Both the position numbers and the translations under genes were made by a program. A stretch of DNA of 32,000 nucleotides from Geotalea daltonii FRC-32 (GTDB lineage: Bacteria > Desulfobacterota > Desulfuromonadia > Geobacterales > Geobacteraceae): contig NC_011979.1 of the NCBI RefSeq assembly GCF_000022265.1, positions 180,001 through 212,000 of the forward strand. The letters run 5' to 3'. The notes under the pieces are model-generated. The model saw nothing but the letters and a program-made list of their open reading frames with translations. It was not told the origin of the DNA and did no database searches. Below, in pieces: positions 1-32,000 of this stretch; within the stretch, counting starts at the first letter, position 1, and every line of letters starts with the position of its first letter.

Positions 1-1
1 C

Positions 2-283
2 TTGACCCGCTACGACTGGCCCGGCAATATCAGGGAGCTGGAAAACATCATCGAACGGATGTTGAATTATCGGGAAAGCGGACTGATCGAACTGCAGGAC
101 CTTCCCGAAGAGATCGTTGGCCGCCCAGGCGGAATGGCGGCAAAGGCTACCCAGACCTTGGCAGTCATGGAAATGGAGACGATCCAGGCCGCCCTGGCGG
201 AGGCCGGGGGGAACAAGTCCAAAGCAGCGCGGCTCTTGGGTATCAGCCGCTCCAAGCTCTACGAAAAGCTCGGCAGCGACTGA
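2..283 (+). CDS. Sigma-54-dependent transcriptional activator, C-terminal fragment (5' end outside the window)
   Basis: Contains [17 protein letters not shown], the end of the AAA+ sigma-54 interaction domain. It also has a Fis-type HTH (NKSKAARLLGISRSKLYEKL). The ORF runs off the left edge. Confidence 0.85.
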   Translation: MTRYDWPGNIRELENIIERMLNYRESGLIELQDLPEEIVGRPGGMAAKATQTLAVMEMETIQAALAEAGGNKSKAARLLGISRSKLYEKLGSD

Positions 284-295
284 TAGTTATCGAGT

Positions 296-336
296 TGTCT
301 GTACGGAAAACAGACAGTTGTCCGGATTCCGGACAA
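296..336. promoter_or_regulatory. Two adjacent palindromes, candidate enhancer (UAS) sites for the upstream sigma-54 activator
   Basis: TGTCTGT-N7-ACAGACA lies at 296-316. A perfect palindrome TTGTCCGGA-T-TCCGGACAA lies at 318-336. Both sit ~120-150 bp upstream of the -24/-12 promoter. No T-run follows, so they are unlikely to be terminators. Confidence 0.4.
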
Positions 337-452
337 AGATTCACTTGAAGAACACCATTGTTTTATCCTGCCTGCCATGTCTCACTGGAAAAATACTGCA
401 GATTCCAGTAACTTTGCCATATCTTAGCAACTTTAATCACTAAAACATCATT

Positions 453-468
453 TGGCATAACAGTTGCT
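453..468 (+). promoter_or_regulatory. Sigma-54 (-24/-12) promoter
   Basis: TGGCAT-aacag-TTGCT matches the consensus TGGCAC-N5-TTGCW with exact GG-N10-GC spacing. It lies ~70 nt upstream of the ATG at 539. Confidence 0.7.
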
Positions 469-538
469 CTTACTCCGGTAAGCATCACCTCAAGCTGAAC
501 CCTTGCCGATGCCGACACTATCCAGAGAAGGAGCACCT

Positions 539-2599
539 ATGACTTCATCAAAGCAGGTATTAACCGATTGCACCCTTTGCTATCACAGCTGCGGCACCAC
601 CGTTACCGTCGAGGACGGCAAGGCGGTAAAGGTGGAGGGGCTGAAGGGGCACCCCATCAACTCCGACCAGCTTTGTCCAAAGGGTGAAGCGGCCCTTACC
701 CATGTCTACTCTCCCCATCGCATCAAAACACCATTGAAGAAAGTGGATGGAAAGTTCGTGGAAATAACCTGGGACCAGGCACTGGACGAGATCTCCGCCA
801 AGCTGCTCAAGCTGAAAGAGGAGTTCGGCCCCAGCGTCCTTGGCGTGTTCAGCGGTTCCATCGGCGTCGAAAACCTGGAGATGGCTCAATTGACACAGAG
901 ATTCAAGGCGGCCTTCGGCTCCCCCAACTTCTTCTCCGTGGAAAGCATCTGCTATCGCATGCGCATCCGCACCAGGCAGATCACCTTCGGCAAGTACCCT
1001 ACTGAAGAACTGGATTCCAAGCTCTACATTCTCTGGGGACATAATCCGGACGCCAGTGATTTCCCTCTGAAACTGGCCCTGGAGCGGAATCTTGCCAAGG
1101 GTTCAAAACTGGTGGTCATCGACCCCCGGCGAACGCCAATGGCTGATCAGGCGGACATGTACCTGAAGATCCGTCCCGGCACCGATGGCGCCATGGCCAT
1201 GGCCATGCTCCATGTGATCATCAAGGAAGACCTGGTCGACCATGAGTTTGTCGACAAATTCACCATCGGCTTCGACAAGCTGGTACCCCATGTGGAGCCC
1301 TTTACCCCGGAATGGGCAGAGGAGATCACTTGGGTTCCCGCAGACAAAATACGGGAGTTGGCGCGACTTTTCGCCACCACCAAGGGGGCTTCCATTTTCC
1401 AGGGAACCTGTACCCAGGACCAGACCGCCGGCGGCACCCAGAACAGCCGCGCCTTTTCCGTGCTTCAGATCATTACCGGCAATATCAACGTCCCCGGCGG
1501 CTGGGTGATCAGCCCCCGCCCCCACTTCGGCAATGTGGGGCTCAACGTGGAGGGGGACCCTTTAGGCATGGATGAATACCCGCTCTTTATCGAGGTCTGG
1601 GGGAGAAAGAGTCCCTACGGCGTCATCACCATGGTGCCGGAGGCGATCCCCGACAAGTTGAAGGCTTTCTATGTGGTGGGAGGCAATCCCCTCGTCTCCA
1701 TGGCCGATTCCAATGCCTTCCGCGAGGCCTTCCGTCGCCTGGATCTCCTGGTGGTCCATGACATGTTCATGACCGAGACTGCCCAGGAGGCCCACTATGT
1801 GCTGCCTGCCTGTTCCCACCTGGAAAAGTGGGGTCTGGCCTATACTTACAACGTCTGCCACTGTCTGCCCTATCTGATGCTGCGCAAGAAGTGCATCGAA
1901 CCCATCGGCGAAAGCTGGTCGGAATGGAAGGTCTTCACCGAGTTGGCCAAGAGGCTCGGCATCGGCGACAAGTTCCCCTGGCAGAGTGAAGAAGAACTGA
2001 TCCAGTTCGAACTGGGACCGACCGGCATTACCTTCGAGCAGATGCTCCACGACCAGCCGGAAGGACTTTATTACGGCGAGAAGAAATACGTGGTCAAGGA
2101 CGGGATGTTCGCGACCCCTACCGGCAAGATCGAAATCTACAGCGATGCCCTGGCCCAGGTGGGAGCCAACCCACTGCCGGAATACATCGAGCCTGAGCGG
2201 AGCCCCAGGAACAGCGATGCCAAGTACCTGAAAAAATATCCGCTGATCCTTTCCACCGGCCACCGCAACTACTACTACGTGCACAGCCAGTTCCGCGGCA
2301 TCGACGAGCTGAAGGCTGAGGCTCCTCACCCCGTAGCCGAAATGGGGCTGAAGACCGGCTCCACCTACGGTCTGGCCAGTGGCGACGACATCCTTATCGA
2401 GACCAACCGCGGCTCCATCAAGATGAAGGTGGCTTTGGATGAGCGGGTGGCGGAAGGCTGCATCTTCGTTCCCCATGGCTGGTCGGGTGAGGCCAATGCC
2501 AATCTGCTCACCGACACGGATTGCCGGGAGAAAATTCTCGGCTACCCCGACGTCAAGTCTTTGATGTGCTCGGTGCGCAAGCTCTCAGCCGCAGCGTGA
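539..2599 (+). CDS. Molybdopterin (Mo/W-bis-PGD) oxidoreductase of the DMSO-reductase superfamily; cytoplasmic and stand-alone
   Basis: N-terminal 4Fe-4S motif C-TL-C-YHS-C...LCPKG. Family blocks LVVIDPRRTPMADQADMYLKIRPGTDGA and a C-terminal dinucleotide-binding barrel (ILIETNRGSIKMKV...CIFVPHGW). No twin-arginine signal. I prefer the start at 539 (GAGAAGGAG SD) over the TTG at 503. Confidence 0.9.
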   Translation: MTSSKQVLTDCTLCYHSCGTTVTVEDGKAVKVEGLKGHPINSDQLCPKGEAALTHVYSPHRIKTPLKKVDGKFVEITWDQALDEISAKLLKLKEEFGPSVLGVFSGSIGVENLEMAQLTQRFKAAFGSPNFFSVESICYRMRIRTRQITFGKYPTEELDSKLYILWGHNPDASDFPLKLALERNLAKGSKLVVIDPRRTPMADQADMYLKIRPGTDGAMAMAMLHVIIKEDLVDHEFVDKFTIGFDKLVPHVEPFTPEWAEEITWVPADKIRELARLFATTKGASIFQGTCTQDQTAGGTQNSRAFSVLQIITGNINVPGGWVISPRPHFGNVGLNVEGDPLGMDEYPLFIEVWGRKSPYGVITMVPEAIPDKLKAFYVVGGNPLVSMADSNAFREAFRRLDLLVVHDMFMTETAQEAHYVLPACSHLEKWGLAYTYNVCHCLPYLMLRKKCIEPIGESWSEWKVFTELAKRLGIGDKFPWQSEEELIQFELGPTGITFEQMLHDQPEGLYYGEKKYVVKDGMFATPTGKIEIYSDALAQVGANPLPEYIEPERSPRNSDAKYLKKYPLILSTGHRNYYYVHSQFRGIDELKAEAPHPVAEMGLKTGSTYGLASGDDILIETNRGSIKMKVALDERVAEGCIFVPHGWSGEANANLLTDTDCREKILGYPDVKSLMCSVRKLSAAA

Positions 2600-2625
2600 T
2601 CAGTATCTCCATCGGAGGAGGAGTC

Positions 2626-3321
2626 ATGCACGTCCACAGACATCACAAGATAAGGACAGCAGGCCGGCTTGCCGGAGGGAAGATTACGGGCATGACCGGC
2701 GTCATACTGGCGGGAGGGAAGTCGAGCCGCATGGGTTACCACAACAAGGCGCTCCTCCTCCACCGGGGAGGACGAATGATCGAGGGGATCTACCGCACCC
2801 TTGCCGAACTCTTCACGGAGGTGATCATCGTCACCAACACGCCGCAGCATTACCAGTTCCTCCCCTGCCGGAAGGTGTCCGACATCTTCCCGGGGAAGGG
2901 AGTGACAGCCGGCATCCATGCGGCGCTCAGCCAGTGCAACGAGGAGGCCGTCTTTACCGTTGCCTGCGATATGCCCCACCTGAACCCGCAATTGATCCGG
3001 CACCTGGCCCAGCAGTACCAGGACGTGGATGTGGTCATTCCCAGAAGCGATGGTGGCTATGAGCCCCTCCATGCCATTTATGGCATGGGGTGTCTCCCGG
3101 CACTGGAAGAACTGCTGGATAAAGGGGAACAGCGGGTCATCTCGGTGCTCCCCAAGGTTCGGGTAAAGGAGGTGGAGGCGGCAGAAGTGGCCCGGTTCGA
3201 TCCCGGATTCTGTTCCTTCGCCAATATCAATACCCCGGACGATTATTACCGGTTGCGCAATGCTGAAAAGGACCCTGACCCTTTGGGACAGGAAAATGAG
3301 ATGCTTTTGCAGTCGTCTTAG
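2626..3321 (+). CDS. mobA: Molybdenum cofactor guanylyltransferase
   Basis: GVILAGGKSSRMG nucleotide-binding motif and MobA size. It sits directly downstream of the Mo enzyme. The ATG at 2626 is preceded by GGAGGAGGAG; an alternative start at 2692 is possible. Confidence 0.85.
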   Translation: MHVHRHHKIRTAGRLAGGKITGMTGVILAGGKSSRMGYHNKALLLHRGGRMIEGIYRTLAELFTEVIIVTNTPQHYQFLPCRKVSDIFPGKGVTAGIHAALSQCNEEAVFTVACDMPHLNPQLIRHLAQQYQDVDVVIPRSDGGYEPLHAIYGMGCLPALEELLDKGEQRVISVLPKVRVKEVEAAEVARFDPGFCSFANINTPDDYYRLRNAEKDPDPLGQENEMLLQSS

Positions 3322-3406
3322 CGGCCGTGGTTGTAACAGGCTGTTAGGTAAAGACCGGCCACACCAAGCAACGTAAGTGAACAAGAGTGGTAAAGAGCAA
3401 CAGGAT

Positions 3407-3447
3407 CGGGGCAGGAATTGAAGGTAAATTCCTGCCCCGGTTTTTTT
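3407..3447 (+). terminator. Rho-independent terminator after mobA
   Basis: 13-bp perfect stem CGGGGCAGGAATT / AATTCCTGCCCCG with a 7-nt loop, followed by GTTTTTTT. Confidence 0.75.
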
Positions 3448-3448
3448 G

Positions 3449-3540
3449 CGGAAGAGTTGTTAATGTTTCGCTGTGGCGATGCCGTAACCGGTGGTTTGCC
3501 GGTTCGCCGTTGGACGCTAAAAACCAGCAAACAATGTCCC
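3449..3540 (+). repeat. Degenerate copy of the 114-bp inverted-repeat element (family C)
   Basis: Right end GCTAAAAACCAGCAAACAATGTCCC (3516-3540) matches the right ends of C1 and C2. The left end GGAAGAGTTGTT is only weakly similar. A T-run follows. Confidence 0.4.
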
Positions 3541-3555
3541 TTTTTTTGCTCGAAA

Positions 3556-3590
3556 ATGAAAAGGGGAATAGCTGGATCGCTATTCCCTTT
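3556..3590 (-). terminator. Possible terminator hairpin after the BNR-protein gene
   Basis: On the minus strand, GGGAATAGC-gatcca-GCTATTCCC is followed by CTTTTCATTTTC. The U-tract is imperfect. Confidence 0.4.
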
Positions 3591-3607
3591 TCCGGTGTTT
3601 CCCGTAG

Positions 3608-4858
3608 TTATCTCTCTCGTATCCAAAGCAGATTCGAGCCGTCGTTGTTCTGTTCGTCGGCCACCGAAAGATTAGCCTTGTTAGAGCTGTCCAGAATCAG
3701 ACGAGGATTCGATTGTCCCTTCACGCTGGCCGGTGCGGACCAGGTAGCGCCGTTGTCGTCGGAACGCCAGACTTTGATGCCGGTAAAGGTGTAATTCCAG
3801 TCCACGACCGTTCCGGTTTCAGAGGCTACAGTAATGACTTTGGTCGGCGAGACCACTACACTCGGGCCAGAGGTGATCCCACCATAGGAATGGTCGGCAA
3901 TCAGGGTACGCGCTCTCCAGGTCGTGCCGCCATCGGTTGTAACCATGAGAGACAAGCTTTCTGTCGGCACTCCTCCAATAACTGCAATGTAGTAAGAGTT
4001 TGAATCCGCAACCGCCAGAGAAAGGTCCTGGCTCATGCTTCCCAGGTCAGCTACCAGTTGCGGTGCCGACCAGTTGTATGATAAAGCAGGCTTCTTGTTG
4101 AGATAGACCGACTTTGAATCGGCGACGTATGCGGCGTAGACGTTGTCGGATGAATCTACTGCCAACGCCGGTTCACCCACACGCATTTGATACGCCGGCA
4201 ACGGCAGTACCGTAGGCTCGGAGAAAATTCCCCCGGGGGCTTGCGCGCCAGTGTAATACAAGGTCTCAGCCGGCTGTGCACCAGTCAACGATCCATACAC
4301 AACGTGAATGCTGCCGCTTGCGGTGACTACGAGTTCGGCTCCGTTCATGACATTTGTGGTGCCGTTGATCTTGACGGGCGCGCTCCAGCCGTTCTGATCC
4401 GGTCGTGTCGCGAAGAAGGAGTAATAGATGTTGTCCACACCGCTGCTCTCGGTTGATTTCCATATGGTATGGACAATCTTCTGTCCCGGGTAGAGAGGGT
4501 CGTTGCTGATGGCTACTCGGGCGCTGAATTGGTCAACCGCCGTAAAGGCGACGGGGAATGCAGAGAAATCGGAGGTTTGAAGGGCTGTGGATCGGCCCCA
4601 CAAAGCTCCTCTGTTGGCGCTTTTTACGATTCGCACCGCGTCCTGAATTCGGCCGTTGGTGTTTGCCATGGCCGCAGTCTCGGTGCCAAATGTTGCATAA
4701 AAATTCTGGCCATCAACAGCCATACGACCATGCCCTCTGCCGGGTACGCCTTCCCCGAATTTGACAGGAGCATTGAATAAAGGGGTCGATGCTGCAAAGG
4801 CCAGGCTGGAACTTACTGTCAGTGCAACAACGAGTGCTACTAATACATTTTTTCTCAT
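3608..4858 (-). CDS. Exported BNR/Asp-box repeat protein (sialidase-like beta-propeller fold), function unknown
   Basis: Signal peptide MRKNVLVALVVALTVSSSLAFAAS. Asp-boxes TTDGGTTW and SDDNGATW, plus a degenerate SANRGALW. Strong SD AGAGGAGGA. Confidence 0.8.
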   Translation of the reverse strand: MRKNVLVALVVALTVSSSLAFAASTPLFNAPVKFGEGVPGRGHGRMAVDGQNFYATFGTETAAMANTNGRIQDAVRIVKSANRGALWGRSTALQTSDFSAFPVAFTAVDQFSARVAISNDPLYPGQKIVHTIWKSTESSGVDNIYYSFFATRPDQNGWSAPVKINGTTNVMNGAELVVTASGSIHVVYGSLTGAQPAETLYYTGAQAPGGIFSEPTVLPLPAYQMRVGEPALAVDSSDNVYAAYVADSKSVYLNKKPALSYNWSAPQLVADLGSMSQDLSLAVADSNSYYIAVIGGVPTESLSLMVTTDGGTTWRARTLIADHSYGGITSGPSVVVSPTKVITVASETGTVVDWNYTFTGIKVWRSDDNGATWSAPASVKGQSNPRLILDSSNKANLSVADEQNNDGSNLLWIRER

Positions 4859-4897
4859 GAATCCTCCTCTGTATTTGTGCCGTTAAGGCTGGCAGGC

Positions 4898-4927
4898 ATT
4901 CTAAGGAAAAAAGTTAGCTTGAGTCAA
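4898..4927 (-). promoter_or_regulatory. Sigma-70-type promoter candidate for the BNR-protein gene
   Basis: Minus-strand TTGACT (4927-4922), 18-nt spacer, TAGAAT (4903-4898). Lies ~40 nt upstream of the ATG. Confidence 0.4.
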
Positions 4928-5181
4928 TATATAATTTTCAATTACAAAATACAAAGGCCGGCAAGGTCGGGCGTGTTTCCACTCTGGAAGTTTCTCCTAT
5001 TGCTACGGCCCGTCTCAAGATCGGCCTGTCGCAGAGCGAATTTGCAAAATTGCTTGTTGTATCGCTCCGCACCCTCCAAGAATGGGAGCAAGGGCGGCGA
5101 ACTCCCTCCGGAGCAGCGAAGTCTCTTATCACTATTGCCATCAAGAAACCGGAGCTTATAAAAGAACTGCTGGCTGCTTGA
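4918..5181 (+). pseudogene. N-terminally truncated XRE/COG2944-type HTH antitoxin fragment with no usable start codon
   Basis: The frame reads ...GKVGRVSTLEVSPIATARLKIGLSQSEFAKLLVVSLRTLQEWEQGRRTPSGAAKSLITIAIKKPELIKELLAA*. The motif LSQxEFAxLLxVSxRTLQxWEQGRRxPSG is typical of HigA/MqsA-like antitoxins. Between the upstream stop (4915) and the HTH there is no ATG, GTG or TTG. It is absent from the ORF track. Confidence 0.55.
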
Positions 5182-5312
5182 TGCTTTCAATTATGGTGAA
5201 ACGTGTAGCTCTGACACCAATATGTTACCCCCGCCAAGATAAAAGCGAAAAACTCTTTACACTGCCAGACGGATCGCTGAAACAATTTTGATCTGCTCCA
5301 CTCTCTCTAACA

Positions 5313-5330
5313 AACCAGCAAACAACATCC
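5313..5330 (+). repeat. Degenerate right end of family C element
   Basis: AACCAGCAAACAACATCC is followed by a CT-rich tail (CTCTTTTTCCCCTTTTTCCCC). The upstream GCTGAAACAAT resembles the internal GCTGAAATTAT of C1 and C2. Confidence 0.4.
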
Positions 5331-5626
5331 TCTTTTTCCCCTTTTTCCCCTCTCGCGATATACGAAAATGAAAAAATAATTTGTTGTGTTGTTGTTGCCC
5401 GGTGATATAAGAATATTAATTATACTTTAATAATTTATCGCTTAGGAGTTTATTTTTTTACGACAAGGCTAGTGAGTCGGAATCCTGTAGAACCAAGGCA
5501 TTGTGAAAGGAGGTGAGTTCTTGTGATTGGGAATTGTGGTATTCACTTATTCCACAAACTTAAATTAATCCGGGCAAAGTTTGTTCCCGCACCTTTTGAC
5601 AAAACCTCGTTCAAATGGAGGGGCGT

Positions 5627-6346
5627 ATGAAACTGAATAAGCGGATGAAAGGGTATCTCTTAGGAGCGACAATAGCCTTCTTGCTGGTGGTTGCAGGTAA
5701 CACCTCAGCTCAGACATTCTGTCCGAGCCCGAAACGACCAATCGACTGTACCGTCGACTTAAAGTCGGGGACAGCTTCCCCCGGTTGCAGTATCGCACCG
5801 TTGAGCCTGCTCGTGGCACCCGTCGACTCGAATGGTGACGGGTGGTTTGAGGCATGTGTCCATGTTGATCTCAATCCTGCGTTTGGGAATACTAAAATCG
5901 CAGTGGCGACAAAGTACGGGCATGCACCCTCTGACTGGACCTTCAACGTTGGAGATTCTCTCACCAATAATGGCTTTGGTGGTGATAGCAGTACTCAGAG
6001 TAATGATAGCGAAGCGCAAGTCCTGAACAAGACGCTTACGATCTTCGCCAATGATAATGGGCCCGGGGATAGAATTTCTGAGGTCATATTCCCTAGGCTC
6101 GCCGGCCAAAAAGTCTGCTACGAGATCCGCGATCAATTCATCGGCTGGAGTGAAGGTGCATTGAGTGGGAGTTCGTCAACGCCGAACCCCACGCAGATGC
6201 TCTTTGCATTAGCAGGAGAGAGTGACTCGGAGGGACCAATTAACTACGACGTCTTTATCTGCGGCAACCGCGTGGTGGATGGTGGCAATCCCACCACACG
6301 GACGGGAAAGGGACTTCGGCGGATGCAAATCCAACTACAGCCGTGA
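5627..6346 (+). CDS. Exported hypothetical protein
   Basis: Signal peptide MKLNKRMKGYLLGATIAFLLVVAGNTSAQ. SD GGAGG lies 5 nt upstream of the ATG at 5627. I recognise no family. Confidence 0.6.
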   Translation: MKLNKRMKGYLLGATIAFLLVVAGNTSAQTFCPSPKRPIDCTVDLKSGTASPGCSIAPLSLLVAPVDSNGDGWFEACVHVDLNPAFGNTKIAVATKYGHAPSDWTFNVGDSLTNNGFGGDSSTQSNDSEAQVLNKTLTIFANDNGPGDRISEVIFPRLAGQKVCYEIRDQFIGWSEGALSGSSSTPNPTQMLFALAGESDSEGPINYDVFICGNRVVDGGNPTTRTGKGLRRMQIQLQP

Positions 6347-6361
6347 GTAGACAATTTCCAA

Positions 6362-6553
6362 GAGAGGTCGATGGGACGTTGTTTGAGAGGTCGAGGGGAC
6401 GTTGTTTGTTTGTTGATTTGTACATACTAACTAGCTGAAATTATGTGTATGGAGTCAACTGCCTCTCGATGCGGAAAATATGTTAGCAAACCAGCAAACA
6501 ACGTCCCCTTTTCCTCTCTCGTCCCCTTTTCCTCTCTTTTCCTTTTCTGCCCT
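6362..6553 (+). repeat. Family C element copy C1 (MITE-like, 114-bp core 6395-6508)
   Basis: 14-bp perfect terminal inverted repeats GGGGACGTTGTTTG (6395-6408) and CAAACAACGTCCCC (6495-6508). The left end is tandemly duplicated over 23 bp (6362-6384). A CT-rich tail follows. Confidence 0.8.
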
Positions 6554-6554
6554 C

Positions 6555-6647
6555 TTTGCTAATATCAATACTCCGGAGGATTATTACCGGTTGCGCAATG
6601 AGGGTGCGCAGGATGGAGAGGTGCAACCGTGCAGGTGTTGCCGGTGA
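6555..6647 (+). pseudogene. Displaced 3'-terminal fragment of a mobA gene
   Basis: 6555-6600 matches mobA 3217-3262 at 42 of 46 nt. Three differences are synonymous third-position changes and one gives D to E (FANINTPEDYYRLRN). The frame stays open to TGA at 6645 and a good terminator follows. Confidence 0.6.
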
Positions 6648-6684
6648 TGAGTTAAAGCCGGTAATTTCTTTTGGATGCAAAAAA

Positions 6685-6717
6685 AAGCATCTTCCGTTGT
6701 GGAGGATGCTTTTTTTG
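6685..6717 (+). terminator. Rho-independent terminator, probably the ancestral mobA terminator
   Basis: AGCATCTTCC-gttgt-GGAGGATGCT (one wobble position) followed by TTTTTTTG. An A-run precedes it, so it could act in both directions. Confidence 0.7.
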
Positions 6718-7025
6718 TTGTAAACAAGGTTCCAAAGATAGCTTCATTAACAGCAAACTGTATAAAAATATTAATTGACATTTCTTGTTTATAAATGAGA
6801 TATTTCTGGCCTACATAAAGGGGCAAATGTCAAAGAGAAAAAACCAGGTGTTGTCAAGGGTCCAGTGTAGCAATGGGTCCAAATCTCAAAGTCAGGCAGG
6901 CGCTATTCCAGTGCCGGCAATTGTGAACTGTTACATTGCGCTTAAGCGCCGCTGCCGACCATTAGATTTACAAAATGATCGCGCCACGAGCACGAAATAA
7001 CATCAACTCACAAGGGAGAGTGAAG

Positions 7026-7364
7026 ATGAAGATACTGCGATTAGTTTTGGCCATGGTTTTTGCCGGTATAATTTTGCTTTTCAACAACGTGGAGGAAAGC
7101 ACAGCGGGAAATATCGCGACATACAACTGTAATATTGTTGATAAAGATGTTCAGGTGAAGTTTAGATATATGACGTTAGCATCTAAACGGATCCTGATCA
7201 GCACAAACAAGAGAAGTGTGGAAGTAAATTCAGATGACAGCTGGGCGACATTCTATATGCTAGCACACACAGACAGCACGGGGCTGGTTGAGGTTCAGTA
7301 CGAGATCGGAGCCTGGGCAACATATTTTGAGATATTGTCGTGCGCCGAGGTCATATATCCGTAA
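7026..7364 (+). CDS. Small exported or membrane-anchored hypothetical protein (112 aa)
   Basis: N-terminal hydrophobic signal MKILRLVLAMVFAGIILLF. SD GGGAGAG upstream. A clean terminator follows. Confidence 0.55.
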   Translation: MKILRLVLAMVFAGIILLFNNVEESTAGNIATYNCNIVDKDVQVKFRYMTLASKRILISTNKRSVEVNSDDSWATFYMLAHTDSTGLVEVQYEIGAWATYFEILSCAEVIYP

Positions 7365-7403
7365 CAGCAGAACCAGGCCACTGAAGCCAGAAACATTTCT
7401 GGA

Positions 7404-7433
7404 GGGGCAACGAATAAGTCGTTGCCCCTTTTG
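7404..7433 (+). terminator. Rho-independent terminator
   Basis: GGGGCAACG-aataagt-CGTTGCCCC followed by TTTTG. Confidence 0.75.
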
Positions 7434-7449
7434 TCTCAATTGAAGTAGG

Positions 7450-7600
7450 GAGAGGTCGAGGGGACGTTGTTTGTTTGTCGATTTGTACATACTAACTAGC
7501 TGAAATTATGTGTATGGAGTCAACTGCCTCTCGATGCTAAAAATATGTTAGCAAACCAGCAAACAACGTCCCCTTTTCTGCCTTTTCTGCCCCTTGCTCT
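7450..7600 (+). repeat. Family C element copy C2 (core 7460-7573)
   Basis: Same 114-bp core as C1 with only 3 substitutions. Same 14-bp terminal inverted repeats. Tail has CCTTTTCTGC twice. Confidence 0.8.
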
Positions 7601-7688
7601 GCTGTCCACTTTTGTAATTTGTAGATCCCTCTTATCCGTATTCCGCCGCAGACCTTACCTTAGGGTTGTCCAACTTCTCACTCTTATT

Positions 7689-7865
7689 TCATCTCCGCCG
7701 GATGTCTCCTGGATTTGAGGTGCTTTTGGTTGTCTCACTGGTCGGTGTTGGTGAAAGGAGATATTTGTCATTTCCTATTTTTACGCTAGGCCAAGAACAA
7801 CCTGCGGCTGTGATTACACCTGATAGCAGAACAAATTTTACAAGGCATCGGAACAGGATTGACAT
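7689..7865 (-). CDS. Small lipoprotein candidate (58 aa; below the ORF-track length cutoff)
   Basis: My hand translation gives MSILFRCLVKFVLLSGVITAAGCSWPSVKIGNDKYLLSPTPTSETTKSTSNPGDIRRR*. Strong SD GGAGGAG lies 5 nt before the ATG. The signal peptide ends in the lipobox-like AAG|C. Confidence 0.45.
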   Translation of the reverse strand: MSILFRCLVKFVLLSGVITAAGCSWPSVKIGNDKYLLSPTPTSETTKSTSNPGDIRRR

Positions 7866-7976
7866 GTGGTCTCCTCCAGAAAAATTTATGATATTTTGCA
7901 GCGGCTATTTTATATTCCAACGGATCTGGCCCTGATCTCCCATTTAGAGCCCTTTGTTCTACAGAAATTGTTCACA

Positions 7977-8006
7977 TTCATACACCCCCGGAAGCGATAG
8001 TGTCAA
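7977..8006 (-). promoter_or_regulatory. Sigma-70-type promoter candidate upstream of the lipoprotein ORF
   Basis: Minus-strand TTGACA (8006-8001), 18-nt spacer, TATGAA (7982-7977). Confidence 0.3.
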
Positions 8007-8156
8007 GAAGTTCATTAGAGTAAGTTTTCATGCGGAATTGGGTGGATGGGGGAAAGCACGTTTTTGTCGTAACGTATCTCAATGGGTGGGGCAGGAAGGC
8101 GACAGGTTGCAGCAGTCGCCGTATATGTTGCTTAAAGCGGGGCCTTGGCAAAGGAT

Positions 8157-8190
8157 AGGGCAGGATTTTACAATCAATCCTGCCCTTTTT
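8157..8190. terminator. Hairpin downstream of actP, a possible bidirectional terminator
   Basis: 11-bp perfect stem AGGGCAGGATT / AATCCTGCCCT. A T5 run follows on the + strand. On the minus strand only a weak U-rich tail (CUAUCCUUUG) follows. Confidence 0.5.
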
Positions 8191-8212
8191 GCGATCAGAA
8201 TTACCTGTTCGT

Positions 8213-10180
8213 TCAGTGCTTGGCTGCTTTTGCCATGCCGTAACCTGTCGTCTGCCGGACAAAGAGCTCTTCGAACATTTCCTCCTCGCGCTTATTGCGG
8301 AAGAGCAGGGTGGCGGCGATAGTGACGAGGAAGCCGATCGGCACAGAAACGATGCCCGGGTTCTTCAGCGGGAACAGCGGCGCATCCAGTCCCACCAGCG
8401 AAGTGCCGTTTTTGTTCTGGGCATAGTCTGCACGGGCCTTTTCCAAGGTTTTCAGATCCTTTTCCGCAAGCACTACCCCCTCGGCCTGTTTTTTCTCCAG
8501 GGTGACGACGATCTTCTGGGCATCGGCGGCGATCTTTTTCGGATAGGTCATATTGGGCGACACCATCAATACCGCGATGGTGACGACCGTGCCGACCACC
8601 AGACCGGCGATGATGCCCGCCGAATTGAACCGTTTCCAGAACAGGGCGAAGAGCAGGACGGGAAAGTTGGCCGAGGCGACAACGGCCAGGGCCAGGCCCA
8701 CCAGCTGGGCGATGTTGAGATTCTCGCAGGCAATGCCGAGGACGATGGCAACGGCGCCGACAAAGAATGAAGCTATCCTGGCAACCTTTATCTGGGTTCC
8801 CTGATCGGCCTTGCCGCTTTTGATGACGTTCACATAGAGGTCATGGGCGATGGCCGCCGATGAGGCGAGAACCAGCCCCGAGACTACTGCCAGGATGGTG
8901 GCAAAGGCGACGGCACAGACAAAGGCCAGCAGCAGGTCGCCGGCGATGGTTCCGGCGCCGCCACCCACATACTGGGCAATCATCAACCCTGCCATATTCC
9001 CCCCCTTATCCAGTGCGGTTATCTGCTGGGGTGTAACGTAGAGAGCAGCGCCGAACCCCAGGAACGAAACCATGATCAGGAAGGCGCCGATGAGGAACAT
9101 GGAAACGACAACGCTCTTCCGTGCTTCCTTGGCGTTGGGGACGGTAAAAAAGCGCATCATGACATGGGGCAGTCCGGCTGCGCCCAATATCCAGGCCAGG
9201 CCAAGGGATATCTGGTCCAGCGGGTTTTTGAAGAACAGCCCCAGTTCCAGGAACCGCTGTCCGTAATCGAAACCGGGTTCGGCGGTGGCATGCTTCATTA
9301 CTCCACGCACGTGGTCCTGAATGGCCTGGCTTGCGGCGACACTGTCGAAGAAAGTCAGCAGGTTGAAGCCGGATTTCCAGAGTATGGCACCGCTCAGGAT
9401 GGTACCGGTGAACATGAGGAGTCCGGCTTTGATGATCTGCACCCAGGTGGTGGCCTTCATTCCTCCCAGAGCCACATAGACGATGATCAGGGCGCCGACG
9501 CCGATGATTGAAGCCTTGTAGGGGATGCCGAGCAGCAGTTGCATCAGTTTTCCCGCCCCCACCATCTGCCCCAGCAGGTAGAAAATGGAAACGACGACTG
9601 CGGAAAGGGAAGCGACGGCACGAACTGCCTTGGATGAGGAGCGGAAGGCAAGGATGTCTCCCAGGGTATACTTGCCGGCATTGCGGCACGGTTCGGCAAT
9701 GATGAGCAGGATGGTTAGGAAGCTGATGATGATCCCCACCGAGTACATGAAGCCGTCGGGGCCAAAGAGGGACATGAGCCCGGTAATCCCCAGGAAGGTG
9801 GCGGCCGAGAGGAAATCCCCGGCAATGGCCCAGCCGTTCTGCATCCCCGAGATGCCTCCCCCCGCAGCATAATAGTCGGCAGCGGTGCTAGTGCTCTTCG
9901 ATGCCCAGACGACAATCCCTGCCGTAGCGGCGATGATCAGCAGGAACATGCTGATGGTGAATCCACGGTTGGTCTGCATCTTTTTCGGCATGGGGGCCGG
10001 GCTTTTGGTGGCCGTGGTAGGGGGATTGGCACTTGGGGCGGCTGGCGAAAGGGCATTCGGCGCAGCTTGGGCAGAAATGGCAGCTCCGGTACCAGCGCCG
10101 GGTTTTGTCGGCGGTTCTGCAGCAAAGGCCAGGGGACCGAAAGCAAGAGCGAAGATAACACCAAGAAATACGTTTCTCAT
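8213..10180 (-). CDS. actP: Cation/acetate symporter (SSF family, ActP-like)
   Basis: YYAAGGGISGMQNGWAIAGDFLSAATFLGITG resembles the E. coli ActP N-terminal core. Many TM segments. ATGA overlap with the upstream DUF485 gene, as in yjcH-actP. It carries an Ala/Pro-rich N-terminal extension after a signal-like peptide. Confidence 0.9.
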   Translation of the reverse strand: MRNVFLGVIFALAFGPLAFAAEPPTKPGAGTGAAISAQAAPNALSPAAPSANPPTTATKSPAPMPKKMQTNRGFTISMFLLIIAATAGIVVWASKSTSTAADYYAAGGGISGMQNGWAIAGDFLSAATFLGITGLMSLFGPDGFMYSVGIIISFLTILLIIAEPCRNAGKYTLGDILAFRSSSKAVRAVASLSAVVVSIFYLLGQMVGAGKLMQLLLGIPYKASIIGVGALIIVYVALGGMKATTWVQIIKAGLLMFTGTILSGAILWKSGFNLLTFFDSVAASQAIQDHVRGVMKHATAEPGFDYGQRFLELGLFFKNPLDQISLGLAWILGAAGLPHVMMRFFTVPNAKEARKSVVVSMFLIGAFLIMVSFLGFGAALYVTPQQITALDKGGNMAGLMIAQYVGGGAGTIAGDLLLAFVCAVAFATILAVVSGLVLASSAAIAHDLYVNVIKSGKADQGTQIKVARIASFFVGAVAIVLGIACENLNIAQLVGLALAVVASANFPVLLFALFWKRFNSAGIIAGLVVGTVVTIAVLMVSPNMTYPKKIAADAQKIVVTLEKKQAEGVVLAEKDLKTLEKARADYAQNKNGTSLVGLDAPLFPLKNPGIVSVPIGFLVTIAATLLFRNKREEEMFEELFVRQTTGYGMAKAAKH

Positions 10181-10500
10181 TGGCCTTCCTCCTTGCTGAT
10201 CAGCTCCAGCAGCTCTTTGGTAAGGGGGTCAAATTCATTGTTGGATTTGCGGGTGTAGTAAATGGCGATGCCCCAGGCCAGCACGAACTGAAAGAGGCAA
10301 AACAGATAACCGAAATTGAGTCTGCCGATGATCCTGGTGTTGAAGAGTCCGGGTGCAGATATCGCACCGATCAGGACAAGGAAATACGAGGCCGCGCCCA
10401 CCAGCCACAAGCCCACTAGAAACCGCATCTTTGCCCGGTGCAATTCCACGAATTTCGGATGGTTGGCTACTGCTGCCCAATTTATTTTCATTTCCGTCAC
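10177..10500 (-). CDS. yjcH: DUF485 inner-membrane protein (YjcH-like partner of ActP)
   Basis: Two-TM ~100-aa protein with the ...YYTRKSNNEFDPL motif. Translationally coupled to actP. GTG start with GGAGGA SD. Confidence 0.85.
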   Translation of the reverse strand: MTEMKINWAAVANHPKFVELHRAKMRFLVGLWLVGAASYFLVLIGAISAPGLFNTRIIGRLNFGYLFCLFQFVLAWGIAIYYTRKSNNEFDPLTKELLELISKEEGQ

Positions 10501-10609
10501 GTCATCCTCCTTGTTGTTACCTGCATCCCGCTGTTAAAATTGCGTCCGATTGTCCCCTGGTTCCGAAAGCACAACACCTCCTTCTTCGTAGTTTTAATAT
10601 GTTCATCCC

Positions 10610-10779
10610 GGCAGTCGCGACATCGTCCGTTCGCTCTGTCGCCACAGCTGCGGACCCTGCTGTACCGCCCGTGTAATGGTGCACGATGCTTGAATTGGCC
10701 GGTTGCTTCTCCGTTCCACATGGGGCGGGTGTCCGCTCGCCGCTGTAGCTCGTCGCTCTCTCCTGATGCCACGACTGCC
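10610..10779 (-). repeat. Structured intergenic repeat, family A, copy A1
   Basis: Conserved arms ...CGTCCGTTCGCTCTGTCGCCACAGCTGCGGACC... and ...GGCGGGTGTCCGCTCGCCGCTGTAGCTCG.... The 16-nt terminal segments are inverted repeats. Lies between panE-like and yjcH. Confidence 0.8.
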
Positions 10780-10841
10780 TTTTCGGGGGAGGTGTCTGAG
10801 GAACCTTTTAAAGCCTCGAAATTCGTCGGCGGCATCTTCAA

Positions 10842-11774
10842 TTACCTTGATTCGAGGGCCTTTACCAGCCCGCGGATCATGGTGTTGTAGGGGGTAGCCA
10901 TGCCGGCCTGGGCGCCGTATTCCACGATCTTGCCGTTGATGTAATCCACTTCAGTTCTGCGCCCGGCTTCGATGTCCTGGAGCATGGAAGGCTTATGGTT
11001 GCCGGCGTTCTTTATGTAGTTGACGCAGTAAGGATAGAAGTCTGAACCAAGAACGAATTCGTTGGCCCTGGCCACGGCTACCCCCTCCTTGATCAGGGAG
11101 TCGACCAGGTTGAAAAGGATCGGGTCGATGATGATCTCGATCATGGTCTTGCCGGTGACGGCGCAGATGGCGTTCATGCATGAGTTCATCACCGACTTGC
11201 GCCAGACCATGTCGGTGATGCGGTCGGTGTGACGGGTCTCCAGCCCGCAGTTGGTCAGGGCATCACAGATACCGATGGCCGCGTCCCTGGAATCGGGGTC
11301 CAATTCCTGGAGAAAGTGGGGCCGGTGATGGAAGGCTATTCGCACGTGGGCAGGGCTCAAAGGCACGCAACCGTAATTGACCACCGCCCGCATCACCGAT
11401 TTCCTGCCCAGGTGCTGGGCCAGGTCCAGTTCGGTATCGATGCCGTTTTGCCAGCTGACCACGTAGCGCCCTTCGCCGACAAAGTTTTCCAAGGCGGAGG
11501 CGATCAGAGGGATGGCGGTGGCCTTGACGGTGACGAAAATGACATCGGGTAGGTCGTTGACGATGTCATCAACACTGGTGGTAACCTTAGTTACTCTGGC
11601 TTGCAGCGAATCAACCCCTTCGATGATGATCCCTGGATTCAGGGCAGGTTCCAGGAGGCTCGACACAACGTCGCAGAGGGTGACCTCGTATCCCCCCTTG
11701 GCCAGGAACGCGGCAACGATAGCCCCTACGGGCCCTGCGCCGATGACGGCGAATTTTTTTGGCGAATAATTCAT
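10842..11774 (-). CDS. 2-dehydropantoate 2-reductase family protein (PanE/ApbA fold), possibly a 2-ketoacid/2-hydroxyacid reductase
   Basis: N-terminal Rossmann motif FAVIGAGPVGAIVAAFLAKGG. C-terminal KPSMLQDIEAGRRTEVDYING block typical of ketopantoate reductase family proteins. Confidence 0.85.
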   Translation of the reverse strand: MNYSPKKFAVIGAGPVGAIVAAFLAKGGYEVTLCDVVSSLLEPALNPGIIIEGVDSLQARVTKVTTSVDDIVNDLPDVIFVTVKATAIPLIASALENFVGEGRYVVSWQNGIDTELDLAQHLGRKSVMRAVVNYGCVPLSPAHVRIAFHHRPHFLQELDPDSRDAAIGICDALTNCGLETRHTDRITDMVWRKSVMNSCMNAICAVTGKTMIEIIIDPILFNLVDSLIKEGVAVARANEFVLGSDFYPYCVNYIKNAGNHKPSMLQDIEAGRRTEVDYINGKIVEYGAQAGMATPYNTMIRGLVKALESR

Positions 11775-11806
11775 GGGCGTAACTCCTTGGATGGATAAAG
11801 CGGTAG

Positions 11807-12265
11807 CTATACCGGGCGGGGACTTTCCACCATGCCGAAAGCCTCCGCATCGAGGATCTTGATGCCATTGTCCAGCATCAGTTCGATTGCCCGGTCGTTG
11901 TCGCTGAAGCGGAAGATCATCACTGCCTTGCCGGATGAAGGGCCGGTCCCGGCCAGGGCGTACATGTATTCCACGTTGACCTGGTAATCGAGAAAGAGCC
12001 TGAGCACATTATTGGCCAGGCTGCCGGGGGTATCATCAACCTCGATGGCAACGACATCGTCAACCCGCGCCGGCAGCTGCTTCTCCATGATCACCCGGCG
12101 GGCCTTGACCACATCGGAGACGAGGATGCGCAGCACGCCGAAGCCCGCAGTGTCGCAGATGCTGAGGGACTTCAGGTTGAGCCCTGCATCCCCCAGGGCT
12201 TTCGTCGCCTCATAGAGGCGGCCGGGAGAGTTTTCAAGAAAGACGGACAGTTGTTTCAGTTTCAT
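11807..12265 (-). CDS. ACT-domain protein (tandem ACT)
   Basis: QLSVFLENSPGRLYEATKALGDAGLNLKSLS and a second ACT-like half. This small protein commonly accompanies paaK-iorAB clusters. Confidence 0.8.
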   Translation of the reverse strand: MKLKQLSVFLENSPGRLYEATKALGDAGLNLKSLSICDTAGFGVLRILVSDVVKARRVIMEKQLPARVDDVVAIEVDDTPGSLANNVLRLFLDYQVNVEYMYALAGTGPSSGKAVMIFRFSDNDRAIELMLDNGIKILDAEAFGMVESPRPV

Positions 12266-12308
12266 GGGATCTCCCTTCTTATGTGTTTCATCGGACGGTT
12301 AAGTGAAC

Positions 12309-12479
12309 GACTGCCGCGACTTCGTCCGTTCGCTCGGTCGCCACAGCTGCGGACCTTGCACTGTTTGTTAATCTCCCCACTGGAGGATCAGCTTCCATGC
12401 GCTGGTGCCTTGTTCAGCTTCTGGCGGGTGTCCGCTCGCCGCTGCGGCTCTGTCACTCACTCCCGAAGCCGCGGCAGTC
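12309..12479 (-). repeat. Family A repeat, copy A2
   Basis: Same internal arms as A1. The terminal stem GACTGCCGCGACTTCG / CGAAGCCGCGGCAGTC pairs at 15 of 16 positions. Lies between iorB and the ACT gene. Confidence 0.8.
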
Positions 12480-12486
12480 AAATTGC

Positions 12487-13062
12487 TCAAGCTGCCTCAG
12501 CTCCGCCGCGAAGGGCGGCCAGATTGACTTCGACTCCCTTGTCCCGCGAGATTTCCCGGACCACTCCTTCGACGACAGTGGCATCGATGGGGAGCCCCTT
12601 CATCACCGAACCGACCATGACCATGTTGACCGCCTTGGCGTTGCCCGCTTCTTTGGCAATCTGCAGGGCGTCGATGCCGTGGGCTTCAGGGCAGCCCTTG
12701 GCTATTTGCGCCTCCACGTCGGTGGGGTAGGTGGCCAGCCCCGAAGCAACCGTGCTGGGGTTGATGGTGACGTTGTTGTAGACCAGCTTGCCTTTCGGCT
12801 TGAGGTAGTGCAGGTAGCGAAGGGCCTCAAGGGGCTCGAAGGAGATGAGGATATCGGCGGTACCGGGCATGACGACCGGGGAATGGACCTTGTCGCCGAT
12901 GCGGACGAAGGAGATGACGCTCCCTCCCCGCTGGGCCATGCCGTGAACCTCGTTCTGTTTCACATCCATACTGCTGGCCAGGGCGCTTTCTGCCAATACC
13001 CTGGAGGCCATGAGCACCCCCTGGCCCCCCACTCCGGCGATGACGATGTTAAATACTTTCAT
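12487..13062 (-). CDS. iorB: Indolepyruvate:ferredoxin oxidoreductase, beta subunit
   Basis: NIVIAGVGGQGVL motif and ~190 aa. Overlaps the iorA 3' end by 14 nt. Confidence 0.9.
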   Translation of the reverse strand: MKVFNIVIAGVGGQGVLMASRVLAESALASSMDVKQNEVHGMAQRGGSVISFVRIGDKVHSPVVMPGTADILISFEPLEALRYLHYLKPKGKLVYNNVTINPSTVASGLATYPTDVEAQIAKGCPEAHGIDALQIAKEAGNAKAVNMVMVGSVMKGLPIDATVVEGVVREISRDKGVEVNLAALRGGAEAA

Positions 13063-14821
13063 TGTTTCCTCCGGTCCCGACCACCGTCATGGCGTCGAAT
13101 TTACATTGCTGGGAGCAGACACCGCAGCCGTTGCAGATATTGGGGTCAATGGCGACCTTCGGCTTGTCGCCGGCAGCGGTCAGTCCCAGGGCGACGCACG
13201 AGACCTTGAGGCAGGCGCGACAACCGGTGCATTTTTCAGCAGAAACTGCCACCAGCGGCTTTTTCACCCGGTAGCGGAGGATGCAGGGATTTTTGTCCAC
13301 CAGGACATATGGCCCTGGAGTTTCCAATCCCTTCCTGATGGCGGCCTCGGTTGCCTGCAGATCATAGGAGTTGATCTCCACCACGTTGTCGATTCCCAGC
13401 ACCTTGACCAGATCCACCATGTCCACCTGTTTGGCCGCTTCCCCCTGGAGCAGCCTGCCGGAGCCGGGGTTTTCCTGGCCGCCGGTCATGCCGGTGGTGC
13501 GGTTGTCCATGATGATCACCAGGGCGTTGCCGCTGTTGTAGACCATGCTCAACAGGCCGGTGATGCCCGAGTGGAAGAAGGTGGAGTCGCCGATGACGGC
13601 CACCGGTTTTTCGGATCTGCCGGCAATCTCGTTGACCTTGGCCATGCCATGGGCGGCGCTGATGCTGGCCCCCATGCAGATGCAGGTATGCATGGCGCTC
13701 AGGGGGGGAAGAGCGCCCAGGGTGTAGCAGCCGATATCGCCGGAGACAAAGACCTTCAGCTTGCTAAGGATCGAATAGAGCCCGCGGTGGGCACAACCGG
13801 GGCAGAAGGTGGGGGGGCGCTGGGGGAGGTTCTCCACAGGGGCCGTGCTCACCGTAGTAACCACGGCCCCTGCCGCGGCCCGAATAAGGTCGGCATTAAC
13901 CTCGCCGCACAGGGAGATCCGATCCTTGCCCACATGGACCTCGATCCCCATGGCCCGGATCTGCTCCTCGAAGATGGCGTCCATCTCCTCGACGATCATC
14001 AGGCGACCGACCTGGCCGGCAAACTCCCGGATCTTCTTTTCCGGCAGCGGATGAACCAGCCCCAGTTTAAGGATGGAGGCGTTGGGAAAAGCCTCCTTCA
14101 CATGCTGGTAGGAAATGCCGGAGGTAATGATACCCAGTTCCGGATCCCCCATCTCCACCCGGTTGAGTGGCGTTGTCTCGGCATATGCCTGCAGCCTGAG
14201 CAGGCGCGCCTCCACTTCCACATGCTTGATCTTGCCGAAGTTGGGGAGCATGACGTATTTGGGGACATTTTTCACCCATTCGCCGACCTTCGGTTCGATT
14301 GCGCCTTTCGCTTCCACAATCCCCTTGGCATGGGAGATCCGGGTGGTGGTGCGCAGCATCACCGGCGTGTCGAACTGCTCGGAGAGCTCGAAGCCTGCCC
14401 GGACGAAATCATAGGCCTCCTGGGAGTCTGCAGGATCCAGCATCGGCACCTTGGCGAACTTCGCATAGTTCCTGCTGTCCTGCTCGTTCTGGGATGAGTG
14501 CATCCCCGGATCGTCGGCGGCCATCAGAATCAGCCCGGCATTGACACCGGTGTAAGTAAGGGTCATCAGCGCATCGGCGGCCACGTTGACCCCAACATGC
14601 TTCATGGTGGCCAGGGACCTGCCGCCGGCAAGTGATGCGCCGATGGCCGATTCGAGCCCGACCTTTTCATTGGGCGCCCACTCGCAGTAAACCTTGCCCA
14701 GGCGGGCCACCTCTTCCAGGGTCTCAGTGCTGGGCGTTCCCGGATAGCCGGAGGCGAAGATCCCGCCCGAATCCTGAAAGCTCAAGGCAATGGCTTCATT
14801 GCCGGAAATTATTTTCTTCAT
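13049..14821 (-). CDS. iorA: Indolepyruvate:ferredoxin oxidoreductase, alpha subunit (TPP- and 2x[4Fe-4S]-binding)
   Basis: MKKIISGNEAIA...GYPGTPSTE N-terminus. TPP region GDSTFFHSG. C-terminal ferredoxin motifs CTGCRAC...C and CNGCGVCSQQC. Confidence 0.9.
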   Translation of the reverse strand: MKKIISGNEAIALSFQDSGGIFASGYPGTPSTETLEEVARLGKVYCEWAPNEKVGLESAIGASLAGGRSLATMKHVGVNVAADALMTLTYTGVNAGLILMAADDPGMHSSQNEQDSRNYAKFAKVPMLDPADSQEAYDFVRAGFELSEQFDTPVMLRTTTRISHAKGIVEAKGAIEPKVGEWVKNVPKYVMLPNFGKIKHVEVEARLLRLQAYAETTPLNRVEMGDPELGIITSGISYQHVKEAFPNASILKLGLVHPLPEKKIREFAGQVGRLMIVEEMDAIFEEQIRAMGIEVHVGKDRISLCGEVNADLIRAAAGAVVTTVSTAPVENLPQRPPTFCPGCAHRGLYSILSKLKVFVSGDIGCYTLGALPPLSAMHTCICMGASISAAHGMAKVNEIAGRSEKPVAVIGDSTFFHSGITGLLSMVYNSGNALVIIMDNRTTGMTGGQENPGSGRLLQGEAAKQVDMVDLVKVLGIDNVVEINSYDLQATEAAIRKGLETPGPYVLVDKNPCILRYRVKKPLVAVSAEKCTGCRACLKVSCVALGLTAAGDKPKVAIDPNICNGCGVCSQQCKFDAMTVVGTGGNNESI

Positions 14822-14894
14822 GGACGCATATCCTTTCTGTGGCGTTCGGCCCCCTCAATGGGAAAGCCGAGGAAATGGAGTTCCGGTGATCTGA

Positions 14895-16238
14895 TCATTT
14901 CGGTCTGTTGTCTATGAACCGCTTGGCTTTGCCTTCACTGCGCGGGATGGTTCCGGGAGGCATCAGGGTAACCTTGACGGTGATGCCGACCACGTCCTTG
15001 ATGTCCCGCACCAGATTTTTGACGATATCCCGGGTTGCCCGGTCGTCGCTGACCCGCTGGTTTTGGCTGACCGTCATGGTCTCCGCCACATACTTGTAGG
15101 CATGCTGGTCCGTTACCTCGATCCTGACTTCAACCTCGTCCAGAGCCCCATTACGCTCAACGACAACCAGGTAATGGGGGGTGACACCAGGGTGCTTGAG
15201 GATTATCGATTCTATCTGGGACGGGAAAAAGTTGACCCCCCGGATAATCAACAGGTCGTCGGTGCGGCCGACCAGCTTTTTCATCTTGACCAGGGTACGG
15301 CCACAGGCACAAGACTCCTGGCTGAGGCTCGTCAGGTCGCGGGTCCGGTAGCGAAAGAGGGGCTGTCCCTCATTGGCGATGGTAGTGAAGACCAGCTCCC
15401 CCTCTTCGCCCAGGGGCAACACTTCCCCGGTCTCCGGGTTAATGATTTCGGGGTAGAAATAATCCTCATTGATATGAAGACCGTTGCGGGCTTCGTGACA
15501 TTCGCAGGCCACACCCGGCCCGATGATCTCGGACAGCCCGTAAATATCACAGGCCTTGATGCCGAAATCCTCCTGAATCTTGCCGCGCATGGAGTCGGTC
15601 CAGAATTCAGCCCCCAAGACGGCGGTACGCAGCTTGAGCTTTCTGAAATCAATTCCCATCTCGGTTCCCACTTCCTGGACATGCATGAGAAAGGAGGGGG
15701 TAACCGTCAAGGCGGTGGTGCCGAAATCCTGCATGAGCATGATCTGCTTTTGGGTGTTGCCACCGGAGATGGGTATGACGGCAGCTCCGATCTTGATGCC
15801 TCCGTAATGGGCTCCCAGTCCGCCGGTAAAAAGGCCGTAACCATAGATATTCTGCAGGACATCGTTCTTGGTTATACCGGCACTTGTCAGGCAGCGGGCC
15901 ATGACTTCGGACCAGGTATCCAGATCATTGCGGGTGTAGCCGACAATGATCGGTTTGCCGGTGGTTCCCGAAGTGGCATGGTATTCGACAACGTCCTCCT
16001 GTTTGGCGGTGAAGAGGTTGAATGGGTAGTTGTCGCGGATATCATCCTTGACGGTAAAAGGGAGTCTCCTGATATCGTCCAGGGTTTTGATCTGGGCGGG
16101 TTTCACTCCGTTTTCGTCGAGTCTTTTCCGGTAAACCGGATTATTGTCATAGACACGGCTGACAGTTTGCTGCAGCCGCCCCAGCTGAATACTCTTCATT
16201 TCGTTACGACTGCTGGTCTCAACATGGTTCCAGATCAT
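14895..16238 (-). CDS. paaK: Phenylacetate-CoA ligase family (AMP-forming aryl/acyl-CoA ligase)
   Basis: MIWN...LQLGRLQQTVSRVY N-terminus typical of PaaK. AMP-binding motif HATSGTTGKP. Confidence 0.9.
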   Translation of the reverse strand: MIWNHVETSSRNEMKSIQLGRLQQTVSRVYDNNPVYRKRLDENGVKPAQIKTLDDIRRLPFTVKDDIRDNYPFNLFTAKQEDVVEYHATSGTTGKPIIVGYTRNDLDTWSEVMARCLTSAGITKNDVLQNIYGYGLFTGGLGAHYGGIKIGAAVIPISGGNTQKQIMLMQDFGTTALTVTPSFLMHVQEVGTEMGIDFRKLKLRTAVLGAEFWTDSMRGKIQEDFGIKACDIYGLSEIIGPGVACECHEARNGLHINEDYFYPEIINPETGEVLPLGEEGELVFTTIANEGQPLFRYRTRDLTSLSQESCACGRTLVKMKKLVGRTDDLLIIRGVNFFPSQIESIILKHPGVTPHYLVVVERNGALDEVEVRIEVTDQHAYKYVAETMTVSQNQRVSDDRATRDIVKNLVRDIKDVVGITVKVTLMPPGTIPRSEGKAKRFIDNRPK

Positions 16239-16303
16239 GGTCTCACCCTCGTTTCTTGTGTGGGATCAATGCTAGGGTACGGCATAGTTTCCGCCGCCGT
16301 GGC

Positions 16304-16474
16304 CGCTGCCGCGACTTCGTCTGCTCGTTCGGTCGCCCCGGCTGCGGACCTTGCGCCGTCTTTCTATTTAATGGCTTAATGAGCTAGCTTCTGCCCGGTA
16401 TGCTCCGTTCTGCCTTCGGCGGGTGTCCGCTCGCTGCTGCGGCTCGGTCACTTACTCCCGAAGCCACGTCATCG
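16304..16474 (-). repeat. Family A repeat, copy A3 (most degenerate)
   Basis: Arms ...GCGACTTCGTCTGCTCGTTCGGTCGCCCCGGCTGCGGACC... and ...GGCGGGTGTCCGCTCGCTGCTGCGGCTCGG...CCCGAAGCCAC. Lies between hbd1 and paaK. Confidence 0.7.
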
Positions 16475-16488
16475 GCAACTGATGCAGC

Positions 16489-17358
16489 TCATTTTTCTTC
16501 AGAATAATCGTAGAAGCCTTTACCCGCCTTGCGTCCCACATAGCCCGCCTTGATCATGTTCCGCAAAAGGCCGGGAGCGGCGAAGCGCTCCTGCTTCATG
16601 TATTCGTGGAAGATGTTGATGACGTGGTAGCCGATGTCCACCCCCGCGAAATCCTGGAACTCCAACGGCCCCATGGGCATGTTGCAGCCGAGCTTCATGG
16701 CGGTGTCGATGTCCTCTGCCGATGCCACCCCTTCCTCAAGGAGCCGCACCGCGTCGATGATGTAGGGGACAAACAAACGGTTGACGACGAAGCCGGGGGT
16801 GTCCTTGCAGGTGATGGCAGTCTTGCCGATCTTTTTCGCCATCTCCAGGGCGAGATCTTTGGTGGCGGGTGCGGTCTGCAGGGCCGGGATCACCTCCACC
16901 AGTTTCATCACCGGCACCGGGTTGAAGAAGTGCATGCCGATGAAGTTGGCCGGGTTCTTCACCAGGGCCGCCATTTCGGTGATGGAGATGGAAGAGGTAT
17001 TGGTGGCGTAGATGGTATCGTCGCCGCAGACGGCATCCAGTTTAGCGAACAGTTCCTTTTTGACATTGATATCCTCGAAGACCGCCTCGAAGATGAAAGG
17101 TACGTCTTTGAGGCTCGCCACGTCGGTGGAGAAGCTGATCCTTCCCAGGGTCTCCTCCATCTCCTTCTCGGTGATGGTCCCCTTCTTCACCACCCGCTCC
17201 AGGCTCTTGACGATAGTCTTCTTCGCCCGTCCCCAGACCTCTTCGCTCATATCCACCACTTTCACCTGCAGACCGGCCATGGCGGCAATCTGGGCAATGC
17301 CGGCCCCCATGCTCCCTGCTCCTGCCATACCTACTGTTTTGATATCTTCAAGTTTCAT
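16489..17358 (-). CDS. hbd: 3-hydroxybutyryl/3-hydroxyacyl-CoA dehydrogenase, copy 1
   Basis: VGMAGAGSMGAGIAQ NAD fold. Typical Hbd length and C-terminal domain. Confidence 0.9.
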   Translation of the reverse strand: MKLEDIKTVGMAGAGSMGAGIAQIAAMAGLQVKVVDMSEEVWGRAKKTIVKSLERVVKKGTITEKEMEETLGRISFSTDVASLKDVPFIFEAVFEDINVKKELFAKLDAVCGDDTIYATNTSSISITEMAALVKNPANFIGMHFFNPVPVMKLVEVIPALQTAPATKDLALEMAKKIGKTAITCKDTPGFVVNRLFVPYIIDAVRLLEEGVASAEDIDTAMKLGCNMPMGPLEFQDFAGVDIGYHVINIFHEYMKQERFAAPGLLRNMIKAGYVGRKAGKGFYDYSEEK

Positions 17359-17399
17359 TGTCTGTTCTCCTCATATGGTTTAGTCAAAAAACTTGGTTA

Positions 17400-17504
17400 G
17401 CCACGAATGAAAGAAGCAGTTGTCGCGTCCCCCTTTAAGAAAGGGGGGTAACTTCCAATGTTTGTTTTCGATTTTCATTCGTGTTCATTCGTGTAATTCG
17501 TGGC
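17400..17504. repeat. Nested palindromic element (family B) with a CCCCCTTT-AAG-AAAGGGGG hairpin core
   Basis: Outer inverted repeat GCCACGAATGAA ... TTCATTCGTG (twice in tandem) ... ATTCGTGGC. Inner hairpin at 17429-17448. Lies between crt1 and hbd1. Confidence 0.6.
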
Positions 17505-17521
17505 AAAAGATGCTTTTAGGG

Positions 17522-18304
17522 TTATTCGTTCTTGAACTCCGGCCTTCTCTTCTCCACAAAAGCGGTCAGCCCTTCCTTGGCATCGTGGGTCTTGCTGTTT
17601 TCCGCCGAATATTTGCGCTCCACGGCCAGGGCCTGCTCCAGGGGAAAGTCTATCCCCTCATAAACCGCAGCCTTGATGTAACCCAGGGCCTTGCCCGCTC
17701 CTGCGGCCAGTTCCTGGGCGAACTGCATCACTTCCGCCTGGAAGTTCTCCGGCTCGATCAGCTTGTCCACCAGGCCTATTGCCAAAGCTTCCTGGGGGCT
17801 CATGGTCCTGCCGCGCAGCAGAATGTCCAGGGCCTTGGACAGCCCCACCAGTCGCGGCAGCCGCTGGGTGCCACCGGCGCCGGGGATGATGCCGAGCCCT
17901 GCCTCAGGCAGGCCGATCAGCGCTTTGCCCGAGGTCATCAGTCGGTAGTCGCAGGCCAGGGCCAGTTCGCAGCCCCCACCCAGGGCATGGCCGTTGATGG
18001 CGGCGATGACGATCTTCTTCATGCGGTTGAGGATATTGTTGGCACCCTGCAGGAGCTTGGAGAACTGTTCCGCTTCGGCGGCATCCTGGGCCGCCATCTC
18101 CTTTATATCGGCCCCGGCGATGAAGGCCTTTTCCAGGGCGCTGGTGATGATGACCACGGTAATATCTTCCATCTGCTCGGCTTCGCTGAAGGCCTTGAAC
18201 AGCTCCTGACCGAACACGCCGTTCAAGGGATTGGTGGGGGGACGGTTGAGGCTGATGGTCAGGACGCGGTCGTCCTTTTTCAGGGTTATGAATTCGTAAG
18301 ACAT
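17522..18304 (-). CDS. crt: Enoyl-CoA hydratase (crotonase family), copy 1
   Basis: AAINGHALGGGCELALACD oxyanion-hole/active-site block; 260 aa. Confidence 0.9.
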   Translation of the reverse strand: MSYEFITLKKDDRVLTISLNRPPTNPLNGVFGQELFKAFSEAEQMEDITVVIITSALEKAFIAGADIKEMAAQDAAEAEQFSKLLQGANNILNRMKKIVIAAINGHALGGGCELALACDYRLMTSGKALIGLPEAGLGIIPGAGGTQRLPRLVGLSKALDILLRGRTMSPQEALAIGLVDKLIEPENFQAEVMQFAQELAAGAGKALGYIKAAVYEGIDFPLEQALAVERKYSAENSKTHDAKEGLTAFVEKRRPEFKNE

Positions 18305-18366
18305 GGTAGTGCTCCTGTAGTTAAGGATGGTTCCCTTAAGGGATTGAGGGGATTTGCCTCTAGTAC

Positions 18367-18533
18367 GGCAGTCGTGGCATCGTCCGTTCGTTCTGTCGCC
18401 ACAGCTGCGGACCTTGCGGTGCCGCCCGTGTAATTATGCACATTTTTGAAGTGGCATTTCCCCTTTGTTCAACATGCGGCGGGTGTCCGCTCGCCGCTGT
18501 GGCTCGTCACTCACTCCCGATGCCACGACTGCC
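18367..18533 (-). repeat. Family A repeat, copy A4 (best-paired copy)
   Basis: Perfect 16-bp terminal stem GGCAGTCGTGGCATCG / CGATGCCACGACTGCC. Inner stems GCCACAGC/GCTGTGGC and GCGGAC/GTCCGC. Lies between the thiolase1 stop and the crt1 start. Confidence 0.85.
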
Positions 18534-18561
18534 TGCTCCAACAGTGTGCCTGGTAATCCTG

Positions 18562-19752
18562 TCAGCTCACCTTCAGCACAACCGATGCAGCGGTATCCCC
18601 GGCGGCGCAGCCGGAGAAAAGGAGATACCCTCCACCCTTGACTGCCAGTTCCTCGATCCCTTCGATCATCAATCGAGCCCCCGTTGCTGCCTGGGGATGG
18701 CCGAAGATCAGGGAGGAGCCGTAGTTGTTCATGTTGTTCAGATCCAGCCCCATGACCTTAGCCATGACGATGTCGTTGGCGGCGAAGGGATTGTGGGTCT
18801 TGACGGCCCCCAGGTCTTTGACCTTGATGCCTGCTTGATCCAGCGCCATCTGGGCTGAGGGAGCGACGGCTGCCGCCATGTGCGCCTTTTTGGTGCGGGC
18901 GTAGCCGAAAGAGACCACCTGGATCTCGATGCCGGGGTTGGTGCTCAGTTCCTTTGCCTTCTCCCGGGTGGTGACGCAGATACCGGCATTGCCATCGGCG
19001 GGATGGGTCTGGGCGCCGAAGGTATGCACTCCATCGGGAAGCACCGGCTTGAGTGTGGCCAGCCCTTCCCTGGTGCTGGTAGTTATCCCTTCATCGGCTT
19101 CCAGGAGAATCGATTTCTTTTTGGAGATCTGTACCTCCGCGGGAAACATGTAGCGTTGCTGGAACTCCCGATCCCTGGCCAGGGCATCCAGATACTGCTC
19201 CTGCCGCCGCAGGGTGACGGCATCGCATTCTTCGCGGCTGACACCGTACTCTTTGGCCACGTTTTCCGCCGTCTGGATCATGGCTCCCCCGGCCCAGGGA
19301 TCCCTGCCGAAGTTGTCCATGACCCAGTCCTCGGCAAGCTGCTGTCCGCCGGGACCGTTGGGATTGGGCCAGACGGCATGGGGACCGTTAGAGAGCCGGT
19401 CCGCCATGAGGCACCAGCTGTGATTGAACAAGCCGGTTTCTACCCCCATGCCCGCCTGGTAAATAGCGAAGGTGGAGGTGGAGCAGGCCTGGCTGACGAG
19501 GATGCCGGGGGAAGCCTCCGCCCCCATCAGGGCAGCGGCCCAAGGGCCTGAGTAGAACCACTGTTTCTGGTAGACGGTGCTGCCGACCAGGACATAGTCG
19601 ATGGTCTTCGGGTCCCACCCCTTGCTCTCGAAAAATCGCTTCGAGGTGGCGGCTCCGAGAACGATGGCGTTTTCGTTGGCCAGGGTTCCCTGCCACTTGG
19701 CGAAGGGGGTGCTGTAGTAACCGCGGTAGGGGATATAGGCTTTTTGCAACAT
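18562..19752 (-). CDS. Thiolase family acyl-CoA C-acyltransferase, copy 1
   Basis: Active-site blocks QACSTS (nucleophilic Cys), GHPQAATGARL (His) and SGCAAGD (second Cys); 396 aa. Confidence 0.9.
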   Translation of the reverse strand: MLQKAYIPYRGYYSTPFAKWQGTLANENAIVLGAATSKRFFESKGWDPKTIDYVLVGSTVYQKQWFYSGPWAAALMGAEASPGILVSQACSTSTFAIYQAGMGVETGLFNHSWCLMADRLSNGPHAVWPNPNGPGGQQLAEDWVMDNFGRDPWAGGAMIQTAENVAKEYGVSREECDAVTLRRQEQYLDALARDREFQQRYMFPAEVQISKKKSILLEADEGITTSTREGLATLKPVLPDGVHTFGAQTHPADGNAGICVTTREKAKELSTNPGIEIQVVSFGYARTKKAHMAAAVAPSAQMALDQAGIKVKDLGAVKTHNPFAANDIVMAKVMGLDLNNMNNYGSSLIFGHPQAATGARLMIEGIEELAVKGGGYLLFSGCAAGDTAASVVLKVS

Positions 19753-19793
19753 TGGTGTTCCTCCTTATGTAAATGCTTGGGTCTATTACAAGT

Positions 19794-19876
19794 CCCCCTT
19801 TATGAAAGGGGGATTTAGGGGGATTAGCTTTGGTCACCGATCGAAATCCCCCCTGCCCCCCTTTCGCAAAGGGGGG
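19794..19876. repeat. Three consecutive G5/C5 hairpins (family B-like) in the acs-thiolase spacer
   Basis: CCCCCTTT-ATG-AAAGGGGG at 19794-19812. GGGGGATT...AATCCCCC at ~19817-19853. CCCCCCTTT-CGC-AAAGGGGGG at 19856-19876, ending 4 nt from the acs stop codon. Confidence 0.6.
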
Positions 19877-19880
19877 TAAC

Positions 19881-21968
19881 TTAGATCCTGATCCTGCCGT
19901 CCACGGCAAAGGCGCCGTCTGCGAAAGCCATCAGCGGATTCATGTCCATCTCCTGGATCATGGGCAGATCGCCGAGCAGTTGGGAGGCGCGCTGGATGAT
20001 GTTCATTACCGCTTCCCTATTGATCCCCTTCTCACCGCGAACACCGTTCAGCAGCGCTGCAGTTCGGAGTGAGGAGAGCATCTCCTCCGCTTCGACCTGT
20101 GTCACCGGGGCAATCTTGAAAGAAACATCCTTGAGTACCTCCACGTAAATCCCACCCAGGCCGAACATCACCAGGTGCCCCAATCCCCGTTCGGCGGTGG
20201 CGCCGATGATCAGTTCCCTGCCGCCGGGAAGGAATTTCTGCACGAAGAACTTAAGCGTGCCGAAGTGACCCAGGCGGCGCTGCATATCCTCGACCGTCGC
20301 CTGCACCGAGGCGGCGTCCTTGAGATTGACGGCCACTCCCCCCATGTCGCTCTTATGGTCGATTGCCTCGCAGTCCACCTTGACCACCACCGGGTAGCCG
20401 ATCCGGTCTGCGGCGGCAACCGCTTCGGCTGTGTTTACCGTGACGCCCCAGCCCGCCACCGGTATGCCGTAGGCCTCGAAGATGGTGTAGACATCGGTGG
20501 CTGAAAGGACACTCCGTCCGGCCTGGCGGGCCTCTTCGACGATGGCCCGGGCCTTTGCCGCATCCACATTGGCGAACGTCTGCGGTTTGCCGATGTCACG
20601 CTGCTTCAGCCGGCCGTACCTGGTCAGGGCGCCCATGGCCTTGGCGGCGTCGCTGGGATTGGCATAGAAGGGGACCCCTCCCTTTTTGAGAATATCCCGG
20701 GTGATTTGGTACCGTTCCTGGCTCAGGTCGGTCATGAAGTTGCAAACGATCGGCTTTTTGCCCAGCCTGCTGACTTCGACGATCTGCCGGGCCACCTCGT
20801 GGGTGTCGGTGAAGGGGGCGGTGACGAAATTTATGAAAATGCTGTCCACTCCTTCCTCATGGAGGAGCACGTCAAGGGCGCCGCGGAACTGGGGACCGCC
20901 GGCGGTGGCAACAACATCGATGGGGTTTTCCAGTGCGGCCTCGGGAAACTGGCTTTCCTTCAGGCGCTCGATGGATCTTTCCGAGAGCTTCGGCACGTCC
21001 AGCCCGCAGGAGACGAGCACGTCGGTGGCGATGACCGCCGGCCCGCCGGTGTTGGTGATGATGCCGACCCGGTTTCCCTTGGGAATGGGCTGGGTGGCGA
21101 AGGCCATGGCAGCCCGCGCCATCTCCCCCTCGTCGGTGAAGGAGAGGATGCCGGTCTTCTCGAAAATCAGTTCGGTCGCTATGTCCACCCCGGCCAGGGA
21201 GCCGGTATGGGAGGAGGCCGCCTTGGCGCCCTGTTCGGTGCGCCCTGCCTTCATGGCCAGAATCGGTTTTTTTGCGGTTACTTGATGGGCAGCCTCAAGG
21301 AATGCTTTTGGGTCGGAGAATCCTTCCGTATAGAGGATCACTGCCTTGGTCCCCTCGTCTGCGCCGTAATAGCGGACGATCTCGGGGATGGAAATATCGC
21401 AGGCATTGCCGTTGGAGGCATAGAGACGCTGGCCGACCCCCAGATCCGCCAGGGCCTGCATGATCAGGGCGCCGACACCCCCACTCAAGGCCACCACTGA
21501 GACATAGCCGGGCTCGGGATAGGTAAAGGTGAAGTTGCAGTACGCCTTCAGTTCGGGATCGGAGTTGATGATTCCCTGGCAGTTGGGACCGAATACCCGC
21601 ACCCCATACTCCTTGCCCCGGCGCAGGAAATCCTCCTGGAGGCGTGCTCCCTCCTCACCCAGCTCGCTGAAGCCGGCAGAGTTGATGATGACCGCCTTGA
21701 TTCCTTTCCTGCCGCAATCCTCGATGGTCTGCGGCACGAATTTACTGGGAATGATCACGTGGGCTAAATCCACCTCTCCCGGGATCTCCTCCAGGGTTTT
21801 GTAGGCCTTGATGCCGCACACCTCCGGTGCAGTTGGGTTCAGGGGATAGATCTCTCCCTTGTAGCCGTACTTCTGCAGGTTGCGGATGATGACGTTGCCG
21901 ATGGAGAGCTCCTTGGTGGAAGCGCCGACAATGGCGACGGCCCGTGGTTTGAAAAGTGAATCCAGCAT
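19881..21968 (-). CDS. ADP-forming acyl-CoA synthetase (fused alpha/beta: CoA-binding, ligase-CoA and ATP-grasp domains)
   Basis: N-terminus LFKPRAVAIVGAS...YPLNP (CoA-binding). ~695 aa fused architecture typical of NDP-forming acetyl/aryl-CoA synthetases. Start is 2 nt after the upstream stop (TAG-CC-ATG). Confidence 0.9.
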   Translation of the reverse strand: MLDSLFKPRAVAIVGASTKELSIGNVIIRNLQKYGYKGEIYPLNPTAPEVCGIKAYKTLEEIPGEVDLAHVIIPSKFVPQTIEDCGRKGIKAVIINSAGFSELGEEGARLQEDFLRRGKEYGVRVFGPNCQGIINSDPELKAYCNFTFTYPEPGYVSVVALSGGVGALIMQALADLGVGQRLYASNGNACDISIPEIVRYYGADEGTKAVILYTEGFSDPKAFLEAAHQVTAKKPILAMKAGRTEQGAKAASSHTGSLAGVDIATELIFEKTGILSFTDEGEMARAAMAFATQPIPKGNRVGIITNTGGPAVIATDVLVSCGLDVPKLSERSIERLKESQFPEAALENPIDVVATAGGPQFRGALDVLLHEEGVDSIFINFVTAPFTDTHEVARQIVEVSRLGKKPIVCNFMTDLSQERYQITRDILKKGGVPFYANPSDAAKAMGALTRYGRLKQRDIGKPQTFANVDAAKARAIVEEARQAGRSVLSATDVYTIFEAYGIPVAGWGVTVNTAEAVAAADRIGYPVVVKVDCEAIDHKSDMGGVAVNLKDAASVQATVEDMQRRLGHFGTLKFFVQKFLPGGRELIIGATAERGLGHLVMFGLGGIYVEVLKDVSFKIAPVTQVEAEEMLSSLRTAALLNGVRGEKGINREAVMNIIQRASQLLGDLPMIQEMDMNPLMAFADGAFAVDGRIRI

Positions 21969-21970
21969 GG

Positions 21971-23218
21971 CTAATTACCCTCCTCAAGCTGTTCGATAAA
22001 AGCTTCGACATTGGTTTTGGTCTGTTCATCGGAAACGCAGCGCATGTCGTTGAGATCGCCGGAAATAACCAGGTGGGGAATGCCGGTTTCTCTTTCGAGA
22101 CGCTGGTGCAGCCCGTAACGGCTGTTTGAGTTGTAGGGACAGGTCTTGGCGTCGTGATAGATAATGCCGTCGATGGCGAATTTGTTGAGCATGGCCTTGA
22201 TATAACCTTCCTTGTAGGTGTCGGAGCGGACGATGAAGAGTTCCAGATATGCTTTAGCCATGCTGCGTAAGGGATCACTGTCGTCGAAGGCCGGGAAGAT
22301 CCAGCTGCTGCAGTAGGTGGAGGCGACAACGCCTGTCCCGAGACCGGAAAAAAGCTCCGAATGCTGGCGCAGCCGCCCCCAGATCGGCATGCCGTCCCAG
22401 TAGATACGGAAAGCTTCCCCCTCCACGGCCCCCACACCAGCAGAAATCCTCTGGCGCAGTTCGGCCAGCAGAACCTGGTAATAGCCAACAGCTTCCTGGG
22501 TTCCCCGCAGGACGACCGCCGGTCCCATGTGGATGGTACCGTCAAAGAAGGTCAGCGGGGCAGGCGATGCCGTGGCTGTCTCCAGGACCTCCTTCCACAA
22601 TTGGGTGCACTCCCGGGAAAGGGCCACCGTTTCCCGGAGCCTGGCCATATCCAGCCTCGTTCCGGTGATCTGCTCCAGTATGGGGATCAGGGCCTCGATC
22701 TGACCGGCAACATCGTTGATGTGGGCGGCAGTTACTTCATTGACATTCTTGGGAGAGGTAATACCGATGCAGGGGACCTTGAATTCCCTTGCATACCAGG
22801 CAAACCAGTCCTGCACGTCGCGACACTGGTTGGTGTTGTAAACCAGGACATCGGGTTTGGGTACGGACTCAATACCCGGATAAGCCTTGGCCAGAGGGGT
22901 GAACCCTTTCAGGTAGGCGCCGATGTCCGAGGTGAGGTAGGAACAGATGTCGGGGGAGTAGCCGATGGCTGTCGCCTCCGGTATCAGGTCCGTTGCCAGC
23001 CGCGTCGCCCCGAGCATGGCGGCATGATTCTCCGGAAAATGCACGGCAAAGCCCATGGCCCGCAGCAGTTCCGCCGGACCTACACTGGTGCACCAGGCAA
23101 CCTTCTGCTTTCCGGTGGTGGCGGATTCATTCAAGCCGAAGAAATAGTCAGCCATGATTTTGTTCATCAGGTCGGTGGCCTGGATCTTTTTTCTCACTGT
23201 CTTGCTCTCTTCAGCCAT
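21971..23218 (-). CDS. Single-subunit HgdB/BcrB/BadD-family Fe-S protein (2-hydroxyacyl-CoA dehydratase D-component-like; possibly double-cubane-cluster-type)
   Basis: Family-typical blocks KVAWCTS, SPDICSY, NTNQCRD, STYCSSW, DAKTCPYNS. I prefer the start at 23218 (M19 of the track ORF) because AAGGAG lies 6 nt upstream and it overlaps the activator stop as ATGGCTGA. This gives 415 aa. Confidence 0.85.
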   Translation of the reverse strand: MAEESKTVRKKIQATDLMNKIMADYFFGLNESATTGKQKVAWCTSVGPAELLRAMGFAVHFPENHAAMLGATRLATDLIPEATAIGYSPDICSYLTSDIGAYLKGFTPLAKAYPGIESVPKPDVLVYNTNQCRDVQDWFAWYAREFKVPCIGITSPKNVNEVTAAHINDVAGQIEALIPILEQITGTRLDMARLRETVALSRECTQLWKEVLETATASPAPLTFFDGTIHMGPAVVLRGTQEAVGYYQVLLAELRQRISAGVGAVEGEAFRIYWDGMPIWGRLRQHSELFSGLGTGVVASTYCSSWIFPAFDDSDPLRSMAKAYLELFIVRSDTYKEGYIKAMLNKFAIDGIIYHDAKTCPYNSNSRYGLHQRLERETGIPHLVISGDLNDMRCVSDEQTKTNVEAFIEQLEEGN

Positions 23219-24011
23219 TGCTGTCTCCTTGAGATCTGTCATCCAAAGCATAGAGGGCGGCGCCGATGGCACCTGTCAGTTGTGGGAACGGGGGCAGCAT
23301 GACCGGGCGGCCGATCATCTCTTCCGTCATTCGGACGATGTGGGGGTTGTGGGCTACGACCCCTCCGGTCATGACAACGTGCTCAGTCAGGGATTCCATT
23401 TCCAGAACCCTTTTGATCACCGAATAGAAGATCCCCTTGACGATATCGGCAACTTTTTTGCCATGGCGGATACTCTCCAGAACCTCCGTACCGGAAAAAA
23501 CGGTGCAGAAGCTGCCAAGTTTGACCATTTCCTCGGATTGGCCGGCCAATTCATTCATCTTTTCCAGGGGAAGATCGAGACGGGCAGCCATCTCTTCAAG
23601 AAAAGCCCCGGTGCCGGCGGCGCACTTGCGGTTCATTTTGAAGCTGCTGCGTTTGCCGGCACTGTCCAGCTTGATGATCTTGTTGTCCTGACCGCCGATG
23701 TCGATGATGGAGAGCTCACCGGAAAAGTAATGACGGCAGCCATTGGCCAGACAGCCGATTTCCGTCTTGCTTGTTTCGGTGATAAAGGGAACATTGGCTC
23801 TGCCGTAGCCGGTGGTAACAGCCCGTGCCACCTGGGGGCGGGTCGCTCCTGCCATCTCCATGGAAATGTCCAGACAGGCAGCGGCTGTTACGGAAAAATC
23901 GGTCCCGGACTTTTTGACGGCATGGCCGAGCAGAGTGCCTTTCCCGTCTATGACAGCAACCTTTGTTCTTGATGCTCCTATGTCCAGCCCGATAAAAACA
24001 GGATTGGTCAT
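23211..24011 (-). CDS. HgdC/BcrA/BadF-type ATPase (activator/reductase of the adjacent Fe-S protein)
   Basis: ASKHA-fold motifs GLDIGASRTKV and DIGGQDNK. Cluster-bridging Cys contexts NRKCAAGTGAFLE and GSFCTVFSGTEV, as in 2-hydroxyglutaryl-CoA dehydratase activator. Confidence 0.9.
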   Translation of the reverse strand: MTNPVFIGLDIGASRTKVAVIDGKGTLLGHAVKKSGTDFSVTAAACLDISMEMAGATRPQVARAVTTGYGRANVPFITETSKTEIGCLANGCRHYFSGELSIIDIGGQDNKIIKLDSAGKRSSFKMNRKCAAGTGAFLEEMAARLDLPLEKMNELAGQSEEMVKLGSFCTVFSGTEVLESIRHGKKVADIVKGIFYSVIKRVLEMESLTEHVVMTGGVVAHNPHIVRMTEEMIGRPVMLPPFPQLTGAIGAALYALDDRSQGDSNG

Positions 24012-24079
24012 TTCTCAGATCCTTTTTCCCATGAAGTGGAGAGAGGTGTGTTCTTATGCAAAATTTTAGAATAATGTTT

Positions 24080-24096
24080 TGCAGATTGCATGCCCA
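24080..24096 (-). promoter_or_regulatory. Sigma-54 (-24/-12) promoter for the ATPase / Fe-S protein / acs operon
   Basis: The minus strand reads TGGGCAT-gcaat-CTGCA, that is GGCAT-N5-CTGCA with correct GG-N10-GC spacing. Lies ~70 nt upstream of the ATG at 24011. A very AT-rich stretch lies just upstream. Confidence 0.6.
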
Positions 24097-24191
24097 CGAT
24101 GCACAAGTTTTATTTTTAGACTTAACATGCTGAAAAATAACGTATTTAAAATTATAATAAAGTTTGTTGATAGGCATGAATGGATCGCAAT

Positions 24192-24356
24192 CGACGATAT
24201 GTCGTCGGTTGCTGCCGCTGCAGAACTATCAAGAACCACATTCGAGGGGGATCAAAAAAGGGTCCAAATATGCAATTAAGAAAGGTATTTGGCGTGGGTG
24301 AAGGAGGGTTTAAGGATTGACGACGATATTTCGTTGGAAAGACGATATCTCGCCGC
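24192..24356. promoter_or_regulatory. Three copies of a GACGATAT-N-TCG motif, candidate enhancer sites for the adjacent sigma-54 activator
   Basis: CGACGATATGTCGTCGG (24192-24208; arms CGACGA/TCGTCG are palindromic), CGACGATATTTCGTTGG (24321-24337) and AGACGATATCTCGCCGC (24340-24356). They lie 100-260 bp upstream of the -24/-12 element. Confidence 0.35.
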
Positions 24357-24391
24357 GGAGGGGGTGCCGCAAGATATGAGGGGCATGTTGT

Positions 24392-26371
24392 TTACGGGGT
24401 TTCAGCTGACAGATGTCTTCTTCTGATGCCTAATTTCTTCATTCTGGAGTTGAGAGTTGTCGGTTTCATGCCGAGGATCTCGGCAGCGCCATTCCTGCCC
24501 CGGATGCGCCAGCCGGTCTTTTCCAGGACAGAGTTGATGTGCATCCGCTCCATTCCCTCTATGGTCATGGGTTGAGCGGTGGCAGCTGAGACACCATCCT
24601 GAATATCCATCACCAGTGATGCACCATTGTTGAGAATCATGGCCCTTTCTACAAGATTTCTCAGTTCCCTGATATTTCCCGGCCAGTGGTAGCGCTCCAT
24701 GGCGTCCATGTTCTTCTTGGGAATGCGCTCGATGGTTTTGCCGAAGACTTTGCCGAATTCCTCAACCATAGCCCAGACGAGCAGGGGAATATCTTCCCGC
24801 CGCTCGCGCAACGGCGGAACCGAAATGGGGAACACGTTGAGCCGGTAGTAAAGATCTTCGCGAAAGGTTCCCTCTTTGACTGCCTGAACAAGGCTCTTGT
24901 TTGTGGCAGCGATAACGCGCACATCCACCTTGATGGGTTTAGGGTTGCCCAGCCGCTCGAACTGGCCCTCTTGAATGACCCGCAGTAGTTTGGACTGCAG
25001 TTCCAGGGGTAGTTCGCCGATTTCATCGAGAAAAATGGTCGAGCCATTGGCGGCCTCGAAGCGGCCGATCTGGGTGGAGACGGCTCCTGTATACGCTCCT
25101 TTTTCATGACCGAACAGTTCCGCTTCGATAAGTGCTCCGGGCAGTGCGGCGCAATTGACCTTAATCATTGCCCGTGCCATACGGGGGCTTGCATTGTGGA
25201 TCGCCCTGGCTATCAGTTCTTTGCCGGTACCGGTTTCACCCAGGATAAGCACCGTGGAACCGGTACTCGCCACCTGCTTGATCTGGACAAGGACGTTCCG
25301 GATGGCATCTGATTTGCCGATGATTTCCTCATGTTTGTATTCCACGTGGATCTGGTCACGGAGATAAACGTTCTCAGCCTCCAGGCGGTCCTTCAGTTGC
25401 TTGATCTCCGCCAGGGCATTTTGAATTTTCTGATCGGCCCGCTTACGTTCCAGGGCATTGGCAAAGATTTCCCACAACAGGCGGAGTCTTTGGGTAAGCT
25501 CATCGGGCCATTCTCTTTTGACCCGGTATGAAACGAAAGTGATGGCACCGACAATGATGCCGCCGATGCTTGCCGGGATAAACATGATAGATTTTATGCC
25601 CCCCTGATCCTTGCAGTACTTTTTTTCGCTCCAGAATCGGTCAGGCAGTTCATCGATATCGGAAACGCGAAAAGTTTCTCCCCCGTGGATCATGCTGATC
25701 CAGACCGGTATCAGGCCGACAATGGTCGGTGGCGGCTGTTTGATCCCGGGCATGGCGAAAGAATGGGTGATATGTAAACTGTTGCCGTCGGGTGAGAGAT
25801 GCCAGATGCTGCAACGCTCGAATCCCAGGAACTCAACCAGTTTCTGCAGCCCTTCCTCGATTTTTCGGTCAACTTCACTCACCGACAGATTGATGAAGGC
25901 GGAGGAAAGGTTGGAGAGAAAAGCCTCCACTTGCAGTCGTTCTGCCTGAACGCTTTCTTTTATCTTTTGCTCGGTGATATCCTGGACTATCAACCCACAG
26001 CGATAAACTGTTCCATCGTTGCTCATAAGGGGATAAGAGCAGACCAGCCAGAACTTTTCCTGGATAGACCGGTCCGGAAGGGGCTTGTGCACAACCAGTT
26101 CAAGATCCACAAACGCCCGGCCTTCGGTAATGGTGCGGGATACTACCGGCTCCACAGCCCGGGCGATCATCTGATCGACCTCCCTCAGCGTCCGGCCCGC
26201 ATGGTCCTTTACCGGCAGATCGGTCATGGTTGCCATTCGATCATTGATGGCTATGTAGCGCAAGCCGCAATCGATGATGGCAATACCGAACTGGTTCAGT
26301 TCGAACAACTGTTCAAGGTTGTTGAATATGTCTTCACCCTTGCTTGGCGCAGAATTGAATGTGGCATTCAT
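24392..26371 (-). CDS. Sigma-54-dependent transcriptional activator with PAS and GAF sensor domains
   Basis: AAA+ motifs [21 protein letters not shown] and [11 protein letters not shown]-terminal [25 protein letters not shown]-terminal PAS-like and GAF-like regions. I prefer the start at 26371 (GGAAGG SD). Confidence 0.9.
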
Positions 26372-26503
26372 AGCTGAACCTTCCAAAGCAGAATATTGTT
26401 TTACAGAATAACACACTGTTTTTAAACAATCAATCTTCGGCTTGCTGGTGATGCATACTGGTTGGCTATGGCAAAATAAAATGATTTTTGTTTATCGATG
26501 GGG

Positions 26504-26538
26504 AAATAAAAAAAGGCCGTCCCTATGAAAAGACGGCC
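26504..26538 (-). terminator. Rho-independent terminator ending the thl2-crt2-hbd2-acd operon
   Basis: On the minus strand, GGCCGTC-loop-GACGGCC is followed by TTTTTTTATTT. Confidence 0.75.
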
Positions 26539-26567
26539 GTTTACGAGTTGCAGGGAATGATGCATTT

Positions 26568-28319
26568 TCAGAAAATATATTTTCCTGCCTCCTGCGCCGC
26601 CTGGGACAGCCGATGTTTTGCCTCCAGCAGCCCTTCAACCGGGCAGGCGGCCAAGTCTGCCACAGTCCTGTGCATCCTGCTCAGGTTCTCCCCAGTCAGG
26701 GCGTAGGCGCAACAGCGGCTCGCCGCTGACTGGAACTGTCTGGACAGGTCAAAGGTCAGTGCGGTTACTACCGCCTTGAGCAACTCCTGCTTTGACTGGC
26801 TGGCGGAGGCAAAGGTTTTGTCCGCTCTGAGCAGGGCGCTTTCCAGGGCAAAGGTGGTGATGACCATGTCGGCGATAGCCAGCAGCACCTCCTGGTGGTC
26901 TTTAGCCGGGACCGCTGCTCCAACCATCGTCAGGAAGAGCTGCTTCAGCCTGGCAACGGTTGTCGCGGCAGCGGTAAACTCGCCGGCATAGGCTGTTTCC
27001 GTTACTGCTCCTTCTTCGGCTTTTTTGACCAGTTTCCAGAGGGGACTGCCACTATTGTCCGCCTTGCGGAAGAGCATGGTGGGAATGAGGATGCGGTTGA
27101 TTTCGTTGGTTCCCTCGAAGATGCGCTGGATGCGCGAATCCCGGTAGTATCGCTCCACCGGGTACTCGGCGATGTAGCCATAGCCGCCATGGATCTGCAC
27201 TGCTTCGTCCACCACCATATCAAGCTGCTCGGTGCAGAAAACCTTGGCAATGGCGCATTCGGCGGCATATTCCTCGATGGCCTTCTGGTAACGCTCGTAA
27301 TAATCGCTACCCGAATGGTCGAGGAGCGCCAGCCGGCTGTCCAGGAGTCCGGCGACCCGGTAGATCACTGTCTCGGAGGCAAAGATGGCAGCGGTCATGT
27401 CCGCCAGCTTTTCCCGGATGGCGCCGAATTCGCCGATGGTCCTGCCGAACTGCTTCCGTTCCGTGGCGTAGGAAGCCGCCTCACCAAAGGCCCCCTTGGA
27501 CATCCCCAGAGCCTGGGTGGCCACCTTCAGGCGCCCGACGTTGAGGACGTTGAAGGCGATTTTATGCCCCTTGCCCGGCTCACCCAGCAGGTTTTCCACC
27601 GGTACCTTGACGTTATCCAGAACCAGCTGGGTGGTCGAGGAGCCCCGGAGTCCCATTTTCTTTTCTTCTGCGCCGACGGAAAAGCCTTCGAAGCTCTTTT
27701 CCACGAGAAATGCTGAAAAGTGAAGGCCGTCGATCTTGGCGAAGACGGTGAAGAGGTCGGCAAAGGCCGAGTTTGTGATGAACTGCTTGGTGCCGTTGAG
27801 GATGTAGTGCCTGCCGTCGGCGGATAGGGTAGCGGTGGTCCGCGAGCTCAAGGGATCGCTGCCGCAGTCCGGCTCGGTCAGGGCATAGGCGCCGAACCAT
27901 TCGCCCGAGGAGAGTTTTTCCAGATAGCGCTCTTTCTGGTCGGCAGTCCCATAGTAGACCATGGGGAGGATGCCGATGCCCGTATGGCCGCCGAAGGCCA
28001 TGCAGAACGACGTTGCCGGCGCCACCTTTTCGATCATCAGCATGTTGGTAGTCTTCTCCAGTTCCAGCCCACCGTACTCTTCGGGTACTTCGGCTAGAAA
28101 CAGGCCAAGGTCGGCACACTGGCGCATCTTTTCCACGACGAAGGCGAAATCCTTGTCCTCGATCCGATCCAGATGAGGAAAGACCTCCTTCTTCATGAAC
28201 TCATCGGTGGTTTCCGCAATCTGCCGCTGTTCGGCAGTGAATTCCTCCGGTGAGAAGGTGTCCATGCGGGCGGTGTCGGCCAGGAGAAATTCTCCGCCGC
28301 TCAAAAGGGTGCTGTGCAT
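26568..28319 (-). CDS. Long-form acyl-CoA dehydrogenase (~583 aa, with C-terminal extension)
   Basis: ACAD blocks YALTEPDCGSDP, HGGYGYIAEYPVERYYRDSRIQRIFEGTNEI. Length resembles B. subtilis FadE/VLCAD-type enzymes. I prefer the start at 28319 (GGAGA SD) over the 28460 track start, which would overlap hbd2. Confidence 0.9.
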   Translation of the reverse strand: MHSTLLSGGEFLLADTARMDTFSPEEFTAEQRQIAETTDEFMKKEVFPHLDRIEDKDFAFVVEKMRQCADLGLFLAEVPEEYGGLELEKTTNMLMIEKVAPATSFCMAFGGHTGIGILPMVYYGTADQKERYLEKLSSGEWFGAYALTEPDCGSDPLSSRTTATLSADGRHYILNGTKQFITNSAFADLFTVFAKIDGLHFSAFLVEKSFEGFSVGAEEKKMGLRGSSTTQLVLDNVKVPVENLLGEPGKGHKIAFNVLNVGRLKVATQALGMSKGAFGEAASYATERKQFGRTIGEFGAIREKLADMTAAIFASETVIYRVAGLLDSRLALLDHSGSDYYERYQKAIEEYAAECAIAKVFCTEQLDMVVDEAVQIHGGYGYIAEYPVERYYRDSRIQRIFEGTNEINRILIPTMLFRKADNSGSPLWKLVKKAEEGAVTETAYAGEFTAAATTVARLKQLFLTMVGAAVPAKDHQEVLLAIADMVITTFALESALLRADKTFASASQSKQELLKAVVTALTFDLSRQFQSAASRCCAYALTGENLSRMHRTVADLAACPVEGLLEAKHRLSQAAQEAGKYIF

Positions 28320-28407
28320 TGCCGTCTCCTTGTAGCGTAGGGGCGCACCCCTGTGTGCGCCCTGTTTCGCCATGTGTAAGCATGATTCCGGGCAGACAAA
28401 GTCAGCC

Positions 28408-29277
28408 CTATTTTTCTTCCGAATAATCGTAGAACCCTCTGCCCGCCTTGCGTCCCACATAGCCCGCCTTGATCATGTTCCGCAAAAGGCCGGGAGCGGC
28501 GAAGCGCTCCTGCTTCATGTATTCGTGGAAGATGTTGATGACGTGGTAGCCGATGTCCACCCCCGCGAAATCCTGGAACTCCAGCGGCCCCATGGGCATG
28601 TTGCAGCCGAGCTTCATGGCGGTGTCGATGTCCTCTGCCGATGCCACCCCTTCCTCAAGGAGCCGCACCGCGTCGATGATGTAGGGGACAAACAAACGGT
28701 TGACGACGAAGCCGGGGGTGTCCTTGCAGGTGATGGCGGTCTTGCCGATCTTTTTCGCCATATCCAGGGCGAGATCTTTGGTGGCGGGTGCGGTCTGCAG
28801 GGCCGGGATCACCTCCACCAGTTTCATTACCGGCACCGGATTGAAGAAGTGCATGCCGATGAAGTTGGCCGGGTTCTTCACCAGGGCCGCCATTTCCGTG
28901 ATGGAGATCGACGACGTATTGGTGGCGTAGATGGTGTCGCTGCCGCAGACGGCATCCAGTTTAGCGAACAGTTCCTTTTTGACATTGATATCCTCGAAGA
29001 CCGCCTCGAAGATGAAAGGTACGTCTTTGAGGCTCGCCACGTCGGTGGAGAAGCTGATGCGGGCGATGGTCTCCTCCATCTCCTTCTCGGTGATGGTCCC
29101 CTTCTTCACCACCCGCTCCAGGCTCTTGACGATAGTCTTCTTCGCCCGTCCCCAGACCTCTTCGCTCATATCCACCACTTTCACCTGCAGACCGGCCATG
29201 GCGGCAATCTGGGCAATGCCGGCCCCCATGCTCCCTGCTCCTGCCATACCTACTGTTTTGATATCTTCAAGTTTCAT
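28408..29277 (-). CDS. hbd: 3-hydroxyacyl-CoA dehydrogenase, copy 2
   Basis: 289 aa. Differs from copy 1 at only 5 residues. Confidence 0.9.
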   Translation of the reverse strand: MKLEDIKTVGMAGAGSMGAGIAQIAAMAGLQVKVVDMSEEVWGRAKKTIVKSLERVVKKGTITEKEMEETIARISFSTDVASLKDVPFIFEAVFEDINVKKELFAKLDAVCGSDTIYATNTSSISITEMAALVKNPANFIGMHFFNPVPVMKLVEVIPALQTAPATKDLALDMAKKIGKTAITCKDTPGFVVNRLFVPYIIDAVRLLEEGVASAEDIDTAMKLGCNMPMGPLEFQDFAGVDIGYHVINIFHEYMKQERFAAPGLLRNMIKAGYVGRKAGRGFYDYSEEK

Positions 29278-29318
29278 TGTCTGTTCTCCTCATATGGTTT
29301 AGTCAAAAAACTTGGTTA

Positions 29319-29423
29319 GCCACGAATGAAAGAAGCAGTTGTCGCGTCCCCCTTTAAGAAAGGGGGGTAACTTCCAATGTTTGTTTTCGATTTTCATTCG
29401 TGTTCATTCGTGTAATTCGTGGC
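29319..29423. repeat. Family B nested palindrome, duplicate copy
   Basis: Identical to 17400-17504 (offset 11919). Confidence 0.6.
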
Positions 29424-29440
29424 AAAAGATGCTTTTAGGG

Positions 29441-30223
29441 TTATTCGTTCTTGAACTCCGGCCTTCTCTTCTCCACAAAAGCGGTCAGCCCTTCCTTGGC
29501 ATCGTGGGTCTTGCTGTTTTCCGCCGAATATTTGCGCTCCACGGCCAGGGCCTGCTCCAGGGGAAAGTCTATCCCCTCATAAACCGCAGCCTTGATGTAA
29601 CCCAGGGCCTTGCCCGCTCCTGCGGCCAGTTCCTGGGCGAACTGCATCACTTCCGCCTGGAAGTTCTCCGGCTCGATCAGCTTGTCCACCAGGCCTATTG
29701 CCAAAGCTTCCTGGGGGCTCATGGTCCTGCCGCGCAGCAGAATGTCCAGGGCCTTGGACAGCCCCACCAGTCGCGGCAGCCGCTGGGTGCCACCGGCGCC
29801 GGGGATGATGCCGAGCCCTGCCTCAGGCAGGCCGATCAGCGCTTTGCCCGAGGTCATCAGTCGGTAGTCGCAGGCCAGGGCCAGTTCGCAGCCCCCACCC
29901 AGGGCATGGCCGTTGATGGCGGCGATGACGATCTTCTTCATGCGGTTGAGGATATTGTTGGCACCCTGCAGGAGCTTGGAGAACTGTTCCGCTTCGGCGG
30001 CATCCTGGGCCGCCATCTCCTTTATATCGGCCCCGGCGATGAAGGCCTTTTCCAGGGCGCTGGTGATGATGACCACGGTAATATCTTCCATCTGCTCGGC
30101 TTCGCTGAAGGCCTTGAACAGCTCCTGACCGAACACGCCGTTCAAGGGATTGGTGGGGGGACGGTTGAGGCTGATGGTGAGGACTCTGCCTTCCTGTTTG
30201 AGGGTAATGAATTCGTAAGACAT
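29441..30223 (-). CDS. crt: Enoyl-CoA hydratase, copy 2
   Basis: 260 aa. Identical to copy 1 except 3 residues near the N-terminus (KKDD vs KQEG). Confidence 0.9.
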   Translation of the reverse strand: MSYEFITLKQEGRVLTISLNRPPTNPLNGVFGQELFKAFSEAEQMEDITVVIITSALEKAFIAGADIKEMAAQDAAEAEQFSKLLQGANNILNRMKKIVIAAINGHALGGGCELALACDYRLMTSGKALIGLPEAGLGIIPGAGGTQRLPRLVGLSKALDILLRGRTMSPQEALAIGLVDKLIEPENFQAEVMQFAQELAAGAGKALGYIKAAVYEGIDFPLEQALAVERKYSAENSKTHDAKEGLTAFVEKRRPEFKNE

Positions 30224-30285
30224 GGTATTGCTCCTGTAGCTAAGGATGGTTCCCTTAAGGGATTGAGGGGATTTGCCTCTAGTAC

Positions 30286-30452
30286 GGCAGTCGTGGCATC
30301 GTCCGTTCGTTCTGTCGCCACAGCTGCGGACCTTGCGGTGCCGCCCGTGTAATTATGCACATTTTTGAAGTGGCATTTCCCCTTTGTTCAACATGCGGCG
30401 GGTGTCCGCTCGCCGCTGTGGCTCGTCACTCACTCCCGATGCCACGACTGCC
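30286..30452 (-). repeat. Family A repeat, copy A5
   Basis: Identical to A4 (offset 11919). Confidence 0.85.
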
Positions 30453-30480
30453 TGCTCCAACAGTGTGCCTGGTAATCCTG

Positions 30481-31671
30481 TCAGCTTACCTTCAGCACAA
30501 CCGATGCAGCGGTATCCCCGGCGGCGCAGCCGGAGAAAAGGAGATACCCTCCACCCTTGACGGCCAGTTCCTCGATCCCTTCGATCATCAGCCTGGCGCC
30601 GGTGGGGGCCTGGGGATGACCGTAGATGAGGGATGAGCCGTAGTTGTTCATGGTGTTCACATCCATGCCCAGCTCTTTGGCCATGGCCAGGTCGTTGGCG
30701 GCAAAGGGGTTATGGGTTTTTACCGCCTTGATGTCGCTGACCTTGATTCCGGCCTTGTCCAGGGCCATCTGGGCCGATGGGGCTACGGCTGCCGCCATGT
30801 GCGCCTTCTTGGTGCGGGCAAAGCCGAAGGAGACAATCTGGATTTCCAGGCTGGGGTTGGCGCTCAGCTCCTTTGCCTTCTCCCGGGTGGTGACGCTGAT
30901 GCCGCAGTTGCCGTCGGCGGGGAAGGTCTGGGCGCCGAAGGTGAGGACGCCGTCGGGAAGAACCGGTTTCAGTCCGGCCAGCCCCTCTTTGGTGGTGGCC
31001 ATTACCCCTTCGTCCGCTTCCAGGGTAATGGTCTTCTTTTTCGAGATCTGGACTTCCACCGGGAACATGTAGCGTTTCTGGAACTCCCGGTCGCCGGCCA
31101 GGGCCTGCTGGTATTGTTCATAACGCCGCAGCGTCAGCTCGTCGCACTGCTCGCGGGTGATGCCGAATTCTTTAGCCACATTCTCGGCGGTGCGGATCAT
31201 GGCTTCACCGGCCCATGGGTCTTTGTTCACATTGTCCATGAACCAGTCTTCGGCGATGGGCTTGCCGCCGGGGCCGGCGGGGTTCGGCCAGACGGCATGG
31301 GGTCCATTGGAACAGCGGTCAGCCATAAGGCACCAGCTGTTGTCGAACATGCCGGTTTCGACGCCCATTCCTGCCTGGTAGAGGGAAAAAGCGGAGGTTG
31401 AGCAGGCCTGGGTGATGAGTACGCCGGGAGAGCTTTCTGCCCCCATCATCGCCGCAGCCCACGGTCCGCTGTAGAACCACTGCTGCTGATAGACGGTGCT
31501 GCCGACCAGGACATATTCAATAGTCTTCGGGTCCCACCCCTTGCTCTCGAAAAACCTTTTGGAGGTGGCAGCGCCAAGAATGATGGAATGCTCGTTGGCC
31601 AGGGTCCCCTGCCACTTGGCGAAGGGGGTGCTGTAGTAGCCGCGGTAGGGGATGTAGGCTTTGGTTAACAT
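30481..31671 (-). CDS. Thiolase family acyl-CoA C-acyltransferase, copy 2 (diverged paralog)
   Basis: 396 aa, the same length as copy 1. By eye roughly four-fifths identical, with an identical last ~35 residues. Confidence 0.9.
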   Translation of the reverse strand: MLTKAYIPYRGYYSTPFAKWQGTLANEHSIILGAATSKRFFESKGWDPKTIEYVLVGSTVYQQQWFYSGPWAAAMMGAESSPGVLITQACSTSAFSLYQAGMGVETGMFDNSWCLMADRCSNGPHAVWPNPAGPGGKPIAEDWFMDNVNKDPWAGEAMIRTAENVAKEFGITREQCDELTLRRYEQYQQALAGDREFQKRYMFPVEVQISKKKTITLEADEGVMATTKEGLAGLKPVLPDGVLTFGAQTFPADGNCGISVTTREKAKELSANPSLEIQIVSFGFARTKKAHMAAAVAPSAQMALDKAGIKVSDIKAVKTHNPFAANDLAMAKELGMDVNTMNNYGSSLIYGHPQAPTGARLMIEGIEELAVKGGGYLLFSGCAAGDTAASVVLKVS

Positions 31672-31731
31672 GTGAATCTCCTTGCTGTTTGGAATAACTT
31701 CCCACTGATGGGGAAGCCGTCATGAATGGAG

Positions 31732-32000
31732 TTAATGGTCACTGGCGTCGGCCATGCCGTAACCTGTGTTCTGCCGGATATACAGTTCATCGAACATCTC
31801 CTCTTCCCGGCGACTGCCGAAGAGGAAGGTGCCGGCGATTGCGGCCAGGAAGCCGACCGGCACCGAGAGGATGGCCGGGTTCTTCAAGGGGAAGAGCGGT
31901 GCATCGAGACCGACCAGGGACTTGCCGTCCTTGTTCTTTTCATAGTCAGCCCGCGCTTTCACCAGAGCCTTCGAGTCCTTGTCGGCGAGCACCATCCCGG
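31732..32000 (-). CDS. actP: ActP-like cation/acetate symporter paralog, C-terminal fragment (5' end outside the window)
   Basis: ...SLVGLDAPLFPLKNPAILSVPVGFLAAIAG...EEEMFDELYIRQNTGYGMA aligns with the C-terminus of the ActP at 8213-10180. The ORF runs off the right edge. Confidence 0.85.
   Translation of the reverse strand, partial: GMVLADKDSKALVKARADYEKNKDGKSLVGLDAPLFPLKNPAILSVPVGFLAAIAGTFLFGSRREEEMFDELYIRQNTGYGMADASDH

Follow-up and report, generated by a model that had tools for sequence, protein, structure and literature searches.

A family of long palindromic repeats, five copies of which lie in a 32,000-nucleotide stretch of the Geotalea daltonii FRC-32 genome (hereafter the window), is most probably a non-autonomous DNA transposon that inserts into A/T-rich targets with a 9-bp staggered cut, the copies in the window being its old relics. 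The element is shorter than about 500 bp, non-coding and dispersed in multiple copies, as MITEs are, and we favour the MITE-type reading because of its terminal inverted repeats, the target duplications of about 9 bp, the presence/absence polymorphism of its insertions among related genomes, and an orthologous site that is occupied in opposite orientations. The same features, together with the mixed orientation of the copies relative to the surrounding genes, speak against the first-pass annotation of this DNA, which had taken the repeats for an RNA element inside polycistronic mRNAs rather than a DNA-level repeat.

The five copies, here termed A1 to A5, are all located on the + strand where they had originally been placed, each in a spacer flanked by minus-strand genes. 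A1 (10601-10804, subfamily I), first described by its core at 10610-10779, lies between the PanE-like gene and the DUF485 gene. Both of its outer ends are recognisable (GTTCATCC... / ...GTCTGAGGAAC), an A-rich segment is deleted on its left side, and TTTTAA is present in both flanks, at 10592-10597 and 10806-10811. A2 (12286-12479, subfamily II, core first given as 12309-12479) has the stems GACTGCCGCGACTTCG / CGAAGCCGCGGCAGTC and a left outer remnant, TTTCATCGG, at 12286; its right outer end is unrecognisable, and 8 nt separate the end of the copy from the IorB stop codon. A3 (16304-16476, core first given as 16304-16474), situated between the Hbd and PaaK-like ligase genes, is a degenerate member of subfamily II, in which about 13/17 positions of the outer stem are paired and the inner stem contains mismatches; its fold is the weakest, with -56 to -58 kcal/mol. 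A4 (18367-18533, subfamily I), between the thiolase and crotonase genes, has a perfect 16-bp stem. Its nhmmer match covers 18348-18557, and with diverged outer ends it may extend over 18329-18559.

A5 (30286-30452) is identical to A4 and is located inside a duplicated or converted tract, in which 16542-18628 and about 28461-30547, at a spacing of 11919, are near-100% identical and which comprises hbd, crt and the element, whereas the adjoining thiolase genes share only 75-85% identity. The tract, which stops some 70 nt beyond A3 on one side and some 95 nt beyond A4 on the other, has the appearance of a recent gene conversion or duplication. Since A4 and A5 are identical because both lie in it, the window contains four independent copies, not five, and the two should not be counted as independent evidence. 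The four independent copies all point the same way, each beginning 5-40 nt behind an upstream stop codon. The products of the genes in the window include ActP, a DUF485 protein, a PanE-like reductase, an ACT protein, the subunits of indolepyruvate:ferredoxin oxidoreductase, a PaaK-like ligase, Hbd, crotonase, thiolase, an ADP-forming acetyl-CoA synthetase, 2-hydroxyacyl-CoA dehydratase with its activator, a sigma-54 activator and acyl-CoA dehydrogenase.

For the family search, an exact 22-mer from the conserved right arm was compared with a collection of species-representative genomes. It occurs at 43 loci, 42 of which belong to Geotalea sp. SG265, G. toluenoxydans, a Geobacter MAG and a deltaproteobacterial MAG, while the one in Cellulomonas was rejected as a chance match. 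Counted by genome, there are about 28 such loci in Geotalea sp. SG265, 8 in G. toluenoxydans and 4 in the Geobacter MAG, besides the 5 in the window. With an nhmmer profile built from the 22-mer loci, 56 distinct copies were identified in the window and the 43 loci (L001-L043). The copies have a G+C content of 57-64%, and the intact ones are 214-222 nt long, the truncated ones 167-204 nt.

The architecture that had been proposed was recovered, with its 16-nt stem, pyrimidine-rich bubbles and variable apex and with GCCACAGC/GCTGTGGC and GCGGAC/GTCCGC as inner stems, but the element continues past the 16-nt stem. In intact relatives it reaches about 25-30 nt beyond this stem on either side, and the ends are imperfect inverted repeats (GGTTCATCCGGGAA... 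/ ...CTGAAGAAC or ...GAAATGTCTGAAGAAC). The outer ends pair end to end, so that the whole element is a single long imperfect palindrome or hairpin; at L030, for example, about 23 nt at both ends are paired with few mismatches. From outside to inside, the element thus consists of variable outer inverted ends, a stem of 16-17 bp whose sequence differs between the two subfamilies while its complementarity is kept, two pyrimidine-rich bubbles that are nearly invariant and non-complementary, two inner stems that are nearly invariant as well, and a free-running apex. As for the two stem types described before, A4 indeed pairs at 16/16 and A2 at 15/16 positions, with compensated differences; the stem of A1, however, is GGCAGTCGCGACATCG and not the A4 sequence ascribed to it, and the outer stem of A3 is degenerate. 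No conserved open reading frame was found in the copies, the sole ATG-led frame being located in the variable apex and missing from subfamily II, and the idea of a small peptide was rejected for want of a conserved frame. Two copies may also follow each other head to tail, as observed in G. toluenoxydans for a full and a partial copy (L019:3447-3656 and 3647-3726).

In minus sense, full subfamily-I copies such as those at L030:1688-1918 and L042:1455-1674 have a terminator-like U-rich tract, CCUUUUAUUUC, directly after the big stem, which is missing from the same-sense subfamily-I copies in tight operon spacers (A1, A4 and L003, with their orthologs). The loss of the A-rich tract, which would place a U-run behind the stem in the transcribed sense, shows a trend towards operon-internal copies that is not significant (3/9 vs 2/23 independent events).

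The flanks of the copies carry A/T-rich direct repeats of about 9 bp, often the T-tract of an intrinsic terminator. The best 9-nt match between the two flanks has a mean of 5.5; with the flanks permuted, it is 4.1 +/- 0.44 and never exceeds 5.33 in 200 permutations. At least 7/9 positions match in 7 of the 19 full copies where 2.4 are expected, although chance matches are inflated by the many targets that are homopolymer runs. Examples are the duplications of L030 (TTTTTTTTG, 9/9) and, with 8/9 each, of L042 (CTTGTTTAT/CTTGTTTTT), L017 and L036. The signal is strong in only about one third of the full copies and decayed in the others. More than 20 copies adjoin the T-tract of a terminator hairpin, and most targets are A/T runs.

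A second class of repeats, short C/G-run hairpins (CCCCCTTT..AAAGGGGG and CCCTCTCCC..GGGAGAGGG), was noted in other spacers of the same operons, at 17429-17454, 19794-19819, 19857-19882 and 29348-29373 of the window. In the relatives, these hairpins (L044:3780-4000, L048:3786-4000, L021:7347-7520 and L006:3636-3720) sit in exactly those spacers that hold the 170-nt element in the window, and palindromic repeats in general seem to land in the operon spacers of this clade. Elsewhere, an island of low G+C content was observed at 4001-8000 of the window (46-50%, vs about 57% elsewhere), with a 129-nt repeat (6385-6513 and 7450-7578, 98% identical), the recurring motif AAACCAGCAAACAACGTCCCC at 3521, 5312, 6488 and 7553, for which inverted partners are present, and two putative secreted proteins (5615-6346 and 6975-7364) without Pfam match. 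A 51-nt inverted match (76%) between 1-58 and 24644-24694 is not a repeat, but a conserved coding segment of two sigma-54 activator genes.

The genes around the copies are syntenic core metabolic genes in four relatives, and the presence of the copies varies at orthologous sites. The G. toluenoxydans locus L006 is syntenic with 8638-16809 of the window at about 90% identity; A1 (L006:1960-2177) and A3 (L006:7494-7674) are present there and A2 is absent. In the MAG locus L021, A2 is found as a head-to-tail tandem pair of full copies (L021:1267-1469 and 1476-1646), the A3 site is clean-empty, and A4 is replaced by a different, C-rich hairpin repeat. An ortholog of A4/A5 occurs in Geotalea sp. 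SG265 (L008), while A4 is absent from L021 and also from a second G. toluenoxydans assembly (L044) and the metagenome loci L046 and L048, the last three of which have the same thiolase-crt-hbd operon, and at one of these metagenome loci the spacer is just 31 nt long. In addition, one orthologous intergenic site just upstream of the window holds a copy in Geotalea sp. SG265 (L024:4470-4694) and, in the reverse orientation, in G. toluenoxydans (L035:358-588), so that either two insertions occurred independently at a hot spot or an inversion took place.

According to the transposon reading, a transposase supplied in trans would make the 9-bp staggered cut in A/T-rich targets. In genomes with about 57% G+C, such targets would mostly be the T-tracts of terminators and the few A/T-rich bases after stop codons, and this choice would make the copies pile up where genes end or converge, and hardly ever where they diverge. 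The four independent copies of the window would be old relics with truncated or decayed ends, fixed in the short spacers of operons for amino-acid and short-chain acyl-CoA catabolism, and three of these four would predate the split from a sister species. The integrity of the hairpin may be kept by selection on its single-stranded form, whether mRNA hairpin or extruded DNA, or by gene conversion between copies. Since the window relics begin no more than about 40 nt behind the stop codon upstream of them, and in view of the known effects of REPs, which can shield upstream mRNA from 3' exonucleases, their likeliest role would be, at most, that of 3' hairpins of the upstream cistrons.

Some observations fit the transposon reading less well. 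In about 350 kb around the copies, neither orphan ends outside the known copies nor a multicopy protein was detected, and hence no autonomous partner. Moreover, the conservation profile is unusual in that it is inverted with respect to a textbook MITE: the outer ends are the least conserved parts (35-52% pairwise identity, a value that is partly alignment noise), followed by the apex (42-69%), whereas identity in the bubbles and inner stems reaches 91-95% between copies and still amounts to 91-93% when the two subfamilies are compared. The 16-17-bp stems share only 67-88% identity, yet are still complementary. The arms differ at 15/420 positions (3.6%) in the four orthologous pairs, compared with 56/263 (21%) in the apex and 15-40% at the third codon positions of the neighbouring genes, that is, they evolve 5-8 times slower than either, and the probability of so few arm changes at third-position rates is 1e-4 to 1e-14 per pair. 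With the right core excluded, as it was ascertained by the search pattern, the stems and the left core still differ at 12/264 positions only (p = 4e-9 against the 56/263 of the apex). Between the A4 orthologs, the sole arm difference is one compensated pair, G-C to T-A. Such slow evolution is unlike the neutral decay of a dead transposon, and would be produced by purifying selection on the folded arms or by short-patch gene conversion among near-identical arms.

Then, could the fold itself be under selection? That the single-stranded fold of the arms is maintained in the fixed copies is in our view rather unlikely, though worth keeping in mind beside the transposon origin. We give a similarly tentative place to a takeover of some copies by the host, in which a sequence-specific partner, either a protein or an RNase, would act on the folded single strand. 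This would explain the near-invariant bubbles and inner stems, the slow arms, the G-C to T-A change in the A4 ortholog and the strand-specific pairing. If true, the strand concerned may be an mRNA 3' hairpin tuning how stable the cistrons of catabolic operons are relative to one another or, alternatively, a DNA hairpin whose orientation is coupled to replication.

The first-pass annotation went further and regarded the family as a selected RNA structure in polycistronic mRNAs, serving in processing, stability or attenuation or as an sRNA, and not as a DNA-level repeat; on the whole evidence this is improbable. The compensatory stem changes on which it drew are real, since both sides have changed in 17 of 33 pairs, far above the controls (shuffles gave 8.6 +/- 1.1 and slid controls no more than 8). 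A selected RNA would account for them, but compensated arms are also expected for a transposon with matching ends or for a single-stranded DNA hairpin. The slow arms of the orthologous copies and the better pairing and folding on the mRNA-sense strand of the window likewise agree with an RNA. A4 folds with -81.9 kcal/mol on the minus strand and -79.5 kcal/mol on the plus strand (z about -7 against shuffles); among the full copies, whose folds range from -80 to -106 kcal/mol, the minus-sense strand folds better in 16 of 17 (-91 vs -82 kcal/mol). Of 1742 cells in 53 family members, 96.7% are standard pairs when read on the minus-sense strand and only 89.8% when read on the + strand, because A.C outnumbers G.T there.

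The A-C bias that had been noted among the mismatches is thus present, with A.C and G.T in the ratio 139:17 on the + strand, but five inherited polymorphic pairs account for 111 of the 139 A.C cells, and the private mismatches, with 25 A.C vs 16 G.T (p = 0.21), have no significant G-U bias. Therefore, the asymmetry belongs to the master sequences of the family. Private mismatches that track the direction of transcription (12:6 vs 2:5) are suggestive but not significant, and they are confounded with transcription-coupled mutation. It should also be noted that at a C.A mismatch either transition restores a pair, and therefore 'repairs' at such positions do not prove selection. The strand asymmetry says that one single strand matters, RNA or DNA alike. 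G.T is the most stable DNA mismatch, and therefore the asymmetry does not single out RNA. Consequently, a constrained hairpin, a better fold in the mRNA sense of the window and slowly evolving arms remain of the original claim of selection, while its restriction to RNA as opposed to DNA falls.

The positions of the copies bear on the RNA reading as well. Its proponents could point to the shared orientation of the four independent window copies shortly after stop codons, but four out of four gives p = 0.125, and the single orientation relative to transcription does not hold for the family. Genes in the loci were called by a codon-usage caller trained on the loci, with some errors (most long minus-strand ORFs of the window were recovered, 23211-24011 and 28408-29277 were missed, and the flanks in L021 were miscalled). 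Among the 51 copies classified in this way, 16 lie between co-directional genes in the window-like sense and 11, transcribed in the opposite sense, between co-directional genes; 23 lie between convergent genes, usually beside a terminator, and 1 between divergent genes. Orientation is thus decoupled from transcription, close to the equal mix that the first-pass annotation itself had set against its reading. In tight co-directional spacers the window-like sense leads with about 10 vs 3 independent events, which is in favour of an RNA but not significant (p about 0.09). The absence of copies from the same operons of close relatives, as well as the target duplications and inverted ends, also argue against an RNA element. 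Besides, no match to Rfam 15 was found at the gathering threshold in the whole window, and a consensus scan of 10000-20000 for promoters and terminators gave none inside the copies, with counts equal to those of shuffles.

A further explanation dispenses with any role of RNA and attributes the constraint to a strand-specific single-stranded DNA hairpin tied to replication, through either insertion or host tolerance. Of 48 independent copies in the window and L001-L043, 35 have the + strand of the element on the G-rich strand of the surrounding DNA (p = 0.002); counted per locus, the figure is 26 of 38 (p = 0.03), and the regression has an intercept of +0.016 (t = 3.4) with coding-strand bias allowed for. 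The link suggests an orientation preference relative to replication; orientation tracks the skew more closely than it tracks transcription, and the stability of G.T lets the strand asymmetry fit DNA equally well. However, the 8-kb GC skew is a noisy proxy for the direction of replication, the strand with the better fold would be the template for leading-strand synthesis and thus the one least exposed in single-stranded form, and the target duplications favour an enzyme of double-strand cut-and-paste or copy-paste type over a single-strand transposase. We consider this explanation as doubtful as that of a selected RNA. An extragenic palindrome of REP/BIME type spread by a RAYT (Y1) transposase would also be intergenic, palindromic, G+C-rich, multicopy and positioned at gene ends, but is extremely improbable here and effectively refuted by the unit size of 170-220 nt instead of 20-40 nt and by the flanking direct repeats, apart from the lack of a visible conserved GTAG-like head, the single copies in place of the alternating clusters typical of BIMEs, and the lack of a Y1 gene among the 20 window proteins scanned.

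For annotation, the non-autonomous transposon as the preferred reading means that 'MITE-type repeat' is the appropriate label for the five stretches and for dozens of others in Geotalea genomes, in place of candidate riboswitch or sRNA. The family illustrates how terminator T-tracts and operon spacers can be colonised by a small transposon while the operons are left unbroken. It also offers a clean case for asking why fixed copies keep their arms, be it by selection on an mRNA hairpin, by strand-specific DNA effects tied to replication, or by gene conversion. Finally, it calls for caution, since a multicopy palindrome may have compensatory changes and a G-U asymmetry, and these alone do not demonstrate a functional RNA.

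Among RNA families and known mobile elements, several candidates were set aside. The only match at E <= 1 in 10500-18700, to a norovirus element, is due to chance (20 bits), and a scan for tRNA and tmRNA found nothing. An integron attC site or cassette array was rejected, as the ends GGTTCATC/GATGAACC miss the RYYYAAC ... GTTRRRY pattern and the flanking genes are syntenic. A full-text search of the literature with sequence strings of the element returned unrelated matches only, and the literature on Geobacter repeats contained just general statements on multicopy intergenic sequences in other Geobacter species.

The element shares its way of life with several well-known bacterial repeats. REP/BIME sequences are likewise G+C-rich extragenic hairpins found after stop codons, but with units of 20-40 nt, a link to RAYT and no target duplication, in contrast to the Geotalea unit of 170-220 nt with its direct repeats. 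The ERIC/IRU sequences of enterobacteria, of about 127 nt, are also imperfect palindromes in transcribed intergenic regions, with an internal conserved core and presence/absence variation; they have no clear target duplication or known mobility, occur in another phylum and are unrelated in sequence. ERIC sequences are classed as MITEs in PMC3184786. The Correia elements (NEMIS) of Neisseria are MITEs of 100-160 nt that, like the Geotalea element, are imperfect palindromes over their full length, form subfamilies, and occur at gene ends and inside operons, where they are co-transcribed as long hairpins (see PMC10969869). They differ in that they duplicate TA, contain an IHF site, have ends resembling promoters and are established substrates of RNase III, and their sequence is unrelated.

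The closest likeness is found within the genus. Chunjie of G. uraniireducens Rf4 (Chen et al., 2008, Genetics 179:2291) is described in PMC3184786 and PMC10969869 as an element of 178-235 bp with 21-bp inverted ends and 9-bp direct repeats, inserted into A/T-rich targets and present in 38 full and 57 partial copies, one of which lies inside an operon; its template copy is given as 219 bp in PMC6042816. As far as these descriptions go, size, 9-bp duplications and A/T-rich targets match those of the Geotalea element, and both form very stable hairpins that are mostly intergenic, include many partial copies and leave the operon unbroken. In contrast to the Geotalea copies, with 57-64% G+C and -80 to -106 kcal/mol, Chunjie is A+T-rich and folds with -98 to -130 kcal/mol, according to a review. 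No contig of G. uraniireducens is among the exact matches to the core 22-mer, assuming that the Rf4 genome is in the collection. Because this most conserved segment has no match in G. uraniireducens, the comparison, made by description and not by sequence, argues for a sister family or a diverged subfamily of Chunjie and against one and the same sequence family. The Geotalea element is a MITE-type repeat, similar in kind to Chunjie; apart from hairpin arms that are preserved unusually well, it is an ordinary kind of element.

What the first reader, a model, noticed from the sequence alone, without database searches (positions are those of the whole stretch)
21971..24096. Orphan ATP-dependent Fe-S module: a single-subunit HgdB/BcrB-family protein and an HgdC-type ATPase, coupled to an ADP-forming acyl-CoA synthetase under its own sigma-54 promoter
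Characterised relatives use two different large subunits: HgdAB, FldBC and LcdAB dehydratases, and BcrBC in class I benzoyl-CoA reductase. Here only one 415-aa large subunit is present. It is translationally coupled on both sides: an ATGGCTGA overlap with the ATPase gene and TAG-CC-ATG into the acs gene. It has 8 Cys spread over both halves (track numbering C61, C110, C150, C168, C222, C321, C378, C412). That is the arrangement expected if one polypeptide supplies all cluster ligands, as in E. coli YjiL/YjiM and the Carboxydothermus double-cubane cluster protein DCCP with its reductase DCCP-R, whose physiological substrates are unknown. The context points to an organic acid or acyl-CoA substrate for this uncharacterised enzyme class: an NDP-forming CoA synthetase, then thiolase-crotonase-Hbd, a dedicated PAS-GAF enhancer-binding protein, and a -24/-12 promoter at 24080-24096.
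Basis: partly seen in the sequence, partly recalled or inferred. Interest (0 to 1): 0.72.

Follow-up and report, generated by a model that had tools for sequence, protein, structure and literature searches.

The report
Single-subunit radical dehydratase-type Fe-S enzyme operon
This Geotalea daltonii operon encodes an uncharacterised but very widespread one-subunit relative of the two-subunit, ATP-activated iron-sulfur enzymes that dehydrate 2-hydroxyacyl-CoAs or reduce benzoyl-CoA, and its conserved neighbours suggest it feeds amino-acid-derived (probably aromatic) 2-hydroxy acids into beta-oxidation.

Summary
On the minus strand of a Geotalea daltonii FRC-32 window, an HgdC/HadI-type ATPase (23211-24011), one 415-aa HGD-D protein (21971-23218) and an ADP-forming acyl-CoA synthetase (19881-21968) are translationally coupled. 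No second HGD-D gene lies in the 32-kb window, in 77 of 80 orthologous genome loci or in 72 of 80 metagenome loci.

The DCCP/YjiM-like reading is not supported. The protein is a catalytic-type subunit: HadB is the best match, then MbdO and BzdO, and DCCP is far weaker. Only C92, C132 and C360, the canonical three-Cys [4Fe-4S] ligands, are conserved family-wide. Only four of the seven DCCP motif cysteines align. C43 and C303 (and C204 in closer orthologs) are clade-specific and unexplained.

New here: a PanE/ApbA-type 2-oxoacid reductase is the most faithful extra neighbour and occurs fused to the HGD-D protein or to the ATPase. Indolepyruvate oxidoreductase, PaaK, thiolase and sometimes 4-hydroxybenzoyl-CoA reductase co-occur.

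Best reading (0.55): a homodimeric (R)-2-hydroxyacyl-CoA dehydratase, probably acting on aryllactyl-CoA. The sigma-54 promoter is plausible and has candidate upstream repeats, but it is lineage-specific. Verdict: new variant of a known kind.

The parts
21971..23218 (-). 415-aa single HGD-D family protein. It is a catalytic-type (HadB/BcrB/BzdO-like) subunit. C92, C132 and C360 are the predicted three-Cys [4Fe-4S] ligands. E63 corresponds to HadB E55 and BzdO E65. C43, C303 and C204 are clade-specific.
   Evidence: PF06050, E 5.6e-71. PDB matches: HadB 3.6e-49, MbdO 4.7e-40, BzdO 4.5e-20, DCCP 3.7e-9. Foldseek TM-scores: HadB 0.80, DCCP 0.69, HadC 0.66. Cys conservation. DCCP comparison.
23211..24011 (-). 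266-aa HgdC/HadI-type ATP-dependent activator ('archerase'). Its stop codon overlaps the HGD-D start (ATGGCTGA).
   Evidence: PF01869. TIGR00241 acyl-CoA dehydratase activase scores 185 bits, above its 125 cutoff. Best PDB match is HadI 4eht at 1e-46, with the two cluster cysteines (KCAAGTG, FCTVF) aligned. Overlap read.
19881..21968 (-). 695-aa ADP-forming (NDP-forming) acyl-CoA synthetase, an alpha-beta fusion. Its start lies 2 nt after the HGD-D stop codon.
   Evidence: CoA_binding + Succ_CoA_lig + ATP-grasp_5. Below every NCBIfam equivalog cutoff. Present next to the HGD-D gene in 62 of 80 genome loci.
24080..24095 (-). Candidate sigma-54 -24/-12 element GGGCATGCAATCTGCA, 84 nt upstream of the ATPase ATG.
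   Evidence: Sequence. GG-N10-GC spacing is correct, but at 3 mismatches it is not above chance on its own. A related element, TGGTATGCAAGATGCA, occurs in one close ortholog locus, L022.
24192..24356 (.). Three copies of a 17-nt motif CGACGATATnTCG(T/C)(C/T)G at 24192-24208, 24321-24337 and 24340-24356. These are candidate upstream activator (enhancer-binding protein) sites, about 100-260 bp upstream of the -24/-12 element.
   Evidence: the repeat finder family D1. The core ATATCGTC occurs 6 times in the window against 0.32 expected, and 3 of those are in this 380-nt intergenic region.
24392..26416 (-). Sigma-54 enhancer-binding protein (PAS-GAF-AAA+-HTH_8) with a GAYTGA loop. The probable true start gives 659 aa (about 26371).
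   Evidence: Pfam. GAYTGA read in the translation. The gene is called as 659 aa on an independent contig.
16489..19752 (-). Thiolase (18562-19752), crotonase (17522-18304) and 3-hydroxyacyl-CoA dehydrogenase (16489-17358), downstream of the synthetase gene. These are the beta-oxidation steps for the predicted enoyl-CoA product.
   Evidence: Pfam and NCBIfam. An ortholog of this thiolase (64-87% identity) follows the module in 28 of 80 genome loci and directly precedes the HGD-D gene in Asgard archaeal loci.
10842..16238 (-). PaaK-type aryl-acetate-CoA ligase (14895-16238), indolepyruvate:ferredoxin oxidoreductase alpha (13049-14821) and beta (12487-13062), ACT-domain protein (11807-12265) and PanE/ApbA-family 2-oxoacid reductase (10842-11774). 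This is the same conserved module as the triad. In other lineages these genes lie directly upstream of the ATPase.
   Evidence: Pfam and NCBIfam. Synteny IorA-IorB-PaaK-(ACT)-PanE-ATPase-HGD-D-synthetase. PanE fused to HGD-D or to the ATPase.
8213..10180 (-). MctC/ActP-like monocarboxylate:cation symporter. It is a likely substrate importer for the region.
   Evidence: PF00474. NF058657 monocarboxylic acid transporter, 546 bits, below its 670 cutoff. Membership in the module is inferred from position only.

Best explanation
The operon encodes a two-component radical enzyme.

Components:
- A homodimeric HgdC/HadI-type activator carrying a bridging [4Fe-4S] cluster.
- A single catalytic-type HGD-D protein that most likely works as a homodimer, rather than as the alpha-beta heterodimer of all characterised 2-hydroxyacyl-CoA dehydratases.

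Proposed mechanism, inferred by homology to HadBC/HadI and to the DCCP:DCCP-R complex:
1. The reduced activator docks on the twofold axis of the dimer.
2. ATP hydrolysis drives one electron into the [4Fe-4S] cluster held by C92, C132 and C360, which has one iron free of protein ligands.
3. The thioester carbonyl of an (R)-2-hydroxyacyl-CoA binds that iron and is reduced to a ketyl radical.
4. Hydroxide leaves, the beta-proton is removed (E63 is the candidate acid/base), and the electron returns to the cluster.
5. The product is a 2-enoyl-CoA. ATP is needed only catalytically.

Proposed pathway, inferred from conserved synteny and gene fusions:
1. The PanE-like NAD(P)H reductase reduces an amino-acid-derived 2-oxo acid to the (R)-2-hydroxy acid.
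2. The acid is converted to its CoA ester. In this window the only candidate enzyme is the ADP-forming synthetase. Other lineages add an AMP-forming ligase or a CoA-transferase-family protein.
3. The HGD-D enzyme dehydrates the CoA ester.
4. Crotonase, 3-hydroxyacyl-CoA dehydrogenase and thiolase cleave the enoyl-CoA to acetyl-CoA plus a CoA ester two carbons shorter.

Substrate. Aromatic acids are the likeliest: phenyllactyl-CoA to cinnamoyl-CoA to benzoyl-CoA, and the 4-hydroxy analogue from tyrosine. Branched-chain or C4 2-hydroxy acids are not excluded.

Regulation. In G. daltonii the operon is probably switched on by the adjacent PAS-GAF sigma-54 activator.
For: Shown here:
- Catalytic-type subunit. 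It makes a full-length match to HadB (E 3.6e-49, or 9e-77 with a profile), ahead of MbdO, BzdO and DCCP. Accessory subunits are barely detected: HadC 2e-4, MbdN 1.5e-3, BzdN 0.011.
- Fold ranking agrees: HadB TM 0.80, MbdO 0.80, BzdO 0.77, DCCP 0.69, HadC 0.66.
- The three HadB/BzdO cluster cysteines and the Glu are invariant in 80 orthologs and family-wide. BzdO ligands C95, C128 and C380, Glu65, and the same coordination in HadB are described in PMC11971306.
- The activator's best match is HadI and it passes the TIGR00241 cutoff.
- No partner gene. There is one HGD-D ORF in the window. A second HGD-D ORF occurs in only 3 of 80 genome loci and 8 of 80 metagenome loci, and there it belongs to a separate module with its own two ATPase genes.
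- A homodimeric acceptor served by a homodimeric activator on a shared twofold axis has a structural precedent in DCCP:DCCP-R, PMC9351452.
- PanE link. The PanE-like gene lies in the flanks of 44 of 80 genome loci and within 400 nt of the HGD-D gene in 21 of 80 metagenome loci.
- PanE-HGD-D fusion proteins exist in three independent sources: P0122, P0145 and P0131. PanE-ATPase fusions sit next to the single HGD-D gene in L142 and L091.
- Beta-oxidation genes are co-conserved.
- Aromatic context. IorAB and PaaK occur in 19-20 of 80 loci in one gene string with the module. 4-Hydroxybenzoyl-CoA reductase-like genes are adjacent in 5-7 loci. The L025 alpha subunit scores 1297 bits against a cutoff of 994.55.

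From established knowledge:
- PanE-family enzymes make (R)-2-hydroxy acids (D-pantoate; the D-mandelate dehydrogenase structures are among the PDB hits). This is the stereochemistry these dehydratases use.
Against: - No biochemistry exists for any member of this clade.
- The protein is almost as similar to the benzoyl-CoA reductase subunit MbdO as to HadB. It falls below every NCBIfam equivalog cutoff: HadB 221 of 750, BcrB 157 of 486.
- All characterised dehydratases are heterodimers and use a CoA-transferase, which this operon lacks.
- The conserved extra cysteines C43 and C303 (and C204) have no role in the HadB mechanism. C303 aligns with a DCCP cluster ligand, so an additional metal site and a different chemistry are possible.
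- The homodimer is inferred, not shown. The structure model is only moderate (pLDDT 71.8, low across residues 64-116) and gives no coordinates.
- Substrate identity rests on neighbourhood alone. IOR and PaaK clusters are also thought to serve aromatic amino acid biosynthesis, and the direction of flux is unknown.
- Other PF06050 genes elsewhere in the G. daltonii chromosome could not be excluded with these tools.
Confidence: 0.55

Rival explanations
1. It is an ATP-consuming reductase rather than a dehydratase: a minimal, homodimeric relative of class I benzoyl-CoA reductase or DCCP. It would use stoichiometric ATP hydrolysis to push low-potential electrons into an aromatic or otherwise hard-to-reduce CoA ester, or a small molecule. 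The clade-specific cysteines would serve as an extra cluster or as proton/hydrogen donors.
For: - Similarity to MbdO (E 4.7e-40, TM 0.80) is nearly as high as to HadB.
- The one-ATPase plus one-acceptor architecture is that of DCCP/DCCP-R.
- C43 and C303 are conserved throughout the single-subunit clade, and C303 aligns with DCCP ligand C308.
- The context is aromatic and includes 4-hydroxybenzoyl-CoA reductase-like genes.
- In about 10% of loci a second HGD-D plus two-ATPase module sits nearby.
Against: - There is no BcrC/BzdN-type [8Fe-9S] partner, and there is one ATPase gene instead of two different ones.
- Only 4 of the 7 DCCP motif cysteines are present.
- The ATPase's best match is a dehydratase activator and it passes the acyl-CoA dehydratase activase model.
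- Recurrent fusion to, and adjacency with, a PanE-type 2-oxoacid reductase points to 2-hydroxy-acid chemistry.
- No dedicated ferredoxin or electron-input genes are conserved in the module.
Confidence: 0.2
2. It is the same enzyme chemistry run in the opposite physiological direction. The enzyme would hydrate a 2-enoyl-CoA to an (R)-2-hydroxyacyl-CoA. The ADP-forming synthetase would then release the acid and gain ATP, and the PanE-like enzyme would oxidise it to the 2-oxo acid. That acid would be decarboxylated by indolepyruvate oxidoreductase (a one-carbon chain shortening) or transaminated to an amino acid.
For: - ADP-forming acyl-CoA synthetases usually work in the ATP-forming direction (established knowledge).
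- The synthetase is the gene most tightly coupled to the HGD-D gene: TAG-CC-ATG junction, present in 62 of 80 loci.
- IorAB, PaaK and an ACT-domain protein share the string, and such clusters are associated with aromatic amino acid and aryl-acid interconversion.
- Many loci carry a separate AMP-forming ligase that could do the activation instead.
Against: - Co-conserved thiolase, crotonase and Hbd fit a catabolic flow from enoyl-CoA at least as well.
- Adjacent 4-hydroxybenzoyl-CoA reductase-like genes fit degradation towards benzoyl-CoA.
- Nothing in the sequence fixes the direction.
Confidence: 0.12
3. It is an ordinary alpha subunit of a heterodimeric dehydratase or benzoyl-CoA reductase whose partner subunit is encoded elsewhere in the genome.
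For: - It is a catalytic-type subunit with the canonical three Cys.
- The rest of the G. daltonii chromosome could not be searched.
- One paralog type, P0147, lacks the canonical Cys and could be a partner-like subunit in some organisms.
Against: - There is no second HGD-D ORF in the 32-kb window.
- None was found in 77 of 80 genome loci with flanks of up to 8 kb, or in 72 of 80 metagenome loci, across many bacterial and archaeal phyla.
- The HMM used would detect accessory-type subunits: HadC, MbdN and BzdN score 18-23 bits with the narrower profile.
- The clade is separate from the HadB and MbdO clades in a neighbour-joining tree.
- In characterised systems the two subunit genes are adjacent (established knowledge).
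- Butler et al. 2007 found no benzoyl-CoA reductase-like proteins in the FRC-32 draft genome.
Confidence: 0.05

Closest known systems
(R)-2-hydroxyisocaproyl-CoA dehydratase HadBC with activator HadI (Clostridioides difficile; PDB 3O3M, 4EHT), and the related HgdAB/HgdC, FldBC/FldI and LcdAB/LcdC
   Same: - HadB is the best sequence and fold match.
- The same three cluster cysteines and active-site Glu are present.
- HadI is the best match for the ATPase, with its cluster cysteines aligned.
- An upstream 2-oxoacid reductase step and downstream acyl-CoA enzymes are present in the pathway context.
   Different: - There is one subunit gene instead of alpha plus beta.
- Identity to HadB is about 28-31%, and the score is below the NCBIfam equivalog cutoff (221 against 750).
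- C43 and C303 are extra conserved cysteines. HadB has Ser and Pro at those positions.
- The reductase belongs to the PanE family, not the D-2-hydroxyacid dehydrogenase family (the family of the clostridial enzymes is from memory).
- An ADP-forming synthetase stands in place of a family III CoA-transferase.
- The hosts are respiring or sediment anaerobes and archaea rather than clostridia.
Class I benzoyl-CoA reductases (BcrABCD; BzdNOPQ, PDB 8S02; MbdONPQ, PDB 9G87/9GAI)
   Same: - It resembles the catalytic subunit MbdO/BzdO/BcrB: E 4.7e-40 and TM 0.80.
- The three-Cys aqua-[4Fe-4S] ligands and Glu65 of BzdO are conserved.
- The genomic context is aromatic.
   Different: - There is no BzdN/BcrC partner carrying the [8Fe-9S] cluster.
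- There is one ATPase gene, not two different ones.
- The score is below the BcrB and BzdO model cutoffs (157 of 486 and 75 of 449).
- G. daltonii uses the class II (Bam) reductase according to Butler et al. 2007.
Double-cubane cluster protein DCCP with DCCP-R (Carboxydothermus hydrogenoformans; PDB 6ENO, 7YYL) and E. coli YjiM/YjiL
   Same: - The architecture matches: one large HGD-D subunit plus one ATPase.
- DCCP is a proven homodimer with the activator on the twofold axis.
- The physiological substrate is unknown.
- C303 aligns with DCCP ligand C308.
   Different: - Only 4 of the 7 motif cysteines are present; the counterparts of C75, C94 and C340 are missing.
- Sequence similarity is weak and limited to the C-terminal half (E about 1e-9).
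- NF040772 scores 69 of 350.
- The neighbourhood is full of CoA-ester enzymes, whereas DCCP's channels are described as too narrow for CoA esters.
Phenyllactate pathway of Clostridium sporogenes (FldH, FldA, FldBC, FldI) and beta-oxidative conversion of cinnamoyl-CoA to benzoyl-CoA
   Same: - The proposed reaction sequence matches: arylpyruvate to aryllactate to aryllactyl-CoA to arylacrylyl-CoA.
- It co-occurs with an arylpyruvate oxidoreductase branch.
- A phenylpyruvate to cinnamoyl-CoA to benzoyl-CoA route, and a 'singular' FldB-like gene, were recently hypothesised for a benzene-degrading sulfate reducer in PMC13416013.
   Different: - Here the enoyl-CoA is predicted to be beta-oxidised rather than reduced.
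- The enzymes come from different families or subunit compositions.
- Nothing is experimentally shown for this clade.

Membership tests
2-hydroxyacyl-CoA dehydratase, component D (HadBC/HgdAB/FldBC/LcdAB) | PF06050 (HGD-D) fold with two Rossmann-like domains | tested here: met
   PF06050 E 5.6e-71 over residues 46-411. Foldseek TM 0.80 to HadB.
2-hydroxyacyl-CoA dehydratase, component D (HadBC/HgdAB/FldBC/LcdAB) | Three-Cys [4Fe-4S] site with one iron free for the substrate, plus the conserved active-site Glu | tested here: met
   C92, C132 and C360 align with the HadB cysteines and are invariant in 80 orthologs and across 50%-identity representatives. E63 aligns with the Glu of the HadB YPENQ motif (E55 by my count along the aligned chain) and is conserved in 80 of 80. 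Ligand identities come from PMC11971306 and PMC7317905.
2-hydroxyacyl-CoA dehydratase, component D (HadBC/HgdAB/FldBC/LcdAB) | Heterodimer of two different HGD-D subunits encoded by adjacent genes | tested here: not met
   One HGD-D ORF in the window. No second one in 77 of 80 genome loci or 72 of 80 metagenome loci.
2-hydroxyacyl-CoA dehydratase, component D (HadBC/HgdAB/FldBC/LcdAB) | Dedicated HgdC-type activator with a bridging [4Fe-4S] cluster | tested here: met
   TIGR00241 scores 185 bits against a 125 cutoff. HadI match 1e-46 with both cluster cysteines aligned. The gene overlaps the HGD-D gene.
2-hydroxyacyl-CoA dehydratase, component D (HadBC/HgdAB/FldBC/LcdAB) | Orthology to a characterised alpha subunit (curated equivalog score) | tested here: not met
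   NF052455 HadB scores 221 bits against a 750 cutoff. The clade is separate from HadB in the neighbour-joining tree.
2-hydroxyacyl-CoA dehydratase, component D (HadBC/HgdAB/FldBC/LcdAB) | Partner CoA-transferase that makes the 2-hydroxyacyl-CoA | tested here: not met
   None of the window genes scanned is a CoA-transferase, and an ADP-forming synthetase is present instead. An acetyl-CoA hydrolase/transferase-family gene occurs in only 8 of 80 loci.
2-hydroxyacyl-CoA dehydratase, component D (HadBC/HgdAB/FldBC/LcdAB) | ATP-primed, redox-neutral syn-elimination of water from an (R)-2-hydroxyacyl-CoA | not testable with these tools
   Needs anaerobic enzymology.
Class I benzoyl-CoA reductase | BcrB/BzdO catalytic subunit paired with a BcrC/BzdN subunit carrying an [8Fe-9S] cluster | tested here: not met
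   No accessory-type HGD-D gene was found. TIGR02260 scores 157 of 486 and TIGR03191 scores 75 of 449.
Class I benzoyl-CoA reductase | Two different ATPase subunits (BcrA/D, BzdP/Q) | tested here: not met
   There is a single 266-aa ATPase gene in the window and in most orthologous loci.
Double-cubane cluster protein (DCCP/YjiM) | Single HGD-D subunit (homodimer) with a single cognate ATPase | tested here: met
   The gene content matches. The oligomeric state itself was not tested.
Double-cubane cluster protein (DCCP/YjiM) | Seven-Cys motif supplying six ligands of the [8Fe-9S] cluster | tested here: not met
   By hhalign, DCCP C113, C143, C308 and C373 match C92, C132, C303 and C360. C75, C94 and C340 face A58, T72 and no Cys. 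Motif definition from PMC7317905.
Double-cubane cluster protein (DCCP/YjiM) | Curated family model NF040772 | tested here: not met
   68.9 bits against a 350 cutoff, covering the C-terminal half only.
Sigma-54-dependent operon | Adjacent enhancer-binding protein with an AAA+ sigma-54 interaction domain and a GAFTGA-type loop | tested here: met
   PF00158 E 1e-71, with PAS, GAF and HTH_8 domains. GAYTGA is present in the translation.
Sigma-54-dependent operon | -24 GG / -12 GC promoter at a suitable distance, with upstream activator sites | tested here: inconclusive
   The spacing is correct and the element is 84 nt upstream, but 3 mismatches is not above chance. Three 17-nt repeats 100-260 bp upstream are enriched. 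The element is shared only with L022 and L024; other lineages have IclR or no visible equivalent.

The most novel reading that the evidence does not exclude
A large clade found across bacteria and archaea (Desulfuromonadales, Desulfobacterales, Ignavibacteria, Aminicenantes, Anaerolineae, Thermoplasmatota, Asgard archaea) would encode a previously unrecognised homodimeric member of the HAD/BCR/DCCP superfamily. Its signature is five conserved cysteines (C43, C92, C132, C303, C360), with C204 added in closer orthologs. C43 and C303 would form an additional metal or thiol site in the pocket that holds the distal cubane in DCCP.

Together with a dedicated PanE-type reductase, this enzyme would open an undescribed, redox-neutral route from arylpyruvates through aryllactyl-CoA and arylacrylyl-CoA to (4-hydroxy)benzoyl-CoA plus acetyl-CoA. 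The ADP-forming synthetase would recover ATP. This would be a new way for sediment anaerobes to ferment or respire aromatic amino acids. It would also explain many 'benzoyl-CoA reductase' annotations in genomes that lack such a reductase.
Probability: 0.3. Interest if true: 0.78.

Novelty: new variant of a known kind. Interest (0 to 1): 0.6.

Why it matters
- All biochemically defined ketyl-radical dehydratases and class I benzoyl-CoA reductases need two different large subunits. The only one-subunit relative studied, DCCP, has no known physiological substrate.
- This clade is a one-subunit, catalytic-type member with a readable metabolic context: a PanE-type reductase (even fused to it), CoA synthetases, beta-oxidation enzymes, arylpyruvate oxidoreductase and 4-hydroxybenzoyl-CoA reductase. 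Substrate hypotheses are therefore directly testable.
- It is abundant. The first protein search returned 7876 hits with E<=1e-10 among 8000 scored candidates.
- It is routinely annotated as 'benzoyl-CoA reductase/2-hydroxyglutaryl-CoA dehydratase subunit', which can mislead metabolic reconstructions of sediment bacteria and Asgard archaea.
- If the homodimer and the aryllactyl-CoA role hold, it would show how the heterodimeric enzymes could have arisen by duplication. It would also add an anaerobic route for aromatic amino acid carbon.

Tried and rejected
1. DCCP-type six-Cys cluster. Rejected on motif spacing, a profile-profile alignment (4 of 7 Cys) and model scores.

2. A partner subunit nearby. 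I searched the six-frame window and 160 related loci with a family HMM. None was found, apart from a separate HGD-D plus two-ATPase module in 11 loci.

3. Conservation of the sigma-54 promoter across orthologous loci. It was not found beyond L022 and L024, so the promoter is lineage-specific and remains unproven.

4. Structure prediction. The 22-sequence alignment gave only pLDDT 71.8, with the cluster-binding region 64-116 poorly modelled. The tool returns no coordinates, so I could not test whether C43, C204 and C303 converge.

5. Literature searches. These covered Geobacter with 2-hydroxyglutaryl-CoA dehydratase, homodimeric dehydratases, PanE with dehydratase, YjiM/YjiL, and G. daltonii with sigma-54. 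No characterisation of this clade turned up. The Butler 2007 discussion concerns a different, orphan activator, Gmet_0544.

6. Substrate hints from curated models. The synthetase, AMP-ligase, thiolase, crotonase, Hbd and PanE-like proteins were all below their equivalog cutoffs or generic.

7. Rfam and tRNA scans of the window found nothing.

8. Some 50%-identity representatives (P0226, P0188, P0169, P0139) look like frameshifted chimeras. I excluded them from the tree.

Full report
**What is there.** The window comes from Geotalea (formerly Geobacter) daltonii FRC-32. The 415-aa protein is 100% identical to a protein NCBI names '(R)-2-hydroxyacyl-CoA dehydratase [Geotalea daltonii FRC-32]'. 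All relevant genes are on the minus strand. Reading in the direction of transcription, they are:

| Coordinates | Gene |
|---|---|
| 30481-31671, 29441-30223, 28408-29277 | thiolase, crotonase, Hbd (second copy) |
| 26568-28460 | FadE-like acyl-CoA dehydrogenase, followed by a strong terminator-like hairpin at 26515-26538 |
| 24392-26416 | PAS-GAF-AAA+-HTH sigma-54 activator |
| 24012-24391 | 380-nt AT-rich intergenic region |
| 23211-24011 | ATPase |
| 21971-23218 | HGD-D protein |
| 19881-21968 | ADP-forming acyl-CoA synthetase |
| 18562-19752, 17522-18304, 16489-17358 | thiolase, crotonase, Hbd |
| 14895-16238 | PaaK-type ligase |
| 13049-14821, 12487-13062 | indolepyruvate:ferredoxin oxidoreductase alpha and beta |
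| 11807-12265 | ACT-domain protein |
| 10842-11774 | PanE/ApbA-family reductase |
| 8213-10180 | monocarboxylate symporter |

**Check of the observation.** The ATGGCTGA overlap and the TAG-CC-ATG junction are exactly as described, and each downstream start has a good Shine-Dalgarno sequence. The eight cysteines exist. Orthologs begin at the ATG. The proposed -24/-12 element GGGCATGCAATCTGCA is at 24080-24095, 84 nt from the ATG.

**What kind of HGD-D protein it is.**
- Against solved structures, the best match is full-length to HadB, the substrate-binding alpha subunit of 2-hydroxyisocaproyl-CoA dehydratase (E 3.6e-49). Next come MbdO and BzdO, the catalytic subunits of class I benzoyl-CoA reductases. 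DCCP matches only weakly, through the C-terminal half.
- A profile of the clade sharpens this: HadB 9e-77, MbdO 6.5e-48, BzdO 2e-34, DCCP 1.6e-11. The accessory subunits HadC, MbdN and BzdN score 2e-4 to 1e-2.
- A moderate AlphaFold model (pLDDT 71.8) gives the same ranking by fold: HadB 0.80, MbdO 0.80, BzdO 0.77, DCCP 0.69, HadC 0.66.
- No curated equivalog model is passed: HadB 221 of 750, BcrB 157 of 486, BzdO 75 of 449, double-cubane 69 of 350.
- In a rough neighbour-joining tree, the orthologs form a tight clade inside a broader group that is separate from the HadB and MbdO clades.

The ATPase passes the 'acyl-CoA dehydratase activase' model. It matches HadI best, and both cluster cysteines align.

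**Cysteines.**
- Across 94 full-length representatives clustered at 50% identity, only C92, C132 and C360 are conserved throughout. They align with the three HadB cysteines.
- According to the BzdNO structure paper, BzdO uses C95, C128 and C380 plus a water ligand, 'the same coordination as HadB'.
- E63 aligns with BzdO Glu65 and HadB Glu55 and is invariant.
- The DCCP family motif is CX19CX18-19CX29CX166-170CX32-34CX32C. In a profile-profile alignment (98.6% probability), four DCCP cysteines have counterparts: C113, C143, C308 and C373 face C92, C132, C303 and C360. DCCP C75, C94 and C340 do not. The double-cubane reading is therefore not supported.
- Among 80 orthologs, C43 (80 of 80), C204 (79 of 80) and C303 (79 of 80) are conserved in addition to the canonical three, while C150 and C394 vary.
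- In the wider single-subunit clade (45-80% identity), the signature C43+C92+C132+C303+C360 is nearly universal.
- C43 follows the Trp that fronts the substrate head group in BzdO. C303 aligns with a DCCP ligand. Both therefore probably line the pocket that holds the acyl head in HadB and BzdO and the distal cubane in DCCP and BzdN. This placement is inference. I could not obtain coordinates to test it, so their role is unexplained.

**Is it really single?**
- A family HMM finds one HGD-D ORF in the six-frame window.
The 80 best loci (62-84% identity) come from Desulfuromonadales, Desulfobacterales, Burkholderiales, Alphaproteobacteria, Ignavibacteria, Bacteroidia, Anaerolineae, Aminicenantes, Planctomycetota, Thermoplasmatota and Promethearchaeota.
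- In 77 of those 80 there is no second HGD-D ORF within flanks of up to 8 kb.
- In 80 metagenome loci (46-77% identity), 72 are single.
- The exceptions carry a distinct upstream module: another HGD-D (26-29% identical) followed by a long and a short ATPase.
- A homodimeric acceptor served by a homodimeric ATPase on a common twofold axis is structurally established for DCCP:DCCP-R.

**Conserved context.**
- The commonest order outside Geobacter is IorA-IorB-PaaK-(ACT)-PanE-ATPase-HGD-D-synthetase-(AMP-forming ligase)-thiolase. G. daltonii has all of these in the window, in a rearranged order.
- Counts in 80 genome loci: ATPase 72, synthetase 62, PanE-like 44, AMP-ligase 29, thiolase 28, IOR 19-20, PaaK 19, ACT 17.
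- PanE is physically fused to the system in several lineages. PanE-HGD-D proteins are P0122 (728 aa, a Myxococcota MAG), P0145 (768 aa) and P0131. PanE-ATPase proteins of about 610 aa lie next to the single HGD-D gene.
- PanE-family enzymes reduce 2-oxo acids to (R)-2-hydroxy acids. The PDB hits include ketopantoate reductases and entries I recall as D-mandelate dehydrogenase (the stereochemistry is established knowledge). That is the configuration used by this dehydratase family.
- Five to seven loci also carry 4-hydroxybenzoyl-CoA reductase-like genes. One passes the equivalog cutoff, at 1297 against 994.55. Others carry TRAP transporters or an acetyl-CoA hydrolase/transferase-family gene.

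**How it most likely works.**
- Shown: the domain families, the cluster ligands, the single-subunit state, the synteny and the fusions.
- Inferred: the protein is a homodimeric (R)-2-hydroxyacyl-CoA dehydratase primed by one ATP-driven electron from the activator. The substrate is made from a 2-oxo acid by the PanE-like reductase followed by CoA activation. The enoyl-CoA product is hydrated, oxidised and thiolysed.
- The repeated association with arylpyruvate oxidoreductase, aryl-acetate-CoA ligase and 4-hydroxybenzoyl-CoA reductase makes aryllactyl-CoAs the leading candidates, giving cinnamoyl-CoA or 4-coumaroyl-CoA and then (4-hydroxy)benzoyl-CoA plus acetyl-CoA.
- A 2026 paper on a benzene-degrading sulfate reducer independently hypothesises this reaction sequence. 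It mentions a 'singular' FldB-like gene but does not characterise it.
- Alternatives are kept as rivals: an ATP-consuming reductase, the reverse physiological direction, and a distant partner subunit.

**Regulation.**
- The activator has a GAYTGA loop.
- The -24/-12 element has correct spacing but is not significant on its own.
- Three copies of CGACGATATnTCG lie 100-260 bp upstream. Their 8-mer core is about 19-fold enriched in the window, and half of its copies are in this intergenic region. This fits activator-binding sites.
- The arrangement is lineage-specific. Related elements appear only in L022 and L024, and other loci have IclR-type regulators.

**Novelty.** I found no paper describing this clade, its PanE linkage or its oligomeric state. 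The library is incomplete, so this is absence of evidence only. The DCCP review notes single-subunit systems only for the seven-Cys cluster IV. I rate this a new variant of a known kind, with interest 0.6.

Noticed in passing
window 16489-19752 and 28408-31671: A 3.2-kb direct duplication of the thiolase-crotonase-Hbd genes, 11,919 bp apart. The Hbd and crotonase parts are 94-100% identical in most 100-nt windows (proteins 98-99%). The thiolase part is only about 72-90% identical (protein 82%). This suggests recent duplication or gene conversion of part of the unit. Independent Logan contigs of this locus (L001, L002) end just after the synthetase gene, about 80 nt before the repeat begins.
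   Followed up: partly
window 31732-31995 and 8232-8479: The partial gene at the right end of the window is a paralog (76% nucleotide identity) of the 3' end of the MctC/ActP-like symporter gene at 8213-10180. So a symporter paralog also flanks the second thiolase-crotonase-Hbd copy.
   Followed up: no
window 6385-6513 and 7450-7578: Two 98%-identical copies of a 129-nt element with terminal inverted repeats (GGGGACGTTGTTTG ... CAAACAACGTCCCC), which looks like a MITE. They flank a small 129-aa ORF with an apparently hydrophobic N-terminus (6975-7364) in a low-GC stretch (46-50% GC). No Rfam family or tRNA matches in the window.
   Followed up: partly
L046:139-4089, L049:44-2839, L061:4354-7034; L106, L113, L117, L123, L127, L135, L141, L152 (for example L141:713-4274): In about 7% of related loci (11 of 160), a second and distinct module lies 1-5 kb upstream of the single-subunit system. 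It consists of another HGD-D protein (26-29% identical, lacking C43 and C303) followed by a long (about 470 aa) and a short (about 290 aa) BcrAD-type ATPase. In L046 there are two HGD-D ORFs plus two ATPases. It may be a reductase acting in the same pathway.
   Followed up: partly
P0147 (413 aa, Logan metagenome contig): A 38%-identical paralog has lost all three canonical cluster cysteines (Q, G and N in their place) but keeps the counterparts of C43, C204, C303 and C394. It could be a degenerate or accessory-like subunit. It hints that the extra cysteines form a site of their own.
   Followed up: partly
L024:1651-5060, L025:3582-6405, L061:12521-16317, L080:15039-17231, L081:1346-4339: 4-Hydroxybenzoyl-CoA reductase-like molybdenum enzyme genes lie next to the ATPase/HGD-D/synthetase module in several phyla. 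In L025 the alpha subunit passes the TIGR03194 cutoff. In some loci the alpha subunit is fused to the [2Fe-2S] gamma subunit.
   Followed up: partly
window 503-4858: Several long minus-strand ORFs (560-1042, 1103-1525, 1562-2476, 2542-3384) have no Pfam match. A 416-aa protein has weak BNR/Asp-box repeats (3608-4858). The content of this part of the window is unexplained.
   Followed up: no
L057:6729-9224, L062, L063 (Promethearchaeota); L044, L054, L055, L082 (Thermoplasmatota): Archaeal orthologs are 62-68% identical to the Geotalea protein, which suggests inter-domain transfer. In the Asgard loci the module's thiolase directly precedes the HGD-D gene. Aldehyde:ferredoxin oxidoreductase, the PanE-like gene and the ATPase lie downstream.
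   Followed up: no
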